In this document: positions 1-64,000 of the stretch, one piece after another
Layout of the letters: each line of letters opens with the position of its first letter
How positions within the stretch are numbered: position 1 is the first letter of the stretch
From: Escherichia phage RB16
Sequence record: NC_014467.1
DNA: 64,000 nucleotides
Direction: 5' to 3' (one strand)
Position numbers and translations under genes: made by a program
Notes under the pieces: generated by a model
Databases searched by the model: none
Told to the model about the DNA's origin: nothing
The model's input: the letters and a program-made list of their open reading frames with translations, nothing else

Positions 1-80
1 TTCCGGTCGGGTGTTCGTGTGGCTATAAACACATAGTCTCTCTGCGTGGCTTAGAGGCGTTTTTAAAGGTGGTTGGATAA

Positions 81-473
81 ATGGCTGTTAACCTTCGCTT
101 ACTATACAGCGATATCGATCCGAACCTTACGAAAGATTGGAATAAAGATGTTGCCGCCTCGAAAGGGGCGGCAGCAGTAAAGAACAGTCTGATCGGTATC
201 GTTACTACCCAGAAAGGCACACGTCCTTTCGATAGCAATTTTGGATGTGAGATCGGGGAACAGATATTCGAAAACATGAACCCGCTAACAGCGGAATCAG
301 TACGAACTTCGATTACCTCCGCAATACGAACCTACGAACCCCGCGTTTATAACCTTAATGTTGAAGTGATCCCGCAGTATGACGAAAACGCGATTACTGT
401 TACGATTTACTACAGCATCATTGATGAACCGGAAGAAGTAGAAAAAATCAAACTCCAGCTTTCATCCTCATAA
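81..473 (+). CDS. 25: baseplate wedge protein gp25 (gpW/gp25 family)
   Basis: 130-aa ORF; MAVNLRLLYSDIDP...KIKLQLSSS is near-colinear with T4 gp25 as I recall it; ATG at 81 with upstream GGTGG; followed by hairpin+T-run. Confidence 0.88.
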   Translation: MAVNLRLLYSDIDPNLTKDWNKDVAASKGAAAVKNSLIGIVTTQKGTRPFDSNFGCEIGEQIFENMNPLTAESVRTSITSAIRTYEPRVYNLNVEVIPQYDENAITVTIYYSIIDEPEEVEKIKLQLSSS

Positions 474-475
474 CA

Positions 476-498
476 AAAAGCCCCTTTCGGGGCTTTTC
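476..498. terminator. intrinsic terminator-like hairpin (AGCCCC-TTTC-GGGGCT + T-run), usable on both strands
   Basis: perfect 6-bp GC stem with T-run on plus strand directly after gp25 stop. Confidence 0.6.
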
Positions 499-996
499 TT
501 ATTCCATCACGATCCAGCCCATTAGCTGTTGATATCGCAATTCGAACGGGGTGATGAAAGAGCGGTTATTGATAACCTTCGTCCCGTTGTAGGACTTAAT
601 CACTTCCTCACCACGAAGCACATATTCGTATACTTCGTCCATAGTGTCGTAACGCACTTCTTCGACTTCGAAGCAGAAGTTGGAATACTCAATCATCCCA
701 ATCTTGTTCGCGTAACGGCGTTCGATACAACCCTGTTTTTCAACCAGAGTGATCGCAGTATCAATGAACTGCGCAAGTGCTTGCATGAAATTACCACATT
801 CGACTTCACGCCCCCCGCTTGAGATAGCCAGGTAAACGCGGCTCAATCCATCATTGCCGATGTAACCGATGCAATCACCACCAATGTTAACAGACCACAC
901 TTTGCCAATCGGCCCCATACCCATTCTGTTTTCACTGCGAGAAACACCTTTCAGTAACAGTGCCATGATGCCGCCGCGAACGTAATTCATTTTCAT
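499..996 (-). CDS. hypothetical protein (165 aa)
   Basis: ORF track; first gene of minus-strand array; no motif recognised. Confidence 0.5.
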   Translation of the reverse strand: MKMNYVRGGIMALLLKGVSRSENRMGMGPIGKVWSVNIGGDCIGYIGNDGLSRVYLAISSGGREVECGNFMQALAQFIDTAITLVEKQGCIERRYANKIGMIEYSNFCFEVEEVRYDTMDEVYEYVLRGEEVIKSYNGTKVINNRSFITPFELRYQQLMGWIVME

Positions 997-1006
997 GATA
1001 AGCCCC

Positions 1007-1237
1007 TTATTTTTTCAGGTTGATTAACCAAGACGGTTGGGTTTCTAAACTAACCTCTTTCCAAGCATATGCAACACTATAACCGGAATACGTCTGACAT
1101 ACAACAGCATTTTCATTTAAATATTTCACTTTGTGATCTGCCTCTTGTTCATTCAGGGCAGCACATACGATATTCTTTTCATACACTCCGCCGTTTGGCT
1201 GGATAATTGTTTCTTCAATCAGATAAACGCTGTTCAT
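1007..1237 (-). CDS. hypothetical protein (76 aa)
   Basis: ORF track; co-directional, stop/start abut neighbours. Confidence 0.4.
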   Translation of the reverse strand: MNSVYLIEETIIQPNGGVYEKNIVCAALNEQEADHKVKYLNENAVVCQTYSGYSVAYAWKEVSLETQPSWLINLKK

Positions 1238-1446
1238 GCTAATTCCTTCTCGATTGCTTCGATGATGTGGAGAACATAACCATTCAATCTTTCGGCTTGT
1301 TCAGCGGCTTCGATCATACCGTAACGAGGAACTTCTAAAACGTCGAAACCTTCGATCGGGTTGCTTTCGATATCAACGATGATATAGCTTTCACCGATTA
1401 CCGCACCTTTTCTCCAGTCTTTTACGAATTTCATTTTAGCGTTCAT
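1234..1446 (-). CDS. hypothetical protein (70 aa)
   Basis: ORF track; preceded by promoter cassette at 1485-1518 and SD. Confidence 0.45.
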   Translation of the reverse strand: MNAKMKFVKDWRKGAVIGESYIIVDIESNPIEGFDVLEVPRYGMIEAAEQAERLNGYVLHIIEAIEKELA

Positions 1447-1484
1447 TTTCTCGTTCCTTTTGTCTGTTCCGTTTCAACACCCCT

Positions 1485-1518
1485 AATATACAAAAACCCC
1501 TCGCGATATGCAAGGGGT
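1485..1518 (-). promoter_or_regulatory. terminator-hairpin/promoter cassette (-35 TTGCAT inside hairpin, 17-nt spacer, -10 TATATT)
   Basis: minus strand reads CCCCTTGCAT ATCGCGAGGGG TTTTTG TATATT; -10 rc of 1485-1490, -35 rc of 1508-1513. Confidence 0.5.
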
Positions 1519-1524
1519 TTTCGA

Positions 1525-2169
1525 TTAATTAAACTTATTGTACAGCATGAAGTTTACACCGATTGAACTTAGGGAGGTACAAGCTCGTTCCAGGTCGTCC
1601 GCTTCAATTTCGATAACGAATTTCGTTCGTATTAAAGCTGGCGCGACTTCTTCGACAGAAGGTGTAGTGACTTCTACGACAGGTTTATATACGTTCTTAT
1701 CATGATCAGGAACATCATCGAGATACTTCAACATTTGATTGATGTATCGTTTATCTGAGTATACAAACCGCTTCGCATTCGTCAGAAGAGAACGCATTTT
1801 AGAGCGGGTTGTAACTTTTGTACTTTCTTTGTATCCGCTACTTTCGGTGTTAAGAAAGTTTGGATTGCTATCCAGCATAATGATAGACGCTAGATTGTTT
1901 TTGTGGAAGTATCCCACGAGTTCATTACGAGACTGAGAGAAAACAAGCACATAAGCCTCTTCACCTACCAGATACATTTGTATATGTACTGGCGCTGTAA
2001 ACATTTTGTTTATGATTTTATGGAATCGAGTGTTTTCCGATAAACTGCGTTGTCTTGTATAACTTTTGAAAATGTTATCTTTGACAATGGTCGCCATCGT
2101 TTCGATGTGGTTTAGCGATTTCCCAAGTAACGGGTTCAGAAAAACTTCTTTTTTCGGTACATAAGCCAT
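1525..2169 (-). CDS. hypothetical protein (214 aa)
   Basis: ORF track; no motif recognised. Confidence 0.5.
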   Translation of the reverse strand: MAYVPKKEVFLNPLLGKSLNHIETMATIVKDNIFKSYTRQRSLSENTRFHKIINKMFTAPVHIQMYLVGEEAYVLVFSQSRNELVGYFHKNNLASIIMLDSNPNFLNTESSGYKESTKVTTRSKMRSLLTNAKRFVYSDKRYINQMLKYLDDVPDHDKNVYKPVVEVTTPSVEEVAPALIRTKFVIEIEADDLERACTSLSSIGVNFMLYNKFN

Positions 2170-2185
2170 ATTTCAAATTCTCTTT

Positions 2186-2476
2186 TTAGTGCATGAAAGA
2201 TTTAACGTACTTCAATATTTCTTCACGACATGTGTCAACGCTTGTGTTTTCGGCAATCATAGCATGACAAAGTATCTCACCGTCAAGCCAAAACGTCAGC
2301 ATGTATTGAATATCACGACCTTCTGTTGCTTCCTGATGATACTTGATTTTCGCGAAAGCAGTTTCGATACTTTCGGTTACTGTCAACATTTCGGAATCAC
2401 CATCTACAGCAGCCATTTCCCCAGCTTCTTCGCTGAATTCGCTTTCCAGTTCTTCCCAGTATACTATCGTTATCAT
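2186..2476 (-). CDS. hypothetical acidic protein (96 aa)
   Basis: ORF track. Confidence 0.45.
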   Translation of the reverse strand: MITIVYWEELESEFSEEAGEMAAVDGDSEMLTVTESIETAFAKIKYHQEATEGRDIQYMLTFWLDGEILCHAMIAENTSVDTCREEILKYVKSFMH

Positions 2477-2479
2477 TGA

Positions 2480-2620
2480 TTACCCCAAACATACTTTACA
2501 TTTGCATAAAGGGCATTCAGCCTCTTTGATGCGTAGACGTTTCGTTGTTGTCTTCTTCTCCGTATTGTGATCATATACATGAAGACAACGGAAGCAGATC
2601 ACCCAACGTTTATCCGTCAT
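2480..2620 (-). CDS. possible small Cys-rich protein (46 aa; CxxC...CPLCKCKVC)
   Basis: hand translation MTDKRWVICFRCLHVYDHNTEKKTTTKRLRIKEAECPLCKCKVCLG; below ORF-track size cutoff; overlaps next gene by 11 nt. Confidence 0.2.
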   Translation of the reverse strand: MTDKRWVICFRCLHVYDHNTEKKTTTKRLRIKEAECPLCKCKVCLG

Positions 2621-3077
2621 AACCGCCACCGCACTTAACCTCACCTTCAATGAACAGTTCGCGGTTGTCTCTCAAAAGATTGTATTTCTTTTCGAGTTCC
2701 GGCCCGAATGCGTCAGCGTCTTCATAATAGCTATAATTATAACAACCGCATTCATCATCCCATTCAGGTTCATCACCGCGTTCGTTGAAGTGTACGACTT
2801 TGAGATCGTCAACTCCAGACTCTTTCATTTTATCCCAGATATACCGGATGTCAACGCTATGGTAACTGAATGCTTCAAGGGTGATGTTATCACCATCGAT
2901 TTGAGGGATACCCCATTTAGGACGTTGGTCATCGGTGATGATATCAAGCAAAGATTCTACGTTTTCGTGTCCGTAAATCTTCGCGACCTCTTCCTCTTTA
3001 CCAGGACGAACAAGCCCGATCCCGATAATAAAGCTACTGCTTGAACTGTTACTTACAAAACCAGAACGGATCTTCAT
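2610..3077 (-). CDS. hypothetical protein, paralog family A (shared N-terminus MKIRSGFVSNSSSSSFI)
   Basis: first 17 aa identical to ORF 6488-7000, nucleotide differences synonymous; Cys motif ECGCYNYSYY. Confidence 0.55.
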   Translation of the reverse strand: MKIRSGFVSNSSSSSFIIGIGLVRPGKEEEVAKIYGHENVESLLDIITDDQRPKWGIPQIDGDNITLEAFSYHSVDIRYIWDKMKESGVDDLKVVHFNERGDEPEWDDECGCYNYSYYEDADAFGPELEKKYNLLRDNRELFIEGEVKCGGGYDG

Positions 3078-3265
3078 CGTCTTGCCTCATATTTCGCGTT
3101 CTCAGCGATTTTTTCTTGATAGATGTTATATGACATTACCAGAGGCGCAACCGCCACGATAAGCCCTATAAAGCACACAGAGAACTCACGTTTATTGAAA
3201 GCCAGGAACGCAATTGCGCTCCCGACCACGAACACACCCAGCGCTAATAAGAAGAATAACGTCAT
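3074..3265 (-). CDS. small membrane protein (63 aa, two hydrophobic segments)
   Basis: MTLFFLLALGVFVVGSAIAFLAF...GLIVAVAPLVM hydrophobic stretches. Confidence 0.45.
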   Translation of the reverse strand: MTLFFLLALGVFVVGSAIAFLAFNKREFSVCFIGLIVAVAPLVMSYNIYQEKIAENAKYEARR

Positions 3266-3879
3266 TTTGTGAGGGTGTCCATTTGTTTTGATTTTTCCAA
3301 CAGGGTTTTGATTACCGTATCCATCGCCTGTTCTGTATCACCATCATGATAGATGATCGCGGTTTGATGCAAACCTTTCACCAGACGATTGATAATGTAC
3401 GCCATTTCGGTCGGTAACAGTTTACCCGTTTTGTTGAATTTTTCAAACAGATTGAACAGTTCTTCGTTATTCCCTTTCTTACGGAAATTGAAGTTGTGCA
3501 TCCCAGACAGAAGACTATCCAGATACAGAACTGTTTTGTTATCAGAGCGGAGGTGTCCACCGATTTTGTAGTAGTTGCTGAAAACGTATGGTGCTTCACG
3601 AACATCATCGATGTCGAAACCAGCATCATCGATATTGCCTACGTGGGAGAAGAAATCCGCATCGTTATCGAACAGATTGATCGCGCCTTTCTTGTATGGG
3701 AATCCAGCCAGGTTAATGACTCCCTTTTCATACGCATCATCGTTATCAACGACAACGTATTCAGGAAGCATAGGGGCATATGGTTTGTTTTTGTCGTGGT
3801 TTTCGCGATACGCTAAAGGTTCAGCCAGATAGAGGATATCGCCTTGTTTGACTTCATCCCAAAAGATATTACGTGACAT
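3262..3879 (-). CDS. hypothetical protein (205 aa; start trimmed to MSRNIFWD to avoid overlap with upstream gene)
   Basis: ORF track 3262-4047 trimmed to the Met at 3879. Confidence 0.45.
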   Translation of the reverse strand: MSRNIFWDEVKQGDILYLAEPLAYRENHDKNKPYAPMLPEYVVVDNDDAYEKGVINLAGFPYKKGAINLFDNDADFFSHVGNIDDAGFDIDDVREAPYVFSNYYKIGGHLRSDNKTVLYLDSLLSGMHNFNFRKKGNNEELFNLFEKFNKTGKLLPTEMAYIINRLVKGLHQTAIIYHDGDTEQAMDTVIKTLLEKSKQMDTLTK

Positions 3880-3919
3880 ATTAAATTCCTCAACATGCCC
3901 CCTTTCGGGGGCTATATCA

Positions 3920-6139
3920 TTACAGTTTAACTTCTTTTTCTTCCAGGACGATTTCGCAATCGAATGTTGCACCTTCCCAGAACTTATGCGGGATAATGTC
4001 AGTCGCTTTAACCGATACTTTGGTTTCTTCAAAATCCATATCCGCAAACCAGGCGTGGCCTACAACGATACCGTACATTACACGGCTCAGGCGCTTGTTC
4101 AGTGCGCGTACTTCGTTGATGGTTGCCTTTGTTTCTTTATCAAGGTACTCGATTACCTTATCCTTGTCAAGCGCTGCGAGTTCAGCTTTAACAGCATCGT
4201 AAGCCCACAGGATGATCAGGTCGCCGTTGTTCAGTTTCTTCTTACCTTCGGCACGTTTCGCAACGGTTGCCGCTACAGCAGGAAGGGAGGAAACACCCTT
4301 GATTTTCAGATTCAGTTCTTTCGACATATAAACATCAGTCGAATCGGTACGGGTTACTTTCGGGGAGAATCCATAATCACGAATACCCTGTTCAGATAAC
4401 CATTCACCAGCGGCTTCACCGTATTTCTGTTTCAGACCTTCGGCATTACGTAAACCGATCGCGTCGTCACGGAAGAACTTCATCACCTTCTGGCGACCTT
4501 TCAGGATTTCCAGACGGATAGAGTCGTTTACATACTCTTTACCGGAGATCCCGCGAGTCATCGCACGGTTAACCAGAGGCAGACTTGTAAAGTCAACCAG
4601 AACCGACATACGGTCTTCACCGATTTTTGCCAGCGGCTTGATGGTCAAACCAGAAGCGCGGAGGTTTTTCAGTGTCGGAATATCAGTTTCCAGAGGCAGA
4701 ACTTTAACGTTTACGATACCGTCTTTAACGATGGTAAAGTTACGCACCTGCTTAGTTTCGATCTGTTCAGGCAGTCCCAGTTCTTTCTGTTTGCTTTCTG
4801 GGATAGTTACGTAACCTTGCAGATCCGTGTTAATGGAAATGTTAGGACGTGAACTGTTGCCGACCAGATGTTTAACCGATACTTTGGTTGTTGTCTGGGT
4901 AAATTTCGGTGTCCAGATTTCGTGCGTTACCATTTGTGCGGCTAATGCTTTGCGTTCTTCCGGTGTTTTCGCATTTGCGATCTGTTCTGACAGTTGATCC
5001 AGAGTATCATCTTCTTTCTGTACTGTCTGACGGCCTGTACGGTTGTACGCCCAGTGTTCAGAAGACAGGTCGATCACTGTGTCAGTTTCTGCCAGCAGTT
5101 CTAGAGCATCAACCAGAGTGAATGCGTTTTCGTCTGGAACCATGTTGTAATCAACACCTTCAATCAGACGTTTACCCGCATCAACTACCGCTTCCGCGAT
5201 CAGGTCTTTGGCGTTGGAATAATCCTGCTTAGTAAAGCAGTTATCGTAAGCCTTAATCAGACGAACGTCACCGACTTTTTTCAGCACTTTCCATGCCAGA
5301 TCAGGGTTCATGGTATGAAGTGCATGATACAGAACCACGTACAGAACCTGTTCACCTTCCATCGTAGCTGGATCAAATCCGTCGATATCGTTGATTGCGT
5401 TATCACCCAGCGCCCAGATGTTTTTGATATGCTCAGGAACCAGCACAACACCGTTTGCAGCGTTCAGGACATACACGCGCCCTTCGTCAATGTAGATCGC
5501 ATGGGTAGCATCACCTACTTTAACTTCAATACGCGCTGATGTTTGAGCGGTAATGATTTCAGCAAATGCTGGCTCGTATGCGTCGAAACCTTCAACGAAT
5601 TTATGCAATGCGTTGGTTGCTTCTGCCATTTTTTCCAGCAGAGGACGGTTAACATAGTAACCATATTCCAGGAACGCAATGCTGTTAAACGTCAGAGGGA
5701 GAACCGCACACGCTTTCAGGATGTCATCGGTACGCCAGCAGTTATCATAACCATCCGTCAGGAAGATCAGGCTGTTCAGGTTGCCGTTTTCGGATTGCAG
5801 GTCAGTTGCAATCTCAGCAGCCAGATTCAGAGGTTCGACGAAACCAGTACAACCAGTAGGTTTCAGATAACGGTCGATCGCGGTGCAGATATTGGTCAGA
5901 TCCGATACGTTGCTAACCTTCTCACCACGGAACACAGTACCGTAATCGCCTTTGCTGGAGAAGTACAGGATCGAAACAGTATCATCCTGTTTAACCAGGC
6001 TTGCCAGATTCGCTTTCAGGTGCTTACGAATTTTCGGCAATTCGCTGTACATTGAACCGGAAACGTCGCAAACGAAAACGTGGTTGGTCGGAGTCGGTTT
6101 AGATACTGCATTTTTGAATTCGATATTTGTAATTGACAT
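3920..6139 (-). CDS. von Willebrand factor A (vWA) domain protein, 739 aa
   Basis: N-terminal MIDAS motif VCDVSGSM (DxSxS) and downstream IFLTDGYDN; long C-terminal region of unknown fold. Confidence 0.7.
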   Translation of the reverse strand: MSITNIEFKNAVSKPTPTNHVFVCDVSGSMYSELPKIRKHLKANLASLVKQDDTVSILYFSSKGDYGTVFRGEKVSNVSDLTNICTAIDRYLKPTGCTGFVEPLNLAAEIATDLQSENGNLNSLIFLTDGYDNCWRTDDILKACAVLPLTFNSIAFLEYGYYVNRPLLEKMAEATNALHKFVEGFDAYEPAFAEIITAQTSARIEVKVGDATHAIYIDEGRVYVLNAANGVVLVPEHIKNIWALGDNAINDIDGFDPATMEGEQVLYVVLYHALHTMNPDLAWKVLKKVGDVRLIKAYDNCFTKQDYSNAKDLIAEAVVDAGKRLIEGVDYNMVPDENAFTLVDALELLAETDTVIDLSSEHWAYNRTGRQTVQKEDDTLDQLSEQIANAKTPEERKALAAQMVTHEIWTPKFTQTTTKVSVKHLVGNSSRPNISINTDLQGYVTIPESKQKELGLPEQIETKQVRNFTIVKDGIVNVKVLPLETDIPTLKNLRASGLTIKPLAKIGEDRMSVLVDFTSLPLVNRAMTRGISGKEYVNDSIRLEILKGRQKVMKFFRDDAIGLRNAEGLKQKYGEAAGEWLSEQGIRDYGFSPKVTRTDSTDVYMSKELNLKIKGVSSLPAVAATVAKRAEGKKKLNNGDLIILWAYDAVKAELAALDKDKVIEYLDKETKATINEVRALNKRLSRVMYGIVVGHAWFADMDFEETKVSVKATDIIPHKFWEGATFDCEIVLEEKEVKL

Positions 6140-6149
6140 TTAAATTTTC

Positions 6150-6488
6150 TCAGTATTTGGTTGTTTTATGTGCGTTTAAAATGCTTTGGATTTTTTCGGA
6201 AATCGTTTGCTGGTCTGGTTCACATCCCAACTTACCGCCAATCGCCTTATAAAAATCTTCAACAGAGTTTACGTTAAAATCCTGCATATTGAAACCTAAA
6301 GAGTACATGTGTGGATTTTTGAATTCGTAAACATCTACATCATACTCGTTAAGGTCGAAACGTTCAATATATTTCTTCAAAGAAAATAAATCGAACGGTA
6401 GCGGGAGGTGCTGTTCAATCGTTACAGGTTCCCCCAGCTTATGCGCTTTTAGCGTTGCCGCTTTCGTGTACATCATTTCTTCTTTCAT
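6150..6488 (-). CDS. hypothetical protein (112 aa)
   Basis: ORF track. Confidence 0.45.
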   Translation of the reverse strand: MKEEMMYTKAATLKAHKLGEPVTIEQHLPLPFDLFSLKKYIERFDLNEYDVDVYEFKNPHMYSLGFNMQDFNVNSVEDFYKAIGGKLGCEPDQQTISEKIQSILNAHKTTKY

Positions 6489-7000
6489 CAGTGGTGACTC
6501 TTTGATGTATGTTCAAGGTTGCGGAAAATGTTACCATGTTCCAGTTGGGTTCCAATCGGGCCGCACTCGTCAGAGTACGTAAACTCGTAGATAAACACGC
6601 CGTTTTGATTCCCGTACTTCGTGTTGTATTCTTCATACAGCCACATCTTGATCAGAGCGTCTTTCTCTTCGGTTTCTAAATCGTACCAATCCCGACCATC
6701 ATATGCAAGTGCAATTTGCGGATTTGAACGATAACGGGTTTCCGCGCTGTCTTCGGTTTCCCAATCATAGCGCTTATCATCGTAATACGATTCAAAACTA
6801 TTACCCATATGACCGCCTAAGTCACGGTGAACGTGTTGAACAACTTCTTCGGATGTCAGCGGGGGATTGTAGTAACCGCAATTAGGGGAACATTCACCCA
6901 TCATTTCACGAAGGTTGTTGATATCAGTCGGATCTTTCGGGAACCGGACGATGAAACTACTTGATGAACTATTGCTTACAAAACCAGAACGAATTTTCAT
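6488..7000 (-). CDS. hypothetical protein, paralog family A (shared N-terminus MKIRSGFVSNSSSSSFI)
   Basis: first 17 aa identical to ORF 2610-3077; Cys motif ECSPNCGYYN. Confidence 0.55.
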   Translation of the reverse strand: MKIRSGFVSNSSSSSFIVRFPKDPTDINNLREMMGECSPNCGYYNPPLTSEEVVQHVHRDLGGHMGNSFESYYDDKRYDWETEDSAETRYRSNPQIALAYDGRDWYDLETEEKDALIKMWLYEEYNTKYGNQNGVFIYEFTYSDECGPIGTQLEHGNIFRNLEHTSKSHH

Positions 7001-7242
7001 TTCAACGCCTCGAATTTGATTTCTTTCAGTGATTGTGTGTGATTATAACAAACCACTCCGCGATGTGTTTTCTTTCCGGTAAATCCGTCGAATATGGTGA
7101 CATAATAATGATAGCAACAATCATCAAGAGGATTGTTTCTGATATAGTCTAACACAACGTCTAACGATACGGTAGAGCATACACAGTCAGATTCATTGTC
7201 ACGACCATCATAGAAATCTTTTTCAATACTATAAATTTTCAC
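6997..7242 (-). CDS. hypothetical protein (81 aa)
   Basis: ORF track; ATGA-type overlap with neighbour. Confidence 0.4.
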   Translation of the reverse strand: MKIYSIEKDFYDGRDNESDCVCSTVSLDVVLDYIRNNPLDDCCYHYYVTIFDGFTGKKTHRGVVCYNHTQSLKEIKFEALK

Positions 7243-7481
7243 GATATTTTGCCTTTTCTTTCAGATTTGAGAACGATGTTACTGTAAGGATCCTTTGCTA
7301 CCAGTTCCCACAGGTCGCCAGGATGTTCCCCGCTACGGTAAACAGATGAACGAATGATTTCGTTAAACTTGATCAATGCTTCGTCGATGTCATCATAGCC
7401 ACGTTTCAGAGGCTTACGGTTGCGACGGATGAAGAACATTTCTTTGGTCTTCTCCCAGCGTTCAGAGTTTTTAACCTTCAT
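7239..7481 (-). CDS. hypothetical protein (80 aa)
   Basis: ORF track. Confidence 0.4.
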   Translation of the reverse strand: MKVKNSERWEKTKEMFFIRRNRKPLKRGYDDIDEALIKFNEIIRSSVYRSGEHPGDLWELVAKDPYSNIVLKSERKGKIS

Positions 7482-7770
7482 TGACCTGCCTCATGTTAGC
7501 CATGATTTCTTCAAAAGTCACGGGAATTTCTTTATACTGTTGTGATTCTTCATCCCATACATCGCGATACCCGTATGTTGAACTTTTTGCAATACGTTTT
7601 TCATTTTCCCAAACATCAATAGTAATGTTGTCACCAAGATAAGGAAAATTGTCAACTTTGTTTAAAGCGTCAATACAATTTTGTAACGATTCAGAAACAT
7701 GAACAATTTCAGTGAATTCATAATCGGCACTATAAGAAGAAACGTAAATCATAAAACCCGCACCCACCAA
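7471..7770 (-). CDS. hypothetical protein (99 aa)
   Basis: ORF track. Confidence 0.4.
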   Translation of the reverse strand: MVGAGFMIYVSSYSADYEFTEIVHVSESLQNCIDALNKVDNFPYLGDNITIDVWENEKRIAKSSTYGYRDVWDEESQQYKEIPVTFEEIMANMRQVNEG

Positions 7771-7940
7771 ATAAGGTCAGTAATTACGTCATAGATCATG
7801 AGTGGGAACACTGTAAGAATAATACCCATAACGAACACGGTTCCCCACAACCCCAAACTTTTACGAATAGATAACGCGTATCCAAAAACAACAATCATTC
7901 CTACTACTGCAATGATCAACATAATGATAGATGCAACCAT
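7749..7940 (-). CDS. small membrane protein (63 aa)
   Basis: two hydrophobic helices MVASIIMLIIAVVGMIVVFGYAL / LWGTVFVMGIILTVFPLMI. Confidence 0.4.
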   Translation of the reverse strand: MVASIIMLIIAVVGMIVVFGYALSIRKSLGLWGTVFVMGIILTVFPLMIYDVITDLIWWVRVL

Positions 7941-7955
7941 AATATAACCCTCACG

Positions 7956-7975
7956 AAAAGCCCCTTTCGGGGCTT
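7956..7975 (-). terminator. intrinsic terminator-like hairpin
   Basis: AGCCCC-GAAA-GGGGCT followed by TTTTCG on minus strand. Confidence 0.5.
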
Positions 7976-7981
7976 GATTAA

Positions 7982-8269
7982 TCAGTGTCCGAAGATGTGT
8001 TTAACAGACTCAGCGAAAGCGTAGAACACTGGATTGTTTTCTTTCAACATCGCTTCCGATTTCAGAAGGTAATCGCTTTTGAACTTAGTACCGAACAGGC
8101 AGTAAGAAAACGATTTGTCCCAGTAAAAGCAGTTATAACCACCATCAACAAATCTCACTTCAACCAACAAATAACCCACATCTTCCGGTTTGGTATTTGA
8201 ATAATCTTTCAGAAGGTTAGCACTTGCTACTTTGTATGCGTTACCAGCAACCAAATCGTTATAAGTCAT
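7982..8269 (-). CDS. hypothetical protein (95 aa)
   Basis: ORF track. Confidence 0.4.
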   Translation of the reverse strand: MTYNDLVAGNAYKVASANLLKDYSNTKPEDVGYLLVEVRFVDGGYNCFYWDKSFSYCLFGTKFKSDYLLKSEAMLKENNPVFYAFAESVKHIFGH

Positions 8270-8319
8270 GATGTGTTCCTTTTCAGTTTCGTTTCGATAA
8301 AGCTAAGGTATCACTGTTC

Positions 8320-8751
8320 TTACGAAGATGCAAACACTTTTTTGAAGAATTTTGTTTCCGGTCTTTCTTTGTATGGACGCATGGTCAATTCTTTACCATC
8401 CAACACAATTGGTTCTCCGTTCAGTTCGATCAGGATAAAGTTGCCTTTGCGATACTTCAACACACCCTGGCTTGCCGACCATTCATCATTATCCCAGTGG
8501 TTATAATGCCACTCAACAACGGTATCGATTGGTATTTCTGGTTGATTTCTCATAGCTTTCCTTCGTTCTGATGCTTCTTTCAATTGTCGTATTTGTGGGA
8601 TCAACTGTTGTGGTGGAACAGTATCTGCTTGTTTCAGTGCCTTTCGAGCTTGTTCAACAAACCATTCATATTTCGGACGGTGTTTAAGTTGTTCACGCAG
8701 TCGGGCATTCTCTTGTTCGGCAATACTTGCACGTTTTCTATAATCAGTCAT
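8320..8751 (-). CDS. hypothetical protein (about 144 aa; start trimmed to MTDYRKRAS)
   Basis: ORF track 8320-8814 trimmed to avoid overlap with 8759-9013. Confidence 0.4.
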   Translation of the reverse strand: MTDYRKRASIAEQENARLREQLKHRPKYEWFVEQARKALKQADTVPPQQLIPQIRQLKEASERRKAMRNQPEIPIDTVVEWHYNHWDNDEWSASQGVLKYRKGNFILIELNGEPIVLDGKELTMRPYKERPETKFFKKVFASS

Positions 8752-8758
8752 ATAAACC

Positions 8759-9013
8759 TCAAAAAATATGCGTAAGGTTTCCGGCGTTGTTCGGGTATTC
8801 CACGTAATCGCCACGGAATATGTTTAGATCGGAATCGAACTTAAATCCTTGACCCCTGACATCCTCATGACGGGAAATATAAGAACATCCGTACTTTTGT
8901 AGATCTTCCATGTACATTTCAGTGATGCGTTTTGCTTTGTCCATTCCCCGACCTTCAAATCGGGAACGGCGATAATGTTCCAGCAAAAACGCATATAACT
9001 TTTCGTATGTCAC
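8759..9013 (-). CDS. hypothetical protein (84 aa)
   Basis: ORF track. Confidence 0.4.
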   Translation of the reverse strand: MTYEKLYAFLLEHYRRSRFEGRGMDKAKRITEMYMEDLQKYGCSYISRHEDVRGQGFKFDSDLNIFRGDYVEYPNNAGNLTHIF

Positions 9014-9918
9014 AGAACTTTCCTTATCTGTTTGGCTATTGCCTCGATAACTGGCACGGAAACGGAGTTACCCGCTTGCTTGTATGCTTGTTTTTTACTC
9101 GATGGAATAATAAACGAATCTGGGAAGCCTTGCAAGCGAAAACATTCACGCGGGGTTAATCGTCGTGGGTTCTTCCCGTCCTGCAACACCAGACATTGAA
9201 CGCCGTCCTTGTAATATTGCGCGGTGATGGTTCCTGTGTGCGTAGAATCGGCTGTGACGGCCTGATAACCAAAGCCCTTACCGTTTGCCTTATTTCGTTC
9301 CTTACGCTCTCTAAAGCCTTTCCACGCGTTATCTGATAGAGTGTACGAATCATCAGCATCTTCGAGGATATCACCTACGCGCGTAGGGGTACGCGGGGGA
9401 ACCGGAAACGAAAAGAATACATCATCCAGGAAGCAGACAATGAACACGCGTTCACGTCGCTGGGGTAGTCCGAAATCTTTTGTATTCAGTCGCTGATAGA
9501 ATACGTTGTATCCTTCGGCCTCAAGAAGCCCGTAAATCGTTTTAAACGTCTTTCCCTTGTCATGGGTTAGCAATTCAGGCACGTTCTCAAAGAACAGCAC
9601 ACGGGGCTTTTTAGCGCGTATGATGCGGAGGATTTCAAAGAACACCGTACCGCGAGCATCATCAAATCCCAGTTTCAATCCGGCTTTACTGAATGCCTGA
9701 CACGGGAACCCAGCCAACAGGATATCGTGATCGGGTACTTTGTTTTCATCAATGGCAAACAGATCACCCTGTAGGTTATCGTCGCCCCAGTTTTCAATAT
9801 AGGTTTGCTGTGCGTGTTTGTCGATCTCAGACGTTAAAAGGCATTCGACCCCGCCGAATGCATTATCAAATCCAAATCGAACTCCACCAACGCCAGCGCA
9901 GAGGTCAATTATTTTCAT
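9010..9918 (-). CDS. DNA (cytosine-5)-methyltransferase, Dcm-like
   Basis: C5-MTase motifs in order: LCAGVGG (I), FPCQAFS (IV, catalytic Cys), ENV (VI), QRRERVF (VIII), GNSV (X). Confidence 0.85.
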   Translation of the reverse strand: MKIIDLCAGVGGVRFGFDNAFGGVECLLTSEIDKHAQQTYIENWGDDNLQGDLFAIDENKVPDHDILLAGFPCQAFSKAGLKLGFDDARGTVFFEILRIIRAKKPRVLFFENVPELLTHDKGKTFKTIYGLLEAEGYNVFYQRLNTKDFGLPQRRERVFIVCFLDDVFFSFPVPPRTPTRVGDILEDADDSYTLSDNAWKGFRERKERNKANGKGFGYQAVTADSTHTGTITAQYYKDGVQCLVLQDGKNPRRLTPRECFRLQGFPDSFIIPSSKKQAYKQAGNSVSVPVIEAIAKQIRKVL

Positions 9919-10178
9919 GCGTCGAAATCTATCTCGTCAATTTTGTAAGACTGTTCATCGATATCAGCCCACAGGGTGACTTTAACCGTTTTGCGGTCTT
10001 CGTACATGTCACGACCATCATAGCCGCCTACGTATTCGCTGTGCGTCTGTTCATCCACTTCCAAACGCAGACTATCGCGCATGATTTGGACAACAGCCTG
10101 TTCCATCGTAACAGAATCTGGGTGTTGTTCTGTGCCACCAACTCGAACATCTTTCAGGTGTAAAATAATATCAGACAT
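9915..10178 (-). CDS. hypothetical protein (87 aa)
   Basis: ORF track. Confidence 0.4.
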   Translation of the reverse strand: MSDIILHLKDVRVGGTEQHPDSVTMEQAVVQIMRDSLRLEVDEQTHSEYVGGYDGRDMYEDRKTVKVTLWADIDEQSYKIDEIDFDA

Positions 10179-10447
10179 CAGTTGCTACCCCACGTATAAA
10201 AATCAAATTTTTCGGTTTGCGCTTCTTCAACACGGATCACGTAATCACTGGTATCGTATTTGTCAGCGGTACGGAATTCAACCGAATACACACGAGCAAA
10301 CACAGCATAAAGCGCTTCGCGGATTTTCTCTGCGATCTCTTCATCGGTCTTATCGATATGCAACGTAAGCATATCGGAAACCACATCTTCAACGCGACGA
10401 ACATCACGCTTATCAATGTAACCAGTGTATAAATTTACTTCTTTCAT
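10178..10447 (-). CDS. hypothetical protein (89 aa)
   Basis: ORF track. Confidence 0.4.
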   Translation of the reverse strand: MKEVNLYTGYIDKRDVRRVEDVVSDMLTLHIDKTDEEIAEKIREALYAVFARVYSVEFRTADKYDTSDYVIRVEEAQTEKFDFYTWGSN

Positions 10448-11430
10448 TTGTAATACCTCATAACATGATCTTTGTACACGAGTTCAATGAAGTTATCCCA
10501 GAACTCGCGATCGACTTCTTTCGGATAGGTAGAGATTGCAGCCAGGCGTTCAACTTCACCCATCACTTCCTCCAGTTTTTCCTGTACTTCGGCAAACGGG
10601 ACATTACCAGCTTTAACCGATTTCAACAGGTCACTCTCAGGAAGAGGATAAACGATATCACCGTGCTTGTAAATCTGTACCAACTGCATACCGCCGCGCA
10701 ATGCGTGACTTAATGCTTTCCAATCGATCCCATTGTTGGCTTCTGCTTGTCGTGCGCGTTCGCCATATTCATCCCAGAGCTTATACACGGATTTCTTCAT
10801 TTCCGCTACGGTGATTGTGAACTGGAATTTACGACCCAGAACTTCGTAGAAATTCTGCATACCACCTTTTTCGCTATAATGCAAAATAGAACGACAGAAT
10901 TCATTGGTCGGTAGTTGGTCTTTGATGTCGCCAACTTTGGTATTAACCAACGATGAAGCGTTTTCATCGTAATGTGCATTATCGGTGTCTTGCAACACGT
11001 CATACACTTCACGCAATGCAGCCAGGCGTGAACCCTTAACGCCATATTTCGCGGCTTGCTTACGAACATAACCGAACAGACCAGTTAACTCCGTGGTGTA
11101 GAAACGCCAGCGGTTAGCGCGGATATACTGCCAGATTTCAGAGTTAGCGATCAGCTTGCTATCATCAGCATGAAGCATATCGAGCGCTACGGTATCACCA
11201 TCACACGCAAGGCTGATGAACTTAGGCAGACTATACAACTGACGGTCTACGTCATCAACGGTGTTTTTAGAGTTCTTATCGCCCGTGCTCGTGTCGATGG
11301 TCTTTGGGGCTTTACCCAGTAAGATATCGCGTGGATGCGGGAGAAAGATCCCTTTATAATCTTTGTCGCTTGTCGGGGTGTTCAGTCCGTACAAAAAACT
11401 TCCAAACACCATTTCAACTACGGTTTTCAT
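10444..11430 (-). CDS. nucleotidyltransferase-fold (Pol-beta superfamily) protein, about 328 aa
   Basis: N-terminal VEMVFGSFLYGLNTPTSDKDYKGIF fits hG[GS]x9-13DhD NTase signature; start placed at MKTVVEMVFGSF. Confidence 0.5.
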   Translation of the reverse strand: MKTVVEMVFGSFLYGLNTPTSDKDYKGIFLPHPRDILLGKAPKTIDTSTGDKNSKNTVDDVDRQLYSLPKFISLACDGDTVALDMLHADDSKLIANSEIWQYIRANRWRFYTTELTGLFGYVRKQAAKYGVKGSRLAALREVYDVLQDTDNAHYDENASSLVNTKVGDIKDQLPTNEFCRSILHYSEKGGMQNFYEVLGRKFQFTITVAEMKKSVYKLWDEYGERARQAEANNGIDWKALSHALRGGMQLVQIYKHGDIVYPLPESDLLKSVKAGNVPFAEVQEKLEEVMGEVERLAAISTYPKEVDREFWDNFIELVYKDHVMRYYK

Positions 11431-11947
11431 AAAATTCTCCAAATAATTCTTTCGCTTTCGCTTCGTATACTACACTAGCTTCTTCTGGCGTGGCAAACCT
11501 ACCCAAAAACATATCTTTGCGGTTATGTTTGATTTTAGCTATCCATTTATCACGAGCATTGTCGAAATAGACCCCCTTATAGCCAGATTTATTGGTTTTC
11601 GGAGTTTTTGCTTTCATCGTGTTCTGCTGTTGCGTTACTTCCTGTAGGTTATCTTTGCCATTACCGTTCCCGACCCCGCGTTTATGGTCAACGATAGCGG
11701 GAAGATACCCGTTAGCAACATAGAAAACAATTCGATGAACATAGTACGACTTGCCGTTATATCCTATTGCAGTGTATCCAAATGAATTCGTACTACCCGC
11801 AATACTTCCTACTGTAGCCCTACTACCCCTGTGAACTTTCCAATAACACAACCCTGTGTCAACATCAACCCGAAGAATTTCTAACAATGAATCTATTTCG
11901 CTGCGTTCATCTTCTAGCGTTCTTTTCCACCGTCCGTGGCATTTCAT
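11414..11947 (-). CDS. HNH homing endonuclease with AP2-type DNA-binding domain
   Basis: YVHRIVFYVANGYLP...VDHKRG...DNLQ (HNH_3-like) followed by SGYKGVYF...KWIAKI...LGRF...EEA (AP2-like). Confidence 0.7.
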   Translation of the reverse strand: MKCHGRWKRTLEDERSEIDSLLEILRVDVDTGLCYWKVHRGSRATVGSIAGSTNSFGYTAIGYNGKSYYVHRIVFYVANGYLPAIVDHKRGVGNGNGKDNLQEVTQQQNTMKAKTPKTNKSGYKGVYFDNARDKWIAKIKHNRKDMFLGRFATPEEASVVYEAKAKELFGEFYENRS

Positions 11948-12336
11948 TCTTCAATTCCCAAGATAGCAGCAATTGCTTTCAGGTTTTCGGTAGTGATTTC
12001 GGGAACATTCACAGTGTATGAATTACCGAACATAGGCTGAATTTTAGCACACAATTCTTTACGATACATCATTTCTTTATAATGTTCTTCACTGCGATAG
12101 ACAGTGTACCCCATCCATCCATCGGTTCGTCCAAATGTGCGGTCAATCTTTTCATTGGTGTACGATTTCGGATCGAAGGTTTCAGAAGTTGACGCATAGA
12201 TGTATTTTCTTGCTACTTTATGCACATACAGTGTGCGCGGTTTTCTGTTCTGTCTTGTATCAGAACGAATACCGCAATCATAAAGGGTATCGCCCACTTT
12301 CACATCAGATAAATTTCTCATTTCATTTTCCAACAC
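11944..12336 (-). CDS. hypothetical protein (130 aa)
   Basis: ORF track. Confidence 0.45.
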   Translation of the reverse strand: MLENEMRNLSDVKVGDTLYDCGIRSDTRQNRKPRTLYVHKVARKYIYASTSETFDPKSYTNEKIDRTFGRTDGWMGYTVYRSEEHYKEMMYRKELCAKIQPMFGNSYTVNVPEITTENLKAIAAILGIEE

Positions 12337-12569
12337 TTTTTCTTTTCACAATAAAACACAGGGAGTTTAGACAATACCGGAGTAATGACATTCTCACCAG
12401 TTTTCGTATTATGCACCAGTTCGATAGTAAGTGATTTACCCATCGCAGATTTGACAATATCCAGTTTCAGGATCTCACGATTACCCTTTGTATTGATTTC
12501 CGCAACATAATAATCATTACCGTTGATGTTAATAACATCACCCATCAAAACGCTTCTGGCATGTTTCAT
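12318..12569 (-). CDS. hypothetical protein (83 aa)
   Basis: ORF track. Confidence 0.4.
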   Translation of the reverse strand: MKHARSVLMGDVININGNDYYVAEINTKGNREILKLDIVKSAMGKSLTIELVHNTKTGENVITPVLSKLPVFYCEKKKCWKMK

Positions 12570-13141
12570 TTAAACGTCACCTTCGTATACAGCGAGGACA
12601 TCAAAGAACGGTCAACACCGTCAATAACAATCATACCCTGGTACGCGTCTTTGTCTTTGCGGGAGTACATACGACACAGCAGCGAACCATCTTTTGCGAT
12701 GTATTCAACCTGGTATGTGCGACGTTCTGTTTTCAGAATATCACCAATAGCAACCGGACGTTCTACCTTTTCCCGTTTGTTCAGTGAAAATGACAACACA
12801 TTATTTCCATCTACATCAACCGTTTTATCTTTTGCCGCACAATCACGGCTATCAATGCTATGGATGTTAACTGAATACACGCTATCAGAAAGCAGCCTAT
12901 GATCATCACCTGAACCAATTGTCGCGATGATGGTCGATCCAGTCGTGCTGCGATTGTCAGACACAAACACATACACAGTGAACGGTACACCGAGTTTAAT
13001 ATCTTTCGCAACAGATTGAACAGTGAACGGTTCTTTGAACCCGCGAGATAGTGAGTGATTAATAAAAACGCCATCACCAGGGATCAGAGCGCGACGAACA
13101 ATTTTGGTTTCTTCGGTTTTGATAAATGCAGTTTTGTTCAT
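12566..13141 (-). CDS. hypothetical protein (191 aa)
   Basis: ORF track. Confidence 0.45.
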   Translation of the reverse strand: MNKTAFIKTEETKIVRRALIPGDGVFINHSLSRGFKEPFTVQSVAKDIKLGVPFTVYVFVSDNRSTTGSTIIATIGSGDDHRLLSDSVYSVNIHSIDSRDCAAKDKTVDVDGNNVLSFSLNKREKVERPVAIGDILKTERRTYQVEYIAKDGSLLCRMYSRKDKDAYQGMIVIDGVDRSLMSSLYTKVTFK

Positions 13142-13410
13142 AATGATTTCCTCTCAAATTCTTCATCAGATTTCCAGTACACGTTAAAGTTACGGCAATC
13201 ATGATCAGAAGTCAATGTATATTTTTCACTTGTTTTTTCATCGGTGATAACCATCGTTTCATTTTCGATAGAGTCAACACCATACACAAACACTTTATCA
13301 CCGCGCGTATTCAGGAACGCGTCACCTTCTTCAATCAACTGCCAACAGTTCACTGGTAAACCGCCCGTGCTTATCGGACGGCTAACAAGACAGTAAGGGT
13401 GTTTAATCAT
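13138..13410 (-). CDS. hypothetical protein (90 aa)
   Basis: ORF track. Confidence 0.4.
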   Translation of the reverse strand: MIKHPYCLVSRPISTGGLPVNCWQLIEEGDAFLNTRGDKVFVYGVDSIENETMVITDEKTSEKYTLTSDHDCRNFNVYWKSDEEFERKSL

Positions 13411-13601
13411 TTAAATTCTTCCATTGCATAGGAAGTAAGATCTTTGAAATACCTTGCGGTGTTGCCTTCTGGGTTGTTTGTAATCTCCATCAGGATAACA
13501 GCACTATCAACTCCTGCTTTCTTAGCCATGAATGAAAGGGCTTCGGTAGCAATAATCGTTGCTTTCATAACATCAGCTTTAGAAACGTTGATTGTATTCA
13601 T
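13407..13601 (-). CDS. hypothetical protein (64 aa)
   Basis: ORF track; preceded by promoter cassette. Confidence 0.4.
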   Translation of the reverse strand: MNTINVSKADVMKATIIATEALSFMAKKAGVDSAVILMEITNNPEGNTARYFKDLTSYAMEEFK

Positions 13602-13637
13602 TTTTCTTCCTTTTCATTAATCACTTGGTATGTGTGT

Positions 13638-13675
13638 ATAATACAAAAGCCCTCACGAGAACGCAAGGGCTTTTT
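13638..13675 (-). promoter_or_regulatory. terminator-hairpin/promoter cassette (-35 TTGCGT in hairpin, 17-nt spacer, -10 TATTAT)
   Basis: minus strand AGCCCTTGCGTTCTCGTGAGGGCTTTTG TATTAT; terminates NatV transcript and can start the next. Confidence 0.5.
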
Positions 13676-13774
13676 ATTAAATTCCGTATAAATCTGGATT
13701 CACAATAACCGCACATAAAAGATCATCTATATGTGCGGCTTCTTGTTCTAAGGTTTGTTTAGATGAATGTGCTT

Positions 13775-14836
13775 TCAAGCAACCCCCGTAAAGGCGTTTA
13801 CTATCTGGAAATGATCATCGAAGAATTCCCCTTGTCGTTGTACGACCTCATGTAAGGGCATCCAGAACGCCTCTGCTGCATCGTCAGCGCCTCCCATAAT
13901 GCGGGGCAGACTTCCATCATTGTTAGGTTCTAACTTGATGTATTGCGCTACAGTCGGTTTTGAGAAGTGTACGGAACGCTTCGGATGATCAAACAACATC
14001 GAATTGCGAATTGAACCACGGATAACCTTTTCAGGAACCTTGATCCGAACCTCTTCGAGCAATTCACGGATCGCACAATCCAGGAATGTTTCGTTTGCGT
14101 TTTTGTGTCCACCTGGCAGGGCCAACGCGCCTTTACCCGGTGCAAACTTACGACGAATTACCAGAAGGTGATTGTTACACACAACCACGCTATCACCCGT
14201 ACAACAGTTTAACGCGTCGGGGTATGGGTACGCTTTGAACTTCTCCAGTTCATCTTCCCATTTCTCGAACTCGTAGTACAAGCGCCAGAACGTATCGGTC
14301 ATCATCCATCCGTTAAGAGAACCCACGACAGCAGCAGGAACATAACGGGCGATCTTCTCGTCCCATCCATTTTTATGTAAAAATATGGTTGGACGCAGGT
14401 CGGTAGCAGATAAATCTTTGCCGTCAACCTTAACCGGATCAACCGGAACATGAGTCCATCCGAACGCTTTAAGCCAGTACGAATCAGCATCTTTTTCGTA
14501 ACCGTAGATCGCGATGTTATCGCCTTTAGTTTCGTCGATTGCTGTACGAACAGAGGTTTTCCATTTTTCTTCATTGTAAAGGTAATCTGGAATCGGTTTG
14601 AATTGCACACGGGACACATCTTCATATTTGAACTCAGACAGTAACCAGCTTGTAATCATACGTTCCCGTTCGGTTGCTGTTAGCGGGTTTAAAACGTTAG
14701 GGTAAGCATAAGCGGAACCCAGGAGGATATAAACGGCCTTCGACTCTTCAAGTGCTTTACGCACCATTGCCGCATGACCATTATGGAAGGGTTGGAATCT
14801 GCCAATTACGACAGCTTTATCAAATTTGTATTTCAT
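13775..14836 (-). CDS. natV: bifunctional NMN adenylyltransferase / Nudix hydrolase (NatV-like)
   Basis: N-terminal GRFQPFHNGH (HxGH nucleotidyltransferase motif) and C-terminal Nudix box GGHKNANETFLDCAIRELLEEVRIKV; start set at MKYKFDKAVVIGRF. Confidence 0.8.
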   Translation of the reverse strand: MKYKFDKAVVIGRFQPFHNGHAAMVRKALEESKAVYILLGSAYAYPNVLNPLTATERERMITSWLLSEFKYEDVSRVQFKPIPDYLYNEEKWKTSVRTAIDETKGDNIAIYGYEKDADSYWLKAFGWTHVPVDPVKVDGKDLSATDLRPTIFLHKNGWDEKIARYVPAAVVGSLNGWMMTDTFWRLYYEFEKWEDELEKFKAYPYPDALNCCTGDSVVVCNNHLLVIRRKFAPGKGALALPGGHKNANETFLDCAIRELLEEVRIKVPEKVIRGSIRNSMLFDHPKRSVHFSKPTVAQYIKLEPNNDGSLPRIMGGADDAAEAFWMPLHEVVQRQGEFFDDHFQIVNAFTGVA

Positions 14837-14861
14837 AACGTGCTCCACGTTTAAAGGGTAA

Positions 14862-14960
14862 TCATAAAACAGACGCAATAATCAATACACCAAGCAAACC
14901 GCCAATAAAGCCGAAGAATAGCGAAATGAAGATAGATAAGATGATCTGTTTTATGTTCAT
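14862..14960 (-). CDS. possible single-pass membrane micropeptide (32 aa)
   Basis: hand translation MNIKQIILSIFISLFFGFIGGLLGVLIIASVL; lies between SPFH gene and natV. Confidence 0.25.
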   Translation of the reverse strand: MNIKQIILSIFISLFFGFIGGLLGVLIIASVL

Positions 14961-14985
14961 TATAGTATTCTCGTTTTAAGAATCA

Positions 14986-15006
14986 AGCCCCCAAGGAAAG
15001 GGGGCT
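14986..15006 (-). terminator. stem-loop after SPFH gene
   Basis: AGCCCCC-TTTCCTT-GGGGGCT. Confidence 0.4.
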
Positions 15007-15014
15007 TTAAAATC

Positions 15015-15941
15015 TTATTTACGAGAATCGAAAATCACTTTACCAGCGTAATCTGAACCCATGACAGTCTGAGGCACATCACCTTTATAACGGGTAGAGT
15101 AGTTCATCTGTACATCCAGTTCTTTCCAGCGGATCATTTCTGGTGTGATGGTACGTTGCAACACGGCGTTCGCTTCTGCTTCTTTCTTCGCTGCATACAG
15201 TTTAGCGTCTGCATCACGTTCGTTGGCGATCGCATCGTTTTCACGCGCCTGACGATTTGCTTCCGCTTGTTTTACCTGTTGCTGTGAAGTCTGTTCGACT
15301 TTTGCCAGTTCCGCACGAGCGGCGTTAACCTGTTCTTCACGAATTTTCGTGTTAGTTACCTGTTCCATGATAACATCCGGCAGGGTGATATCCTGCAAGA
15401 ATACCTGTTTCACGGTGTAACCGTAAGGACGCGCATACTCTTCGACTTCCTGTTGAATTGCGGTCTGCAACTGGTTCTGGATCTTAGCATCAAACAGATC
15501 CTGTGCTTTTGGAACCGATTTGCCGAACTCGCGAACGGTTGACAGCAGTTTTTCGGTTACATACTTATCCAGTGCCTGTTCCTGGTCTCCCGCGTTGATG
15601 CGGTTGATAGGCGCTTTGTTACCGTCAAATTGCAGCATAACGGTCATATCAACAGTGGATTTAAACTTATCCTGTGAAGGAACCTGCAATTTATCGAACT
15701 TCTTCGCAATGTCTTTCGTGCTGAAAGTATCGAAATCAGCCAGCGGGTTTACGATATGGAAACCAGGCAGTACAGGTTTCGGAGAAACCTTACCCATGAA
15801 GGTCTGAGTTTTGACCGTGCCGTCCTGTACTACTGTAAAGGAGTTCGGAACCAGCCACAGTGCGGCTACTACGCCCAGAGCGATCAGAGTGGTTTTCTTC
15901 GGGTTGTTCAGGATAGTATTCATATTCATAGTATGTCTCAT
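15015..15941 (-). CDS. SPFH/band-7 (stomatin/prohibitin-like) membrane protein
   Basis: N-terminal TM helix TLIALGVVAALWLV followed by PHB-like region and C-terminal Ala/Gln/Glu-rich coiled coil typical of band-7 proteins. Confidence 0.6.
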   Translation of the reverse strand: MRHTMNMNTILNNPKKTTLIALGVVAALWLVPNSFTVVQDGTVKTQTFMGKVSPKPVLPGFHIVNPLADFDTFSTKDIAKKFDKLQVPSQDKFKSTVDMTVMLQFDGNKAPINRINAGDQEQALDKYVTEKLLSTVREFGKSVPKAQDLFDAKIQNQLQTAIQQEVEEYARPYGYTVKQVFLQDITLPDVIMEQVTNTKIREEQVNAARAELAKVEQTSQQQVKQAEANRQARENDAIANERDADAKLYAAKKEAEANAVLQRTITPEMIRWKELDVQMNYSTRYKGDVPQTVMGSDYAGKVIFDSRK

Positions 15942-16003
15942 TTAAGTTTATGTTTCAATTCGATAGTTATTCTATCATCACCATTCAGCTTGTCAAATAC
16001 TTT

Positions 16004-16387
16004 TTAAGAAAGTTTTGTCAGCTTGTAAATCGTTTGATAGCACAAGCCTTTTATCTCGTCCATGATGTTCTTCAATGAACTATCAACTGCGTCGTAGATT
16101 TCTTCGGCTTCGGTGGCTATTTTACGGAGATACGCTACCGTGTCAAGCACATTTTCAACTTTTAATACGGGTTTGTACCTTCCGGTAATGCCTATATGGA
16201 TTTCGGTGAACTTATCGACCAGATCCTGCATATCTTCGTAAAACCCTTCATATGCTTTATGCTGTGAGTATGAACCAGTCGCGAAGTGTGCGCTGTGCAT
16301 ATACGTAACAGACATTAGGCAAGTGCCGATAAAGGCATCGATCTTACTTGTGGTATCGCGTTCTGTAATTTCGTTAAACGTCTGCAT
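16004..16387 (-). CDS. hypothetical protein (127 aa)
   Basis: ORF track. Confidence 0.45.
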   Translation of the reverse strand: MQTFNEITERDTTSKIDAFIGTCLMSVTYMHSAHFATGSYSQHKAYEGFYEDMQDLVDKFTEIHIGITGRYKPVLKVENVLDTVAYLRKIATEAEEIYDAVDSSLKNIMDEIKGLCYQTIYKLTKLS

Positions 16388-16397
16388 CTTTCATCCC

Positions 16398-16679
16398 TTA
16401 TGAACGATGAATAGAAGCGAATTCAGTTGCTACCCTAAGCCCTAAGCGTTTGCATTCAGGTTCAGATTTACACTGTTTCTGCTGCCATTTTCGTTCCATA
16501 TAATTATAGAAAAGTTCACTTGTATTTACGCTGGGAGGGATGGTGTCTAGATACACCTGTAGCGCTGCATTGATGTAGTAGTCGAATTCTTTCGGTACGA
16601 CTGAATCATCTGCGTGTGATGCTGGAGACAAGATTAACAAACCAAACATCAGCGCTTTGGATATGCGTTTAATGTTCAT
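16398..16679 (-). CDS. secreted/periplasmic small protein (signal peptide MNIKRISKALMFGLLILSPASHA)
   Basis: predicted cleavable signal peptide; start trimmed to Met preceding the hydrophobic core. Confidence 0.45.
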   Translation of the reverse strand: MNIKRISKALMFGLLILSPASHADDSVVPKEFDYYINAALQVYLDTIPPSVNTSELFYNYMERKWQQKQCKSEPECKRLGLRVATEFASIHRS

Positions 16680-16786
16680 AAGCAATTTCTCTACGTGCTT
16701 ACGGATCACCAATAGACCCGTTCCTGTATATATTTATAGCAAAAAAGGGGCAATAAACCCCTTATGTTAAATCAGTATAAAAATAA

Positions 16787-17179
16787 TCAGGTTATGTCAT
16801 ACCAGCATAAGCTACGCTCATATGCGCGGATCTTGTTGGCGTTTTCGATGTTTTCATCCCACCCAATTACACCAGCTTTCATCCGGCGCAATTCCTGACG
16901 CATCTTTTCACGAACTTTTGAATCTATGCGCTTCTTTGCAATTTCGAGCATAACGGAAATGTCACCATGTGCTTTGTTACCGTCGCGGTTCACGTTCTTA
17001 TCAAACCGGATATATGCGCAACCTGATTTGTGTTTCCAATTGGTTGTATACCAACGTAAACCATCAGGGCTTTCCCCGTGTTGTGCATAATACTGTGAAA
17101 ATGTTTTTGTCTCTTCGATCTGTTCGATAGAGGACTTATCACGGGCTGGAACATATTTGTTACGGTAAGTACGGCTCAT
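16787..17179 (-). CDS. hypothetical protein (130 aa)
   Basis: ORF track. Confidence 0.45.
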   Translation of the reverse strand: MSRTYRNKYVPARDKSSIEQIEETKTFSQYYAQHGESPDGLRWYTTNWKHKSGCAYIRFDKNVNRDGNKAHGDISVMLEIAKKRIDSKVREKMRQELRRMKAGVIGWDENIENANKIRAYERSLCWYDIT

Positions 17180-17209
17180 AATGACTCTCCTTTGTTGTCT
17201 GATTACACC

Positions 17210-17794
17210 TTAACAGTTCACACCGACTTTATCAAGCACTTTTTCATGATAATGTTTCCGGCATAACGAAACATATTTGTCTTCGGCTCCGATTTCGACT
17301 TGCGCCCCTTCTGTTACGAAGTTGCATTGTGCGTCGATACGGGCGACCGTAGTTGCTTTACGTCCACAGTGACACATTCCCCGCAGTTCGCGGATCTCGT
17401 CAGCCCATGCAAGCAACCAGTAAGAACCCTCGAACAGATTCAACTGAAAGTCGGTACGCAACCCGTAGCACATCACAGGAATTTCGAGTTCATCGACAAC
17501 ACGACACAGATCGAAAACGTTTTTCTTCGAGAGGAATTGCGCTTCATCAACGAAGATGCAAGAGATATTATTCTGGCGCTGGATATCCCAGAACAGATCC
17601 ATACTTGGTGCAATCAGTTCGCAATTTGCATTTAGCCCTACACGAGAAGAAACGGTGTGCGACGTGCGAGTGTCAAGCATAGGCTTGTAGATCACAACGT
17701 TCATACCGCGTTCTTTGTAGTTGTATGCGTCTGTTAACAGTCGCGCACTTTTACCAGCGTTCATTGATGCGTAGTGATAATACAGTTTAGCCAT
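17210..17794 (-). CDS. tk: thymidine kinase
   Basis: Walker A NAGKSARL, FVDEAQF, zinc-binding C-terminus CHCGRKA...SLCRKH; near-colinear with T4 Tk as I recall it. Confidence 0.9.
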   Translation of the reverse strand: MAKLYYHYASMNAGKSARLLTDAYNYKERGMNVVIYKPMLDTRTSHTVSSRVGLNANCELIAPSMDLFWDIQRQNNISCIFVDEAQFLSKKNVFDLCRVVDELEIPVMCYGLRTDFQLNLFEGSYWLLAWADEIRELRGMCHCGRKATTVARIDAQCNFVTEGAQVEIGAEDKYVSLCRKHYHEKVLDKVGVNC

Positions 17795-17999
17795 GTTTAG
17801 CCCGTTCCTCTGCTACCGCATCAAACACCGCGTCTTCAACTTCTTTTTCGACGAATGAAATGATTTCATCAACCATGCGATCGATGTATAATTGATTGAC
17901 ATTGCGCGAATCTGGATCATCTTCTGCTGCATAATCCTGGTAAAGTTCTCCCAGTTCTTTCAGCTTGTGCTTTAACACTTTTTCTTCTTGAACTCTCAT
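17787..17999 (-). CDS. hypothetical acidic protein (70 aa)
   Basis: ORF track. Confidence 0.4.
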   Translation of the reverse strand: MRVQEEKVLKHKLKELGELYQDYAAEDDPDSRNVNQLYIDRMVDEIISFVEKEVEDAVFDAVAEERAKHG

Positions 18000-18052
18000 T
18001 CTTTATTACCCATTTTATAGCCGATCCCAATGACCAGCCCCATCAAAATAAC

Positions 18053-18071
18053 CGCGCTTATCAAAAGCGCG
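18053..18071 (-). terminator. stem-loop CGCGCTT-ATCA-AAGCGCG
   Basis: 7-bp inverted repeat in intergenic gap. Confidence 0.35.
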
Positions 18072-18230
18072 AATTGTAGACCTATGCTCATTTAAATTGA
18101 TCGTCCCATAGTTGCCACGCTTCCAGTTCATCATTGTATTCAGGGAGTGAACGTTCCCCTGGTTTCTTGACGTAATACCAGATAATGATAGCAACGGCGA
18201 TAACAGTACCGTAAAAGATAATTAATCCCA

Positions 18231-18557
18231 TTAGTATAATCCTATTCCGGCGTTATATTCATCCACCAGATAGGTACGCAGTTTTTCGCAGCGTTCCTTA
18301 TTCGGTGCGCGGGTACAGAGTTTCATCATTGGTTCAGACTGCAAAAACTCACGCTGTTTAACCAGCTTCTGACGCTTATACAGGTGCGCATTTTCTTCGC
18401 CCCACACATAAGCCGCGTCGAGTTGTTCCGCGATCACCTGGTAACATACCGCAGTATCTTTAATGTCTCGATGGTCGCAGAGTTCAGACAGACGGTTGTC
18501 ATCAACAGCGAACACGGAACCAGAAACCAAAGTCAGCAACAGCGCAAGTTTTTTCAT
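18231..18557 (-). CDS. secreted small protein with 4 Cys (signal peptide MKKLALLLTLVSGSVFA)
   Basis: predicted signal peptide; periplasmic, possible superinfection-exclusion-type protein. Confidence 0.45.
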   Translation of the reverse strand: MKKLALLLTLVSGSVFAVDDNRLSELCDHRDIKDTAVCYQVIAEQLDAAYVWGEENAHLYKRQKLVKQREFLQSEPMMKLCTRAPNKERCEKLRTYLVDEYNAGIGLY

Positions 18558-18559
18558 TA

Positions 18560-18961
18560 TTACTCTCCCAGTACGTAAACAAAGCGGTCTTCGATTGAAT
18601 CGTTAACACATTCGTAAATTCCCCCAGCGCGTACAGCTTTACGAATGCCGGATTTTACGATTTCCATGATCTCTTTGTTGCTTCCCCATACATTCAAATT
18701 GAAGTATAGCGCACATTCGATTGGATAGTCTTCTACGTTGCGATACACATCATCACTTTCACATACAAACAGTATGCGCTTTTCTTCTCCATATTCGAAG
18801 TAAATGCTAAACGCGTTCATACTGTTTTTATCAACAGTGATTTGAGTGATTTTAACGTTCGGTTTGCTTTTGAGTTCAGCAAGAACACTCTGAATAATAG
18901 ATAACGCATTCAGTTTAATAAGTCCGCATTTTCCTACAATAACACGATGTGATGTACTCAT
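18560..18961 (-). CDS. hypothetical protein (133 aa)
   Basis: ORF track; preceded by promoter cassette. Confidence 0.45.
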   Translation of the reverse strand: MSTSHRVIVGKCGLIKLNALSIIQSVLAELKSKPNVKITQITVDKNSMNAFSIYFEYGEEKRILFVCESDDVYRNVEDYPIECALYFNLNVWGSNKEIMEIVKSGIRKAVRAGGIYECVNDSIEDRFVYVLGE

Positions 18962-18989
18962 AATTCAATCCTCAATAGTTGGTACACAC

Positions 18990-19024
18990 ATAATAAAAAA
19001 GCCCCTGCAAAAATGCAAGGGCTT
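18990..19024 (-). promoter_or_regulatory. terminator-hairpin/promoter cassette (-35 TTGCAT, 17-nt spacer, -10 TATTAT)
   Basis: minus strand GCCCTTGCATTTTTGCAGGGGC TTTTTT ATTATG. Confidence 0.45.
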
Positions 19025-19028
19025 TCGA

Positions 19029-19677
19029 TTAAATAATTTGCTTTTCTTCTAACAGTTTCGCGGTATGGTTAACCATGCGAGCATAATCACGGGCTTCTTT
19101 CTTCGTATACTTGAAGCCCGCGTTATAGCTTGCCAGCGCCTTTTTCAAGTCGCCTTTGTGGTAATCAAGCCAGTATTCCAGTTCATGAATGGCAAACTTA
19201 GAACCTCCCCGAAGGGATTCGAGCTTATTGATTACTACGCGTTTGGAATATGATTTATCCATCCGTGCGGAAGCACTGTTTACAGTGACTTGCCAACAGC
19301 CATAAGCATGATGACCTTTTTTGCCCTTTCCGGTGTTCTCACATGCGCGAGATTCGATCCAGGCGATAGCCGCTAAATGATATCCCAAACGTTTCGATTT
19401 TTCTTTTTTCAGCAGGTTTTGCAGTCGTTAGATCATAGTCGTTGCCAACTCTGAAAGCATACTCCAAAACCTTTTTCTGCTTTGGTGTAATTTCGTCCAA
19501 TTCCTTGACATATGCAGGGGCATTGGCTGGTGCTTTCTTGATCACTGTTGCCTGTTGAAGCGGAAGTGTTGACTGAACAGCAGGAAGTTTTTCGATGAAT
19601 TCTCCTAGCGGATCTGTCTTTGCGTGACCAGAAAAAGAGCATAAGAAAATGAAAGGTAGTATCCATTTGAATCTCAT
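19029..19677 (-). CDS. soluble lytic transglycosylase (SLT domain) split over two overlapping frames; frameshift or pseudogene
   Basis: ORF 19339-19677 gives signal peptide MRFKWILPFIFLCSFSGHA; ORF 19029-19388 gives catalytic LAAIAWIESR...AYNAG; overlap contains an A6/T6 run at 19404-19409. Confidence 0.5.
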
Positions 19678-20234
19678 GGGCTTTCCTTATTATAAAAAGT
19701 TCCAAAATTTAACAACGCTGATTTTTTATAAGCGTTGCTTGCTTCTTCAGGATCATCAAAAGATCCCAAGTAGGTTGCTTTACCATTAATGGTTATTTGA
19801 GCAATCCACTTTTCATTTATAGTATTCCAAGTAACACCGATAAAACCAGAAGTATTAGTTTTCATCATACTTTTCTTTTGCTGATTTTGAGTATTAGTCA
19901 CTTCTTGCAAGTTGTCAATACCATCACCAAAAGAAACACCTTTCTTATGATCAATCATAACAGGAAGAGTACCTGTAGATACATAATACACGATGCGGTG
20001 TCTTCTAAACTGCTTTCCTTTGAAGTTTATAACGGTATATCCATCTTTCCGCAAGGTTCCTGCAAAAGAACCAACTTTAATTTTTCGGTTAGTTGATTTT
20101 ATCCATACACACGTACCGGAAACAACGTCAACGCTGATATATTCAAGTAATTCATCAATCAGTTGTTTTTCTTCTGATAGTGTACGCTCTCCCCATCCAT
20201 AAGATTTAGTCATGTTTAATACCTTTTGTAACAA
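19674..20234 (-). CDS. HNH homing endonuclease with AP2-type domain (paralog of 11414-11947)
   Basis: FRRHRIVYYVSTGTLP...IDHKKG...DNLQ and SGFIGVTW...KWIAQI...LGSF...EEA. Confidence 0.7.
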   Translation of the reverse strand: MLQKVLNMTKSYGWGERTLSEEKQLIDELLEYISVDVVSGTCVWIKSTNRKIKVGSFAGTLRKDGYTVINFKGKQFRRHRIVYYVSTGTLPVMIDHKKGVSFGDGIDNLQEVTNTQNQQKKSMMKTNTSGFIGVTWNTINEKWIAQITINGKATYLGSFDDPEEASNAYKKSALLNFGTFYNKESP

Positions 20235-20272
20235 GAGAGGGCAATGATACCTTCACCTTATTATTTACGCAA

Positions 20273-20833
20273 CTAAAATTCTGGTTCTTCCGACTCACCC
20301 AGTTTATTGATGATGAATTCAGCAACGTTATAGTTTGAAATCGACTTATTGGGATCGTACAGGGAAACGAGTTCTTCGAAAGATACTTGTACGACTTTCT
20401 TAAAGTGGACACCCCAGTTAGTAAAAAAGATCTCACTATTATCGAAACAACAAACAGGACTGAATAAAGCGCGATACTTATATCCGCTATAACATTCCAG
20501 TCGGCTACTATGGTGTGCGTTACTGGTGATAAGGAAACGCCCCTGATGTGTTTCAACAACATAAAAGAAACCCAGACGTTCTTTATCATCAAATATACTG
20601 ACAAATTTACGATGTGATTCCTCGCGTTCAACACGGGTTTCAATGGCTTTCCATGTTGGTTCGTATTCAGGCCAATCGTGTTCGACAACAACAGCCTTTA
20701 ACGGTTCTTTACCATCACGGGAACGTTGACGTTCAACCCGTCGCGCAATAGCACGTAAACTCAGTTGATCTTCATATTTCAATTTGTCGAAATCAGACAT
20801 TTTGATCACAATATACTTTTGTTCGCGTTCCAT
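20273..20833 (-). CDS. hypothetical protein (186 aa)
   Basis: ORF track. Confidence 0.45.
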   Translation of the reverse strand: MEREQKYIVIKMSDFDKLKYEDQLSLRAIARRVERQRSRDGKEPLKAVVVEHDWPEYEPTWKAIETRVEREESHRKFVSIFDDKERLGFFYVVETHQGRFLITSNAHHSSRLECYSGYKYRALFSPVCCFDNSEIFFTNWGVHFKKVVQVSFEELVSLYDPNKSISNYNVAEFIINKLGESEEPEF

Positions 20834-21009
20834 TATTTCACCACGATTTTATTATGACAGATAGGACAGGTGATCATTCTGTAGGTATCACGACCACCAG
20901 TGTAATCAGTATGCGTTTCTTCGCGAACGTCAGTTGCCACGTAAGAAAGACGCGAATCACATTTACGACAATTTACTTCTTTCGGTTTCATTTCAACAAC
21001 TTGTACCAT
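20833..21009 (-). CDS. small zinc-ribbon protein (58 aa)
   Basis: hand translation MVQVVEMKPKEVNCRKCDSRLSYVATDVREETHTDYTGGRDTYRMITCPICHNKIVVK; CxxC...CxxC; stop overlaps next start (TAATG). Confidence 0.35.
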   Translation of the reverse strand: MVQVVEMKPKEVNCRKCDSRLSYVATDVREETHTDYTGGRDTYRMITCPICHNKIVVK

Positions 21010-21016
21010 AATAACC

Positions 21017-21214
21017 TCAGTTCAGATTTAAGTTGACTTTACTACCGCACTTAGGGCAGGTAATGAACTTCTTCACGATGTAGTCAGCAGGACTATAAAA
21101 CCCGTTGTAAATGGTTACTGTCTTGCTTTGAATGTCTTCCAGTTCGTATTCTAACCCAGTACGACAGGATTCGCAAACAGTAATTAATTTTGGCGAAACG
21201 ATAATTTTGATCAT
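21017..21214 (-). CDS. small zinc-ribbon protein (65 aa)
   Basis: MIKIIVSPKLITVCESC...ITCPKCGSKV; start trimmed from ORF 21017-21289. Confidence 0.4.
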   Translation of the reverse strand: MIKIIVSPKLITVCESCRTGLEYELEDIQSKTVTIYNGFYSPADYIVKKFITCPKCGSKVNLNLN

Positions 21215-21231
21215 GTATACCTCACGAAAAA

Positions 21232-21247
21232 AGGGGCCGAAGCCCCT
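21232..21247 (-). terminator. intrinsic terminator after phoH
   Basis: AGGGGC-TTCG-GCCCCT + TTTTTCG on minus strand. Confidence 0.55.
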
Positions 21248-21251
21248 TTGA

Positions 21252-22601
21252 TTAAAAGTTGTCTTCGACGAATGCTGCCAGGCGTCCACGATACACAGTA
21301 TTCAGGATTATGTGACTAGCATGGTCATATTCTTTAAGTTTTTCAACAGCATAGACAAAACCGTTGTTTACAGCAGTGTTTCGCGGGTTGTCAATCTGCT
21401 TAATATTCCCGCATAGTATCAGAAGTGTGTTCTCTCCGCAACGGGAAATAATGGATTTTATTTCATGGTTGCTCAAGTTTTGACATTCGTCAACAATCAG
21501 CACTGAACCTTTACCAGGATCTGGGTGTCCGATAGAACGCCCACGGAAGTAATACAGGCTGGGGAACTGTACAACACCTTTCTCTAACAGCCCTTCGACG
21601 TACTTATCAACTTCCGGTTGATCCTTAAACAGAATGTTCAGGCTTGTAATACATGGTTCAATAGACGGTCGTAATTTTTCGCCCAGTGTACCAGGTAAGA
21701 ACCCGATTTCTCCCGACAGCGGGCTATCCGATTTTACATACATCACATTGGCAAAATGACCCGCACTTACCAGGTGCATAGCACCAGCAACCGCCAGCAT
21801 TGTTTTACCGGAACCAGCCGCGCCCATAATGGTCACTGCATCAATGTTTTTATCCAGAATGGAATCAACGAAAGACGCTTGCAACGCATCGCGAGGTTGA
21901 ATGGTTTTCATCAGCTTGCGTTTCATCAGGTGTTCGTGTTTCAACGGCAACACTTCAAGCTGAAACTCTCCAGCATCCACCACACGCCCGACAACCTCAC
22001 CACCAGACAGAATGTATTGGTTAGGGTAGAAATCTACCTTATAGTCGGCAAACGACGCATAGCTAATCAATGCAATGTCACCATTGTACCCGACAACATC
22101 AACGATGTTCCAGAAGTCGGTCAGTTCAATATAACCGGAATACAGAACATCACTATCTTTCAGTGTGTCATCGCCCGTGTACTGTTCAACAGGGCAACCC
22201 TTAGACATTGCGATCAGCAGCATATTGATATCGCGGGTTACTAAGGTCGCTTTCTCCTGCAAACAGGTAGCGATAATGCGAGCATCTTGCTTATCAAGCG
22301 GGAACTCTTCACCACCGACATAATCGACGATACGCAGAGTAACGCTATCGGGTAAAGCTGGGTTTGTTTGACCCAACGAAACCCCAGTTTGGGTAATTGC
22401 TTCATACTTCTGTCCCAGGACAATTTTAGACAGAAGTCGGATCACTAAACGTGCTTCGCGGGAAGTGTGTTCCTTTGATTTCAGGTGATCCAGTTCTTCC
22501 ATTGTTGCAGCGGTAATGATGATCTCAGTACCAGGGGCAACATAAGAATAGATTGAATATGGGTTCGAGATTAAAACGTTGGTATCTAGAACATATTTCA
22601 T
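21252..22601 (-). CDS. phoH: PhoH-like ATPase with N-terminal PIN domain
   Basis: N-terminal VLDTNVLIS (PIN-like) and Walker A GAAGSGKT, Walker B LIVDECQN; start set at MKYVLDTNV. Confidence 0.8.
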   Translation of the reverse strand: MKYVLDTNVLISNPYSIYSYVAPGTEIIITAATMEELDHLKSKEHTSREARLVIRLLSKIVLGQKYEAITQTGVSLGQTNPALPDSVTLRIVDYVGGEEFPLDKQDARIIATCLQEKATLVTRDINMLLIAMSKGCPVEQYTGDDTLKDSDVLYSGYIELTDFWNIVDVVGYNGDIALISYASFADYKVDFYPNQYILSGGEVVGRVVDAGEFQLEVLPLKHEHLMKRKLMKTIQPRDALQASFVDSILDKNIDAVTIMGAAGSGKTMLAVAGAMHLVSAGHFANVMYVKSDSPLSGEIGFLPGTLGEKLRPSIEPCITSLNILFKDQPEVDKYVEGLLEKGVVQFPSLYYFRGRSIGHPDPGKGSVLIVDECQNLSNHEIKSIISRCGENTLLILCGNIKQIDNPRNTAVNNGFVYAVEKLKEYDHASHIILNTVYRGRLAAFVEDNF

Positions 22602-22655
22602 AGAAGTTTTCCTGTTAATTGCGAGGTACGCGGATTCGCACCCCGCGTAATGCAA

Positions 22656-23114
22656 TTACATACCCAAACGGATAATGTGAATGTATGGGAAAGGATGCAG
22701 GTTACTATTTCTCATGCAGATCATGAGTGTTTGAACCAGTTCCCAACGGTCATCAAATTTTGTGTTGCATTCATCAAAAATCAGGTTGATAGCCTGATGC
22801 TCGATACGTCTACCACGAAAGATTGTGGTTAAATCCTGTCTGCTAGACAGCAGCATCAGATTTTCACAGTCGGCTTCAAATCGTTGGGCTTCACCTACTG
22901 CAAGTTGCTTTGTCGGGGCAACATAGATGTTCAGTGTACCTTTCGACTGTCTGATAATTTCAAACGCCGCTTTCGTTTTACCAGATCGACGGCCCATATC
23001 AAGCGCCGTTTCAAACACTGCAACGCCCGTTGTATCTGCTTGTCCTTCCATTACGCGCATCAGGTGCATATTGCGCGATTGCTTAACAGCATCAACGTAA
23101 AATTTTGAAAACAT
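22656..23114 (-). CDS. small P-loop NTPase-like protein (152 aa)
   Basis: Walker A MGRRSGKT and Walker B-like LIFDEC. Confidence 0.45.
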   Translation of the reverse strand: MFSKFYVDAVKQSRNMHLMRVMEGQADTTGVAVFETALDMGRRSGKTKAAFEIIRQSKGTLNIYVAPTKQLAVGEAQRFEADCENLMLLSSRQDLTTIFRGRRIEHQAINLIFDECNTKFDDRWELVQTLMICMRNSNLHPFPYIHIIRLGM

Positions 23115-23123
23115 GTTATCGCC

Positions 23124-23519
23124 TTACGCAAGTTCAATATGCGGCGCGTCGATGAACTTAGTTTCAATAGGAAGACGCGGATCATTCTTCCAGTTGATAC
23201 CGAAACGCAGTTTCACGCCCAGTTCATCACCAGCTTTTTTCATTGCGTCAAGGACAGGCAACCACACTTTCGGGTTTTTCTGCCAACCTTCCGGCAGTAC
23301 ACTAGGATACAGATCCACAGCATCGCCAGTGATGTGCTTTGATGCCATTGTCTGAGATACACCCTGGCGCACGTATTCGCGCTGTTGCTCTACGGTACGC
23401 AGACCTTCACGTACACCGAAATCAACGGTTGAGAGTTCAAGAGCACGGGTTACAACCTTAACCAGTTCAGGCTTAACGCCTTTCAGGTTGTTCAGGCTTT
23501 TCTGACTAAATTTAAACAT
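23124..23519 (-). CDS. peptidase M15-type L-alanyl-D-glutamate endopeptidase (candidate endolysin)
   Basis: zinc-ligand signature SKHITGDAVD (SxHxxGxAxD) and C-terminal DAPHIE. Confidence 0.65.
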   Translation of the reverse strand: MFKFSQKSLNNLKGVKPELVKVVTRALELSTVDFGVREGLRTVEQQREYVRQGVSQTMASKHITGDAVDLYPSVLPEGWQKNPKVWLPVLDAMKKAGDELGVKLRFGINWKNDPRLPIETKFIDAPHIELA

Positions 23520-23585
23520 ACATACCTCTTTATGAAAATACCCTATGGGCTACACAGGGTATTTACGGTTTAAGAGGCGCAACAG

Positions 23586-24008
23586 TTACATTTCCCAGAG
23601 AGCATCATCCGCTCTACGGATGGTCCATTCTCTGTGCATTTTACGACTTTCTTCTCTGATTTCGAGAGGCAGATTATCGTTGTTGATTTGGTCAACATAT
23701 TCCCGTGCATCTTTTTCGCTAAGGAAAAAAGCATGGAAATTATAATGATTGCGCCCCAATACATTTCGATCCATCAATGAACATCGACTATGATTTTCCC
23801 AGTCATTGTAAATGGTAATACACTTAACAAACAACCCGATTCCACGATGATTATACGGGAATCCAGTGATGATATGTTTACGACCCATTTCTGCTTTAAC
23901 ACCAGTGATGCTAAACACTTCATACAGAATAGCACCAGGTTTAATGTCTTTCAGTTGAGCACGTTTTTCAAAAGCATTCATAATATACACCTCACAATTA
24001 GTTTTCAT
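23586..24008 (-). CDS. hypothetical protein (140 aa)
   Basis: ORF track. Confidence 0.45.
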   Translation of the reverse strand: MKTNCEVYIMNAFEKRAQLKDIKPGAILYEVFSITGVKAEMGRKHIITGFPYNHRGIGLFVKCITIYNDWENHSRCSLMDRNVLGRNHYNFHAFFLSEKDAREYVDQINNDNLPLEIREESRKMHREWTIRRADDALWEM

Positions 24009-24036
24009 ATACAGATTACCATAGTCAGGTTATCTG

Positions 24037-24357
24037 TCAACAGGGATTATCGTTTTTTGATGGAAAAGTTAACTGGAACAAACGGTCATGCAACGCGTCG
24101 ATACGTTCACACGCTTGCTTGAGTATCACTTTATCCCCCGCGCTGGTTGTCTCAATGCAGCCCAGTTCGTCCGCATCAATCGCGATCACATCATCAATCA
24201 GGGAAGCAAAAACGTTAACGTCAGGATGCGTCAGTTCCTTTATCTCCGCTTCCATTCCGTCATGCTGGGATAACAGTTCGATGATATCTCTTTGCAGATC
24301 TCCCTGGTACGGGAAACCTGTTTGAAGATGGTTGATTATTCTTTCTGCTTTGGTCAT
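24037..24357 (-). CDS. hypothetical protein (106 aa)
   Basis: ORF track. Confidence 0.4.
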   Translation of the reverse strand: MTKAERIINHLQTGFPYQGDLQRDIIELLSQHDGMEAEIKELTHPDVNVFASLIDDVIAIDADELGCIETTSAGDKVILKQACERIDALHDRLFQLTFPSKNDNPC

Positions 24358-24370
24358 ATTTCACCTACAA

Positions 24371-24390
24371 AAAAGCCCCTTTCGGGGCTT
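24371..24390 (-). terminator. intrinsic terminator
   Basis: AGCCCC-GAAA-GGGGCT + TTTTTTG on minus strand. Confidence 0.55.
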
Positions 24391-24395
24391 CTGGA

Positions 24396-24659
24396 TTAAA
24401 GTTCACAGCAACGGCACACACCGTAATTGCTGAAAGGTTCTTCGCCGCTCAAATAAGCCCAGAAGTCGCAAGCCTGTTCAGCGGTTTCGAAGATTGCAGC
24501 CTCGTAGAAACCACGTTCTTCATTACCTGCTTCGTTGATATAAACCGGAGTCCAGAGGCTCGGTTTGAAGCAGTCAGAAACAACTACCCAACCATCTTTC
24601 GCTTTCATTGCTTCTTTATTCGCTTCAACCATTTCCAGAATTTCGTTCAGTAAGCTCAT
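24396..24659 (-). CDS. hypothetical protein (87 aa)
   Basis: ORF track; preceded by sigma70-like promoter. Confidence 0.45.
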   Translation of the reverse strand: MSLLNEILEMVEANKEAMKAKDGWVVVSDCFKPSLWTPVYINEAGNEERGFYEAAIFETAEQACDFWAYLSGEEPFSNYGVCRCCEL

Positions 24660-24699
24660 TTTGAATCCCCTTTAATCCGTTTCGTTGTCTACGAGAGAG

Positions 24700-24727
24700 A
24701 TATTATCATACTGGGGATTCATGTCAA
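24700..24727 (-). promoter_or_regulatory. sigma70-like promoter (TTGACA, 16-nt spacer, TAATAT)
   Basis: minus strand TTGACATGAATCCCCAGTATGATAATAT about 40 nt upstream of ATG at 24659. Confidence 0.5.
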
Positions 24728-24730
24728 CAC

Positions 24731-24994
24731 TTATTCGAAACGAATCGTGCTATTTTTGAAAAACATTCCAGAGCACACAGCACCAGCGATCGGTTTACCG
24801 TTTACGCCCGTAGCCGTAAATCCGGTTGCGTATGTATCCTTTTCAGAACAGGAAAACCAGCTATATCCTGTGAACTGAATATTCGAATACCCTTGCGCTT
24901 CCAGGATACGCTGTGCTTCTCGTTCGTCGGTACAGCTTGATTGCAATAGAACGAGAACCACAACCAGTAAGACACATCCAATAACTTTAAACAT
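24731..24994 (-). CDS. small lipoprotein-like/secreted protein (87 aa)
   Basis: hydrophobic N-terminus MFKVIGCVLLVVVLVLLQSSC with Cys after it. Confidence 0.4.
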   Translation of the reverse strand: MFKVIGCVLLVVVLVLLQSSCTDEREAQRILEAQGYSNIQFTGYSWFSCSEKDTYATGFTATGVNGKPIAGAVCSGMFFKNSTIRFE

Positions 24995-24996
24995 AA

Positions 24997-25473
24997 TTAC
25001 ACTCTTTTTAAGTTGGTTTTACTTGCTTGAACCCAGCTAACACCTAAAGAACCACAACGGAAACCGCTGATAGCACCGAGACATACAGTTGTATGACTGA
25101 AAGTGTTAGGTAAATCGACCTGGTTATCAGGAGAGATACCCAAATCATGTACGCTTACATCAGTTGCATACAGATAACCACCAGACACATACAGGGAATT
25201 GATCGAACCGAACGCGTCATTAGGCCATTTAAAACGGTATTTGTCGCCCCATAGCTCAACTTCATACACCTGATATTCATCGAACAGAGGATCGTTACCC
25301 TTCGTTGCTGTATAAAGAGCACTACGCCATTCATACAGCTTTGCTTCAATGTCACTAACATTGATTTCTTTACCAGCGCTTAAATCATCAAGCACTTGCT
25401 CAAGTTTGCGGATTGCTCCGCTTAATTCACAAGAAAGATTCATACAATACCCTCTTCTTTGAGCACTTCCCAA
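24997..25473 (-). CDS. hypothetical protein (158 aa)
   Basis: ORF track. Confidence 0.45.
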   Translation of the reverse strand: MGSAQRRGYCMNLSCELSGAIRKLEQVLDDLSAGKEINVSDIEAKLYEWRSALYTATKGNDPLFDEYQVYEVELWGDKYRFKWPNDAFGSINSLYVSGGYLYATDVSVHDLGISPDNQVDLPNTFSHTTVCLGAISGFRCGSLGVSWVQASKTNLKRV

Positions 25474-25799
25474 ATAAGTTTATCCAGGTGCATTAGGTTC
25501 CACATAACAGAGTCATACGAACCCAGCGAGCGGGAGTAAATTACACCCCATGAACGATATGCTTTTTGAAACTCTTCCGCGCTGTTTGTATCGCACGGCA
25601 TATCATCACCAGAAGCGATCAGCAGTTTAAACACCATCAGGCTGTTGAGCAGTTTTGAACTTGCGTCCTGTTCTCTCAGCTTAGACCAATACCGTTCGAT
25701 AATCGCTTTTGCTTTCGGTTCAGTAATACGCCCATTACTACAACGTTCACGATACACATACATCAGTTCATCGAGTATTTCTGTCATAACACACCCCAT
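25440..25799 (-). CDS. hypothetical protein (119 aa)
   Basis: ORF track. Confidence 0.4.
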   Translation of the reverse strand: MGCVMTEILDELMYVYRERCSNGRITEPKAKAIIERYWSKLREQDASSKLLNSLMVFKLLIASGDDMPCDTNSAEEFQKAYRSWGVIYSRSLGSYDSVMWNLMHLDKLIWEVLKEEGIV

Positions 25800-26110
25800 T
25801 TACTTTTGATTCTGTTGCATTCTTCCGCACACTCTTTTTCCGCAAGGATTTTACGAACAACCGCGTTTCTGATTTTCCAGAGATAATCAATCATCTGCAT
25901 ATCTTCGGGAGTGTGATAACCTTTCATATCGCATTCAAATACGATAGCATCGCGTTCTGACATTGCCATTATCGCGGTAGCCGAACAAATGGTCATCCCA
26001 CTATATTTTTCAATCAACGATTCCAGTGTACGCGTTTCTGCCGGAATGTCAATAGTTATCGGAACAGGACGGATTCTTGTAGTCGAATCGTCGAAGGATT
26101 GATAAATCAT
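25784..26110 (-). CDS. hypothetical protein (108 aa)
   Basis: ORF track. Confidence 0.4.
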   Translation of the reverse strand: MIYQSFDDSTTRIRPVPITIDIPAETRTLESLIEKYSGMTICSATAIMAMSERDAIVFECDMKGYHTPEDMQMIDYLWKIRNAVVRKILAEKECAEECNRIKSKWGVL

Positions 26111-26406
26111 ATCATCTTACCATATTTGAGAGTATTCATATAACCGATGATGTATTCAACAACAGCATCGCGTTCTTCTTCACATTCATATCCAGCCCAC
26201 GTTATCGACTGATTATGTGCTAAATGAAACTTAATCGCAGGTTTCCATGTTTTGTTAAGACAAGGAATTTTAGCATCAGTCTCAATCCATGAAACGTGCT
26301 CTACGTTAACAGGATAGTTAATACATTCCACCTCTGCATTACTATTGTATACAAAATGGTCTGCATATAAACGTTTATACGATTTAATTTCTGGTACAAT
26401 AATCAT
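26107..26406 (-). CDS. hypothetical protein (99 aa)
   Basis: ORF track. Confidence 0.4.
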   Translation of the reverse strand: MIIVPEIKSYKRLYADHFVYNSNAEVECINYPVNVEHVSWIETDAKIPCLNKTWKPAIKFHLAHNQSITWAGYECEEERDAVVEYIIGYMNTLKYGKMI

Positions 26407-27557
26407 TTTAACTCCACTGCATAAACATCGGTTTCAGTGGCTTTGTGTACGCGCATATCTTTACCGCATACTGCATAAGCCGGACAGTTACGACAACCGT
26501 TATGATCCTTATTACCGATCAGTTCATTACGGAACTGTTTGGTTTTCGGATGTTCCCAGATATCCTTAATGAAATCGTTCGCTTCCAGGACGTTCAAGCC
26601 TTCTTCCCAACCACCTTCAACCCAGCGTTCGGTAAACGAACAAGGGAAGAACTCGCCTTTCTCGTTGATGTACGAGCTAAACATGGTTGCTTCACAATCT
26701 TCGGCATACTGTTTGTACTGTTCGAAGTTTGGGTGTCCTTCCATCGCTTCAACGAAAGCGGGGGCTGAACAGCTATCGAAACCAAATCCTACACCAGAAT
26801 CAAGGCAATATTCAACAAGTTTTTTGTATTGTTCGCGGGTAACAGTATCCCAGTTCTTACCGCGTCCCTTTTGTTTCAGCCCCAGGAACACAATCGCATT
26901 GACTTGTTTCAGTCGCGGATCATTGCGCACAGCATCAACAACGTTAAACGCATCATCATAGGTTTTAGAGCTAACCATGAAGTGAAGGTTAATTTGCTGT
27001 TGTCCTGCTTCTGCCAGGTTCGCTACCGAGTCGAAAGCGACATCGAAGCCAGCATGTTTATAAACCGATACCGCAACAGCCCCAGCAACAGCCGCTAAAC
27101 GCGCTGCAACGTCTTTTGATACATCGGCAATGGTAAGGTTCGGCACAATGCCTTTAGAACGCGCATAGGCCATCATATCGAACATATCAGGGTTTGTTTG
27201 TCCCTGTGCATCAGCACCGAGGGCGCATTGAGTCAACCAGGGCATTTTATCAATGATAGATTTGAATGATTCCAGATCCATATTGTAGCCGTTAGGGTTG
27301 TTGGACTTGTAACAGAAACCGCACAGCTTACCAGCGGGGCCATTACATTTCGTGGTGATCTCGATATCGAGAATTTCAGGGAAAGGCGCGTATGTCGGAT
27401 CGCTTGCAAAGGTTGTACCCCAACGAGAGAATTCGCCAGTGTCAACATTGAAATTGTAGTTGTACCACTTAGAGCGAGCAAAGCGCATATTACCCTGCTG
27501 GTAAATCATCAGCGAAGGGGCTTTCATTACAGTTTGTGCGCGGTCAATAATATCCAT
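26403..27557 (-). CDS. putative Fe-S / radical-SAM-like enzyme with atypical Cys cluster (about 384 aa)
   Basis: LDIEITTKCNGPAGKLCGFCY (Cx7Cx2C preceded by TxxCN as in radical SAM cores) plus C-terminal CRNCPAYAVCG cluster; start set at MDIIDRAQ. Confidence 0.4.
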   Translation of the reverse strand: MDIIDRAQTVMKAPSLMIYQQGNMRFARSKWYNYNFNVDTGEFSRWGTTFASDPTYAPFPEILDIEITTKCNGPAGKLCGFCYKSNNPNGYNMDLESFKSIIDKMPWLTQCALGADAQGQTNPDMFDMMAYARSKGIVPNLTIADVSKDVAARLAAVAGAVAVSVYKHAGFDVAFDSVANLAEAGQQQINLHFMVSSKTYDDAFNVVDAVRNDPRLKQVNAIVFLGLKQKGRGKNWDTVTREQYKKLVEYCLDSGVGFGFDSCSAPAFVEAMEGHPNFEQYKQYAEDCEATMFSSYINEKGEFFPCSFTERWVEGGWEEGLNVLEANDFIKDIWEHPKTKQFRNELIGNKDHNGCRNCPAYAVCGKDMRVHKATETDVYAVELK

Positions 27558-27567
27558 GATATAGTTC

Positions 27568-27774
27568 TCAAAATTTAACGTGGGATTGGAAAACAGCACG
27601 AGCAAGGTTTTCGCTATCGAACGGGATTGATGTTCCCTGGTCTTTGCTGTCAATGTTAACGCGCCAGAACTCACTAGACCCGTTTTTGGTGGAGTAATGC
27701 ATCAGCGTTACCGTCTTATTCTTTTCCAGGAAGATGCGTTTATCAATCTCTGTTTTTATTTCGTGCTGCATCAT
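27568..27774 (-). CDS. hypothetical protein (68 aa)
   Basis: ORF track. Confidence 0.4.
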   Translation of the reverse strand: MMQHEIKTEIDKRIFLEKNKTVTLMHYSTKNGSSEFWRVNIDSKDQGTSIPFDSENLARAVFQSHVKF

Positions 27775-28049
27775 TTTACACTCCGTTTCAGTTTACGTTC
27801 GTCAGCCAGTTCTTTTTTGTACAGTTTAATGTACTTCCCGTTAAGGATGCGAAGCTGTTGGAAAACTTTGTTGCATAAAGCACGTTTCGCTTTGTATTCC
27901 GGCGTATTGCGGATTGATTCGATCGTCATACCCATTTCATTTTTAGGGTAAGCGCTCAATTCCCTGCCGATCTCCCTGTGCCAGTTGCTTAACTGGTCAC
28001 GCTTTGCTTTGTACTCTTCAAAAGTTAACATAACAATCTCCGGTTTCAT
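27771..28049 (-). CDS. hypothetical basic protein (92 aa)
   Basis: ORF track. Confidence 0.4.
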   Translation of the reverse strand: MKPEIVMLTFEEYKAKRDQLSNWHREIGRELSAYPKNEMGMTIESIRNTPEYKAKRALCNKVFQQLRILNGKYIKLYKKELADERKLKRSVK

Positions 28050-28096
28050 TTCTATGGGTGTAAGATAACATCATCCCACACCCAGCGCAAGCGATT

Positions 28097-28297
28097 TTAT
28101 TTTCCGTAAAGAACACAATATTCTTTATATTTTTCACGGGCTTTTTCTTCATTACTAAAGGAAACTCCCATTCCAAAATCAGAACCTTCGAACGTAACAT
28201 CCCACGATTCACACCCATCTTCCGAATAATAGGAAAGTGTTATTTTACGATCTTCAAGAACAAGTTGTTCAACAACAATATCAATTTCAGTAGTCAT
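28097..28297 (-). CDS. hypothetical protein (66 aa)
   Basis: ORF track. Confidence 0.4.
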   Translation of the reverse strand: MTTEIDIVVEQLVLEDRKITLSYYSEDGCESWDVTFEGSDFGMGVSFSNEEKAREKYKEYCVLYGK

Positions 28298-28440
28298 AGT
28301 TCATTTCCATAATCTTTTGCTGCATCTTCGGGGGTTGCGTCCAGTCGATAAAGCTCAACGGCTAACGGACTGGGTTTAATTTCGCGGTTCAGGATCTCAC
28401 TGATACCGCGAAGGAATTCGATATAAGGACGGAATCTCAT
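28294..28440 (-). CDS. possible small protein (48 aa)
   Basis: hand translation MRFRPYIEFLRGISEILNREIKPSPLAVELYRLDATPEDAAKDYGNEL; ATGA coupling to next gene. Confidence 0.25.
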   Translation of the reverse strand: MRFRPYIEFLRGISEILNREIKPSPLAVELYRLDATPEDAAKDYGNEL

Positions 28441-28688
28441 TTGATACGTACCGCGTTAAAAGCCTGGTTGCGCAGTTCATAAGCCTGTTCAAGCTGTTCA
28501 GTAGTGAACAGAGGACTATCGGTGTTAGTGGTGAAACTGCAAATGGTTTTGTTGTCGGCGTTTACTTCTTCAACAACGATTTCGTAACCCCAGATCCCGC
28601 TATACTCACATTTCACGTTCCGGTACTTGATGTAAACTGCTGCAACATCTTCTTTTTTGTAGTTCCGGCTTTTGTAGATGATTTCCAT
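28437..28688 (-). CDS. hypothetical protein (83 aa)
   Basis: ORF track; conserved leader motif upstream. Confidence 0.45.
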   Translation of the reverse strand: MEIIYKSRNYKKEDVAAVYIKYRNVKCEYSGIWGYEIVVEEVNADNKTICSFTTNTDSPLFTTEQLEQAYELRNQAFNAVRIK

Positions 28689-28742
28689 GATATCCTCCTT
28701 CGTTTCGATGTGTGTACAATAACAGATCAGGGTTATCGAGTT

Positions 28743-28916
28743 TTAGCAATTCGTGCTAATTACAGAAGCATTTCCATTTTTAAGCGAACGTTCCAGGGAT
28801 TCGGCGGTAACAGTGAATTCAGGGAACCACTGACCGATATTGTTTGACCACCACCAGACATTTACGCCGTCAGTTTTGAATTTGATGTTCAGGTAGTTAC
28901 TGAAAATGTGTTTCAT
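28743..28916 (-). CDS. hypothetical protein (57 aa; start trimmed)
   Basis: ORF 28743-29012 trimmed at MKHIFSNY to avoid overlap. Confidence 0.35.
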   Translation of the reverse strand: MKHIFSNYLNIKFKTDGVNVWWWSNNIGQWFPEFTVTAESLERSLKNGNASVISTNC

Positions 28917-28926
28917 GTTATTCCCC

Positions 28927-29205
28927 TTATGCCATTTTCTTAGCGATTTTCCACGCGGCTTTGAACTCAGGAACATCTTCAATCTCAACCCAGAAACCAG
29001 ATCCGAAACCATCGTTGTAGCAAGGACAACCGTCGCAGTAGTTTTCCCAGGTCATCACTTCACCACCAACAGAAGCACCAGTTTCCATCGCACGTAATGC
29101 ATCTTCAACCTTTTCCAGTTTTTCGGCGTTGTCGTCGTAAATGATGAAATACCATTTGCCGTTGTATTCGTTACCCAGTTTGATTGCTTCGCGAACAAGT
29201 TTCAT
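28927..29205 (-). CDS. hypothetical Cys-containing protein (92 aa)
   Basis: CDGCPCYNDG motif; start set at MKLVREAIK. Confidence 0.4.
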   Translation of the reverse strand: MKLVREAIKLGNEYNGKWYFIIYDDNAEKLEKVEDALRAMETGASVGGEVMTWENYCDGCPCYNDGFGSGFWVEIEDVPEFKAAWKIAKKMA

Positions 29206-29243
29206 GATGATTTCCTTTTTGTCTGTTTCGTTTCGATGTGTGT

Positions 29244-29272
29244 AATATAACAAAACCACTCACCATAGGCAA
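29244..29272 (-). promoter_or_regulatory. promoter cassette (-35 TTGCCT, 17-nt spacer, -10 TATATT) plus conserved leader
   Basis: minus strand TTGCCTATGGTGAGTGGTTTTGT TATATT ACACACATCGAAACGAAAC. Confidence 0.45.
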
Positions 29273-29298
29273 GGGGTTTCTTTAACAAAAAGTGCTAT

Positions 29299-29901
29299 TT
29301 AATAGTATCCCGGATCTTTGAAGTGTGCTTTCACATATCGCAGAATTTCATGAAGCATCTGAGTTTGCTCATGTCCACGTTGTGAAGCCATATCGATCAT
29401 GACGCGAGTCATTTCGACGTTCTCCAGGCTCGCTATACGCTGTTTTAAGGCTTCGTTTTCCTTTTCCAACTCAACCATACGGTTGTATGCGTTGACTCGC
29501 TCCAGAGGCATATCAGGGCGCTCTTTGAGGACACGGGCGCGGGAAACTTCACATTCATGGTTTGCTTTCCAGTGATCACGTTCACCAGCAAGTTTATCGT
29601 TCTCCTGATGTAGACGCACAATCTCTTTAAGGAGGCGTTCAGTGGTATCAGGATCAAACGAAACCATATACTGCATCAACGATTCCAGCCACATATTCTC
29701 TTGAACTGACTGCACCGCTTTAGGCCCGATAATGGTAAACGCGCGTTTCTTCATGTTGCTACCGCAACCGTAGTTAACGTTACCCGTAATCGAACCTGGT
29801 TGATTCGTACCATCCCACTTGTCACCGATAACAGGTTTTACTTGCTGAATAGCACGATTCAGCATTTCGAATTCTTCATCTAAAATCATTTCATATCCCA
29901 T
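29299..29901 (-). CDS. hypothetical coiled-coil protein (200 aa)
   Basis: long heptad-rich stretch ...LKEIVRLHQENDKLAGERDHWKANHE...LEKENEALKQRIASLE. Confidence 0.45.
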   Translation of the reverse strand: MGYEMILDEEFEMLNRAIQQVKPVIGDKWDGTNQPGSITGNVNYGCGSNMKKRAFTIIGPKAVQSVQENMWLESLMQYMVSFDPDTTERLLKEIVRLHQENDKLAGERDHWKANHECEVSRARVLKERPDMPLERVNAYNRMVELEKENEALKQRIASLENVEMTRVMIDMASQRGHEQTQMLHEILRYVKAHFKDPGYY

Positions 29902-30290
29902 AATTCATATTGTGAGCGAAGGATAGCGTAAAGGCTACCGATATGGATTGTGTCTACCGGACACTGGAAAAGATCCCCGCGCATCATGTTAAACTCGATA
30001 TCGTTACGTTCAACATAGTTACCGATCATTGATGTCCAACCCATCACCAGGTTGTAACCATCTTCTGATAACCCATAAGCCAGCCTAACCATGATACAAC
30101 GCTTATCAGCCAGTTCTACGCGCATATGGGTACTGGTATGAGTGACCTTGTTCGGGAATCTGCGAAACATTTTAGTAAGGAGTTTGGCGGTTTCAATATT
30201 GAACGCCAGTTCTTGATCCTTACTGGTCTGGTTATCATGACGACGATCCAGATATTTCTTCATTTTCGGATTCAGATTCACATGTTGCAT
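29886..30290 (-). CDS. hypothetical protein (134 aa)
   Basis: ORF track. Confidence 0.45.
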   Translation of the reverse strand: MQHVNLNPKMKKYLDRRHDNQTSKDQELAFNIETAKLLTKMFRRFPNKVTHTSTHMRVELADKRCIMVRLAYGLSEDGYNLVMGWTSMIGNYVERNDIEFNMMRGDLFQCPVDTIHIGSLYAILRSQYELWDMK

Positions 30291-30472
30291 AATATATCCC
30301 TCACAGGTTTATAACGTTCTTTTCCAGTGCCGTTGCATGAACTGCATTTTGGCGATCCGTAGTTATCATATCGCCCAGACCCATTACATGCAACACATTT
30401 CCGTAATTTACAGCCATACACGAACCGATTATTACATGCGGTTCGTGCTGCCTTGCGCTCATGGAAGTTCAT
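30278..30472 (-). CDS. small zinc-finger protein (CxxCxGxG repeats)
   Basis: CVACNGSG and CSSCNGTG repeats; ATGA overlap with next gene. Confidence 0.4.
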   Translation of the reverse strand: MNFHERKAARTACNNRFVYGCKLRKCVACNGSGRYDNYGSPKCSSCNGTGKERYKPVRDILCNM

Positions 30473-30672
30473 ACTTTGTTGTACACCTGAACAACCCACA
30501 TTTCGATATTTGGTGAGTAAGTAACGTTCACCATCGGCATAGTGCGGTATTTGTAAGCGGCTTTGTACGCGTCAAGTTCAGTCGGAACACAGAAAGAGAA
30601 ACCGTCGTCATAACGTTCTGCGTTAGAAACTTCACAACCAACTACAGCAGCAATATTTTTGTTCATGTTCAT
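30469..30672 (-). CDS. hypothetical protein (67 aa)
   Basis: ORF track; preceded by promoter cassette. Confidence 0.45.
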   Translation of the reverse strand: MNMNKNIAAVVGCEVSNAERYDDGFSFCVPTELDAYKAAYKYRTMPMVNVTYSPNIEMWVVQVYNKV

Positions 30673-30708
30673 GATGTTTTCCTTTCTGTGTTTCGTTTCG
30701 ATGTGTGT

Positions 30709-30745
30709 AATATAACAAAGCCCTTACAGTAATACAAGGGCTTTT
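30709..30745 (-). promoter_or_regulatory. terminator-hairpin/promoter cassette (-35 TTGTAT, 17-nt spacer, -10 TATATT)
   Basis: minus strand AAAAAGCCCTTGTATTACTGTAAGGGCTTTG TTATATT ACACACATCGAAACGAAAC. Confidence 0.5.
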
Positions 30746-30750
30746 TCAAT

Positions 30751-31059
30751 TTATTCGAATTTTTTTGGCAACTGGTCTACAAGTGTTTGAGTTTGATGAA
30801 GTTCTTCACTCAATTTATCACGATATTGAACCAGTTCGCGGGTTCGTGATGCGGAATAGCTAATGATTTTATCCGCGTTAGCCATGTAACCGTAACCAGC
30901 ACACGCGATTTCCAGTTTTGCGTTATCGCCGTTAGGTACGCGGATATGAGCATACGCCAGCAAGTTTTTAACCGCTTGTAACAGTTCATGATCTTCTTTA
31001 CCGATGATAAACTGGTTTGGTTCTACTGAATCAACATTCAGTTCTTCGTCTTTGTTCAT
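30751..31059 (-). CDS. hypothetical protein (102 aa)
   Basis: ORF track. Confidence 0.45.
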   Translation of the reverse strand: MNKDEELNVDSVEPNQFIIGKEDHELLQAVKNLLAYAHIRVPNGDNAKLEIACAGYGYMANADKIISYSASRTRELVQYRDKLSEELHQTQTLVDQLPKKFE

Positions 31060-31589
31060 TTTGCAGCCTTATACATTTCAATTACGCGTTTCATGTGCTC
31101 TTGTGATTGAGGCACACCAGCGAAATTCAATTTAATGAAGAATTCAAGACGATCCTTTTTATTACATTCATCCAACCCCAGGGCAGGTAATGACAGGTTT
31201 TCAAAGGCGCGTTGTTCGTGTCGCTGCATATCGTCCCAGAACAGACGGGAACCATCCGACATAGGAATCCCTATCTCACCTTCATAAACTTTGATAATCG
31301 TCGTCAGGCGTTGCTTGCCGTCGATTACTTCGACCCAGTGAGATTCGTTAAACTCGCTATCAACAGCGATCGCGATAATACCGCAAGGGAAACCCGTGAT
31401 CAACGTGGTCAGGAATTCATCTTGTTCTTTCTGCGTCCACACATAGGGGCGCTGATATGATGGATTCAGATCCAGATCCTTATTTTTCCACCAGTGGATA
31501 TAACTTCCAACCATGATCGCATGTTCACGACTTCTGAAAGTTATCCGTTCACGAATTCGGTTACGGGCTGGGATATCATCTTTAGACAT
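31056..31589 (-). CDS. DUF262 / ParB-like nuclease-domain protein
   Basis: PSYQRPYVW...VIDGKQRLTT matches the YQRxxxW / DGQQR signature of the ParB/Srx-fold DUF262 domain. Confidence 0.5.
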   Translation of the reverse strand: MSKDDIPARNRIRERITFRSREHAIMVGSYIHWWKNKDLDLNPSYQRPYVWTQKEQDEFLTTLITGFPCGIIAIAVDSEFNESHWVEVIDGKQRLTTIIKVYEGEIGIPMSDGSRLFWDDMQRHEQRAFENLSLPALGLDECNKKDRLEFFIKLNFAGVPQSQEHMKRVIEMYKAAK

Positions 31590-31911
31590 TATGGATCACC
31601 CACAGCAATAAACAAGAATTGATAACCGCGAAAGTGGTACAAATTGCAGCAAAAACACGCGCATTATGAACATCAGTTTTCAGTTCTGCGATCTCTTGAT
31701 CCTTTTCGCTTTCGAATTCGTCGCGGGTTCCGTAATAGCCAGGATCAGCAGGGGTAGAGATACGCACCGCATCTTTTTCTACAATAGTCGCATAACCATT
31801 GTTTACATTTGTTGCACCGTACCAATCACCACGGTCATTGTTAATGATCAGGTGTTGCCCCTTTTCATTGTGCTTTGCTTCACCAGTGACAACTACACGT
31901 TTACCGTTCAT
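31582..31911 (-). CDS. hypothetical protein with C-terminal TM helix (109 aa)
   Basis: C-terminal VFAAICTTFAVINSCLLLWVI. Confidence 0.4.
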   Translation of the reverse strand: MNGKRVVVTGEAKHNEKGQHLIINNDRGDWYGATNVNNGYATIVEKDAVRISTPADPGYYGTRDEFESEKDQEIAELKTDVHNARVFAAICTTFAVINSCLLLWVIHNV

Positions 31912-31914
31912 AAT

Positions 31915-32175
31915 TTATTCCTTCACATGTTGTAACAGGAAGTCTAACAGATTTCCTTCCGCTTGCATAGCATAAACTTTATTAAGTTTTGCGATGTTTT
32001 GAAAATCAGAGGTTTCTGGGTATTCCCAATTACCATCATCAGAAACAATAGCACCCACTGATAAACCAGTTTCGGGGTTGCGAGTCAACGCCAGCCCCAG
32101 CGGGTGCAATATTTCTTTGTTGATTTTCCAGATCAGCCCCATATCGGACAGGGTGTTGAAATCAACAATTTTCAT
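31915..32175 (-). CDS. hypothetical protein (about 86 aa)
   Basis: ORF 31915-32262 trimmed to MKIVDFNT. Confidence 0.4.
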   Translation of the reverse strand: MKIVDFNTLSDMGLIWKINKEILHPLGLALTRNPETGLSVGAIVSDDGNWEYPETSDFQNIAKLNKVYAMQAEGNLLDFLLQHVKE

Positions 32176-32176
32176 G

Positions 32177-32563
32177 TTATGCCTTTGGGACAACACCGAA
32201 TGCCAGAAGACCCATACGATGATCGTTATCTGCCTCTTCACGGAAGAAATAGTATTGTTCATCGGAAATATCGATTACGGTGATACCCTCTTTCAGATAC
32301 GGCAACAGATATAACGGGATCAGCATCAAATCAGATTCACTGCTCCATTTACGGAAACCCAGATTTTCCATTTCTTCCCGCGTCAAATCATTAGGATCTA
32401 CCGGAAAGAAATTAGGCGATTTCATCAGGCGACCAGGAAGGTCACGAATATTGCTGATTGCGAATTCCGTTCCCCATGAAGTGTATTCAATAGGTTCGGC
32501 GGCACGGGTTGCGGTAGCAACGAGAATCATTTGGCACAGTTGAAAAGTATTTGGATTGCTCAT
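32177..32563 (-). CDS. hypothetical protein (128 aa)
   Basis: ORF track. Confidence 0.45.
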   Translation of the reverse strand: MSNPNTFQLCQMILVATATRAAEPIEYTSWGTEFAISNIRDLPGRLMKSPNFFPVDPNDLTREEMENLGFRKWSSESDLMLIPLYLLPYLKEGITVIDISDEQYYFFREEADNDHRMGLLAFGVVPKA

Positions 32564-32973
32564 GATATAGATCCCACAAGTTTAGTCAGAAGGTGTCCCA
32601 TAGTCTTACGCGCATGATCGCGGATCTGGCTATACGGAACATATTTGAAGTCATCCATTTCAGTAATGGTTCGACCGTTTTTAACGAAGGTTGAAGCGCA
32701 AACACATTTTTCTGCTTCGGGGTAATTATTACCCACATATACGAATAACACAAGCTCTTTTTTACTCGTATAATCAATCAGACCCAGGCTCAACAGTTCG
32801 TGTTGTTCAACTACAACGCCCGTTTCCTCGAAGCATTCACGGATAGCAGCATTGATCGGGGATTCGCCTTTTTCGATATGCCCCTTTGGGATGTCCCAAT
32901 GAGGCGTTTCGGTTGCGTGACCCATTAAAACGCTGCCGTTATTCAGAAAGAGAATACCAGCAGACCGTTCCAT
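32560..32973 (-). CDS. nudE: Nudix hydrolase (NudE-like)
   Basis: Nudix box GHIEKGESPINAAIRECFEETGV (Gx5Ex7REUxEExGU). Confidence 0.8.
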   Translation of the reverse strand: MERSAGILFLNNGSVLMGHATETPHWDIPKGHIEKGESPINAAIRECFEETGVVVEQHELLSLGLIDYTSKKELVLFVYVGNNYPEAEKCVCASTFVKNGRTITEMDDFKYVPYSQIRDHARKTMGHLLTKLVGSIS

Positions 32974-33212
32974 TACTGTGCTCCGAACTTGCGATCGTAT
33001 GCTGCCAGCGCTTTATCTGCTGCATCAACAGCCTGTGTGTGCTTGTTGTTTGAACGCTCAGTAAACACTTCGCGGTAAATCGCAGTCCAGAGATTGCGGC
33101 GGGTATGTTCACTTTCTTCGTTGACACGAGAAGCCGCAAAAGCATTATGCTCTTTGATTAGTTGCGCCAGTTGCACATCATGATTGTTTTGTTGAATAGC
33201 TGTAGAAGTCAT
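32973..33212 (-). CDS. hypothetical protein (79 aa)
   Basis: ORF track. Confidence 0.4.
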   Translation of the reverse strand: MTSTAIQQNNHDVQLAQLIKEHNAFAASRVNEESEHTRRNLWTAIYREVFTERSNNKHTQAVDAADKALAAYDRKFGAQ

Positions 33213-33475
33213 AATTCACCTATTTCTTTCAGTTCAGTTTTCAGTTTTTCGAGAGTTGATTGGTACTGAATGCCGTTTTCTGGGTTTGGCAGACGGGCAT
33301 AATACAGCGTACCAGTTTTGTTTATGTCGGACAACACCTCTTGATCGAGGGTAGCCGGATCAATACCGAAAGCCATTTTAAACATGGTTTCCGCGTCTGG
33401 GGCGAATCCGTGAGAGAATGCAAACCCCAGCTTTTTATCAAACTGCATCAGGGATACTTTATTCACTTTTTCCAT
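33209..33475 (-). CDS. hypothetical protein (start uncertain)
   Basis: ORF 33209-33595 trimmed; several candidate starts. Confidence 0.35.
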   Translation of the reverse strand: MEKVNKVSLMQFDKKLGFAFSHGFAPDAETMFKMAFGIDPATLDQEVLSDINKTGTLYYARLPNPENGIQYQSTLEKLKTELKEIGEL

Positions 33476-33761
33476 AATGTTCTTCGTAGTCATCGCATTC
33501 AGGGAGATAAGTTTCGCAGAACATGCACAGCGTGAAGAAAGTAGGCTGGCGAATCCCGATATTATCAGGTAAGTACATCCAGAACGTGTTAGCAAACACG
33601 ATGAACGTTTTCAGGTTTTCAACGGTTACGGTACTGACACCATCATAACCGGATTGAGCAATTGCGCGTTCCAGGGGAACGGGGTATTGTTCGCAGTAAT
33701 CGACGTAATGATCGCTTGTTACAAGCGCATTAGCCGCCTTTACGAGATCGATAATTTTCAT
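33459..33761 (-). CDS. hypothetical protein (100 aa)
   Basis: ORF track. Confidence 0.4.
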   Translation of the reverse strand: MKIIDLVKAANALVTSDHYVDYCEQYPVPLERAIAQSGYDGVSTVTVENLKTFIVFANTFWMYLPDNIGIRQPTFFTLCMFCETYLPECDDYEEHYGKSE

Positions 33762-34096
33762 GCTTTTACATATTCCACTTTAACAGGTTTGGCGATAAGG
33801 TGATCTTTGGTGTAACCTTGTCCGTCGCAAACATCACAAACGATTTTGAAATCTTCCATTTGGTCGACCCATCCAGAATCAGGCAATCCAGAAGGGTACG
33901 TGTTGAAGGTTTTAACACTGTATCCTTTCCCATCACACTTAGGGCATTTATACGGGTATTTCGATTTGATCGCACTATACAATTGACCCAGTGTGGTCGA
34001 ATGATCAAAGTGTATAACAAATGCTTCAATGTCAGCAATACGCAGTTCGTTTGGCTTGATCACAGTAAACACATTTGAAGGTATGTTTGAGCGCAT
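33758..34096 (-). CDS. small zinc-finger protein (CPKCDGKGY ... CDVCDGQGY)
   Basis: two CxxCxGxG motifs; start trimmed to MRSNIPSN. Confidence 0.4.
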   Translation of the reverse strand: MRSNIPSNVFTVIKPNELRIADIEAFVIHFDHSTTLGQLYSAIKSKYPYKCPKCDGKGYSVKTFNTYPSGLPDSGWVDQMEDFKIVCDVCDGQGYTKDHLIAKPVKVEYVKA

Positions 34097-34106
34097 AATA
34101 TATTTC

Positions 34107-34247
34107 TCACTTAAAGAATTTTTTGATGAAAGAGAGGAACAATCCACCACCGAACATGATCCAGTATCCCGCGCCGTCACCGTGAAACAGGACGTAAACC
34201 GCGACACCATAACAAAAGATTTCTGCAATATTCAGTAAGTTTCTCAT
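34107..34247 (-). CDS. possible small membrane protein (46 aa)
   Basis: hand translation MRNLLNIAEIFCYGVAVYVLFHGDGAGYWIMFGGGLFLSFIKKFFK. Confidence 0.25.
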   Translation of the reverse strand: MRNLLNIAEIFCYGVAVYVLFHGDGAGYWIMFGGGLFLSFIKKFFK

Positions 34248-34336
34248 AACTCCCTCCTTTGTCTACACCAGGTATTTTACCAGAAAATAGACTACTGTCA
34301 ACAACAAAGTTTTATCAACCCACTTATCACCAGTCA

Positions 34337-34477
34337 TCAGTAGTCACCCATAGGTTGAGAAGAAGCAACGCTCAATACGCGGAAAGAACATTTGTTCCAT
34401 TCACAATATGCTTTCGCACAGTGAACACTACCTTTCATCACAAACCCGTTTGAGAACACCAACCAGTAAAGTTTCAT
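34337..34477 (-). CDS. small Cys-containing protein (46 aa)
   Basis: MKLYWLVFSNGFVMKGSVHCAKAYCEWNKC...; start follows promoter cassette and SD AGGAGG. Confidence 0.35.
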   Translation of the reverse strand: MKLYWLVFSNGFVMKGSVHCAKAYCEWNKCSFRVLSVASSQPMGDY

Positions 34478-34504
34478 GATTACCTCCTTTGTTTCGACAC
34501 CCCT

Positions 34505-34545
34505 AATATAACAAAAGCCCTTGCACGAATGCAAGGGCTTTTTCA
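34505..34545 (-). promoter_or_regulatory. terminator-hairpin/promoter cassette (-35 TTGCAT in 9-bp stem, 18-nt spacer, -10 TATATT)
   Basis: minus strand AAAAAGCCCTTGCATTCGTGCAAGGGCTTTTGT TATATT. Confidence 0.5.
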
Positions 34546-34712
34546 AATATTTTTCAACATGCGTAGTTGAGGTGGACAATCTGGAGAAGCAATCAAACAA
34601 TCCAGGCGAGACATAACGCGACGGTATCCGTCATACTCAAACTTGATTTTAGGCGGTACGTAGTTCACGTTAATTGCGTTGCGCGTGTTAATGTTCGCTT
34701 CGTACTCAGGGA

Positions 34713-35234
34713 TCACGAACTCTCGCCGCGATGTTCGATGTGCTCCGTGATATCCTCAACAGTCTTATCAAGGTCCAGAGATTCAGCATCTTCCTTGATA
34801 ATAGTCAAATCTACAGGCAGTGTCAACAGTCTTTTCACTCCGCTGATATCTTCGATACGAGAATCATACGCAAGGGTAACATGCGGTTTGTAGTTGTCAA
34901 AATCGTAAGTCGCTCCGGCATCCATCGCATCATTGAAACGGCTATGCAGATAATCAGACTCCAGAACACCGACGATAGTGTTACCGTATTTTGTGTCCCA
35001 CTTCTCTACGTCAACCAGTCGGGCAGGTTCAGAGATACCAGAGGCAGGGAACAAATCAACCGTCTTACGGCTATACACAATCGTTGTATGAAGTTTTTCA
35101 GCAGACACCGGATTCTCTACACCCAGAAGTTTTTGCACTTGTGCAAGCGCTTCACAGGAAGCCTGATCGAACTTCGCACACATATAGATCCCCGAATCAA
35201 CTACGGGTTTCGCAACTTCAATAAAACTTTTCAT
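34713..35234 (-). CDS. acb1: 2H phosphoesterase, Acb1/57B-like (anti-CBASS cyclic-oligonucleotide phosphodiesterase candidate)
   Basis: two HxT motifs (KLHTTIVYS and KPHVTLAYD) about 80 aa apart; sits in the T4 57B position next to 57A-1-3. Confidence 0.65.
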   Translation of the reverse strand: MKSFIEVAKPVVDSGIYMCAKFDQASCEALAQVQKLLGVENPVSAEKLHTTIVYSRKTVDLFPASGISEPARLVDVEKWDTKYGNTIVGVLESDYLHSRFNDAMDAGATYDFDNYKPHVTLAYDSRIEDISGVKRLLTLPVDLTIIKEDAESLDLDKTVEDITEHIEHRGESS

Positions 35235-35252
35235 GTGTACTCCAAATGAAAA

Positions 35253-35268
35253 AGGGGCCGAAGCCCCT
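35253..35268 (-). terminator. intrinsic terminator
   Basis: AGGGGC-TTCG-GCCCCT + TTTTT on minus strand. Confidence 0.5.
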
Positions 35269-35288
35269 AGTGGTTAAACGCCTAAGCG

Positions 35289-35549
35289 TTAAGCATCTTT
35301 TGTTTCTGCGTCATCGGTTTCATCGGCTTCCGGCAGAAGTGCTTTGATAGCACCCAGCAGAGCATCAGGGGTTACACCCTGGGAACCGTCGATTTCCAGC
35401 AGACCGCAAATTTGACCGACGAGTTGGCGATGGCTTTGCAGTTCCTGATCTTTACCCTGAATGATTTCATTCAGATCGAATACACGGGCTTTCAGGATCA
35501 GTACATCGTTTTGCAGTTGCTGGGTTTGGTTTTGGGTTTGTTCAGTCAT
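35289..35549 (-). CDS. 57A: tail fibre assembly chaperone gp57A
   Basis: 86-aa coiled-coil protein with acidic C-terminus, resembling T4 gp57A as I recall it; synteny. Confidence 0.7.
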   Translation of the reverse strand: MTEQTQNQTQQLQNDVLILKARVFDLNEIIQGKDQELQSHRQLVGQICGLLEIDGSQGVTPDALLGAIKALLPEADETDDAETKDA

Positions 35550-35560
35550 TGTTTACACTC

Positions 35561-36220
35561 TTAAAAGTTAAATACATTCAGTACGTTAGTTTTCAATTCA
35601 CCAAGCGTACCATTATTTAGGATGATAATATCAGTGGGTTGCGGTTTCAAGCCTTTCTCAGTTGAATGACTATCATCTTCCCCCGTATCACGTTCGATGA
35701 ATACAAATTTAGTCCCGAACTTGCTCAGGTATTTATATTCATGTTTTTGTCGAACGTCTGTAATGATAAAGTGATCTTTATCGGATTTCAAGATTTTCTT
35801 CAATACAATGTCAGTCCATACAGAATCGTTCTCATTGCAAACGATGTCAGTACCGAAAACCTGCATCAAACGGCGTATTGTCCAGGGATGTTTGTTTGTT
35901 TGGCAAATTTCATACGCGATGATATCAGCATTATTAAGCCAGTACCCGCGTTTAGTCAACGATTCAATGCCATTAGCAAACACCATACGCGCACATTCGT
36001 TAGACATCAACAGGGGTGCTTCCCGATCCCCTGAATAGAATGGGTTTGTTTTAGAGAGTTCTCGCAGATAGCGATTCCCTGATGCAGACATTCCATTTCT
36101 CAGGATACTCTTTATTTCATCAGCAAGCGCGATTGCTTCAACGTTCTGATAGTTATCCAAAACGAATTGAGAAACGGTGTCTTTACCTGTTCTCTTTTTT
36201 CCGCAAATACCATAAATCAT
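35561..36220 (-). CDS. 1: deoxynucleoside monophosphate kinase gp1
   Basis: P-loop GKKRTGKDT at N-terminus; T4 gene 1 synteny. Confidence 0.85.
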   Translation of the reverse strand: MIYGICGKKRTGKDTVSQFVLDNYQNVEAIALADEIKSILRNGMSASGNRYLRELSKTNPFYSGDREAPLLMSNECARMVFANGIESLTKRGYWLNNADIIAYEICQTNKHPWTIRRLMQVFGTDIVCNENDSVWTDIVLKKILKSDKDHFIITDVRQKHEYKYLSKFGTKFVFIERDTGEDDSHSTEKGLKPQPTDIIILNNGTLGELKTNVLNVFNF

Positions 36221-36756
36221 GATTCTTTTTTCCGTGGAGTCGGCACGAGTACCTTTCCGTCTATCTCAATTTCCATATGTGCGAAGTTGAACATAGCCAT
36301 ACAGGAAACGGCTTCATCCGAGTCATTAGTGTACATAAGCTCAAGCTCTCCCAGGTTGGAGGGCCAAGCACCATAAAAGCGAAATGTCGCCACAGTTTTT
36401 GATTGCGAGTTATCCAGGATGTGTAAAGCCATTGCCTGTTGTGGTTCACTCCATCGAATTGAATCGAAGGTGTTAAAATCACAGGTTCCAAGCATCCACA
36501 GGTAAACACCCAGATACGAACGCAATTCTTCATCAACAGCAAAACGGATAGTCAACGGATCGAACTCCATTGCAGATCCAGGGATTTTCCCACGGATCAT
36601 AGGGTTCAATGGTACTTCCGTAATTGGAATGTTGACAGAAGGTAGTGTAACACCCTGAATTTGTAGTTTCAACCCTTTCATATAATCATTATCAGGAATA
36701 TCTAACATAAAGTTAGTTGGTGAAATCTGGTTCAGGATCATAGCAGTAGTGTTCAT
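36217..36756 (-). CDS. 3: tail completion / sheath stabiliser protein gp3
   Basis: 179 aa, position and size match T4 gp3; late-promoter-like box upstream. Confidence 0.7.
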   Translation of the reverse strand: MNTTAMILNQISPTNFMLDIPDNDYMKGLKLQIQGVTLPSVNIPITEVPLNPMIRGKIPGSAMEFDPLTIRFAVDEELRSYLGVYLWMLGTCDFNTFDSIRWSEPQQAMALHILDNSQSKTVATFRFYGAWPSNLGELELMYTNDSDEAVSCMAMFNFAHMEIEIDGKVLVPTPRKKES

Positions 36757-36777
36757 TAATGATCTCCATTTTGTAGA

Positions 36778-36785
36778 TATTTATG
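36778..36785 (-). promoter_or_regulatory. late-promoter-like box CATAAATA
   Basis: minus strand CATAAATA 22 nt upstream of gp3 ATG (T4 late consensus TATAAATA). Confidence 0.4.
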
Positions 36786-36790
36786 TAGAC

Positions 36791-36958
36791 CGTGAGCGAA
36801 GCGAACACACGAACGAAGTGAGTGTTTTTTAACTCAACTACATAATTATATATTTATATTTTATATATAGAGAAAAATGTAGTTTTTGGTATAGTTTTTA
36901 ACCAACTGTAAACTATCCGTCTTCGCTTCGCTTGACGGAACTCGCTTCGCTCGTGATC
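36791..36958. repeat. inverted repeat (GAGCGAAGCGA / TCGCTTCGCTC) flanking an approximately 100-nt AT-rich core
   Basis: 11-bp arms at 36794-36804 and 36941-36951 plus additional CGAAG/CTTCG matches; central A+T tract TATATATTTATATTTTATATATAG. Confidence 0.6.
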
Positions 36959-36970
36959 TTGAAAAACTAT

Positions 36971-36999
36971 TTGACCCTTTCAATAAATAGGTATATCAT
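36971..36999 (+). promoter_or_regulatory. possible early (TTGACC...TATCAT) and late-like (AATAAATA) promoter elements upstream of the CTS-protein gene
   Basis: TTGACC at 36971-36976; AATAAATA at 36982-36989; ATG at 37028. Confidence 0.35.
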
Positions 37000-37027
37000 A
37001 CCTATACTTTCAAAAGAGATTGAAAAC

Positions 37028-37813
37028 ATGAAATCATTCAAAGAACTACTGTCTGAATCTGTTCAGACCAAAAAATTTGCTAAAACTGTTGATCTGGTTG
37101 ACCGTGGTAATGCTTCAAAAGGTCAGATCGGTTTCCTGCACTTTGCACACGGTGCTGATTACGATGTGTATGCGCCGGACTCTCACGATCTCGCCTACTT
37201 CGGTAAAGGTGTTGTTCGCCTGAAAGGTAAAACCACTGGTAAAACTCAGGCTGCATATGTTGACTGGGCGAAAGGTACGGTTTCTTTCTATAGCGGCGAT
37301 CCGGCAGATGACCTGAAATTCGACAAGCCAGCGAAATTCAAAGGCGCTTCCCTGTACAAAGAAGCCGAAGAAAATCTGGATCTGTATAATCAGTTAGCGG
37401 AAGACTTCGAAATTGATGTACCGATGGATGAAGCACTGGTGAAAGGTAAGGTGTACAAGCTCCCAAGCAACGATATGCGCTTGCTGTATACCGGACGTAC
37501 CAAAAACAAGCCTACAGGTGAATACGCTGTGTTTACGGTTGTAGATGCCTCCGGTAAGCCTCGTCTGGTATCGGGTAAACGATTTACCCAGGAATACAAA
37601 GGCGATATGCTGTCTAAACTGGTTCTCGCTGAATCGGAAGATCTGAACGAGGCCGCTAAAGGCATTCGCGAAAAAGTTATTGCGGTGTTGGTGAAGCGCG
37701 GGTTTAACGAAAAAGATGCAGAAAAGATGGTTGATAAAAACCTAAAAGATGCGATGAAAGTTCGCCCTGGTGCAACTCCAGGAAAACTAGCGGAAATCGT
37801 GAGCACCTTGTAA
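37028..37813 (+). CDS. internal head protein-like, with T4-type capsid targeting sequence
   Basis: N-terminus MKSFKELLSE parallels T4 IP CTS MKTYQEFIAE with LxE protease site; Lys-rich 261-aa protein; start reset from ORF-track 36932. Confidence 0.55.
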   Translation: MKSFKELLSESVQTKKFAKTVDLVDRGNASKGQIGFLHFAHGADYDVYAPDSHDLAYFGKGVVRLKGKTTGKTQAAYVDWAKGTVSFYSGDPADDLKFDKPAKFKGASLYKEAEENLDLYNQLAEDFEIDVPMDEALVKGKVYKLPSNDMRLLYTGRTKNKPTGEYAVFTVVDASGKPRLVSGKRFTQEYKGDMLSKLVLAESEDLNEAAKGIREKVIAVLVKRGFNEKDAEKMVDKNLKDAMKVRPGATPGKLAEIVSTL

Positions 37814-37818
37814 AAATA

Positions 37819-37849
37819 AAGCCCCTTCCTTTCGGTTGGGGCTTTTTTT
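37819..37849. terminator. bidirectional intrinsic terminator
   Basis: AGCCCC-TTCCTTTCGGTT-GGGGCT + T7; between convergent genes. Confidence 0.65.
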
Positions 37850-38702
37850 AATATCGGTTCCAAACTTTTTTCGCGCTGTATGGTTTTCCTTTCGACTGGA
37901 AAGCCTGTGTAGGCAACCAAACTGCTTTCGCCCAGTCTTTTGGGGCTATCTCTGCAAGAGGTGATCGCAGGTGCGCAGGTAAGTATGCTTTGATCATTTG
38001 ATCTGCACCGCGCATCCCTTTCACGTTGTTCCAGTTGATTTTCAATCTGGTTTTGTTTGAAAGGCGATCTGTTGATCCGTATCCACGTTTCAAAAGTTCT
38101 TCTAAAAACTCTTGACGGGCTTTAGGTGGCGCATAGTGCAAGTTCAAACCGTACAGAACTAAATTACCCGCTTTAGAACGTCCTGAACCCAGGAAGATGA
38201 TTAGCGGGAACCGATCCCAGTATGGTAGGGTATCTTTGTATTTCGCGTCATACACGAACGTATACAATCGCCCTGTTGCTGGTTTCGCTACCCTGTGCGT
38301 TTTGATGCTGGTTTTGATGAAGTCACCAAACCAATCGGTTGAATCCTTTTGACGTTTCGCAGCAGAAACACCCACTGTAATTTTCCGTAAACTATTTCGG
38401 AAGTCGTTGATGATGTCAACTGTATGTTTTTTGCGATAGTCATTGCGTTTTCGTCGGGCTTCGGTTTCTGCTGTACGTCGCGAGATTTCATCATCAATCT
38501 GCTGTTTATAGCGGTGCATAGACTTTGTGAACGTTGCGTATGCAATCCCGTTTTCGTCCGCGAATTTTTTGGCTGTCATGCCTTTTAATTTTGCGCGTCT
38601 GAATTTAACACCCAGTTCAACCCATTCACCAAGTTTTCGCTTCGGTGGCGGTTTCGGCTTATCTTCTTCTGCGATGATCTCAAACTCAAATATAAAACTC
38701 AT
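37848..38702 (-). CDS. 2: DNA end protector protein gp2
   Basis: 284 aa basic protein in T4 gene 2 position between 3 and 4. Confidence 0.7.
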   Translation of the reverse strand: MSFIFEFEIIAEEDKPKPPPKRKLGEWVELGVKFRRAKLKGMTAKKFADENGIAYATFTKSMHRYKQQIDDEISRRTAETEARRKRNDYRKKHTVDIINDFRNSLRKITVGVSAAKRQKDSTDWFGDFIKTSIKTHRVAKPATGRLYTFVYDAKYKDTLPYWDRFPLIIFLGSGRSKAGNLVLYGLNLHYAPPKARQEFLEELLKRGYGSTDRLSNKTRLKINWNNVKGMRGADQMIKAYLPAHLRSPLAEIAPKDWAKAVWLPTQAFQSKGKPYSAKKVWNRY

Positions 38703-39388
38703 AATTCCCTCCGTTTACACTTATCACCATGCCAACGTTTAAACATACCCGGCCTGAAACTATTACCGCAGTATTGGCATTCCATTTTCTCTATATTTGA
38801 AACTGCTTCCCTTATGCGTATCTTTTGTTCTTCTGTTCGGGGTTTCCCCTTTCTAGCATCTGCTGATTTTTTTACTGCATCAGGGGGCATAGTTTTTCCT
38901 GAACATGAGATAGAAATTTTTTGTTTATGTTCTTCTGATAGAGATCTCCCTACCTTAGCGTTTCTCATCTTTTCTATAGACTGTTCGTTGAATAGCCCTG
39001 GTCGAGTTTTACCTTTCAATGGATTGACCCACCCATCTTTCATTTTGCGAGATTTACCTATTTTTGCTTTACTCATTTTCTCTCGCGTTTCGCTGGATGC
39101 TGTTGTGTATGATACCCCACCCTCCCCACCAATTTTTAAATTGTATGTGTGTTCCGATAGCACGAACTCGCGATTGACAAGTTCCTTTTCTTTATCATAC
39201 ATTTCAGAAGGGGTGTCAAACACATACAATATACTTTTTGTGAAGTTGTGTATGCCATATTTGGTTTGTGCTTTCAATAAAAGTTTACCAGACCCCATAT
39301 ACGAATCATTCACATCTGTGGTTGCATGTGCGCCGATATAAATTTTATCGTTGATATTGTTTTTAATCTGATAGACTAAATATTTCAT
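38699..39388 (-). CDS. GIY-YIG homing endonuclease (Seg-like)
   Basis: MKYLVYQIKNNINDKIYIGAH (GIY...YIG), conserved R/E/N downstream, NUMOD3-like EKMSKAKIGK / EKMRNAKVGR repeats; inserted between genes 2 and 4. Confidence 0.75.
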   Translation of the reverse strand: MKYLVYQIKNNINDKIYIGAHATTDVNDSYMGSGKLLLKAQTKYGIHNFTKSILYVFDTPSEMYDKEKELVNREFVLSEHTYNLKIGGEGGVSYTTASSETREKMSKAKIGKSRKMKDGWVNPLKGKTRPGLFNEQSIEKMRNAKVGRSLSEEHKQKISISCSGKTMPPDAVKKSADARKGKPRTEEQKIRIREAVSNIEKMECQYCGNSFRPGMFKRWHGDKCKRREL

Positions 39389-39858
39389 TTCTCGTACCCT
39401 TTCCATCCAAAAACACGTTTGAGGGTGTCTTCGGTTATGATCTTGAACTCCCATCCTTTTGCTTTACATGCAGCATTGGCGGCTTTCCATTTGTCTATAT
39501 TTATGGAGTAAACATAGAGAGCATCAACAAATTTCTTTTTGTTGTGAACGTTGTTGTTCGCTGGCTTAGGTGGGGGCAATGTTTCTTTCATCGGTTTGAC
39601 TTCCCATAGGTAGGTCACACCGTTATCCATCTCAACATAAAAATCCATGAAGTAACGCCGTCTTTTACCGTCTGCGTTGCTGAAATAAGGTATCACAACC
39701 TCTTCACTGTTCCAGCGTTTCACATGCGGATTCCTGTCAAGCCAGTTCATTATATATTTTTCCCAGCTTGACCGATACGTTATCTTTCGAGGATCGCCTT
39801 TATATTTTGTTATGTTCTGGGGCATAAAAGACCCCTTGTACGTCTGTCTTCCAGCCAT
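39385..39858 (-). CDS. 4: head completion protein gp4
   Basis: 157 aa, T4 gene 4 position. Confidence 0.7.
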   Translation of the reverse strand: MAGRQTYKGSFMPQNITKYKGDPRKITYRSSWEKYIMNWLDRNPHVKRWNSEEVVIPYFSNADGKRRRYFMDFYVEMDNGVTYLWEVKPMKETLPPPKPANNNVHNKKKFVDALYVYSINIDKWKAANAACKAKGWEFKIITEDTLKRVFGWKGYEK

Positions 39859-39902
39859 TATAGATCCTAAATATAGTAAACATTAGATAGGGGAAATTAC
39901 AA

Positions 39903-40457
39903 ATGTTATTCTCGTTCTTTCCACCAGTTGATTACAAAGGCACACCGACTACTGATATTTTTCGGGATTATCGTTTTTACTTTAATCGCGTTATCAGAAA
40001 TTATAAGCCACGTACTTATCAACTGACCGGATCACTAAGACCCGAACAATTAGCTGAAACGCTATACGGAAACCAACAATATTATTGGGTTATCCTGATG
40101 CTCAATGATAACTATGACCCGTTTTACGGATGGATTACAGATCAGGAAACCGCTTATCAATGCGCGGTGCAGCGTTATTCAAAAGTAGGTGGTGAACAGG
40201 TTCTTTATCATATGGATGGGAAAAACAACCGATATTACAATCTGGTTGAAGATCCTAACAACCCTGGTCATTGGTATGACAAAGGTGATAAAGATATGCG
40301 GTATTTGCAATATCAAGGAACATTAGTCCCTATTGATATTTATGAAGATGCAGTGTTGAAAAATGAATCAATGCGAACCATCAAAATTATTAACCCTTCG
40401 GATATTCAATCGTTTGTAAGCGATTATATCAAGGAAATGGAAAAGGCGAATCTATGA
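39903..40457 (+). CDS. 53: baseplate wedge protein gp53
   Basis: MLFSFFPPVDY...NDNYDPFYGWIT...WYDKGDK near-colinear with T4 gp53 as I recall it. Confidence 0.9.
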   Translation: MLFSFFPPVDYKGTPTTDIFRDYRFYFNRVIRNYKPRTYQLTGSLRPEQLAETLYGNQQYYWVILMLNDNYDPFYGWITDQETAYQCAVQRYSKVGGEQVLYHMDGKNNRYYNLVEDPNNPGHWYDKGDKDMRYLQYQGTLVPIDIYEDAVLKNESMRTIKIINPSDIQSFVSDYIKEMEKANL

Positions 40458-42220
40458 AATTCGGTGGAAATATGCATTCCCCTTTCTTTGAGGGGGTGGT
40501 CGAAAACGTTGATGATCCTCGTCTACTGGGGCGTGTTCAGGTGCGTGTATTTGGTGAGCATCCGGCACAGAAACAAAAATCTGAAACTATCGGTATTCCG
40601 GTTGAGGAATTGCCGTGGATGATGCCTATTCAGGATATTCGCAGCGCCGCTATTTCCGGTGTTGGTTTTTCTCCGACTGGTATTACGCGCGGTAGTTTCG
40701 TTATCGGTTACTGGCGCGATAAATGGCACCAGGACGGCGTTATACTGGGAACCTTTGCTGGTGAGTACCGAGAGAAACCGGACACCCAGAAAGGCTTCTG
40801 TGACCCGTTTGGTGAGTATCCTCGTTATGTAGGTAACGATGTCAACGTACTGGCTCGCGGTGGTGCAGAAGGACGCGGTTCTTCAAGCGTGATTATTCGT
40901 GATGCTAACAGTTCGTTAGCTGTCAATCCAGATGATCGCCCACTTGATGAGATTCCAGAAGATAACCGACCTGATACTGGTGGGTTTACGATAGAAAAAA
41001 TGATCCGTGGTGATGAAGGTATTAGATTGACGTGGTATTATGATGTTAAAGGTTATACCATCGGGATCGGACACTTTTTCTTAACCGCACCACAAGGAAC
41101 AGACCCAGCAGTTGTTAACGCGGCGTTATCTAGACAAATTGGCAGAACGGTTACTGGTGTTCCTGGATCAATCACTGCTGATGAAGCGAGTGTTTTATTT
41201 CAGCAGGATTTAGCTAAAGTTCATAACGATATTCAGAATAATAGCAAAGTTCGGGAAGTGTATGTGACGTTAAACCGTCCTCGTCAAATGGCTATTGAAA
41301 ATATGTGCTTCCAAATGGGCGTTGGCGGTGTCGCCAAATTTACTAATGCTCTGGCTGCTATGAAGCGTCAGGACTGGAAAACCGCTTACAACGAACTGCG
41401 AAACTCTACATGGGCTAACCAGACGCCAGGACGTTCTTCACGCGTATCTAAAATCGTGCTGACGGGCAACCTTGAATCATACGGTGTTCAGGTTCCAGAT
41501 CCAGAAGGACGTTCATTGAGTGCTGCTTATAATGCGGTGGTTCTGCAAACAAGCAACCCAGAAGATCCTTTTGTTCCTGGTGATACCCGCGTAATGTTCG
41601 AGGAACCTAAATCGGCATACGCTGCTGAATATCCATACAACATGGTATTCGAATCCCGTTCTGGACACATTCAGGAATTCGACGACACCCCAGGCTTTGA
41701 GCGTTACAACCGCGTTCACCCAGCAGGATCATACGAAGAAATTCGTCCTGATGGAACCCGTGTTGTTAAAATCGTTGGTGATGATTATCTGATTGTTCAA
41801 CAGGGAAGAAAGGTAAACATCAAAGGTAATTTACAAGTAGTGATCGAAGGTGATGCGTTCATTTACAATATGGGTAACGTTCAACAGACTGTCGATGGAA
41901 ACGTAACTGAGTTCGTGCGCGGTAACGTAAACCAGACTGTCGAGGGTGAATATGTTGGGCGTATCAAAGGTAACGCAGAATTAACCGTCGAAAAAGATGC
42001 TACTGTAAACGTGGATCAGAATTTAATGGCTAACGTTAAACAGAATGCAACTGTTAACGTAACCGAAGATGCAACTGTTACCGCAAAAAATGCGATGATG
42101 GATATTGAACAAGACTTCGATTTAAACGCGAACAATATCACAATGGTTGCCCGACAAAATACACTAATCGATTCCGGTTCTCTGACTAAGATTACTGGCG
42201 GGACAGTCCAGGTAGGTTAA
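40454..42220 (+). CDS. 5: baseplate hub / tail-associated lysozyme gp5
   Basis: OB-fold N-terminus, lysozyme domain GYTIGIGHFF, C-terminal beta-helix VxGxxxxxV repeats; high similarity to T4 gp5 as I recall it. Confidence 0.95.
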   Translation: MKFGGNMHSPFFEGVVENVDDPRLLGRVQVRVFGEHPAQKQKSETIGIPVEELPWMMPIQDIRSAAISGVGFSPTGITRGSFVIGYWRDKWHQDGVILGTFAGEYREKPDTQKGFCDPFGEYPRYVGNDVNVLARGGAEGRGSSSVIIRDANSSLAVNPDDRPLDEIPEDNRPDTGGFTIEKMIRGDEGIRLTWYYDVKGYTIGIGHFFLTAPQGTDPAVVNAALSRQIGRTVTGVPGSITADEASVLFQQDLAKVHNDIQNNSKVREVYVTLNRPRQMAIENMCFQMGVGGVAKFTNALAAMKRQDWKTAYNELRNSTWANQTPGRSSRVSKIVLTGNLESYGVQVPDPEGRSLSAAYNAVVLQTSNPEDPFVPGDTRVMFEEPKSAYAAEYPYNMVFESRSGHIQEFDDTPGFERYNRVHPAGSYEEIRPDGTRVVKIVGDDYLIVQQGRKVNIKGNLQVVIEGDAFIYNMGNVQQTVDGNVTEFVRGNVNQTVEGEYVGRIKGNAELTVEKDATVNVDQNLMANVKQNATVNVTEDATVTAKNAMMDIEQDFDLNANNITMVARQNTLIDSGSLTKITGGTVQVG

Positions 42221-42222
42221 TC

Positions 42223-44295
42223 ATGATCATGGATTATGAATCCATCATTGATGGAATTATGCAAGATTTTCAGCATCCATGTGATGCTGAAATACCTGCT
42301 GGATCGTACAGACGTATTATCTGGCAGGGACATACAGAAGACTACCCCGCTGTCGGGGTAGAATGGGATACTGAAATAATTCCGATCGGGGCGCATCTTT
42401 ACACACAATCCCCTTTCGGACAGAAAAGCGATCCGCTTCCGGTAGTTAACTCCCCTGGAACCGATCCAGGAACTGGGGAAGCAACTGGGATTCTTGTAGA
42501 AAAGATAGGTTATTATTTCGCCACACAACAGGAGATTGATGACTATATCACTTCTATCGGGGCAACAAAACTAACTGGTAATGATTGGTACGGCGCGGAT
42601 CTGACAAAAGCAAACCTGTATAAAAACCCTGGGGAACTCGCGATGTATAAGGTCGAGAACTCTGGAGGTTATTTGCTTACTTCTGGCCCACGTTGCGATC
42701 AACGCATCAGACAGGCATATAATGAGGACACAGGCGCGTTTACAAGCATTGATTACTATTGGAATGGTAATCGTATTGCCTACATGAAACACGACGACAC
42801 AGGGGCGCACAATTGCAAATACGTGGGTATGGTGGTTAACACCAACGCCGACACAAGCATTCCCCCTGTACCTCCGGCTATGCCGTCAATTTACGGGGCA
42901 TTGCCTAGCGAAATTTCAATGATGCGCTCCGGTTTGGGTTGTCTTCCTGCAACGGTAGGTTTTGCGTACACGAATATCAGTGATGCAATGCTATCCGCAT
43001 GGAACGAAACGCGCAAGTCGTTTAAGCTCGTGTTTGATATGCTTACGGGTATCACTAAAACGGGTTCCGGTGGTATCTCCACGATGTACGATGGTTTGTC
43101 TATCGCAATGGAGGAAATCACAGCAGGTGCTCTTGCGTTGTCACAGCAAGCATGGCAAGCCGCAATTAAGGTGTTCAAAGATATTATGTCTTCTGCGTTA
43201 AACATCGTAGGTGGTGCGTGGAACATGATAAAGAGTTTTTTACCGACTGTTACGATTCTGGGTGTTTCAATAAACATCTATGATTTGATTTTTGGTGATA
43301 ACTCAGTACAGACACTGAAAGATTCATTCCAAGCGATCATTGATGCTGGTACAGAAACCTATGAGAACGTCATAAACGCAATATACAGCGCTATAGGCAG
43401 TGCATACAATTATACCGTTGAATATGTCAAGGCTGGCGCTCGCGACCTCGTGGATGCTTGCAGTACGCTTTTTGACTGGTGTATTACCATGTTTCAGAAT
43501 GGTTGTGTTGCTCTGGTGGATCTGTACGGACGAATAATGCAAATCTGGGCTATGCCTCCAACGGTTCCAAACCCTTTATGGGCTGCTGTTCTGGCTATCC
43601 GTAACATTATGATGCAAATCAAACCGCTTGATGTGATCCTGGGTGGAAACTTCCCTGGGTTTACGGCAATGGATTTGTACCAAATGGCACAGGAGAAGGT
43701 GAAAGAGTTTATCGATCAGTCGTATGCGCAAATACGCGTGTATTATGATCAGGTTAAGGATCTGTATAACACACTGACTACACAGACACAAGAAAGGGAT
43801 GCGATTAAACGCAAGTTCGATCAATACCTAAACTGGATGTGGGAACCTGTAAAGGAAGCAACGACTGCTGCTTATCAGGCTGCACTTGATGCCGCTAACG
43901 CTGCTGTGAATGCGACTAAGGCCGCATATGAGGGAATCAAAGCACAGATTGCTAATCTGCAAAATGGGATGAAAGACACCTACAGCATGGCAATGGCTGA
44001 ACTCAAGAAACTGCCTGTAATGGCTCAGATTAACCAGTTCTTAGGTTACTGTGGGGTTGCATTCGATGACCTGTTAAAAACGTATGAGAACGCGCTGACG
44101 GGCGCACAATCGCTATATAAAAACTTTGTTGACAGTTCCCGCTCGTTTAAGGACACATGCAAGGTGATTTATAACCAGATTTGTACGCTTGCTCTAAGTA
44201 AGGTAACTCAATACGTAAACAAATTATTGTCATTAATCGGACTCGCGATCACATTCGGTTCAATTAGTGTTTGCGTCCCTATGGTTCAATACTAA
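42223..44295 (+). CDS. large hypothetical protein (690 aa) in the gp5-gp6 interval
   Basis: uninterrupted 2073-nt ORF starting 2 nt after gp5 stop; Pro-rich linker PPVPPAMPS; long Ala/Ile/Leu-rich C-terminal region; hydrophobic C-terminus. Confidence 0.7.
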   Translation: MIMDYESIIDGIMQDFQHPCDAEIPAGSYRRIIWQGHTEDYPAVGVEWDTEIIPIGAHLYTQSPFGQKSDPLPVVNSPGTDPGTGEATGILVEKIGYYFATQQEIDDYITSIGATKLTGNDWYGADLTKANLYKNPGELAMYKVENSGGYLLTSGPRCDQRIRQAYNEDTGAFTSIDYYWNGNRIAYMKHDDTGAHNCKYVGMVVNTNADTSIPPVPPAMPSIYGALPSEISMMRSGLGCLPATVGFAYTNISDAMLSAWNETRKSFKLVFDMLTGITKTGSGGISTMYDGLSIAMEEITAGALALSQQAWQAAIKVFKDIMSSALNIVGGAWNMIKSFLPTVTILGVSINIYDLIFGDNSVQTLKDSFQAIIDAGTETYENVINAIYSAIGSAYNYTVEYVKAGARDLVDACSTLFDWCITMFQNGCVALVDLYGRIMQIWAMPPTVPNPLWAAVLAIRNIMMQIKPLDVILGGNFPGFTAMDLYQMAQEKVKEFIDQSYAQIRVYYDQVKDLYNTLTTQTQERDAIKRKFDQYLNWMWEPVKEATTAAYQAALDAANAAVNATKAAYEGIKAQIANLQNGMKDTYSMAMAELKKLPVMAQINQFLGYCGVAFDDLLKTYENALTGAQSLYKNFVDSSRSFKDTCKVIYNQICTLALSKVTQYVNKLLSLIGLAITFGSISVCVPMVQY

Positions 44296-44318
44296 ATACC
44301 CGATAACGAGGGGTAATA

Positions 44319-44996
44319 ATGAATTACGATAGGATATATAAAGCTCTTATAGATAAGCGGAGGAAAACTCCGCTTAAAGACGGATATAAGGAACATCATC
44401 ACATCATTCCTAAATCTATGGGCGGTAGTGATGATTTTGATAATATGGTGTATTTGACAGCGAGAGAACATTTCGTTGCGCATCTTTTACTCGCTCGTAT
44501 ACATGGTGGTAAGATGTGGTTTGCTGTTGCTATGATGTGTGGGCGTGGATCAAGTAGCGCGAAAGGCGTTGTCCCTACTTCTCGAATATATGAGTTAGCC
44601 AAAAAACGGGTAGCCAATGAAAGAAGTATATTGTTTTCTGGGAAATTACATCCATTATACGGAAAGCCTTGTACAGAACAACGAAGAAAACGCATAGCTG
44701 AAGGACGTAAAGGGAAAACGCATACTCAGGAAACGAAACAGAAAATGTCTGAATCGAAGAAAGGATATAAACATACTCAGGAGACGAAACAGAAAATGTC
44801 TGAGTCACGGAAGAGACAAACACCTCCTACTCTGGGTAAAAAGTTACCTTCTCCATCAATCGAAAAAAGAAAGAAACTTAGTGAGGCTATTAAAAATCAG
44901 CCAATCATCAAATGTCCATATTGCGGGTTAGAAAGTAACAGCAAAGGAAATATGGTGAGGTTTCATTTCGACAACTGCAAATATAGGAAACCATGA
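44319..44996 (+). CDS. HNH homing endonuclease (Mob-like)
   Basis: HNH core EHHHIIPKSMGGSDDFDNMVYLTAREHFVAH; internal duplicated HTQETKQKMSES motif. Confidence 0.8.
   Translation: MNYDRIYKALIDKRRKTPLKDGYKEHHHIIPKSMGGSDDFDNMVYLTAREHFVAHLLLARIHGGKMWFAVAMMCGRGSSSAKGVVPTSRIYELAKKRVANERSILFSGKLHPLYGKPCTEQRRKRIAEGRKGKTHTQETKQKMSESKKGYKHTQETKQKMSESRKRQTPPTLGKKLPSPSIEKRKKLSEAIKNQPIIKCPYCGLESNSKGNMVRFHFDNCKYRKP
44721..44807 (+). repeat. 35-nt near-perfect tandem duplication inside HNH gene
   Basis: CATACTCAGGA(A/G)ACGAAACAGAAAATGTCTGA(A/G)TC at 44721-44755 and 44773-44807. Confidence 0.8.
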
Positions 44997-46909
44997 TGGC
45001 TACAACTCGTAAGCAAATTAATCAGATCCCCGATATCTTTGTCGGGGCTACTTTTGACGAAATCAAATCTGACTTAATCAACTGGCTCCGAGGTCAGGAC
45101 GAATTCAAGGATTATGATTTCTCCGGCTCGCGCATGAACGTACTTGTGGATCTGTTATCATACTGTACACTGTACATTCAGCAAATGAGTAACACCGCAC
45201 TGTTCGAATCGTTTATTCGTACCGCTGCATTGCGTAGTTCTGTTGTCCAACAGGCTCAGGATTTGGGCTATATGCCGGACTCCCGTACCGCTGCAAATAC
45301 TGCGATCCTGATCACTGCGAAGAACCCACTGAACCCGACATCGATCCGTATTCCACGCGGTACGAAATTCATTGGTACAGTGAAAGAAACAAACAGTTTC
45401 CCGTTCGTCGTATCCGATGACGTGGTGATTGTTCGTGATAAAGACAATAACTATGTTTCGATGTTGAACATCGTACAGGGGCGTTTAGTCCGTACCGAAG
45501 TCATCTTTGATGGTTCTACGATCCTGATTCGAGATCCTAACATCGACCGTAGTCAGGTTCGCGTTACTGTCAACGGCGCTCAATGGGATGACTGGACAAA
45601 CGAAAGTATCGTAAACGCAACGGGCGCATCAACAATTTTCTACATGCGTGAAACTGTGGATGGACATACCGAAGTTTACTTTGGTGAAGGTGAAACCAGC
45701 CAACAGGTCGCAGGTGGTGCTCTGACTGCGGATTACATCGGTGGCTTGAAACCTGCAAACGGTTCAACCGTTGTTATTGAATATATTTCAACCAACGGCG
45801 AAGAAGCAAACGGTGCTGAAAACTTTGTCTACGTGGATACGTTGACAAACATTAGCATTACGAATATTGTTGAGAACCCGACTGATTCAGCGGACTATGT
45901 AGGCGCTGATGGTGGTGGTGAACCGGAAGATATCGAACGTATTCGTGAACTCGCGCCTATTATGCGTGAGACACAGCGCCGTTGTGTTACTGCATCGGAT
46001 TATGAATCGTTCCTGTCTCACCGTTTCGGTTCTGTTATTCAGGCGGTTCAGTGCTTTACTGATAAAGAAAAACCTGGCTATGCGTTCATCGCTGTTAAAC
46101 CGAAATCAGGGTTGCGCTTAACCTCTGTTCAAAAAGAGGACATGCAAAACTATCTGGCGAAGTATAACCTGGCGACTATTACGCCGTCTATCCTTGACCC
46201 GAACTACCTGTATATTGTACAAAGCGTTAAAGTAACGTATGATATCAGTAAGTTGATCGAGTCTGAGGAATGGTTGCGTGGTCAAGTAATCAATGAAATT
46301 GACAGATACTACACAGATAACGTTGAAATTTTCAACAAATCTTTCAGTAAATCCAAGATGTTGACTTATGTTGATAACGCGGACGTGTCGATCATTGGTT
46401 CTTCTGCGACTATTCAGCTATTGCGTGAACTGGATAACTATTACAGCGCCCCGATGTCTGGTATTCACTTCTTAAACCAGGTGAAATCACGTTCTGTTGT
46501 TTCGAATGGGTTCAAGTACACAAATGCTGCTGGTGATTCGTATGATGTGCGCTATGCGTCAACAGATATGAACACCACGACCGGACTCGCGAAAATGGTT
46601 ATCGGGCCATTCAAAAACGGTGATATCGGTATCGCAGCCTATACAGGAAACGATTTTGATAAATATCCTGGAGTAACCGATCGTGATAAATATTACGAAG
46701 TCGGCTATGTGGAACATTTTAATGATTTCATTAGTTTCGATCTTGGTGTCCTGAACGTTCCATCCGAGCGATTCAGCGCTGCTTACATCGAACTGACTGG
46801 TACACCTCTGGAAGAGAACATTTTCACCCGTGATGGTTCTCTGATTGTATTTGAAAACGATCTACGTCCTCAATATACAACGTTGACGATGAATCCAATC
46901 AGTCAATAA
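44993..46909 (+). CDS. 6: baseplate wedge protein gp6
   Basis: near-colinear with T4 gp6 as I recall it (IFVGATFDEIK...TRDGSLIVFENDLRPQY...PISQ). Confidence 0.95.
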   Translation: MMATTRKQINQIPDIFVGATFDEIKSDLINWLRGQDEFKDYDFSGSRMNVLVDLLSYCTLYIQQMSNTALFESFIRTAALRSSVVQQAQDLGYMPDSRTAANTAILITAKNPLNPTSIRIPRGTKFIGTVKETNSFPFVVSDDVVIVRDKDNNYVSMLNIVQGRLVRTEVIFDGSTILIRDPNIDRSQVRVTVNGAQWDDWTNESIVNATGASTIFYMRETVDGHTEVYFGEGETSQQVAGGALTADYIGGLKPANGSTVVIEYISTNGEEANGAENFVYVDTLTNISITNIVENPTDSADYVGADGGGEPEDIERIRELAPIMRETQRRCVTASDYESFLSHRFGSVIQAVQCFTDKEKPGYAFIAVKPKSGLRLTSVQKEDMQNYLAKYNLATITPSILDPNYLYIVQSVKVTYDISKLIESEEWLRGQVINEIDRYYTDNVEIFNKSFSKSKMLTYVDNADVSIIGSSATIQLLRELDNYYSAPMSGIHFLNQVKSRSVVSNGFKYTNAAGDSYDVRYASTDMNTTTGLAKMVIGPFKNGDIGIAAYTGNDFDKYPGVTDRDKYYEVGYVEHFNDFISFDLGVLNVPSERFSAAYIELTGTPLEENIFTRDGSLIVFENDLRPQYTTLTMNPISQ

Positions 46910-46916
46910 TTTACAA

Positions 46917-46942
46917 CCCCTGTCATTTGGCAGGGGTTTTTT
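46917..46942 (+). terminator. intrinsic terminator between genes 6 and 7
   Basis: CCCCTG-TCATTTGG-CAGGGG + T6. Confidence 0.6.
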
Positions 46943-46989
46943 GTTTGCTAAATATGGGATATAAGTAAAACGCAAATTTGGAGAAACAT

Positions 46990-49900
46990 ATGATTAAAGC
47001 GCCGTCAATTACCAGTTTGCGCGTTGATAAACTGGCTGCTAACTTCGTTTATTTGAAGTGGGATAGCGTCGGCATGGATTTTTACTATGTCGTGGAAATG
47101 GCTGAAACTCGCGGTGCGGGTGGTGCTGTGATTCCAGATGCGGATCTAACATGGTTCCAGTTGGGCTATGCGTATGTGAACGAATGGTTCTCTACTGCTG
47201 TGCAACCGGATAGCTTTTACAAATTCCGTATTAAGGTTACACATCAGGGATTTGAACCGTCTGATTGGGTTTACAGTGATGAACTCTGGACATTCACCCT
47301 TAACGCCTACGCATATTCAACCATGCGCGAATTTACACCAAGTGACGCATTTATAAACGAAAAATTCGCAAAGAACAATCAGAATTACGTGAATTTTAAT
47401 ACAGATGTGGTAATGGCAGCGTTGATGAAAGAAGACTTTGTGTTTTCTCCACTGTACACTGACGTATCCCAGATTAGTGATAAGATTCTTACACAGGAAA
47501 ACTATCACGAGATCCAGGATCACATTGAACACGTTTGTAATGACATTAACAGAACTTTTCTGGTAGCGTCAAACGGTTTGTTATATCTGTTTGAACGTTT
47601 TCAGAACATGGCTAAGGTATCCAATGACAAGGGGCAAACATGGCATTACTACAAGGCGTTTAACGACCGCGTAGGAAACCCCGTATCGCGTTCTGTCGCG
47701 TACCAAAGCACAAACACAACATATGTACTGGGTTACGACCGGATCTTCTACGGGCGCACCTCAACGGATATTCGCTGGTCTGCTGACGATGTGCGATTCT
47801 CTGCTGACGATATCATCTTTGCAAAACTGGGGAACCAGACAGGGTTAGATTTTGATGTTGACTCATACAATACCTTTGCAAAACTTCCTGGTGATGTATC
47901 GAAATATGCAGAAGCAATGGCATGTTCCGACGATTGGCTTTATGTTGCAGCGAAAAACATAGTTCGTCGTATTGCTCTGAAACAAACACCGATCGACACC
48001 GATCCGAGTTCTCCAACTTTTGGGGAAAAGATTTTCGACGAAACAAGCTATACCATTGTTCCAGGCAATGATAAAATTGTTGTTAAGAAAATGGATGTGA
48101 TGGACAGCAAACTTTACGTGCTCGTTACAGGCGAAGTTAAAGTTGCTCTGCAAGATCCAACAAAACCGGAAAACGTAGTTCCTTCTGTTGATTCTGGTGT
48201 GTATCAGTGGCAAGAAGACACTAAAACCTTTGTGCGCCTGTATGGGAACACTGAGGAAGAACGTTTCTTCATTGAACATGAATACACCAATATGTCAACA
48301 AACGGAAAAGAAATTTATATTTCTGTTGCCAACTACAAATACCCAGGAACTTTGCCAGATCCTGAACTGCTGATAACTAATCCTGAATTGGTTGCTGCTG
48401 TTAAGTATGATTTGCGTCCTGGCTATACTGCTAGTCTGTCTATCAACTTTGCTACTATTCGAGCAAATATTGATGATCCGACCGTGTGGAAATTCGGCGC
48501 ACAGGAATACTACAACGAGGCAAATTATAGCTGGTTCTTCCGTGATTCTGTTCGTACATGGATCACGAATGATAACCGTCCGTTGGTTGTGTATCCGAAA
48601 ATTGTATATGAAATGGTAACTGATACCGCTGGACCTTCTTCTACGTTGCGCGTCAACAAAGAGGTGTGGGATCGTGGACATGTTACAATTTACATTAACA
48701 ACATTAAATTTACCGGATTTACCAAATACACTAACGGTGTGTTGTTGTATAAAAGTTCTGGTGAAATTATCGGGTTCTTTGAACTGAGTTACCGCGCTCG
48801 TGATAGCCTTACGATTTTCTGGAAACCAGATAACACATTACTGATTGCGGATCTTATTCAGCAGGAAAGGGAACAACCTTATGTACCGGATTTGTCGCCC
48901 GGTTTGATTGATCCTGATTTAAGCCATATGATTACTCGCTTTGCACCACAAAGCTATCTGGATCAGGAATATTTCGAGAAGTTTGGTGAATATTATTTGC
49001 AGTTCGTTTCGTTGGGTGAAAACACCTACTATAACAAATTGCTGAACCTTATCAGGAACAAATATCCACGCGAGAAGAACTGTGTTGAATATTTGTGGTC
49101 GGAAGTAAACCGACGCAATATCTATCTGGATAAAACGAAGCGTGATCAAGTTGTGCGATTCTTTGAATCCCGTGCGAGTGATTTTTACTCCACGAAAGGT
49201 ATCGAGGCAAGTTATAAATTCCTGTTCAAACTGCTGTACAACGAAGACGTATCCGTAGAAATCGAGAGTTCAAACACTCTGGAATATGATATACTGGTTT
49301 CTTCGACTAACATCAGTCAGGACATTGTAGGGCGCACGATTTATACACCAACAGCAAGAGCAAACGTGACATATATCGAACGTGATTATGAAGACGGGCA
49401 ATTGCGATGGTCTATGACTCTGCATAACGTGATCGGTAACTTCCTTGAAGGACAGGTTGTTAAGTCAGAAAAGACTAATTTCACGGGTAGTATTCTGCGT
49501 GGTGTTCGTGGTAAGCAAATGGCGAACAACTCGATCGACTATTTCAACCGTGGGCGTTCATACTACGTGATGAAAATCCGTTCAAACCTTCCGGCTTCTC
49601 GTTATAAAGATGACGTGTTGCGGTTTGTGCATCCGGTAGGTTTTGGCTTTATCGGGATCACTATGCTGACGGTGTTCATTAACTCCGGTTTGTCGATGAC
49701 CCATAGTGAAACAATCATTGATATCCTCCGAAACTATCGCTTTGATAGCGGATATCCTAAGTATTGGCCCGATCGTGTTGCACGTCTTGACGGTAACGGA
49801 AACCAGACATTTGACCTTGTAACAGGTGAAGCATTATATGAACCACACCCTAAAGCGGGGCAACCGTTCGATGTTCCACCACAATATGACATTGATGAAC

Positions 49901-50073
49901 AACCGTTAAACGGTGTTTTGCCGTCTGCGCGTCGATTCGATCAAAGTCCTCTGTTCGATAGTTCAGCGGTTAAATACTCTCAGTTCCGTAACTTAGTGGA
50001 AAAACGATTGAAAGACGATGCGGGTAATCCTCGTGATCCGAATCCACCGACTCAGAGAAAGGTAGGAAAATAA
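46990..50073 (+). CDS. 7: baseplate wedge protein gp7
   Basis: 1027 aa (T4 gp7 1032 aa), synteny; ATG at 46990 with GGAGA SD. Confidence 0.9.
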   Translation: MIKAPSITSLRVDKLAANFVYLKWDSVGMDFYYVVEMAETRGAGGAVIPDADLTWFQLGYAYVNEWFSTAVQPDSFYKFRIKVTHQGFEPSDWVYSDELWTFTLNAYAYSTMREFTPSDAFINEKFAKNNQNYVNFNTDVVMAALMKEDFVFSPLYTDVSQISDKILTQENYHEIQDHIEHVCNDINRTFLVASNGLLYLFERFQNMAKVSNDKGQTWHYYKAFNDRVGNPVSRSVAYQSTNTTYVLGYDRIFYGRTSTDIRWSADDVRFSADDIIFAKLGNQTGLDFDVDSYNTFAKLPGDVSKYAEAMACSDDWLYVAAKNIVRRIALKQTPIDTDPSSPTFGEKIFDETSYTIVPGNDKIVVKKMDVMDSKLYVLVTGEVKVALQDPTKPENVVPSVDSGVYQWQEDTKTFVRLYGNTEEERFFIEHEYTNMSTNGKEIYISVANYKYPGTLPDPELLITNPELVAAVKYDLRPGYTASLSINFATIRANIDDPTVWKFGAQEYYNEANYSWFFRDSVRTWITNDNRPLVVYPKIVYEMVTDTAGPSSTLRVNKEVWDRGHVTIYINNIKFTGFTKYTNGVLLYKSSGEIIGFFELSYRARDSLTIFWKPDNTLLIADLIQQEREQPYVPDLSPGLIDPDLSHMITRFAPQSYLDQEYFEKFGEYYLQFVSLGENTYYNKLLNLIRNKYPREKNCVEYLWSEVNRRNIYLDKTKRDQVVRFFESRASDFYSTKGIEASYKFLFKLLYNEDVSVEIESSNTLEYDILVSSTNISQDIVGRTIYTPTARANVTYIERDYEDGQLRWSMTLHNVIGNFLEGQVVKSEKTNFTGSILRGVRGKQMANNSIDYFNRGRSYYVMKIRSNLPASRYKDDVLRFVHPVGFGFIGITMLTVFINSGLSMTHSETIIDILRNYRFDSGYPKYWPDRVARLDGNGNQTFDLVTGEALYEPHPKAGQPFDVPPQYDIDEQPLNGVLPSARRFDQSPLFDSSAVKYSQFRNLVEKRLKDDAGNPRDPNPPTQRKVGK

Positions 50074-51065
50074 TGGCTCAACAAAACATCTACCGTGCGG
50101 TTGTAACAGGAAAATTCCGCACGGAAAACATGATGAACTTTCGTGATATGATCGGGGATGACCCCGATCACAACTCGATTTATATGTCAATAGGGAGAAC
50201 TGAACAATGGGCTGATAACGAATCAGATCCTGAATTCGCTCCCCCGTATCCAAACGATGATACAGATGGTATTGTTGATATGTGGACGCATATGATCGGG
50301 GCGACAAAAGTTCCTGGCGAAATGATTGATGCAATCGTTCCGCGTAAAGATTGGGGCGACACTCGCTATCCAAACCCTAAAATATTCTATGTGAATGATA
50401 TCGTGGTTGTCAACTCCGCACCTTACAACCGTACTGACTACGGGAAAGGATGGATGATTTACCGCGTTGTAGACGTTCCTGATATTGGTTCTTGTTCTAT
50501 TTCCAGTATCACAGGTAAAGTCGAATGTGTGCGCATTGGTGGTATCTGGACACCGACCCATGAATCTGTTGAACCTCCACGCGGAGAAGCAAACGGAATT
50601 GATATGGGCGACGGGTACAAGTGGGAATATCTTTATACGATCCCGCCTGATGTCGTTATCAACCGATGCACAAACGAACATATCGTTGTTCCGTTCCCTG
50701 ATGAACTGGAAGAAGATCCGGTACGCTGGGGTTATGACAACGTGATCAAATGGTATCCAGATATGTATGATCTGGTGTTCCGTATGAAAGTTCATTCAAT
50801 GCGATTCCGTGCGTATATGGATTCTCTATTTTTCCCACAAGCCTCGCTACCTGGCAACCGTGGATTCCGTCAAATCAGCGTGATTGTTAACCCGCTGTTG
50901 AAAAAGGCGCAACCAACAGACCCAGAAGTGAAAGCAACCGGACAATTCTATACAAAGGATCAATTCGAACTGGATTCTGGACAGATGATCTATATGGAAA
51001 ACAGACAACCGATTATTCGATCCCCAGATCAGACCGAAGAAGTCAGTATTATTTTCGAATTCTAA
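50073..51065 (+). CDS. 8: baseplate wedge protein gp8
   Basis: 330 aa; start overlaps gp7 stop (TAATG); T4 synteny. Confidence 0.85.
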   Translation: MAQQNIYRAVVTGKFRTENMMNFRDMIGDDPDHNSIYMSIGRTEQWADNESDPEFAPPYPNDDTDGIVDMWTHMIGATKVPGEMIDAIVPRKDWGDTRYPNPKIFYVNDIVVVNSAPYNRTDYGKGWMIYRVVDVPDIGSCSISSITGKVECVRIGGIWTPTHESVEPPRGEANGIDMGDGYKWEYLYTIPPDVVINRCTNEHIVVPFPDELEEDPVRWGYDNVIKWYPDMYDLVFRMKVHSMRFRAYMDSLFFPQASLPGNRGFRQISVIVNPLLKKAQPTDPEVKATGQFYTKDQFELDSGQMIYMENRQPIIRSPDQTEEVSIIFEF

Positions 51066-51075
51066 GGAAACCATA

Positions 51076-51939
51076 ATGGCATATCAAACAGGTAAAAAAT
51101 TAATTGACGTGGGGCAGATCGGCAACCCGTCAACTGGTGACCCGCTGTATGACGGCGGTGTTAAACTTAACGAAATCATCACCAACGTGTATAATGCGTT
51201 CGGTGATGTGCGTTTGCTGACTGCAAATGATGGTGTTGGTACAATGCTGCTTCATGCAACTGGATATTTCCAGAAGTTGCCAAGAACGTATTATTCAGCA
51301 AACCCGATCGAACTGGGTTCATTGCATGATATGGATACAGCAACAGGGCCAATTACGGTTGTTCTTCCGTCTGGTAAGGCTGGCGAAGGGTGCTATTTCA
51401 TAAATAGTAACGGTAGTATTTCTGTTGATCGTCCTGTTGTATTTCGTCCTCAAGTTGGCGATAACATCAAAGGGGTTCAGGATCAGCTTTATATCACTTC
51501 TCCTTACACCCAGATTAAATTATGGTGTGTGAAGAAAGAAGGTTCAGTAACCACATGGGATTATTCAGTCGAATCTATGTTCGGATCTAAAACAATGCCC
51601 GTGGATACTACCAAACTAATTTTGAAAGCATCACCGACCGCAATTCCTTTATTCGGTTACAGTGAATTCAGCGGGGCTAAGTTGCTCGTATATGCTGAAA
51701 ATATGACAGGTACAGTCAACAAAATGGCTGAACTTCTCCTGTCTGTGGATCGTATCGCAAGGGGCGTATATTCTACGGAATATGCTGTACTGAAAAATAG
51801 CGATGATGACATGTATTCACTTACTTTCACTGTCGGTGCTGGTGACATTGTATATGCAAACGTCCAATCGGTACTCGAAGATCGAATTAAGTTCTCGATT
51901 AAAGCGGTTGACACCATTAAATCAGGGATCGCAGCATGA
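51076..51939 (+). CDS. 9: baseplate wedge / long tail fibre attachment protein gp9
   Basis: 287 aa; T4 synteny. Confidence 0.85.
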   Translation: MAYQTGKKLIDVGQIGNPSTGDPLYDGGVKLNEIITNVYNAFGDVRLLTANDGVGTMLLHATGYFQKLPRTYYSANPIELGSLHDMDTATGPITVVLPSGKAGEGCYFINSNGSISVDRPVVFRPQVGDNIKGVQDQLYITSPYTQIKLWCVKKEGSVTTWDYSVESMFGSKTMPVDTTKLILKASPTAIPLFGYSEFSGAKLLVYAENMTGTVNKMAELLLSVDRIARGVYSTEYAVLKNSDDDMYSLTFTVGAGDIVYANVQSVLEDRIKFSIKAVDTIKSGIAA

Positions 51940-53753
51940 AACAAGAAATTATTATTGGTAACGTGGTTGATGATGGCGCTGGCGATTACTTACGCCGTGG
52001 TGGTCAGAAAACAAACGCTAACTTTACCGAACTATACGAAAAGCTGGGTGATGGGGAGATCCCACACCCAGCGGGTGCATGGAAAACACATTCAGCACCG
52101 ACTCTGAACCCGATTTTCGGTGATTCATGGGCGCTGAATACCAGCAACAACCGTATTACTGTAAACCTCCCTAAAGGCGGCGTAGGCGATTATAACAAGG
52201 TTATTCGTCTGCGTGACGTATGGAGTAAATGGGCTGTAAACAACGTCCGTATTGTTCCTGCAACTGGTGATACCATCAAAGGATCACCAACTTACAAAGA
52301 ACTGTACAAAGATTTCATGGATGTTGAGTTAGTTTATTGTGCGCCTGGTCGTTGGGAATATGTCGAAAACAAACAGGTTGACAAAATCACAACTTCCGAT
52401 CTGGCTACTGTAGCAAAAGAAACATATATTGCTACACAAGGACAGACAGATTTCCCGAATGTGTTTGGCCCTGGTAACTCGTACAACGTCCGTGCTCTGG
52501 AAGTTTACTATCGTGGTAACTTGCTGTACATCGACGACAAAAACGGATTTGTTGAAGCAAACAGCGATTATGGTTCACCTGGTACAAACCCTGGAGAATT
52601 GATTGACCTTGATGGTACTAACATACGCCTTAAACGTCCGTGTAACGCTGGAGACACGCTTCAATTCGTAACCTATATGGATGGTATAGCGACATGGCGA
52701 TCGACGTATGAGGCGCATACTATGCGCGTATACAACACGGGTGATACTGAACTGGTAAGCGTACCTGGTGAAATCTGGGTTGGCAACCTTGCAACCAAAA
52801 AAGAATTTACCACTGCTGAATTCGGGATCAGTTCTCGTGTATTGATTAATCCGAACTCTTTCGAACTGCTGTTGAACGGTCGCCAACTTGTTAAAGCAGG
52901 TGACGCGGATCTTCCTACATTCGTGTGTGAAGGGGCAGAAGGTTATGATGAAGATAGCTGTTTAGCTAACTCCGGTGCGTGGGTTCCTTCTGGACAGGAC
53001 TACAGTTTGATCTTTGTTGATTCCATTGTAACAGGTATCAAATTCAGTCAACCTCTTGAAAGTCGCGATGTTGTTACGATCCGTTGGTTCAATAACGATA
53101 TCGGAACTGTAATGGAATGGGAAGGTGTTGGCGGTATTAAAGAGCATACCGATAAAATCTATCTGAACAACGAAGAAGAGTTAACCCTAGTTGGACGGAT
53201 TGAATATACCGACTATAACAACCCGTCGCAGAAAACGATGCGTAAAATTACGGAACCTTTCAGCGGTCGATTGCTGGATCTGCAAGCGTTTTTTGATGTG
53301 ATTCATCCGATCGGGACGATCTACGAAAACGCGCATAACGACGCAAACCCAGGCGAATACATGGGCTTCGGTATCTGGAAACGGTACGCAGAAGGTCAAT
53401 TTATCGCTGGTTGGACAACTGATGCAGCAGATAGCGATTTTGGTTTAAACAACAACGATTTGGATGGTTCTGGACAGCCTACACACACAGCAGGTGGTTC
53501 TGGTGGTGAACGTGGTTATGAAATTCATCCGATCAACGTTCCACAAATTGAATCAACCGATAAAGTTCTGATTAAGGACGACAACGGGATCATTATCATT
53601 GGTGGCTGTCAGGTTGACCCAGATGCAACAGGGCCAGGATACACTAAATACCGTGAGGATGTATTGAAAGTAAATCAGGGTAACACTACCCCAGATAAAC
53701 TTAAAACGCTCCCTCCGTATATTACTGCACATCGCTGGATAAGGGTAGCATAA
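51936..53753 (+). CDS. 10: baseplate wedge protein gp10
   Basis: 605 aa; T4 synteny. Confidence 0.85.
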   Translation: MKQEIIIGNVVDDGAGDYLRRGGQKTNANFTELYEKLGDGEIPHPAGAWKTHSAPTLNPIFGDSWALNTSNNRITVNLPKGGVGDYNKVIRLRDVWSKWAVNNVRIVPATGDTIKGSPTYKELYKDFMDVELVYCAPGRWEYVENKQVDKITTSDLATVAKETYIATQGQTDFPNVFGPGNSYNVRALEVYYRGNLLYIDDKNGFVEANSDYGSPGTNPGELIDLDGTNIRLKRPCNAGDTLQFVTYMDGIATWRSTYEAHTMRVYNTGDTELVSVPGEIWVGNLATKKEFTTAEFGISSRVLINPNSFELLLNGRQLVKAGDADLPTFVCEGAEGYDEDSCLANSGAWVPSGQDYSLIFVDSIVTGIKFSQPLESRDVVTIRWFNNDIGTVMEWEGVGGIKEHTDKIYLNNEEELTLVGRIEYTDYNNPSQKTMRKITEPFSGRLLDLQAFFDVIHPIGTIYENAHNDANPGEYMGFGIWKRYAEGQFIAGWTTDAADSDFGLNNNDLDGSGQPTHTAGGSGGERGYEIHPINVPQIESTDKVLIKDDNGIIIIGGCQVDPDATGPGYTKYREDVLKVNQGNTTPDKLKTLPPYITAHRWIRVA

Positions 53754-54415
53754 TGACACAATTTATTTCAAAGACAAGGGAGGGGGCGAAAGTCCCTTCC
53801 CGTGAAGCAGACTTTTTGCAATATGAAATGGGTACTAAAGACCCTCTTATCGGTGGTAAACGTACTATCGGTGGTGCAAACGTCGATCAGCTTCGTAAAG
53901 GGGTAGATTATCCCAACGTGCAATCAGCAATCGATGACCTGTATACTCTGTCTCAACAGATCCCGATCAACGGGGTTATCATGATGACAGAAGACAGTCC
54001 TCCGACCGCTGTTCAGCAGGTAGAGACTATAACTTTTGATGGTACTGTACAAAACACAGATCCAGACCAGACAAAAGCAACAATTCATGTTTATGGATTC
54101 CCGTTCGTGTTCGATAACACAACGAACGCATCAACCGTATGCGAAACAGTCTACAACAAGTTTACTGAATTTGTCAATGACGAAAAATATTTCGATCTGG
54201 TAACTCGCAAGGGCTTGAACGGTGAAATTCTGGAAGTTCGGTTTATTGATTGTGTTCCGCATCCGGTAACAAATACTACTGAAAACGGAATATCTATGGT
54301 AGGAACAATCGATGTACAGGCACGATCTGGTTACGGTACGTGGTCGAAACTGGGTGAGGTGGATCTTGCTGTAACTCCGGCAGTTCCAATTTTCTACTTT
54401 AAACGTATTGCGTAA
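53753..54415 (+). CDS. 11: baseplate wedge / short tail fibre attachment protein gp11
   Basis: 220 aa; T4 synteny. Confidence 0.85.
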   Translation: MTQFISKTREGAKVPSREADFLQYEMGTKDPLIGGKRTIGGANVDQLRKGVDYPNVQSAIDDLYTLSQQIPINGVIMMTEDSPPTAVQQVETITFDGTVQNTDPDQTKATIHVYGFPFVFDNTTNASTVCETVYNKFTEFVNDEKYFDLVTRKGLNGEILEVRFIDCVPHPVTNTTENGISMVGTIDVQARSGYGTWSKLGEVDLAVTPAVPIFYFKRIA

Positions 54416-54424
54416 GGATAACCA

Positions 54425-55816
54425 ATGAGTAACAACACAATTAACCACGTAAGCGATGCGTCCGTTTACGTGACTTTTGATCCGGCAGGTACGCAATGGC
54501 CCTCGACTTTCGTCAACGTACAGCAAGCATTAGCCTCTATAGGCCCGTGGGCGCGTACTGATGTTGGTTTGCCTAACGCGGCTCCTGGTATGCGTGGTAT
54601 TGCTGCTATTGCTACCGAGGCGATGATTGACGCAGGGACAGACAACGAAACGATCGTTACTCCTGCATTGCTGGCATATCGTTTACAAAATCCTCATGCG
54701 TCACAAACCGTTTGGGGATATACCAAATACGCAACTGATGCGGAAGCGGTTGATGTCGCAAACGATCTGGTTTCATTAACTCCGCGTTCGATCAATGTGG
54801 TTTTCAATACCAGACACGCATCAGAAACCGTGTGGGGTTCTTCTAAACTGTCAACGACAGCACAGGCAACAGCGGGTACTGATGATACAACCTCAATGAC
54901 ACCATTGAAGGTAAAACAAGCAATCTCTGCTCTGGTTCCGGTACAATCCAACGCAACAGAAAGCGCGTTCGGTTTGGTTCAGTTGGCTACGGTTTCAGAA
55001 GTCCGCGCGGGTACTATTCGCGACGGTTTCGCAATTTCACCGTATACGTTTATTCGTCTGAATGCAACAGAAAGCGATCTGGGTATTGTTCGCCTAGCAA
55101 GTCAGGCAGAAGTAAACGCAGGAACTGATGATACCAAAGCCGTTACCCCGTTAAAACTGGCTAACCTTAAAGGCTCCGGTGGTTCTTTCGGTTTGGTTAA
55201 ATTATCAACAGAAGTAAACGCAGGGCTGGCTAACACTGCTCTTTCTGCGGGTGCTAACGTAGTACCGAGCAACCGTGACAGCGCTATCACTGGTGGTGCA
55301 TTGTATCAGGGTTCAGTTGCTGCTGCTAATAAATACCAGACACATAGCGATATCGAAGCATCGTTACCGATTGGCTGTATGATGATGGCTGCATTTAACT
55401 CCGATTACGGAAACCTGTGTATTGCCAACGGTCGCGGGATGTATACATACGAATACCCAGAACTGTTTGCACGTATAGGCTATACGTATGGCGGTAGTGG
55501 TAACATCTTTAATCTTCCTGATATGCGCGGCGTAGTTGCTCGCGGATTTGATGCGGGACGTGGTTTAGACCCAGGTCGTGGATTTGGTACATACCAGCAT
55601 CACGAAGTACAGTCTCATGAGCATCCATTGCAGATGATCTATCAGTCTGGTGGTAACTTACCATCATGGCAGTGTGTTTATGAACTGCGTACTGCTGAGA
55701 AGAATGACCAGAAATTATACTGGCCTGATCCATCACTCAGTAAAGCAATGGCTGTAGGCGGTAACGAAACGCGAATGAAGAACCTTGCGGTCAACTATGT
55801 AATTCGAGTACGATAA
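54425..55816 (+). CDS. 12: short tail fibre protein gp12
   Basis: N-terminus MSNNTINHVSDASVYVTFDP... parallels T4 gp12; repeated TDDT..MTPLK motifs. Confidence 0.9.
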   Translation: MSNNTINHVSDASVYVTFDPAGTQWPSTFVNVQQALASIGPWARTDVGLPNAAPGMRGIAAIATEAMIDAGTDNETIVTPALLAYRLQNPHASQTVWGYTKYATDAEAVDVANDLVSLTPRSINVVFNTRHASETVWGSSKLSTTAQATAGTDDTTSMTPLKVKQAISALVPVQSNATESAFGLVQLATVSEVRAGTIRDGFAISPYTFIRLNATESDLGIVRLASQAEVNAGTDDTKAVTPLKLANLKGSGGSFGLVKLSTEVNAGLANTALSAGANVVPSNRDSAITGGALYQGSVAAANKYQTHSDIEASLPIGCMMMAAFNSDYGNLCIANGRGMYTYEYPELFARIGYTYGGSGNIFNLPDMRGVVARGFDAGRGLDPGRGFGTYQHHEVQSHEHPLQMIYQSGGNLPSWQCVYELRTAEKNDQKLYWPDPSLSKAMAVGGNETRMKNLAVNYVIRVR

Positions 55817-55828
55817 AGGGGTTAATCC

Positions 55829-58117
55829 ATGATTTCAAAACTTAACCCGTTACCAAAGATCCCGTTTGTTGATGGTGTCCCTTCGGACACCACACAAACC
55901 CCGATCAACTGGATAATTAACGGCGAAACTCTCGATGGTGCTAAAACCAAAGTCACTAACGAGGGTTCTTTAAACAGGTGCGGTGTTCTGGTACAAAAGA
56001 ACGCGGTGCAATTAGAAACCAACACCATTACACAGACTGCAAAAATCAACGAAGTTATCGATCAGGTTAACCTCATTAGTGAAAACCTCGCGGCTATTTC
56101 TGATGAAAGCGTGATTGACAAACTGGATCAGGTTGTTGCTGATGTAGAAGTGTTGAAAGTTGATATGACTGCGGTTCAAGGTTCTACTGCAAGCAATACC
56201 CTGAAAATCCAGGATCTCGATAAAGAGATCGGGACGTGGGACGCTTCAACAGATCCTAAACACCGTACCATTCGAAAAGATATTATTTTCCTGAAAGGGG
56301 AAATGGGTGCGTACCCTGGGTTTAACGAAAACGGCGACGTAGATCCGACATCAACGGGTTCCGGCATGAAATACAAAATCATGACGAACGCGCAAGCGAT
56401 TTCGATTCATGAAGGACGTATTACGCGCCTTGAAGATGATTGGGCTAACTCAGACGTAGGTCATTTAACTGATGAAGTAACCGATCTGCGTAACGAAATG
56501 GGGCCAAAACATTTAGCGACGTTTGAATCTGTATATGTTCGTCTAAACATTATCGGTACTGAGATCACTGGTATCAATTCCGAACTAACCAGCATCAACC
56601 AATATATCGGTCGTACTGGCACGGGTGGAACTGGTAGTATTTCTGCGCGTATGACTACAGCAGAATCGAATATCGCAACCCTGCAAACACAGATGAATGA
56701 TTCTGCTACTGGTGTATTACCTCGCGTAATTTCTTTGGAAAATGCTGTCGGTAACTCTCAGATCCCTGGTAGTATTCGTTACGACATCAGCGCAATCAAA
56801 CGTGACATCGGTGATATCAACATGATCGTCGGTGAATCAAGCGATGATGGTCTTCGTGGGGAAATGGCTCAGGTTATGACCGATATCGGTACTGATTCAC
56901 AGCCTACGAGCATCAAAGGCCGTTTGCTGAACGTTGAGAACACCCAACGTGACGATCACCAGAAACTGATTGACGTTGAATCTGTTGTTGGTAATACTTC
57001 AAGTGGACTCGTTGCGGCTAATATCGCGATGGGTAAAGCTGTTTACGGTGATGCAACGAGTTCTGATCCATTCCTGAAAGACGGTATTCAGAAAACAGCG
57101 CGTGACAGTAAAGCGGCTATCGGTGTAAACACAACCGGATCGGAAACAGGGATCTATAAACTGATTTCAGATTTGACTGCTCGTGTTGCTGCACTTGAAA
57201 GCGGTACTGGTGGCGAACTTGAACAACGTGTTTCTGATTTGGAAACCAATAAAGCATCGCATCAGGACGTTGCAAACGCATTGGTTCCGTATATTACCGA
57301 AGCGGAAGCAGATGTTAAGTACGAACCGAAGAAAATTCCGTTATCGTTTACGCAAAACCTTGTTAGGCGTGGCGATTATATCGAAGGTGATGACATTTCT
57401 TTCATGGTTACGGTAACAGGTGGTAAACTGCCTTATGTCTACCAGTGGAAGAAAGGAACCGCTGATGTAGGTACTAACGCATCGAGCATTCTGATCCAAA
57501 GCATTACCTCTGCCGACGCTGGCGTGTATAAAGTTGTTGTTACCGATGCAGACAACACCGTAATTACTTCTGACGAAGTGACGGTTGCTGTTTATCCGGT
57601 TCCTCAGTTTGATACTAACCTGGCTGACAAATCGGTGGTTGACGGTGATCCTCTGACTCTGGAAGTTGTATACAGCGGTGGTAAACCTCCGTACACTTAC
57701 GAATGGTTCAAAGATAACTCTGTTATCTCTGGGGAAACATCAGCAACATTTACCAAATCTGCTGTTACAAGCGCTGATGCTGGTGAATACTATGTTTCTG
57801 TAACTGACGCAATGAACAACCAAAACGATTCAGTGAAAGCAACCGTGACTGTAACACCTCGTCCGGCTCTTGCATTCACTACGGATCTGAGTGCTACTAA
57901 ATCATACAGCACAGGTGCTAACATGGATCTTGCTGTTGTCGTGACTGGTGGTAAAACACCATATACGTATAAATGGTTTAAAGACACTGCGGAAATTTCC
58001 GGTCAGACAGGCGCAAGCCTTACCACTGTAGCAGAAGATGGGGTGTATAAAGTCGAAGTGACGGATGCACTAACGACTAAAATAACATCAACTGAATGCA
58101 CGGTAACTGTGGCATAA
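55829..58117 (+). CDS. wac: fibritin (whisker/neck fibre, wac) with three C-terminal Ig-like repeats
   Basis: N-terminal LPKIPFVDGVP and coiled-coil segments as in T4 fibritin; C-terminus has three about 90-aa repeats. Confidence 0.85.
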   Translation: MISKLNPLPKIPFVDGVPSDTTQTPINWIINGETLDGAKTKVTNEGSLNRCGVLVQKNAVQLETNTITQTAKINEVIDQVNLISENLAAISDESVIDKLDQVVADVEVLKVDMTAVQGSTASNTLKIQDLDKEIGTWDASTDPKHRTIRKDIIFLKGEMGAYPGFNENGDVDPTSTGSGMKYKIMTNAQAISIHEGRITRLEDDWANSDVGHLTDEVTDLRNEMGPKHLATFESVYVRLNIIGTEITGINSELTSINQYIGRTGTGGTGSISARMTTAESNIATLQTQMNDSATGVLPRVISLENAVGNSQIPGSIRYDISAIKRDIGDINMIVGESSDDGLRGEMAQVMTDIGTDSQPTSIKGRLLNVENTQRDDHQKLIDVESVVGNTSSGLVAANIAMGKAVYGDATSSDPFLKDGIQKTARDSKAAIGVNTTGSETGIYKLISDLTARVAALESGTGGELEQRVSDLETNKASHQDVANALVPYITEAEADVKYEPKKIPLSFTQNLVRRGDYIEGDDISFMVTVTGGKLPYVYQWKKGTADVGTNASSILIQSITSADAGVYKVVVTDADNTVITSDEVTVAVYPVPQFDTNLADKSVVDGDPLTLEVVYSGGKPPYTYEWFKDNSVISGETSATFTKSAVTSADAGEYYVSVTDAMNNQNDSVKATVTVTPRPALAFTTDLSATKSYSTGANMDLAVVVTGGKTPYTYKWFKDTAEISGQTGASLTTVAEDGVYKVEVTDALTTKITSTECTVTVA

Positions 58118-58123
58118 TTTAAC

Positions 58124-58143
58124 AAGGGGCGCAAGCCCCTTTT
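58124..58143 (+). terminator. intrinsic terminator after wac
   Basis: AGGGGC-GCAA-GCCCCT + TTT. Confidence 0.6.
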
Positions 58144-58152
58144 GAGGATCAT

Positions 58153-59076
58153 ATGATTACGAACAATCCTGAACAATTGAAGGATGAAATTCTTCGTCGT
58201 CTGGGCGCACCAATCATCAAAATCGAAATCACACAAGACCAGATTTACGATTGCATTCAACGCGCACTGGATCTGTATGCGGAATATCACTACAACGGAA
58301 CAAACAAAAGTTACATTATCCTTACGTTAGGCGAAGACAACCCGCGAAACGTATTTGATTTGAGTAAAGAACATATTTTCGCGGTTACAAAAGTATTGCG
58401 TACAAATATCGGTTCATTGGTTTCTATGGACGGTACAGCGGTTTATCCGTGGTTTACTGATTTCCTGATGGGGCTTACTGGTGGTTCTCTGGGCGGTCGC
58501 TGTGCATCAAGCGTGTACGGTATGAATGCATATGGCGCGGATCTGGGGTATTTTACACAGATGATGTCATATCAACGTTCAATGCAAGAGTTGCTGGCTC
58601 CATTACCTGATTACTGGTACAACGACGACACTGGTCAGTTTTGTGTATGGGGTAAAGTCAACAACGGTGATATTATTGTCATTGAAGTGATGGTAAGATC
58701 CTTTGTCGATGTTCCTAGTGCCGTAGGAAGCGTTGCAGGATACGCTACAGCGGGTTCTAACGCAGTAGAAGACCAATCCATAGCCGACATCTACGATAAC
58801 CCGTATAACGCGGTTGTGGGCGGTGTACGAGCGGGACAGGGTACAACTGTTACTGGTGGAACCTCTGCATATAACAACCGTTGGGTAAAAGACTACTCAA
58901 CCGCGCTGGTAAAAGAAATCAACGGGCAAATTCTGGCTAAGTTTCAGGGTATGCAATTGCCTGGTGGTGTTGCTCCAGATGGAACACGACTGATTCAGGA
59001 AGCGGAAACCAAATTACAAGGATTGCGCGACGAACTGATTTCTATGTCTGACGCAGTTCCTATTATTATGGTGTAG
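58153..59076 (+). CDS. 13: neck protein gp13
   Basis: 307 aa; T4 synteny. Confidence 0.85.
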   Translation: MITNNPEQLKDEILRRLGAPIIKIEITQDQIYDCIQRALDLYAEYHYNGTNKSYIILTLGEDNPRNVFDLSKEHIFAVTKVLRTNIGSLVSMDGTAVYPWFTDFLMGLTGGSLGGRCASSVYGMNAYGADLGYFTQMMSYQRSMQELLAPLPDYWYNDDTGQFCVWGKVNNGDIIVIEVMVRSFVDVPSAVGSVAGYATAGSNAVEDQSIADIYDNPYNAVVGGVRAGQGTTVTGGTSAYNNRWVKDYSTALVKEINGQILAKFQGMQLPGGVAPDGTRLIQEAETKLQGLRDELISMSDAVPIIMV

Positions 59077-59084
59077 GGGGAATA

Positions 59085-59831
59085 ATGCAAAACTGGGATG
59101 AAAGTTTATTCGCTCAGTTGTCAACGGGGGAGGGAGTCGATCGCAACTTAAAGGATCAAGTCACTAACCCGTATGTAAACTGGTACAAATATAACCCAAC
59201 ACAACAGCTACATGATTCACTTACAGCAGAATCAATCCAGATGAAATCACCTGATATGTATTATGTCAGACGTGAATTTGTGAATATAGATAAAATTCTG
59301 GGTGAAGACCGAGAGTCTAAATTCACGAAATCGTGGAAGATCGCTGCATATATTGAATCATATGCTAACTATGAAGGACAGCGGGACTTCTTTAGAAAAT
59401 TCGGGTTGAGTTCTAACGACGAAATGACGCTGGTACTAAATCCGCGTTTATTTGCACATCAAACTGATGGTGGTATTCCGGTGCTGGGGGATTTGGTTTA
59501 TTTCCCAATGGATAACAGCTTGTTTGAAATTACATGGGTGGAAGCAGATCCGTTCTATCAGTTCGGTGATCGTCCTCAACGTAAAATCAACCTGGCTAAA
59601 TTCATCTACACGGGCGAAGAATTGGCTCCTGAATTGCAGCGAAACGAAGGAATCCATATCGAACCTGATGCAGAACTGGATCTTGAACCTATTCGAAATC
59701 TTGACGGGCTGGCAGATATTAACATTGAACAGTACGAAGAAGACAAAGAATTTGAAAGAGAAGGTGACGAGTTTATCGAATCTTTTGATGTTGTCAACGG
59801 TCGCGGTTCTCCGTTTGCAAGTCTACCATAA
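59085..59831 (+). CDS. 14: neck protein gp14
   Basis: 248 aa; T4 synteny. Confidence 0.85.
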   Translation: MQNWDESLFAQLSTGEGVDRNLKDQVTNPYVNWYKYNPTQQLHDSLTAESIQMKSPDMYYVRREFVNIDKILGEDRESKFTKSWKIAAYIESYANYEGQRDFFRKFGLSSNDEMTLVLNPRLFAHQTDGGIPVLGDLVYFPMDNSLFEITWVEADPFYQFGDRPQRKINLAKFIYTGEELAPELQRNEGIHIEPDAELDLEPIRNLDGLADINIEQYEEDKEFEREGDEFIESFDVVNGRGSPFASLP

Positions 59832-59835
59832 ATAA
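59828..59835 (+). promoter_or_regulatory. late-promoter-like box CATAAATAA
   Basis: ATAAATAA overlapping gp14 stop, upstream of hairpin pair. Confidence 0.35.
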
Positions 59836-59842
59836 GTTAAAT

Positions 59843-59880
59843 GGGTATAGGCGGAAGTCTATACCCTCTTCAAAGAGGGG
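59843..59880 (+). promoter_or_regulatory. two alternative hairpins, the second sequestering the SD of the downstream T5orf172-like gene
   Basis: GGGTATAG-GCGGAAGT-CTATACCC (59843-59866) and CCCTCTT-CAA-AGAGGG (59864-59880); SD AGAGGGG lies in the 3' arm. Confidence 0.5.
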
Positions 59881-59888
59881 TTTATGAT

Positions 59889-60614
59889 ATGGTTGCAAAA
59901 ATCTCTATAGAACAACGAGAACATCAATTAAAAGAACGTTGTGCGGAATTAGAACTATCTTTTGATGGATGGGTAGACCAATCAGCGATCACAAAATATT
60001 CAAAGTTTTATGTTGTTTGCAGTAAAGGACATAGAACAGAAAAACAGATCAAACCATTTGTCAACAAAAGTCGTCCAAACGGATGTTATTTGTGTTCTCC
60101 TAAGATGAAAATATCAAAGGAAAACAGAATCGAGGAAATCAAAACTCTTGCAGATTCAATTGGATATACATTCATAGATTTCGTTGGGGTGTATAAAGAT
60201 GCTCACACAAAAATATCAATGGTTTGCGATAAAGGCCATAATTGGGATGTAAGTATAGTTGCTTTTCTCAATCAAGGTCATCGCTGTAAAAAATGCGCAA
60301 CGTCTGGGTTCAATACGAACAAACCAGCATACGTATACGTACAATCACTATCTGGAAAATTTCTGAAATTTGGGATAACCAACAGAACACCAAAGAAAAG
60401 AATGTGTGCGCAATCAAATAAATCCGTTTATAAACACGAACTGGTTTATCAAAAATTATTCGATAAAGGTATTGATGCAATGAGTATTGAACAGAAGATC
60501 AAACAATCTCTTGTTTGTGGCGTAGTTGATAAATCAGATATGATGGATGGATATACAGAAACAACAGATATATCCAATTACGATAAACTGTTGAATATTA
60601 TAGAAGGAGTATAA
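59889..60614 (+). CDS. T5orf172/GIY-YIG-like domain protein with duplicated zinc-finger modules (free-standing homing-endonuclease-like)
   Basis: two CxKGH...CxxC modules then YVYVQSLSGKFLKFGITNRTPKKR (T5orf172-type GxxKxGxT...R); inserted between genes 14 and 15. Confidence 0.5.
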   Translation: MVAKISIEQREHQLKERCAELELSFDGWVDQSAITKYSKFYVVCSKGHRTEKQIKPFVNKSRPNGCYLCSPKMKISKENRIEEIKTLADSIGYTFIDFVGVYKDAHTKISMVCDKGHNWDVSIVAFLNQGHRCKKCATSGFNTNKPAYVYVQSLSGKFLKFGITNRTPKKRMCAQSNKSVYKHELVYQKLFDKGIDAMSIEQKIKQSLVCGVVDKSDMMDGYTETTDISNYDKLLNIIEGV

Positions 60615-60616
60615 AA

Positions 60617-61434
60617 TTGTTTGGATACTGGTATAATAGTTCGCTGCGTAACTACATTGTTCTTATGGGACAATTGTTTAACCATGTTCAGGTTAAAAGA
60701 GTACGCGGCGATCAAGAAAAATTTATTAAGGTTCCAATTACCTACGCATCGAAAGAGAAATTTCTTGCTTCCATGAATAAACTCAACTATGCGTATAGTC
60801 AGGAAAACGTAGCAAAGACGGAAACCATTTTACCGCGAATGAACCTATCACTGGTCGATCTGCAATATAACGCAATTCGTAAAACCAGCATAGCGGTCAA
60901 CCAAAAAATGACGCAATTGCAATCACCCCGCAAGACGATCACACAGTTTAACCCTGTGCCTTATCGTTTAATTTTTGAACTGGGTGTGTATACGCGATAT
61001 GAAGACGACATGTTTCAGATCGCAGAACAGATTTTACCGTATTTTCAACCACATTTCAACTGCAAGATTACCGAACTGCATAAGAACGAAATCACAGTTG
61101 ACCGAGACATCAAAATCAGTCTCCAGTCGGTTGCACCAGATACAACGTTTGAGGGCGAAGCATCACAGCGCCGACATGTTGAATGGTCTTTCATGTTCGA
61201 ATTGCAGGGTTATCTGTACCCGCCTGTTACTGACGTTAAGGGCGAAATCAGAACAGTATACACGGATTTCTTTGCCAATATGAACCCATTGGATAAAGAT
61301 AACTTTGAATCCGTTGATAGTCAAGCCGATCCGGTAGATCTGCCTTTGCAGGATTACACGGGCGAAGAATATATTCAGACGTATTCGCACGATAAGCCGA
61401 TCCCGTCTGGTGATGAACCTCCTAAGCCGAGGGA

Positions 61435-61438
<4 letters not shown>
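60617..61438 (+). CDS. 15: tail sheath stabiliser / connector protein gp15
   Basis: MFGYWYNSSLRNY... parallels T4 gp15 MFGYFYNSSFRRY...; apparent TTG start at 60617 after AGGAGT. Confidence 0.9.
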
Positions 61439-63781
<2,343 letters not shown>

Positions 63782-63796
63782 AGAGGAAATTCTATA

Positions 63797-64000
63797 ATGG
63801 CTTTACAATCTCCAGGTATTGAAACAAAAGAAACATCGGTACAATCTACCGTTGTTCGAAATTCAACTGGTCGCGCTGCCATTGTTGGTAAATTTTCATG
63901 GGGGCCAGCTTATCAGATCCGTCAGATTTCTAACGAAGTCGAACTGGTAAACTATTTTGGTTCCCCAGACAACCTAACCGCTGATTATTTCATGAGTGCT
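63797..64000 (+). CDS. 18: tail sheath protein gp18 (5' partial, runs off window)
   Basis: MALQSPGIETKETSVQSTVV... parallels T4 gp18 N-terminus. Confidence 0.9.
   Translation, partial: MALQSPGIETKETSVQSTVVRNSTGRAAIVGKFSWGPAYQIRQISNEVELVNYFGSPDNLTADYFMSA

Follow-up and report, generated by a model that had tools for sequence, protein, structure and literature searches.

Radical SAM enzymes with a SPASM domain act as maturases of peptides and proteins, and they do so in differently organized systems. In multi-precursor RiPP systems (prochlorosins, NHLP/Nif11), a single maturase serves many precursors, each made of a conserved leader and a hypervariable core. The anSME enzymes act on sulfatases, and so on whole proteins, in which they modify a Ser or Cys of a short motif close to the N-terminus; enzymes of this type accept residues of the S/T/C classes. 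The hypervariable internal proteins of T4-type phages share a conserved leader at their N-terminus. In the triceptide/FxSxx-COOH group (MscB, XncB, and OscB), a SPASM radical SAM gene adjoins genes with aromatic-x-x motifs, as it does in the phages described below, and the known 3-CyFE substrates are short peptides carrying the motif in a C-terminal core. MscB, a member of the FxsB family, links C4 of the Phe in F-x-S with the C-beta of the Ser (PMC11002830), and FxSxx peptides are paired with rSAM-SPASM enzymes in the bacterial VMAP-ternary systems (Kaur et al. 2020, PMC7159879).

The window analyzed here is a stretch of 64,000 nucleotides from Escherichia phage RB16 (NC_014467.1). Two ORFs on its minus strand, encoding proteins of 155 aa (P0001, 2610-3077) and 170 aa (P0002, phrog_7397, 6488-7000), begin with the same 17 residues, MKIRSGFVSNSSSSSFI, encoded at 3027-3077 and 6950-7000, respectively, on the minus strand and hereafter called the tag. 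Both genes are preceded by a GAGG Shine-Dalgarno sequence, and they are the only tag genes in the whole 176,788-bp genome. Over the 51 nt of the tag, 8 of the 17 codons differ between the two genes, and all eight differences are synonymous (a Ser codon, for instance, is AGC in one and TCA in the other), which points to selection at the peptide level. The first-pass annotation of this DNA had reported the identical start of the two ORFs, the synonymous nature of the differences and selection on the peptide; all of these observations stood, the last one being borne out as well by near-invariant positions across the family (see below). Judged from the sequences, the tag peptide is under strong purifying selection. 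In the AF2 models of both proteins, residues 1-10 have a pLDDT of ~42 (<50), the bodies are predicted with confidence, and residues 13-20 form a core beta-strand, which in P0002 is the first strand, starting at residue 13.

The remainder of the two proteins is a different matter. Past residue 18, P0001 and P0002 have no detectable similarity, with BLASTP aligning the tag only and HHalign of the two bodies giving a probability of 0.2; the description of the genes as paralogous thus holds for the tag and has to be restricted to it. The Cys motif (C(x)CGYYN/CGCYNYSYY) that both proteins had been said to keep was dropped as a common feature: the stretch lies at residues 37-45 in one tagged protein and 109-118 in the other, only its YNY/Asp positions, and not the Cys residues, are conserved in the 155-aa family, and it has no conservation at all in the 170-aa family. 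P0001 is instead characterized by an acidic GDEPE(W/Y)DD stretch, YNY, and a C-terminal G.G(Y/R)(D/N)G on a weakly ferredoxin/ACT-like core, and P0002, whose body type is the most widespread among tagged proteins, by a C-terminal YSDE.G...LEHGNIFRN..H..SHH. Neither protein had a match in scans against Pfam, NCBIfam, and PADLOC. Searches against PHROGs returned only phrog_7397 for P0002; a C-terminal match of P0001 to phrog_132, labeled "head-tail adaptor," is regarded as a mislabel. At the structural level, nothing was found at E<0.1 by Foldseek against the PDB with the AF2 models of either protein, or against BFVD with that of P0001. A wide fold search with VIA-align yielded merely generic ferredoxin/ACT-like similarity (Z 3.8-5.5), and the ESM Atlas search with P0002 only unnamed viral clusters.

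The tag itself extends far beyond this locus. A profile search with the leader, as the first-pass annotation had suggested, revealed that the tag is not specific to the locus in which it was noticed: a 34-residue tag profile matches 21,363 representative clusters (50% identity, E<=1e-3), almost always starting at residue 1 and falling within residues 1-33 in nearly all of the clusters listed. The consensus is MK(I)RxGFVSNSSSSSF. Among 255 non-identical proteins found by the profile near the enzyme gene introduced below, R4, S11, and S12 are present in all 255, N10 in 254, F7 and S9 in 253 each, and V8 in 248; position 1 is Met or an alternative start in ~251, position 5 is variable, and positions 13 and 14 tolerate S/T/C. 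The tagged proteins have a median length of ~130-134 aa (range, 70-300 aa) and their bodies are highly diverse and otherwise unrelated, 196 of them falling into 63 BLAST components. No Pfam or NCBIfam family was found for tagged proteins, including a Pfam scan of 85 diverse ones, and in the literature, including that on phage SPASM enzymes, phrog_132, and the RB43 radical SAM protein, we found no description of a tag-enzyme system. A tag-dUTPase fusion (P0248) was considered as evidence of modularity and set aside; since its first 85 residues are, but for a single substitution, those of a 131-aa member of the family, a chimera or a fusion by deletion is the likelier explanation.

In uncultivated large phages, the tag genes occur in tandem arrays of 2-13, usually just 3' of a gene for a ~360-aa radical SAM/SPASM protein and on the same strand. 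When loci were fetched by the tag, such a Radical_SAM+SPASM protein of ~360 aa was encoded on the same strand 0-3.7 kb away in 45 of 117. When they were fetched by the enzyme, tag genes lay within 10 kb in 61 of 72 non-redundant loci, with the nearest one at most 1 kb from the enzyme in 41 of these 61. All 283 tag profile matches of at least 20 bits near the enzyme are on the enzyme strand and none on the opposite one, 208 matches being downstream and 42 upstream. For 15 records in which the tag window contained no enzyme, the rest of the record was searched; the enzyme was found elsewhere in nine, including all five that are at least 85% complete, and the six records without it anywhere are all at most 40% complete. 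A census of cellular genomes gave a tag within 10 kb in 9 of 12 carriers in the 40-59% likeness band, in 6 of 84 below 20% and in 0 of 6 at 20-39% (fewer than five were tried at 60% and above), and none at random places. No recurrent peptidase and no conserved protease or exporter was found near the tag arrays. The consistent partner of the tag is a radical SAM/SPASM enzyme and not the vWA gene cassette described below; the first-pass suggestion that the leader is a targeting or processing signal went in the right direction.

In this RB43-like phage, the corresponding enzyme is P0293, likewise encoded in the window (26403-27557, minus strand; 384 aa from the ATG at 27557). Because its gene is ~20 kb from the two tag genes, the linkage in this phage rests on co-occurrence across ~170 related genomes. 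P0293 carries an N-terminal YNYNF..TG.F.RWG motif, followed by a Cys triad, C71-x7-C79-x2-C82, with the spacing Cx7Cx2C and not Cx3Cx2C, of which C79 and C82 are invariant in the enzyme alignment. The Radical_SAM model PF04055 scores 14.5 bits on P0293, below its cut-off, and 30.6-32.8 bits, above it, on three homologues ~40% identical to P0293; the SPASM model PF13186 reaches 26.0 bits on P0293 itself (cut-off, 21.5). The auxiliary-cluster domain has four invariant Cys residues (C263, C288, C306, and C358), and a complete 7-Cys SPASM motif is not evident. By its motifs and profile matches and those of its homologues, P0293 has a radical SAM core and a C-terminal auxiliary Fe-S (SPASM/twitch) domain, as do the maturases of the radical SAM/SPASM-twitch superfamily. 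It is 41% identical (E=5e-78) to an array-linked enzyme (L002). Scans of P0293 (E<=10) and six homologues against NCBIfam found no FxsB, XyeB, or anSME model. The family has only generic rSAM/SPASM/twitch matches there, far below cut-offs, and its matches to NrdG models are marginal (E 0.001-0.005) and likewise far below cut-offs. A PDB sequence search with the enzyme gave spurious or very weak matches only, and a predicted complex of the enzyme with P0001 scored 0.30 (mark, 0.32), a value that weighs neither way on binding.

Based on these patterns, we consider it likely that the tag is the portable substrate motif of a single phage radical SAM/SPASM maturase, by which it would be chemically modified, and we infer that P0293-type enzymes and the tag stand in an enzyme-substrate relationship. 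The tag would then mark a very large and diversified set of small phage proteins as substrates of the maturase. As a flexible tail preceding the first beta-strand of each body, it could thread into the enzyme, where the 5'-deoxyadenosyl radical would take a hydrogen within the F7-V8-S9-N10-S11-S12 core and thereby initiate a post-translational modification. Many uncultivated large phages would encode the enzyme directly followed by its 2-13 substrates in an array, and the RB43-like phage would represent a minimal, dispersed version with one enzyme (26403-27557) and the substrates at 2610-3077 and 6488-7000. Once modified, the tag might act as a cap or handle shared by effectors whose bodies vary. 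Both the chemistry of the modification and its biological role are speculative. The most specific guess, modeled on FxsB/MscB-type enzymes acting on FxSxx peptides, is a carbon-carbon crosslink between Phe7 and Ser9 (i to i+2), giving a three-residue cyclophane. An F-x-S crosslink alone does not explain the invariant Ser run.

Compared with the triceptide/FxSxx group, the F7-V8-S9-N10-S11 of the tag literally reads FxSxx, whereas the FxsB/XyeB models do not detect the phage enzyme, the motif starts at residue 7, the putative substrates are folded, 70-300 aa long, and encoded in arrays of up to 13 genes with no conserved protease or exporter nearby, and the host of the system is a virus. With the multi-precursor RiPP systems, the phage loci share one enzyme gene, tandem substrates, a conserved N-terminal segment, and a hypervariable rest; however, the conserved segment is only ~16 residues long, is probably itself modified, and is placed on structured domains instead of short cores. 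A broader proposal, tentative and held at somewhat less than even confidence, is that RiPP biosynthesis has a counterpart at the protein level in large phages, in which one viral radical SAM/SPASM enzyme would place a crosslink, perhaps a Phe-Ser cyclophane, in the 16-residue tag of tens of thousands of rapidly diversifying effectors that are otherwise unrelated, as a cap needed for stability, localization, or action on the host.

The genomic coupling fits equally well with the tag being a substrate of the same enzyme under another chemistry, such as the oxidation of one Ser to formylglycine (anSME-like), epimerization, a radical located at Gly6, or a crosslink, ether or otherwise, within the Ser run. 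We regard this as rather unlikely, albeit worth serious consideration, as the six near-invariant Ser residues suggest that Ser itself matters and the S/T/C tolerated at positions 13 and 14 are the classes accepted by anSME-type enzymes. Both anSME and, as proposed here, the phage enzyme are radical SAM/SPASM proteins whose targets are whole proteins with a short motif close to the N-terminus. Nevertheless, the sulfatase motif C/S-x-P/A-x-R is not present in the tag, the enzyme has no match to an anSME model, and the tagged proteins are not one enzyme family. For a glycyl radical, the R-x-G-F of the tag loosely resembles the RVxG[FYW] motif, but the Arg is at -2 and not -3 from Gly6, position 5 is variable, and the NrdG matches are marginal as given above. 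To our knowledge, glycyl-radical activases have no SPASM domains.

The strictly N-terminal position and predicted flexibility of the tag would also suit a sorting signal, either for capsid targeting and ejection as in T4-like phages or for secretion, with the radical SAM gene as a bystander in a variable region. The T4-type leader provides a precedent, being likewise a conserved N-terminus on rapidly diverging small proteins; its sequence, however, differs from the tag, which has no LxE cleavage site and is linked to a radical SAM enzyme instead of head genes. The first 35 residues of P0001 contain no (L/I)xE prohead-protease site, and the tag family as a whole does not keep the LRE at residues 30-32 of P0002. 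A Sec/Tat signal is at odds with the polar SNSSSSS, continued by RFPKDPTD in P0002, in which no hydrophobic h-region is found, as well as with the placement of residues 13-20 in a core beta-strand. Furthermore, large phages of very different kinds carry one and the same tag, and neither the same-strand adjacency (61/72 loci and no match on the opposite strand) nor the presence of the enzyme in every near-complete genome tested would be expected of a bystander. Sorting is therefore highly improbable as the function of the tag.

Between the two tagged genes, and in the same orientation (minus strand), lie the four genes that the first-pass annotation had listed: a 63-aa two-helix membrane ORF (P0006, phrog_7160, 3074-3265), a 205-aa ORF (P0005, phrog_7309, 3262-3879), the 739-aa vWA protein (P0003, phrog_2426, 3920-6139; VWA domain at residues 21-176), and a 112-aa ORF (P0004, phrog_7677, 6150-6488). 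The small ones are context only, P0004 and P0005 being clade-specific. The annotation had interpreted the interval as a paralog-bracketed cassette, possibly generated by recombination. Its comparison across related phages showed the arrangement of the tag pair and vWA gene kept in ~175 RB43-like records; outside this clade, the vWA/112-aa/205-aa/membrane protein set accompanies tag genes only at a distant jumbo-phage locus (L032), where a 27% identical vWA homologue lies ~3 kb from two tag genes. Phage records with a member of the vWA family number 502 (e.g., Ackermannviridae), those with the enzyme 171, and the vWA family occurs in 0 of 80 enzyme-centered 21-kb loci and 3 of 119 tag-centered ones. 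The single Ackermannviridae vWA locus inspected, that of Salmonella phage maane, contains neither tag genes nor any of the other genes of the cassette. A recombinational origin is not supported, the two tags having diverged at 8 of 17 codons. The bacterial VMAP-ternary systems (PMC7159879) resemble the phage in that a single genome combines an FxSxx-type motif with a vWA protein and an rSAM-SPASM enzyme, whereas the phage has neither a metallopeptidase nor a MoxR ATPase (no AAA_3, PF07726, in the 99%-complete genome, the same search being positive in 14 of 14 control genomes) and no vWA-enzyme link outside the RB43-like clade. A functional cassette in which the MIDAS binds the Ser-rich tag, or a phage vWA-MoxR/FxSxx system, is thus the least probable of the readings despite its conservation in the clade, and these record counts, locus frequencies, the maane locus, and the lack of MoxR led us to reject a vWA-centered cassette as the general context of the tag. 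The vWA gene appears to be incidental, a neighbor and not a demonstrable part of the system.

If the tag is indeed the substrate motif of a radical SAM maturase, the tagged proteins would form one of the largest unannotated phage protein families, with >21,000 clusters at 50% identity. The system would be the first in which a radical-SAM enzyme encoded by a phage modifies an entire repertoire of folded proteins post-translationally. The enzymes would constitute a new clade of maturases whose chemistry may also be new, and a recognition tag that is short and portable would be of biotechnological interest. The RB43-like phages of E. coli, Klebsiella, and Citrobacter would have the minimal form, one enzyme and two substrates, and as these phages are culturable, the idea is directly testable. 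For phage biology, the tag would then provide a single handle by which rapidly evolving effectors of phages, candidates for a role in host takeover or counter-defense, could be located.

The window derives from a T4-type, RB43-like phage (Pseudotevenvirus) and shares 95-98% identity with RB43 and with the Citrobacter phages Miller and IME-CF2. Besides a gp25 homologue (81-473), it carries on its minus strand orf155 (2610-3077), a 63-aa membrane ORF (3074-3265), orf205 (3262-3879), the gene of a 739-aa vWA protein (3920-6139), orf112 (6150-6488) and orf170 (6488-7000). A few kb upstream, this minus-strand gene block also includes a gene (9010-9918, minus strand) for a Dcm-like C-5 cytosine DNA methyltransferase, so annotated in phage Miller. 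The products of orf155 and orf170 (P0001 and P0002, respectively) both start with MKIRSGFVSNSSSSSFI, and a GAGG ribosome-binding site is present at both genes. The first-pass annotation had taken this common N-terminus as selected, and this was borne out: 8 of the 17 codons (51 nt) differ, one of them being AGC versus TCA, and since all of these differences are synonymous, the peptide is under selection and does not reflect a recent DNA duplication. Past residue 18, no similarity between the two proteins was detected by BLASTP, and HHalign gave a probability of 0.2 for their bodies. The Cys motif that had been described as common to both differs in position between them and is conserved in neither family. 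In addition to the tag, the 155-aa family has an acidic segment, GDEPE(W/Y)D, with G.G(R/Y)(N/D)G at the C-terminus, and the 170-aa family has a helical insert that is variable, with YSDE.G...EHGNIFRN..H..SHH at the C-terminus. The C-terminal half of P0001 (residues 64-147) matches phrog_132, "head-tail adaptor" (E=3e-10), and for some related Klebsiella phages the GenBank record has "head-tail adaptor" and "minor tail protein" labels on features in the orf155 region. These labels look like propagated mislabels, considering the tag family and a context that is early-gene-like.

Within the 176,788-bp genome, orf155 and orf170 are the only tag genes; beyond it, the tag defines a very large family that is unannotated. 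The pattern MK.R.GFVSNSSSSSF is essentially invariant in homologues of P0001 and of P0002, even at ~30% overall identity, and in an unbiased set of 255 proteins, R4, S11 and S12 were conserved in 100%, N10 in 254, and F7 and S9 in 253. When 1.84 billion proteins were searched with a 34-residue tag profile, 21,363 representative clusters (50% identity) matched at E<=1e-3, and nearly all of the matches listed lay at residues 1-33. A degenerate DNA pattern of the tag identified at least 119 IMG/VR loci on contigs of 30-550 kb, with frequent tandem copies (2-6 per locus). The 226 tagged ORFs taken from such loci had a median length of 130 aa, and the bodies of 196 of these fell into 63 unconnected BLAST components. 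No Pfam family was found in 85 diverse tagged representatives, in which the only recurring phrog was phrog_7397, and full-text literature searches on the motif retrieved nothing relevant. Several body families have CxxC...CxxC zinc-ribbon-like motifs and others are strongly acidic (e.g., L006:729-1034, L016:457-993, L029:3204-3842, all in fetched loci); together they resemble an assortment of binding modules, not one enzyme. Four metagenomic proteins (P0083, P0084, P0085 and P0223) have two tags, the second being internal and still preceded by M-K, and look like two neighboring tag genes read as one, whether through a lost or recoded stop or through a true fusion.

Genomic coupling of the tag to a radical SAM/SPASM enzyme is well supported. 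When all non-tag ORFs in 117 tag-centered loci were clustered, one family stood out, an enzyme of ~360 aa found in 45 of them, always on the same strand as the tag genes and 0-3.7 kb away. In the reverse direction, 80 IMG/VR loci, extending 10 kb to either side, were retrieved using only the enzyme, and 72 remained after removal of duplicates. Tag-profile scores in the 80 loci were cleanly bimodal, and all 283 matches of at least 20 bits were on the enzyme's strand, with 0 opposite. Tag genes were present in 61 of the 72 non-redundant loci (208 downstream, 42 upstream), the closest being less than 1 kb from the enzyme in 41 of the 61, and the largest array held 13 copies. Of the 11 loci lacking them, six are RB43-like, where the tag genes are ~20 kb off. 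Among 15 whole records chosen because the tag window had no enzyme, nine encoded it elsewhere, including all five that were at least 85% complete; the six without it were all at most 40% complete. The enzyme occurs in 171 isolate records and tag genes in 175, from the same genera. Few cellular genomes carry the enzyme family; among them, a tag lay within 10 kb in 6/84 carriers of the <20% likeness band, 0/6 at 20-39% and 9/12 at 40-59% (fewer than five carriers were tried at >=60%), versus a tag count of 0 at random places in the same genomes.

The enzyme family has Radical_SAM and SPASM domains and matched no specific curated maturase family; its nearest ESM Atlas clusters are 83-98% viral among the matches listed. 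The homologue in the window's genome is P0293 (26403-27557, minus strand; 41% identity, E=5e-78), whose SPASM score exceeds the Pfam cut-off and whose counterparts in some related phage records are annotated "radical SAM protein". Its reading frame extends upstream to a GTG at 27674 (423 aa; 26403-27674, minus strand), but alignments with homologues start near the ATG at 27557. The cluster motif is Cx7Cx2C in P0293 and Cx3Cx2C, Cx6Cx2C or Cx7Cx2C in homologues. In four jumbo-phage records (G001, G007, G010 and G011, of loci L005, L071, L047 and L062), one in-frame stop (TAA, TAG or TGA) falls inside the enzyme match (E about 1e-130), which may reflect alignment past the gene end or stop-codon recoding. 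A second, more divergent class (about 172 bits versus about 450) occurs in records G002, G004 and G009 and pairs with the tag variant MKIRKGFVTNSSSSSFIICF..., on a 131-aa body ending EGEGRDG (tag cluster 9, e.g., L011:2329-2724).

In the AlphaFold2 models of the two tagged proteins, both bodies are confident (mean pLDDT 89 and 84), whereas residues 1-10 have a pLDDT of ~42, with residue 13 as the start of the first strand; thus, the R4-G6-F7-V8-S9-N10 segment is predicted to be a flexible tail ahead of the fold, neither a hydrophobic signal peptide nor a buried active-site loop. Foldseek searches of the PDB with both models and of BFVD with the P0001 model detected no relative, and VIA-align gave generic ferredoxin/ACT-like similarity only (Z about 4-5.5).

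The array genes share just a short motif that is strictly N-terminal, flexible and near-invariant. A SPASM-type radical SAM enzyme followed by such arrays is a maturase-substrate signature, like that of multi-precursor RiPP systems or of anSME with sulfatases. We strongly infer that the tagged proteins are the enzyme's substrates, and since their bodies have nothing in common, the modification most likely falls within the tag. The residues F7-V8-S9-N10-S11 read as FxSxx. Three-residue cyclophane-forming rSAM/SPASM enzymes join an aromatic residue i to the C-beta of i+2, and MscB, of the FxsB family, does so for Phe and Ser (PMC11002830, sec. 16). Bacterial vWA-MoxR conflict systems have been described in which FxSxx peptides occur together with an rSAM-SPASM enzyme (PMC7159879, sec. 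24). From this reading and these precedents, the leading chemical guess is that the enzyme would crosslink Phe7 to Ser9, a hypothesis, as is any biological role of the tag system. By curated models, the phage enzyme belongs to neither FxsB nor XyeB. The chemistry may instead be Ser oxidation, epimerisation or a different crosslink, and the invariant Ser run is unaccounted for by a Phe7-Ser9 crosslink.

Although the resemblance to the bacterial vWA/FxSxx/rSAM systems is intriguing, a functional link of the vWA protein to the tag and enzyme is not supported here. The window's phage genome has no MoxR ATPase. The vWA, 112-aa, 205-aa and membrane protein set lies beside tag genes in RB43-like loci only, and no vWA gene was found within 10 kb of the enzyme in the 80 enzyme-centered loci. 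The sole vWA-tag proximity seen beyond this clade is in L032, a 307-kb phage contig, where a 27% identical homologue (L032:2807-4876) lies ~3 kb upstream of two tag genes (7868 and 8614). Phage records with the vWA family number 502 and extend to Ackermannviridae, Rhizobium phages and Bacillus phage AR9. The one Ackermannviridae vWA locus inspected, that of Salmonella phage maane (L204, 50606-62816), contains neither tag genes nor any of the other cassette genes. Its vWA homologue is 48% identical and is flanked by two putative nicotinamide phosphoribosyltransferase genes on one side and an "acyl carrier protein" gene on the other (annotated names), a neighborhood quite unlike the RB43-like one.

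The local cassette proposed for this region gives way to a broader picture, in which a radical SAM/SPASM enzyme and proteins with an N-terminal recognition/modification tag constitute a vast, undescribed phage system, of which the window genes are the RB43-clade outpost.

What the first reader, a model, noticed from the sequence alone, without database searches (positions are those of the whole stretch)
9010..9918. Dcm-type C5-cytosine methyltransferase in a T4-like genome
All core C5-MTase motifs are present. T4 itself uses hydroxymethylcytosine plus glucosylation and a Dam adenine MTase. A C5-MTase suggests this phage carries unmodified or 5mC cytosine and uses methylation for restriction evasion. 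The target recognition domain between motifs VIII and X is short, and specificity is unknown.
Basis: partly seen in the sequence, partly recalled or inferred. Interest (0 to 1): 0.45.

Follow-up and report, generated by a model that had tools for sequence, protein, structure and literature searches.

The report
Orphan cytosine methylase in RB43-like phage
The gene is a real, intact DNA cytosine-C5 methyltransferase in an RB43-type T4 relative that has ordinary cytosine; it was already described in 2006 and is annotated in about 170 phage genomes, so the finding is correct but ordinary, and what I add is a predicted CCNGG/CCWGG target and an unexplained purge of CCSGG sites.

Summary
**Observation: confirmed.** Window 9010-9918 (- strand) encodes a 302-aa protein.
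- It matches PF00145 end to end (E=1e-93).
- All C5-MTase motifs are present.
- An AlphaFold model superposes on M.HhaI (TM 0.83).

**Genome.** The window is collinear with RB43 65.8-129.3 kb (Pseudotevenvirus). RB43 lacks gp42, alpha-gt and beta-gt by tblastn but has Dam and gp56.

**Prior knowledge.** The orthologue RB43ORF127c was called a C5 methylase in 2006. Homologues of at least 79% identity occur in about 173 phage records.

**Family.** It is not a Dcm orthologue. Its target-recognition domain (TRD) aligns almost without gaps to the CCNGG enzymes:
- M.Ecl18kI/SsoII: 54% identity
- an HTH-MTase sitting in an EcoRII-C REase/Vsr operon: 66%
- Dcm: 30%
- HhaI: 22%

No nuclease, Vsr or controller gene is nearby, so it is solitary.

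**New here.** CCSGG is the most depleted pentamer in this lineage, at 0.08-0.10 of a codon-shuffle expectation. CCWGG and GATC are not depleted. MTase-less T7-like phages of the same hosts show the reverse pattern.

**Best reading (about 0.55).** An NlaX-like CCNGG methylase, with CCSGG purged because C-5mC-G-G is a non-Dcm mark that McrA-type enzymes attack.

**Rival (0.25).** The enzyme is CCWGG-only.

Novelty: already known. Interest: low.

The parts
9010..9918 (-). Solitary DNA (cytosine-5) methyltransferase gene, 302 aa, orthologue of RB43ORF127c and GuL6_128
   Evidence: ORF. PF00145 E=1e-93. TIGR00675 323 bits. 95.7% aa identity to RB43 and GuL6. dN/dS 0.05-0.11. Fold TM 0.83 to M.HhaI.
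9883..9906 (-). Motif I (AdoMet binding) DLCAGVGG. Cys replaces the usual Phe of FxGxG throughout the phage clade.
9688..9711 (-). Motif IV GFPCQAFS with catalytic Cys73 (nt 9700-9702)
   Evidence: Invariant in 33 homologues.
9580..9588 (-). Motif VI ENV
   Evidence: E111, N112 and V113 are invariant.
9442..9462 (-). Motif VIII QRRERVF
9157..9402 (-). Target-recognition domain (residues 173-254) of SsoII/NlaX type. The phage clade has its own residues in both predicted recognition loops (GFGYQAV; TITAQYYKDGVQCLV).
   Evidence: TRD identity: 53.7% to M.Ecl18kI (1 gap column), 65.9% to P0117, 30.5% to Dcm (23 gap columns), 22% to M.HhaI (19 gap columns). Loop mapping comes from the HhaI alignment.
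9049..9165 (-). Motif IX (RRLTPRE, nt 9145-9165) to motif X (GNSVSVPV, nt 9049-9072)
9915..10178 (-). Upstream 87-aa ORF (phrog_7342, unknown function). Its TGA stop overlaps the MTase ATG (ATGA), so the two are in the same leftward gene array.
8759..9013 (-). Downstream 84-aa ORF (phrog_11469, unknown function). Its GTG start overlaps the MTase stop (GTGA). It matched no nuclease family.

Best explanation
The gene encodes a solitary (orphan) S-adenosylmethionine-dependent DNA cytosine-C5 methyltransferase of the SsoII/Ecl18kI/NlaX subfamily. Like NlaX, it has no N-terminal regulatory HTH domain.

**Proposed mechanism**
- It is co-transcribed in a leftward array of small overlapping genes in a phage that carries ordinary cytosine.
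- It methylates the inner cytosine of CCNGG on replicating phage DNA. That set includes the host Dcm site CCWGG.
- Progeny DNA is then refractory to CCWGG- and CCNGG-reading restriction enzymes (EcoRII, SsoII/Ecl18kI/Kpn2kI, PcaI types), whether or not the previous host had Dcm.
- Methylated CCSGG would carry C-5mC-G-G, a mark that is foreign in Dcm+ enterobacteria and is recognised by McrA-type methylation-dependent nucleases. The lineage has therefore purged CCSGG about tenfold, and its methylome mimics host Dcm methylation.

**Shown here:** family, fold, intact motifs, purifying selection, solitary context, SsoII/NlaX-type TRD, absence of hmC genes in RB43, and the CCSGG purge and its specificity to the MTase-bearing lineage.

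**Inferred:** enzymatic activity, the CCNGG target, the anti-restriction role, and the reason for the purge.
For: **Family, fold and integrity:**. Purifying selection: dN/dS 0.05-0.11.

**Subfamily**
- 54-56% full-length identity to M.Ecl18kI (pECL18) and M.Kpn2kI (pKPN2).
- About 60% identity to 307-310-aa proteins that sources name nlaX.
- 61% identity (TRD 66%) to P0117. That HTH-MTase lies between a divergent PF09019 EcoRII-C nuclease, itself 53% identical to R.Ecl18kI, and Vsr.
- The TRD is nearly gap-free against the CCNGG enzymes, but has 23 gap columns against Dcm and 19 against HhaI.
- PMC3978073: NlaX is 67% identical to the SsoII MTase domain and has the same specificity. SsoII is 41% identical to HhaI.

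**Solitary:** no Pfam or PHROG nuclease, Vsr or controller among the neighbours, and no tblastn hit to R.Ecl18kI or Vsr in the window or in RB43.

**Ordinary cytosine:**; PMC8056088; PMC2993671.

**Site statistics**
- CCCGG/CCGGG is the most depleted of about 512 pentamers in both the window and RB43.
- Against a synonymous-codon shuffle:

| Site | Window (observed/shuffle mean) | RB43 (observed/shuffle mean) |
|---|---|---|
| CCSGG | 0.08 (4 sites vs 49.7 expected, z=-7.6) | 0.10 (14 vs 136.9, z=-11.3) |
| CCWGG | 1.13 | 1.18 |
| GATC | 1.12 | 1.15 |

- The pattern recurs in all 7 clade loci.
- MTase-less T7-like phages of Klebsiella and E. coli do the opposite: CCWGG 0.02-0.11, CCSGG about 1.5. 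T1-likes purge neither. Unmethylated CCSGG is therefore not under general restriction pressure in these hosts, and the purge tracks the MTase.

**McrA:** PMC6182155 reports that EcoKMcrA spares Dcm-type C5mCWGG, restricts C5mCGG (Y5mCGR), and also binds hemimethylated sites.
Against: - There are no methylation data for this phage or any relative. KP15/KP27 DNA is EcoRII-resistant, but so is DNA of an MTase-less phage grown on the same Dcm+ host (PMC3620542).
- The phage clade differs from both CCNGG and CCWGG enzymes at TRD positions those two groups share (GFGYG->GFGYQ, SARYYKDGxEILI->TAQYYKDGVQCLV). By alignment to M.HhaI these lie in the two recognition loops, so specificity may have shifted.
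- Motif I has Cys where Phe normally stacks on AdoMet.
- A purge of CCSGG is also what one expects if the enzyme does not protect S-centred sites. PMC8989522 shows that Dcm-methylated DNA is restricted by a CCNGG system through unmethylated CCSGG.
- How widely McrA-like enzymes occur in Klebsiella, Enterobacter and Cronobacter was not examined.
- The T7-like controls differ from RB43-likes in much more than the MTase.
- Promoter-like sites near the gene are no more frequent than in shuffles (18 vs 14.6 +/- 4.1), so timing of expression is unknown.
Confidence: 0.55

Rival explanations
1. The enzyme is a functional Dcm mimic that methylates only CCWGG. W-centred sites are then protected from both EcoRII-type and SsoII-type enzymes. 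S-centred sites cannot be protected and were purged by CCNGG- or CCSGG-reading restriction enzymes.
For: - CCWGG is retained (1.13-1.18) while CCSGG is purged (0.08-0.10).
- PMC8989522 shows Dcm-methylated plasmids still being restricted by the CCNGG system PcaI through unmethylated CCSGG.
- SsoII-family R-M plasmids are common in Shigella, E. coli, Klebsiella, Enterobacter and Salmonella.
- The phage clade has its own substitutions in both predicted recognition loops.
Against: - The TRD is collinear with, and 54-66% identical to, CCNGG enzymes. It lacks the roughly 20-residue insertion of Dcm.
- MTase-less T7-like phages of Klebsiella and E. coli keep CCSGG at about 1.5 of expectation while purging CCWGG to 0.02-0.05. 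T1-likes also keep CCSGG. Restriction pressure on unmethylated CCSGG therefore looks weak in this host range.
Confidence: 0.25
2. The methylase has a different target, or its main role is not anti-restriction. Possible roles include marking phage DNA as self against the phage's own DenA-type nuclease or other host-DNA-degrading functions, or regulating phage gene expression or packaging.
For: - PMC8056088 raises the possibility that the methylase shields these dC-containing genomes from their own DenA and gp56 homologues. RB43 does carry denA and gene 56.
- The recognition loops diverge from characterised enzymes.
Against: - No evidence links DenA specificity to CC(N)GG.
- The TRD is clearly of the CC-GG-reading class.
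- Retention of CCWGG and GATC in a genome that avoids many other restriction sites fits protective methylation by this enzyme and by Dam.
Confidence: 0.12
3. The gene is the modification half of a phage-borne type II restriction-modification system.
For: Its closest characterised relatives (SsoII, Ecl18kI, Kpn2kI, P0117) are R-M methylases.
Against: - No nuclease-family match among the flanking ORFs.
- No homologue of R.Ecl18kI or Vsr in the window or in the whole RB43 genome.
- The extra ORF next to the gene in RB43 and GuL6 is a tail-needle-knob-domain protein, not a nuclease.
- No N-terminal HTH controller domain.
Confidence: 0.02

Closest known systems
RB43ORF127c and its orthologues in Pseudotevenvirus and Slopekvirus phages (GuL6_128, GAP161, KP15/KP27 'Dcm')
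   Same: 94-97% aa identity in Pseudotevenvirus and 84-86% in KP15-like phages. Same length and same position in the leftward early-type gene array next to the nrdC.11-like nucleotidyltransferase. Reported as a C5 methylase in PMC1524935 (2006) and as 'Dcm' in PMC3620542 and PMC5219037.
   Different: Nothing functional. The window lacks the 755-bp insert (RB43ORF128w/GuL6_129) that separates the MTase from the next ORF in RB43 and GuL6.
M.NlaX (Neisseria lactamica) and NlaX-like 307-310-aa methylases
   Same: Single-domain enzyme of the same size, without an N-terminal HTH. About 60% identity overall and 56-58% in the TRD, with one gap column. NlaX methylates the same site as M.SsoII (PMC3978073).
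   Different: The phage clade has its own substitutions at otherwise conserved TRD positions and in motifs I and X. The bacterial examples examined sit next to a GmrSD-type gene, not in a phage.
M.SsoII / M.Ecl18kI / M.Kpn2kI (CCNGG, plasmid-borne type II R-M of enterobacteria)
   Same: 54-56% identity across the whole MTase domain, collinear TRD. Found in the same bacterial genera these phages infect.
   Different: Those enzymes carry a 71-residue N-terminal HTH autoregulatory domain and are paired with a divergent EcoRII-C-family nuclease. The phage enzyme has neither.
E. coli Dcm / M.EcoRII (CCWGG)
   Same: Same superfamily. Related TRD signature (GxGFGY...YYKDG). The inner cytosine of a CC-GG site is methylated.
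   Different: 43.5% identity overall and 30.5% in the TRD, with 23 gap columns. Dcm has an N-terminal extension of about 85 residues, two internal insertions and a linked vsr. NF007772 scores 200.8 against a cutoff of 710.
M.HhaI (GCGC)
   Same: Best solved structural relative: E=1e-63 by sequence, TM 0.83 by fold. Similar size.
   Different: TRD only 22% identical with 19 gap columns. HhaI's base-contacting Gln237 and Arg240 are not conserved in the alignment. GCGC is not the expected target.
T4 Dam and the T-even hmC/glucosylation system
   Same: Phage-encoded DNA modification used against restriction. RB43-type phages also carry a Dam orthologue (53% identity to T4 Dam).
   Different: Different chemistry (post-replicative C5 methylation at specific sites rather than whole-genome base replacement). 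gp42, alpha-gt and beta-gt are absent from RB43.

Membership tests
DNA (cytosine-5) methyltransferases (Pfam PF00145 / TIGR00675) | Full-length match to the family profile above the curated threshold | tested here: met
   PF00145: 314.7 bits against a cutoff of 22, residues 1-299. TIGR00675: 323.5 against 100.65.
DNA (cytosine-5) methyltransferases (Pfam PF00145 / TIGR00675) | Catalytic Pro-Cys (motif IV), ENV (motif VI), QxRxR (motif VIII), GNSV (motif X) | tested here: met
   GFPCQAFS 70-77, ENV 111-113, QRRERVF 153-159, GNSVSVPV 283-290. All are invariant across 33 homologues.
DNA (cytosine-5) methyltransferases (Pfam PF00145 / TIGR00675) | Motif I FxGxG AdoMet-binding loop | tested here: met
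   DLCAGVGG. The glycines are conserved, but Cys replaces Phe in the whole phage clade. The effect on cofactor binding is unknown.
DNA (cytosine-5) methyltransferases (Pfam PF00145 / TIGR00675) | Two-domain fold: Rossmann-like catalytic domain plus small TRD domain | tested here: met
   AF2 model with pLDDT 87.4. TM 0.83 to M.HhaI ternary complexes and 0.80-0.82 to Shigella Dcm.
DNA (cytosine-5) methyltransferases (Pfam PF00145 / TIGR00675) | AdoMet-dependent transfer of methyl to C5 of cytosine in DNA | not testable with these tools
   Needs biochemistry or methylome sequencing.
SsoII/Ecl18kI/NlaX subfamily (CCNGG) | TRD collinear with, and similar to, characterised CCNGG enzymes | tested here: met
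   TRD identity 53.7% to M.Ecl18kI, 56-58% to NlaX-like proteins and 65.9% to P0117, each with one gap column.
SsoII/Ecl18kI/NlaX subfamily (CCNGG) | Methylation of the inner C of CCNGG | not testable with these tools
   Predicted from homology. Site statistics are ambiguous.
SsoII/Ecl18kI/NlaX subfamily (CCNGG) | N-terminal HTH autoregulatory domain (SsoII/Ecl18kI branch only) | tested here: not met
   The protein starts 4 residues before motif I. There is no HTH. This places it with the NlaX-like single-domain branch.
Type II restriction-modification system | Cognate restriction endonuclease encoded nearby | tested here: not met
   No nuclease family among the flanking ORFs. No R.Ecl18kI-like hit in the window or in RB43.
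E. coli Dcm orthologues (NF007772) | Score above the subfamily cutoff, N-terminal extension, linked vsr | tested here: not met
   200.8 bits against a cutoff of 710. No N-terminal extension and no Dcm-type insertions. No Vsr homologue.
T-even hydroxymethylcytosine modification pathway | dCMP hydroxymethylase gp42 plus glucosyltransferases | tested here: not met
   In RB43, gp42 hits only td (24.5% identity, E=2e-7), and b-gt, a-gt and imm have no hits. The window has no hits, but it does not span the syntenic slot, so absence in this exact genome is inferred.

The most novel reading that the evidence does not exclude
**'Methylate and purge' Dcm mimicry.** RB43-type phages combine a CCNGG methylase with a roughly tenfold purge of CCSGG from their genomes. 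The only 5mC marks left on virion DNA are then the host-like C-5mC-W-G-G.

This would protect the phage from CCWGG- and CCNGG-reading type II enzymes while presenting no foreign 5mC context to methylation-dependent (McrA-like) nucleases. It would be a case of genome composition co-evolving with the specificity of a phage's own methylase.

A more exotic variant that the evidence does not exclude: CCSGG is avoided because a phage-encoded nuclease that degrades host DNA reads it.
Probability: 0.35. Interest if true: 0.5.

Novelty: already known. Interest (0 to 1): 0.22.

Why it matters
The gene itself adds nothing new. It is a well-annotated orphan cytosine methylase of RB43-, GAP161- and KP15-type phages.

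It does bear on a question Petrov et al. (PMC2993671) left open: how T4 relatives with apparently unmodified DNA escape host restriction. The data here suggest a layered answer:
- Dam plus a CC(N/W)GG C5-methylase cover GATC and CCWGG.
- Site avoidance covers many other enterobacterial restriction sites.
- CCSGG is handled in a way that depends on what the methylase really does.

These phages are candidates for therapy against Klebsiella, Enterobacter and Cronobacter. Knowing which restriction and type IV systems they are blind to or vulnerable to has practical value for predicting host range. One methylome experiment on a dcm- host would settle the specificity.

Tried and rejected
1. **GCGC (HhaI-like) specificity.** Rejected. 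HhaI is the best PDB hit overall, but the TRD is only 22% identical with 19 gap columns, and Gln237/Arg240 are not conserved.
2. **R-M system or hidden nuclease.** Rejected. The flanking ORFs and the RB43/GuL6-specific neighbour ORF128w were scanned. ORF128w is a Sf6-type tail-needle-knob domain protein.
3. **Codon usage as the cause of CCSGG depletion.** Rejected by the synonymous-codon shuffle.
4. **Mutational decay of methylated CCSGG by 5mC deamination without Vsr rescue.** Not supported. The expected products are not in excess: CTCGG 0.43-0.47, CTGGG about 1.05.
5. **General enterophage avoidance of CCSGG.** Rejected by the T7, T1, T4, T7-like and T1-like controls.
6. **Promoter and terminator scan around the gene.** No more hits than in shuffles, so uninformative.
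7. **Literature searches for methylome or discriminating restriction data on RB43-, Slopekvirus- or Karamvirus-type phages.** Only EcoRII resistance of KP15/KP27 was found, and that is confounded by host Dcm. The Kpp95 paper (PMC1855606) is not held.
8. **Direct check of gp42 and the glucosyltransferases in the window.** No hits, but uninformative, because the window covers only the region matching RB43 65.8-129.3 kb.
Full report
**1. Observation**

[quoted passage not shown] E=1.1e-93, residues 1-299 on profile positions 1-323 of 324.
- It matches NCBIfam TIGR00675 at 323.5 bits against a cutoff of 100.65.

All canonical motifs are present:

| Motif | Sequence | Residues |
|---|---|---|
| I | DLCAGVGG | 5-12 |
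| IV | GFPCQAFS (Cys73) | 70-77 |
| VI | ENV | 111-113 |
| VIII | QRRERVF | 153-159 |
| IX | RRLTPRE | 252-258 |
| X | GNSVSVPV | 283-290 |

The catalytic residues are invariant in a 33-sequence alignment. An AlphaFold2 model (pLDDT 87.4, pTM 0.89) superposes on M.HhaI ternary complexes at TM 0.83 and on Shigella Dcm at 0.80-0.82. dN/dS against seven relatives is 0.05-0.11.

**2. The genome**

- The 3.5 kb around the gene is 94% identical to Buttiauxella phage vB_ButM_GuL6 and 92.5% identical to Escherichia phage RB43, both Straboviridae, genus Pseudotevenvirus.
- The whole window is collinear with RB43 65,836-129,259, with 58.3 of 64 kb aligned. That stretch runs from the baseplate gene 25 region, through a long leftward array of small early-type ORFs, to genes 13-18.
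- The MTase sits in that array with 4-nt start/stop overlaps on both sides: ATGA upstream and GTGA downstream.
- A consensus promoter scan was no better than shuffles, so timing of expression is not established.

**3. Is it already known?**

Yes.
[quoted passage not shown] 2006 (PMC1524935). RefSeq notes its similarity to NlaX and ScrFIA.
- KP15 and KP27 were reported to carry 'Dcm and Dam' (PMC3620542, PMC5219037).
- A 2021 survey noted that the RB43 and RB49 groups lack non-canonical-base genes and carry C5 methylases (PMC8056088).
- A tblastn search finds homologues of at least 79% identity in about 173 phage records from Klebsiella, Enterobacter, Cronobacter, Citrobacter, Escherichia, Buttiauxella and Yersinia phages. 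Nearly all are annotated as cytosine or 'orphan' methyltransferase.

**4.

I assembled the full RB43 record and searched it with T4 proteins.

| T4 query | Result in RB43 |
|---|---|
| gp42 | only the paralogous thymidylate synthase (24.5% identity, E=2e-7) |
| beta-gt, alpha-gt, imm | no hit |
| Dam | 53% identity |
| gp56 | 48% identity |
| gp43, UvsX (controls) | 54-57% identity |

- At the syntenic positions, uvsX abuts gene 43, and gene 55/a-gt.5/a-gt.4 abut gene 47, with no glucosyltransferase between them.
- No alc or denB is annotated. denA and cd are present.
- The window has no hits to any of these queries. It does not include the relevant part of the genome, so absence in this exact phage is an inference from its close relatives.
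- Independent support comes from the window itself. Its most depleted hexamers are classic enterobacterial restriction sites: CTGAAG, TCCGGA, GGATCC, CGTACG, CTGCAG, GGTACC, CCGCGG. That is expected of DNA that restriction enzymes can read.
- Petrov et al. (PMC2993671) say such genomes 'probably lack major modifications' and are cut by type II enzymes. They leave open how these phages avoid restriction.

**5. Which kind of C5-methylase?**

It is not a Dcm orthologue. The E. coli Dcm model NF007772 scores 200.8 against a cutoff of 710.

Its nearest non-phage relatives are:
- 307-310-aa proteins at about 60% identity, some named nlaX by their source.
- The plasmid R-M methylases of pECL18 (M.Ecl18kI) and pKPN2 (M.Kpn2kI) at 54-56% over the full length.
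- P0117 (61% identity), which has the SsoII architecture: an N-terminal HTH, a divergent PF09019 EcoRII-C nuclease 53% identical to R.Ecl18kI, and a downstream Vsr.

Region-by-region identity settles the class. The TRD covers residues 173-254.

| Reference | TRD identity | Gap columns |
|---|---|---|
| M.Ecl18kI | 53.7% | 1 |
| P0117 | 65.9% | 1 |
| Dcm | 30.5% | 23 |
| M.HhaI | 22% | 19 |

- PMC3978073 states that NlaX is 67% identical to the SsoII MTase domain and has the same specificity, and that SsoII is 41% identical to HhaI.
- The phage enzyme has no HTH domain, so it is NlaX-like.
- The TRD is not unusually short. It has the length typical of this subfamily.

The homology-based prediction is therefore methylation of the inner C of CCNGG.

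Two caveats apply.
- The phage clade invariably differs from both CCNGG and CCWGG enzymes at positions those two groups share: GFGYG to GFGYQ, and SARYYKDG(S/A)EILI to TAQYYKDGVQCLV. By alignment to M.HhaI these fall in the two DNA-recognition loops.
- Motif I has Cys in place of the AdoMet-stacking Phe.

**6. Context**

The enzyme is solitary.
- The flanking ORFs match only PHROGs of unknown function.
- The next larger gene (10444-11442) is the nrdC.11-like nucleotidyltransferase.
- Neither the window nor RB43 has a homologue of R.Ecl18kI or Vsr.
- RB43 and GuL6 carry a 755-bp insert beside the MTase that the window lacks. Its ORF is a Sf6-type tail-needle-knob domain protein, not a nuclease.

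**7. An unexpected genome-wide signal that bears on specificity**

- With a maximal-order Markov expectation, CCCGG/CCGGG is the most depleted of about 512 pentamers in both the window (4 observed, 37.8 expected) and RB43 (14 observed, 116 expected). CCWGG is at 0.77-0.81.
- A synonymous-codon shuffle, which preserves proteins and codon usage, sharpens the picture:

| Site | Window (observed/shuffle mean) | RB43 (observed/shuffle mean) |
|---|---|---|
| CCSGG | 0.08 (z=-7.6) | 0.10 (z=-11.3) |
| CCWGG | 1.13 | 1.18 |
| GATC | 1.12 | 1.15 |
| GCGC | 1.19 | 1.09 |

- The apparent CCGG deficit is fully explained by the missing CCSGG sites.
- All seven loci of the MTase-bearing clade in IMG/VR repeat the pattern: CCSGG 0.00-0.41, CCWGG 0.63-0.81.
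- Retention of GATC and CCWGG in a genome that avoids so many other sites fits protection by Dam and by this methylase.

**8. Why purge CCSGG?**

I considered three explanations.

*(a) The enzyme protects only CCWGG, and restriction enzymes remove the unprotected S-centred sites.* There is a direct precedent: the Pectobacterium CCNGG system PcaI restricts Dcm-methylated plasmids through their CCSGG sites (PMC8989522).

*(b) The enzyme methylates all CCNGG, and methylated CCSGG is itself a liability.* EcoKMcrA spares Dcm-type C5mCWGG but restricts C5mCGG (Y5mCGR), and it also binds hemimethylated sites (PMC6182155). Every methylated CCSGG site carries C-5mC-G-G on one strand.

*(c) Mutational decay of 5mC at sites that Vsr does not repair.* This is not supported. 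The expected products are not in excess: CTCGG 0.43-0.47, CTGGG about 1.05.

To separate (a) from (b), I used phages of the same hosts that have no C5-methylase:

| Group | CCWGG O/E | CCSGG O/E |
|---|---|---|
| T7 | 0.03 | 0.58 |
| 42 Klebsiella T7-like loci (781 kb) | 0.02 | 1.49 |
| 15 loci of the RNAP 62-71% group (one checked matches E. coli K1 phage vB_EcoP_F) | 0.05 | 1.48 |
| T1-like loci | 0.8-0.9 | 1.0-1.5 |

Unmethylated CCSGG is therefore not under noticeable restriction pressure in this host range. The purge is specific to the lineage that carries the methylase. This favours (b), which also agrees with the homology-based CCNGG prediction.

The argument is indirect, because T7-likes differ from RB43-likes in many other ways. 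I therefore put (b) at about 0.55 and (a) at about 0.25.

**9. Experimental evidence in the literature**

It is thin. KP15 and KP27 DNA resists EcoRII. So does DNA of an MTase-less siphovirus grown on the same Dcm+ Klebsiella (PMC3620542), so this does not show that the phage enzyme is active. I found no methylome data for any member of the clade.

From my own knowledge and not checked here: RB43 was isolated on E. coli B (PMC2993671 names strain B/5), and B strains are dcm-. That would give a phage-borne CC(N/W)GG methylase an obvious use.

**10. Verdict**

- The feature is a long-known, widely annotated orphan methylase.
- The label 'Dcm-type' should be replaced by 'SsoII/NlaX-type'.
- Specificity is predicted to be CCNGG, or at least CCWGG.
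- The modestly new elements are the lineage-specific CCSGG purge and its mirror-image relation to T7-like phages. Both can be tested with one methylome experiment on a dcm- host.

Noticed in passing
whole window (residual sites at 14136, 29309, 38748, 48898); also RB43 and loci L018-L024: CCSGG (CCCGG/CCGGG) is the most depleted pentamer. It stands at 0.08-0.10 of a codon-shuffle expectation, while CCWGG and GATC are not depleted. MTase-less T7-like phages of Klebsiella and E. coli show the mirror image: CCWGG 0.02-0.05, CCSGG about 1.5. One of the four residual sites (38748) lies inside a GIY-YIG homing-endonuclease insertion that RB43 lacks.
   Followed up: yes
whole window and RB43: Strong avoidance of many enterobacterial restriction sites. 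Examples: CTGAAG (2 observed, 41 expected), TCCGGA (0 vs 22.5), GGATCC, CGTACG, CTGCAG, GGTACC, CCGCGG, ATGCAT, GGWCC (0.08-0.23) and AGCT (0.44-0.48). GGSCC and GCGC are not avoided.
   Followed up: partly
whole window and RB43: CCAAG/CTTGG (O/E 0.34-0.45), CCAA, CAAG and CTAG are depleted, and CCWGG is slightly enriched against the codon shuffle. As I recall, this resembles the oligonucleotide signature attributed to Vsr very-short-patch repair in E. coli. The phage has no vsr of its own.
   Followed up: no
window 9914-9918 junction; RB43 75,264-76,018 (L002:7688-8389 +); GuL6_129: RB43 and GuL6 carry a 755-bp insert beside the MTase that the window lacks. It holds an opposite-strand 233-aa ORF with a Sf6-type tail-needle-knob domain (PF16532, E=9e-35). 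That is an odd domain to find in the early-gene region of a myovirus.
   Followed up: partly
window 11414-11947 (-), 19674-20234 (-), 38699-39454 (-), 44319-44996 (+): Segments with no RB43 counterpart are free-standing homing-endonuclease-like ORFs: two HNH_3+AP2, one GIY-YIG+NUMOD3 (SegE-like) and one HNH+NUMOD3. RB43-type genomes are known to be rich in HNH-AP2 genes (PMC2993671).
   Followed up: partly
window 59841-60614 (+): Between genes 14 and 15, where RB43 has the mobE homing endonuclease, the window has a non-homologous 257-aa ORF with a CapR homology domain (PF21817, E=6.5e-18).
   Followed up: no
window 9883-9906 and 9049-9075 (- strand); phage-clade proteins P0001-P0022: In all 23 phage-clade sequences aligned, motif I reads DLCAGVGG (Cys instead of the AdoMet-stacking Phe) and the residue immediately before motif X is Ala rather than Phe (AGNSV, where the non-phage relatives have FGNSV). 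Every non-phage relative examined has Phe at both positions.
   Followed up: partly
window 10444-11442 (-): The nrdC.11-like 332-aa nucleotidyltransferase (phrog_388; Pfam RlaP, RNA-repair-pathway Pol-beta family, E=2.8e-11) lies two small ORFs upstream of the MTase in the same gene array.
   Followed up: no
RB43 18,258-18,992 (L011, - strand) and 153,259-154,110: Outside the window's region, RB43 carries two more methyltransferase genes: a Dam orthologue (53% identical to T4 Dam) and ORF030c, which has only a weak 'MTS' small-methyltransferase-domain match (E=5e-5). The substrate of ORF030c is unknown.
   Followed up: partly
L005-L007 (human-microbiome contigs), 2990-5933: The NlaX-like orphan C5-methylase P0046 (60% identical to the phage enzyme) lies 17 bp downstream of a GmrSD-family (type IV, modification-dependent) nuclease gene, an unexpected pairing.
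   Followed up: no

Follow-up and report, generated by a model that had tools for sequence, protein, structure and literature searches.

Judged from its sequence, the gene nrdC.11 of Escherichia phage RB16 encodes the member by which the RlaP family (PF10127) of Pol-beta nucleotidyltransferases (NTases) is represented in T4-type phages, and by analogy with the bacterial members we consider it rather probable that the protein acts in RNA repair, re-adding nucleotides to nuclease-trimmed tRNA before sealing by Pnk and RNA ligase. The gene lies in the 64,000-nucleotide stretch of record NC_014467.1 that was analysed here, hereafter the window, where the features that bear on this assignment are:

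10444..11430 (including the TGA), minus strand: nrdC.11 ortholog encoding an RlaP-family (PF10127) Pol-beta nucleotidyltransferase of 328 aa, assigned from the ORF, identity, Pfam and PHROG
11035..11430, minus strand: predicted NTase catalytic domain, residues 1–132, with G10-S11, D22-x-D24 and D60/D62
10738..11022, minus strand: insertion of the NrdC.11 clade, residues ~137–231, absent from canonical ~250-aa RlaPs
10447..10737, minus strand: C-terminal helical domain, residues ~232–328, colinear with the RlaP C-terminal domain
11414..11947, minus strand: free-standing HNH-AP2 homing endonuclease gene, directly upstream of nrdC.11 (Pfam HNH_3, AP2)

The reading frame runs from an ATG at 11430 to a TGA stop at 10444–10446 and specifies 328 aa (N-terminus MKTVVEMVFGSFLYGLNTPTSDKDYKGIF), in agreement with an earlier note, made from the letters of the sequence, that had placed a gene for ~330 aa at 10444–11430. 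A Shine–Dalgarno GGAG stands 6 nt 5′ of this ATG, and the TTG at 11442 listed by the ORF program is the less likely start. The stop codon and the start of the small ORF that follows share an ATGA, an overlap that points to translational coupling of the two within a run of minus-strand genes; a promoter and terminator scan around nrdC.11 gave counts equal to the shuffled-sequence level. The predicted protein is 100% identical to Escherichia phage RB16 NrdC.11, 52% identical over its full length to T4 NrdC.11 (NP_049709; E 3e-117), and matches PHROG 388 ‘nucleotidyltransferase’ (E 1e-117). At the level of DNA, Buttiauxella phage GuL6 (94.6%) and RB43 (93%) come closest in the phage collection, the RB43 counterpart, ORF131c, being annotated as nrdC.11, nucleotidyltransferase. 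Homologs occur in 1,675 phage records of that collection, and among the 1.84 billion representatives of a library clustered at 50% identity they match 3,673 clusters at E ≤1e-3 and 872 at E ≤1e-30. Many GenBank and UniRef orthologs are labelled ‘thioredoxin’. We reject that identity: the label seems to have been carried over from the name nrdC, and Pfam finds no thioredoxin domain.

Membership of the RlaP family (‘RNA repair pathway DNA polymerase beta family’) is indicated by a PF10127 match of 43.5 bits (E 4e-11) in RB16 NrdC.11 and of 46.6 bits in the T4 ortholog, against a Pfam gathering cut-off of 23 bits, and by a precomputed match to the same model in all 120 of the 120 homologs among the matches listed. 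Because the strong match is confined to residues 6–132 (model positions 23–142 of 249), with model positions 138–221 matched weakly, the rest of the protein was compared with RlaP by profiles. The canonical profile was built from 23 aligned relatives of mycobacteriophage Tourach gp35, a 248-aa protein with a full-length PF10127 match of 84.9 bits, and the NrdC.11 profile from 34 orthologs. Aligned with hhalign, the NrdC.11 profile matches these canonical ~250-aa RlaPs at 99.7% (E 1.1e-25, 235 columns), and the alignment is colinear from residues 1–323 of NrdC.11 to residues 4–239 of Tourach gp35, broken by a single insertion. An NCBIfam search with NrdC.11 gave no meaningful match.

The bacterial members have a homologous NTase domain, in which the G-S, DxD and third-Asp motifs recur, as well as a homologous C-terminal helical domain and a colinear two-domain layout. 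They differ in length, NrdC.11 being ~80 residues longer than RlaPs such as those of Pseudomonas fluorescens, P. aeruginosa or Deinococcus ficus because of the ~95-residue insertion between its domains. They differ also in gene context: bacterial rlaP stands beside ligase genes (rtcB-rlaP-rtcA, or Hen1-RlaP-RlaP-Pnkp in D. ficus), whereas nrdC.11 has no ligase neighbour. On the D. ficus plasmid pDFI2 the operon reads Hen1, RlaP, RlaP, hypothetical, Pnkp (3328..9683 of the segment examined), and its tandem RlaPs score 134 and 173 bits against PF10127 and match the NrdC.11 profile over the NTase domain at 93% and 88% probability. The first of the pair carries ~95 extra N-terminal residues. In a sequence similarity network that counts T4 NrdC.11, described as ‘of unknown function’, among the members of the family, this protein falls in cluster 5 and bacterial RlaP in cluster 1a (PMC12776372). 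Other genomic settings of RlaP genes were less helpful: the Bacillus and Curtobacterium plasmid contexts were uninformative, the Erwinia jumbo-phage context consists of hypothetical proteins throughout, and a mycobacterial chromosomal neighbourhood was set aside as a prophage without RNA-repair genes.

The catalytic centre of a Pol-beta NTase appears to be intact. Across 44 homologs, ranging down to 22–29% identity, no substitution is seen at G10, D22, D24, H242 or R245, and conservation reaches at least 90% at S11, D60 and D62. The profile alignment equates G10-S11 with G13-S14 of the canonical RlaPs, D22/D24 with D25/D27 and D60/D62 with D64/E66. D84 is also conserved in NrdC.11, but canonical RlaPs have a hydrophobic residue at the aligned position, so that D84 is probably not the third carboxylate. 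In an AlphaFold2 model (mean pLDDT 88.1, pTM 0.71), G10-S11 follows strand 2–9, D22/D24 open strand 23–30 and D60/D62 open strand 61–67, and the top fold matches are Pol-beta NTases. The earlier note had read an hG[GS]...DxD Pol-beta signature at the N-terminus, a reading now borne out by PF10127, by the conservation among the 44 homologs and by these fold matches; it had also asked whether the GS...DxD region falls in an NTase beta-sheet, and the model predicts beta-sheet there. Its superfamily call thus stands, while the ‘unknown specificity’ that it attached to the enzyme can be narrowed, the protein being NrdC.11 of the RlaP family PF10127.

The modelled protein consists of the NTase domain, a helical domain and a long terminal helix (308–327), and may be compared with the crystal structure of PfRlaP, where a cleft lies between the domains and the C-terminal helix packs back onto the NTase domain. 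Searches of the PDB by sequence, with the single protein, the NrdC.11 profile or the canonical RlaP profile, gave no match, and no RlaP-family chain was found there by sequence or fold. The C-terminal motif IDWKALSHALRGGxQ of NrdC.11, which holds the invariant H242 and R245, matches YDTKxAxHALRLGxQG of canonical RlaPs. Between the two shared domains the ~95-residue insertion, conserved within the NrdC.11 clade, is laid out as a helix, a variable loop with a beta-hairpin, a short helix, a three-stranded sheet and a long helix. We found no structural match to it and no earlier description of it in the literature cited here; it could have changed the substrate of NrdC.11.

RlaP owes its name to a linkage with genes for RNA ligases, and the prediction made in 2016 was that it replaces nucleotides missing from damaged RNA ahead of ligation (Burroughs and Aravind, 2016, as related in PMC12776372 and PMC7824862); a survey of jumbo phages likewise predicts a role in RNA repair (PMC7824862). 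Biochemical data come from a December 2025 preprint on the RlaPs of P. fluorescens and P. aeruginosa, whose genes lie between rtcB and rtcA (PMC12776372). These enzymes add one to two NMPs to RNA 3′-OH ends, prefer Mn2+ as the metal, show little NTP specificity and accept dATP too, and do not use DNA or proteins as substrates; they also partly rescue the aminoacylation of a tRNA missing one anticodon-loop nucleotide (PMC12776372). As the discussion in that work points out, a 3′-OH product fits 5′-phosphate ligases such as Rnl1 and Rnl2 better than RtcB (PMC12776372).

By homology, NrdC.11 would hold two divalent metal ions with D22, D24 and D60 (or D62) and would transfer one to two NMPs from NTP to an RNA 3′-OH without a template. 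In the sequence of events that we propose, a host anticodon nuclease or other ribotoxin would cut a tRNA and remove a nucleotide, as RloC-type nucleases do; NrdC.11 would put nucleotides back on the 5′ fragment of the cut tRNA; the break would then be healed and sealed by PseT (kinase–phosphatase) and the 5′-phosphate RNA ligase RnlA or RnlB; and some functional tRNA would be regained, so that late translation could go on. The activity of NrdC.11, tRNA as its substrate and its cooperation with PseT and Rnl are here inferred from the analogy with bacterial RlaPs. The low NTP specificity of RlaP in vitro does not account for faithful restoration of a given nucleotide.

As likely partners in such repair, the sister phage RB43 encodes rnlA, pseT and rnlB, with rnlA and pseT ~30 kb and rnlB ~70 kb from nrdC.11; in T4 the ligase and kinase genes lie ~80 kb from it, and the 64-kb window holds no homolog of Pnk or RnlA. 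As nrdC.11 adjoins neither ligase nor kinase in the window, RB43 or T4, the gene linkage that gave RlaP its name is missing here; that linkage applies to part of the RlaP family and is not a sequence criterion. RnlA and NrdC.11 occur in similar numbers of records in the phage collection (635 versus 643 for Escherichia, 83 versus 83 for Shigella and 69 versus 69 for Acinetobacter phages), a co-occurrence that holds at the level of the genome only and is confounded by shared Straboviridae ancestry. Distant homologs in two unrelated phages have CCA-adding enzymes as neighbours: in KLEP7 an RlaP-like gene follows immediately downstream of one, with genes for Pth2 and a metallophosphoesterase in the vicinity, and in KPP-1 ~2 kb separate the RlaP-like gene from that of the CCA-adding enzyme; these neighbours support tRNA as the substrate, whether at the anticodon loop or at the acceptor end.

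The same neighbours are what first recommends an alternative in which NrdC.11 mends or tails acceptor (3′ CCA) ends or other RNA 3′ ends, working beside a CCA-adding enzyme and not on anticodon-loop breaks in a ligase pathway. The lack of a ligase neighbour of nrdC.11 in T4-type genomes fits it too, as does the finding that bacterial RlaPs, given total E. coli RNA, label tRNAs and rRNAs of full length (PMC12776372). On a nicked tRNA mimic, however, bacterial RlaP extends the 5′ half at its 3′ end in preference to the acceptor end (PMC12776372), bacterial family members sit in ligase/Pnkp/Hen1 operons, and there are no tRNA genes in the 64-kb window, all of which weighs against an acceptor-end function; we regard it as unlikely, if still the most credible of the alternatives. 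Class II CCA-adding enzymes and poly(A) polymerases likewise belong to the Pol-beta superfamily and extend RNA 3′-OH ends without a template, but their accessory domains differ from that of NrdC.11, which has no PolyA_pol Pfam match and which Foldseek relates weakly to eukaryotic PAPs (E 0.05–0.5).

Fold comparison brings two further enzymes into view, HalB of the Hailong defence system (PDB 9DBH), a 217-aa protein that makes oligodeoxyadenylate, and the uncharacterised NTase-like 3C18, to neither of which NrdC.11 has a detectable sequence relation. From the HalB match one might argue that NrdC.11 is a HalB-related oligonucleotide or signal synthase, whose short products would imitate a host immune signal or decoy, or top up its supply, in the service of anti-defence, yet such a role seems to us very improbable: NrdC.11 shows neither sequence homology to HalB nor pairing with a HalA channel gene. 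Just as improbable is the more specific idea that NrdC.11 with its insertion is a HalB-like synthase with which T4-type phages make up for, or imitate, a decoy or signal oligonucleotide of the host and so silence Hailong-type guards; in a milder form, the insertion would make restoration specific for the tRNA or the nucleotide, a property absent from bacterial RlaPs. We would give equally little credence to nucleotidylylation of a small molecule or protein, after the manner of aminoglycoside or lincosamide NTases or of the HEPN-paired MNT-type AMPylating antitoxins. Fold matches of this kind are weaker than those to HalB and 3C18 and reflect a generic NTase plus KNTase-C/HEPN-like architecture, E. 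coli proteins are not substrates of bacterial RlaPs (PMC12776372), and NrdC.11 matches no antibiotic-NTase or MNT Pfam family. The earlier note had offered three roles for the enzyme; repair of RNA or tRNA ends gains from the RlaP assignment and modification of host proteins finds no support, while for interference with nucleotide signalling there is the resemblance to HalB at the level of the fold, set against the want of a meaningful PADLOC match and of any match to CD-NTase or cGAS/DncV-like models or folds. Restoration of trimmed tRNA ahead of ligation accordingly remains the reading that we prefer.

The start of nrdC.11 is abutted by the HNH-AP2 gene, in which HNH_3 passes the Pfam cut-off (6e-8) and AP2 falls below it (8e-5); the adjacency to an HNH-AP2 homing endonuclease described in the earlier note is thereby upheld at 11414..11947 on the minus strand. 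The final 17 nt of this ORF overlap the start of nrdC.11. Positions 11433–11968 of the window have no counterpart in RB43, whose nrdC.11 comes straight after the ortholog of the next gene. From this sequence evidence we take the gene to be a free-standing homing endonuclease that entered as an independent selfish insertion, with no functional partnership with the NTase. A paralog at 19674..20234 (minus strand), matched over 19680–20207, is 47% identical, and RB43 carries paralogs at two sites, where the annotation reads putative HNH-AP2 homing endonuclease.

In T4, as in RB16, the nrdC.11 start codon adjoins a homing endonuclease gene: the T4 HNH endonuclease gene mobD (12430..13209 of the T4 locus compared) occupies the same junction upstream of nrdC.11 (PMC2988022). 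The HNH-AP2 endonuclease is not supported as a MobD homolog (E 0.74). Both endonuclease ORFs end 17 nt inside nrdC.11, each taking its stop, out of frame, from the conserved Val-Val-Glu/Lys codons of that gene. The presence of unrelated endonucleases at one junction, ending at the same point, suggests recurrent independent homing or insertion just upstream of the nrdC.11 start. The gene keeps the same position relative to the rI/tk block in T4 and RB16; in the RB43/RB16 lineage it lies away from nrdC, unlike in T4, and tblastn finds no match in the 64-kb window to nrdC.10, the gene next downstream in T4. A further free-standing homing endonuclease of the window, HNH plus NUMOD3 at 44319..44996 (plus strand), is 33% identical to T4 MobD. 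It lies among plus-strand genes which we provisionally take to be the baseplate cluster.

Several other genes of the window deserve mention. Directly upstream of the HNH-AP2 gene, 11944..12336 (minus strand) encodes a 130-aa protein with a Phage_ProQ_C_like domain (E 6e-17), possibly an RNA-binding or RNA-chaperone-like protein near the NTase gene, and 21252..22655 (minus strand) encodes a 467-aa fusion of a PIN_4 RNase and a PhoH ATPase (PhoH2-like), a candidate for a further RNA-processing enzyme in the same early-gene region. A bifunctional NMN adenylyltransferase and Nudix protein is encoded at 13775..14878 (minus strand) and a nicotinamide phosphoribosyltransferase by RB43 ORF255w, so that the RB16/RB43 lineage probably carries a phage NAD+ salvage pathway. 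The 423-aa product of 26403..27674 (minus strand) has a C-terminal SPASM iron–sulfur domain, which suggests a radical-SAM-type enzyme. Also on the minus strand are a C5 cytosine DNA methylase (9010..9918; E 1e-93), a 739-aa von Willebrand A domain protein (3920..6139) and an SPFH/Band-7 protein (15015..15941) that is annotated as a lipoprotein in RB43. Between the methylase and the small ORFs RB43 has a plus-strand gene, ORF128w (‘tail needle knob’), that is missing in the RB16 window.

The gene nrdC.11 is an already-catalogued T4-type phage gene of a named family, and the idea of repair was proposed earlier (Burroughs and Aravind, 2016, as related in PMC12776372; PMC7824862), so that the RB16 window offers no discovery; what it adds is a confirmed RlaP member and a description of the clade-specific insertion. 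T4 is viable on a laboratory host after losing nrdC.11–mobD.3 (PMC9825161), and any role of NrdC.11 is therefore conditional on the host. Conservation of the protein extends over more than 1,600 sequenced phages and thousands of metagenomic clusters. If NrdC.11 does restore the wobble nucleotides excised by RloC-type nucleases, it would be a third step in the classic T4 Pnk/Rnl1 tRNA-repair counter-defence, and would account for the ability of T4-like phages to withstand nucleases against which simple religation is considered to fail.
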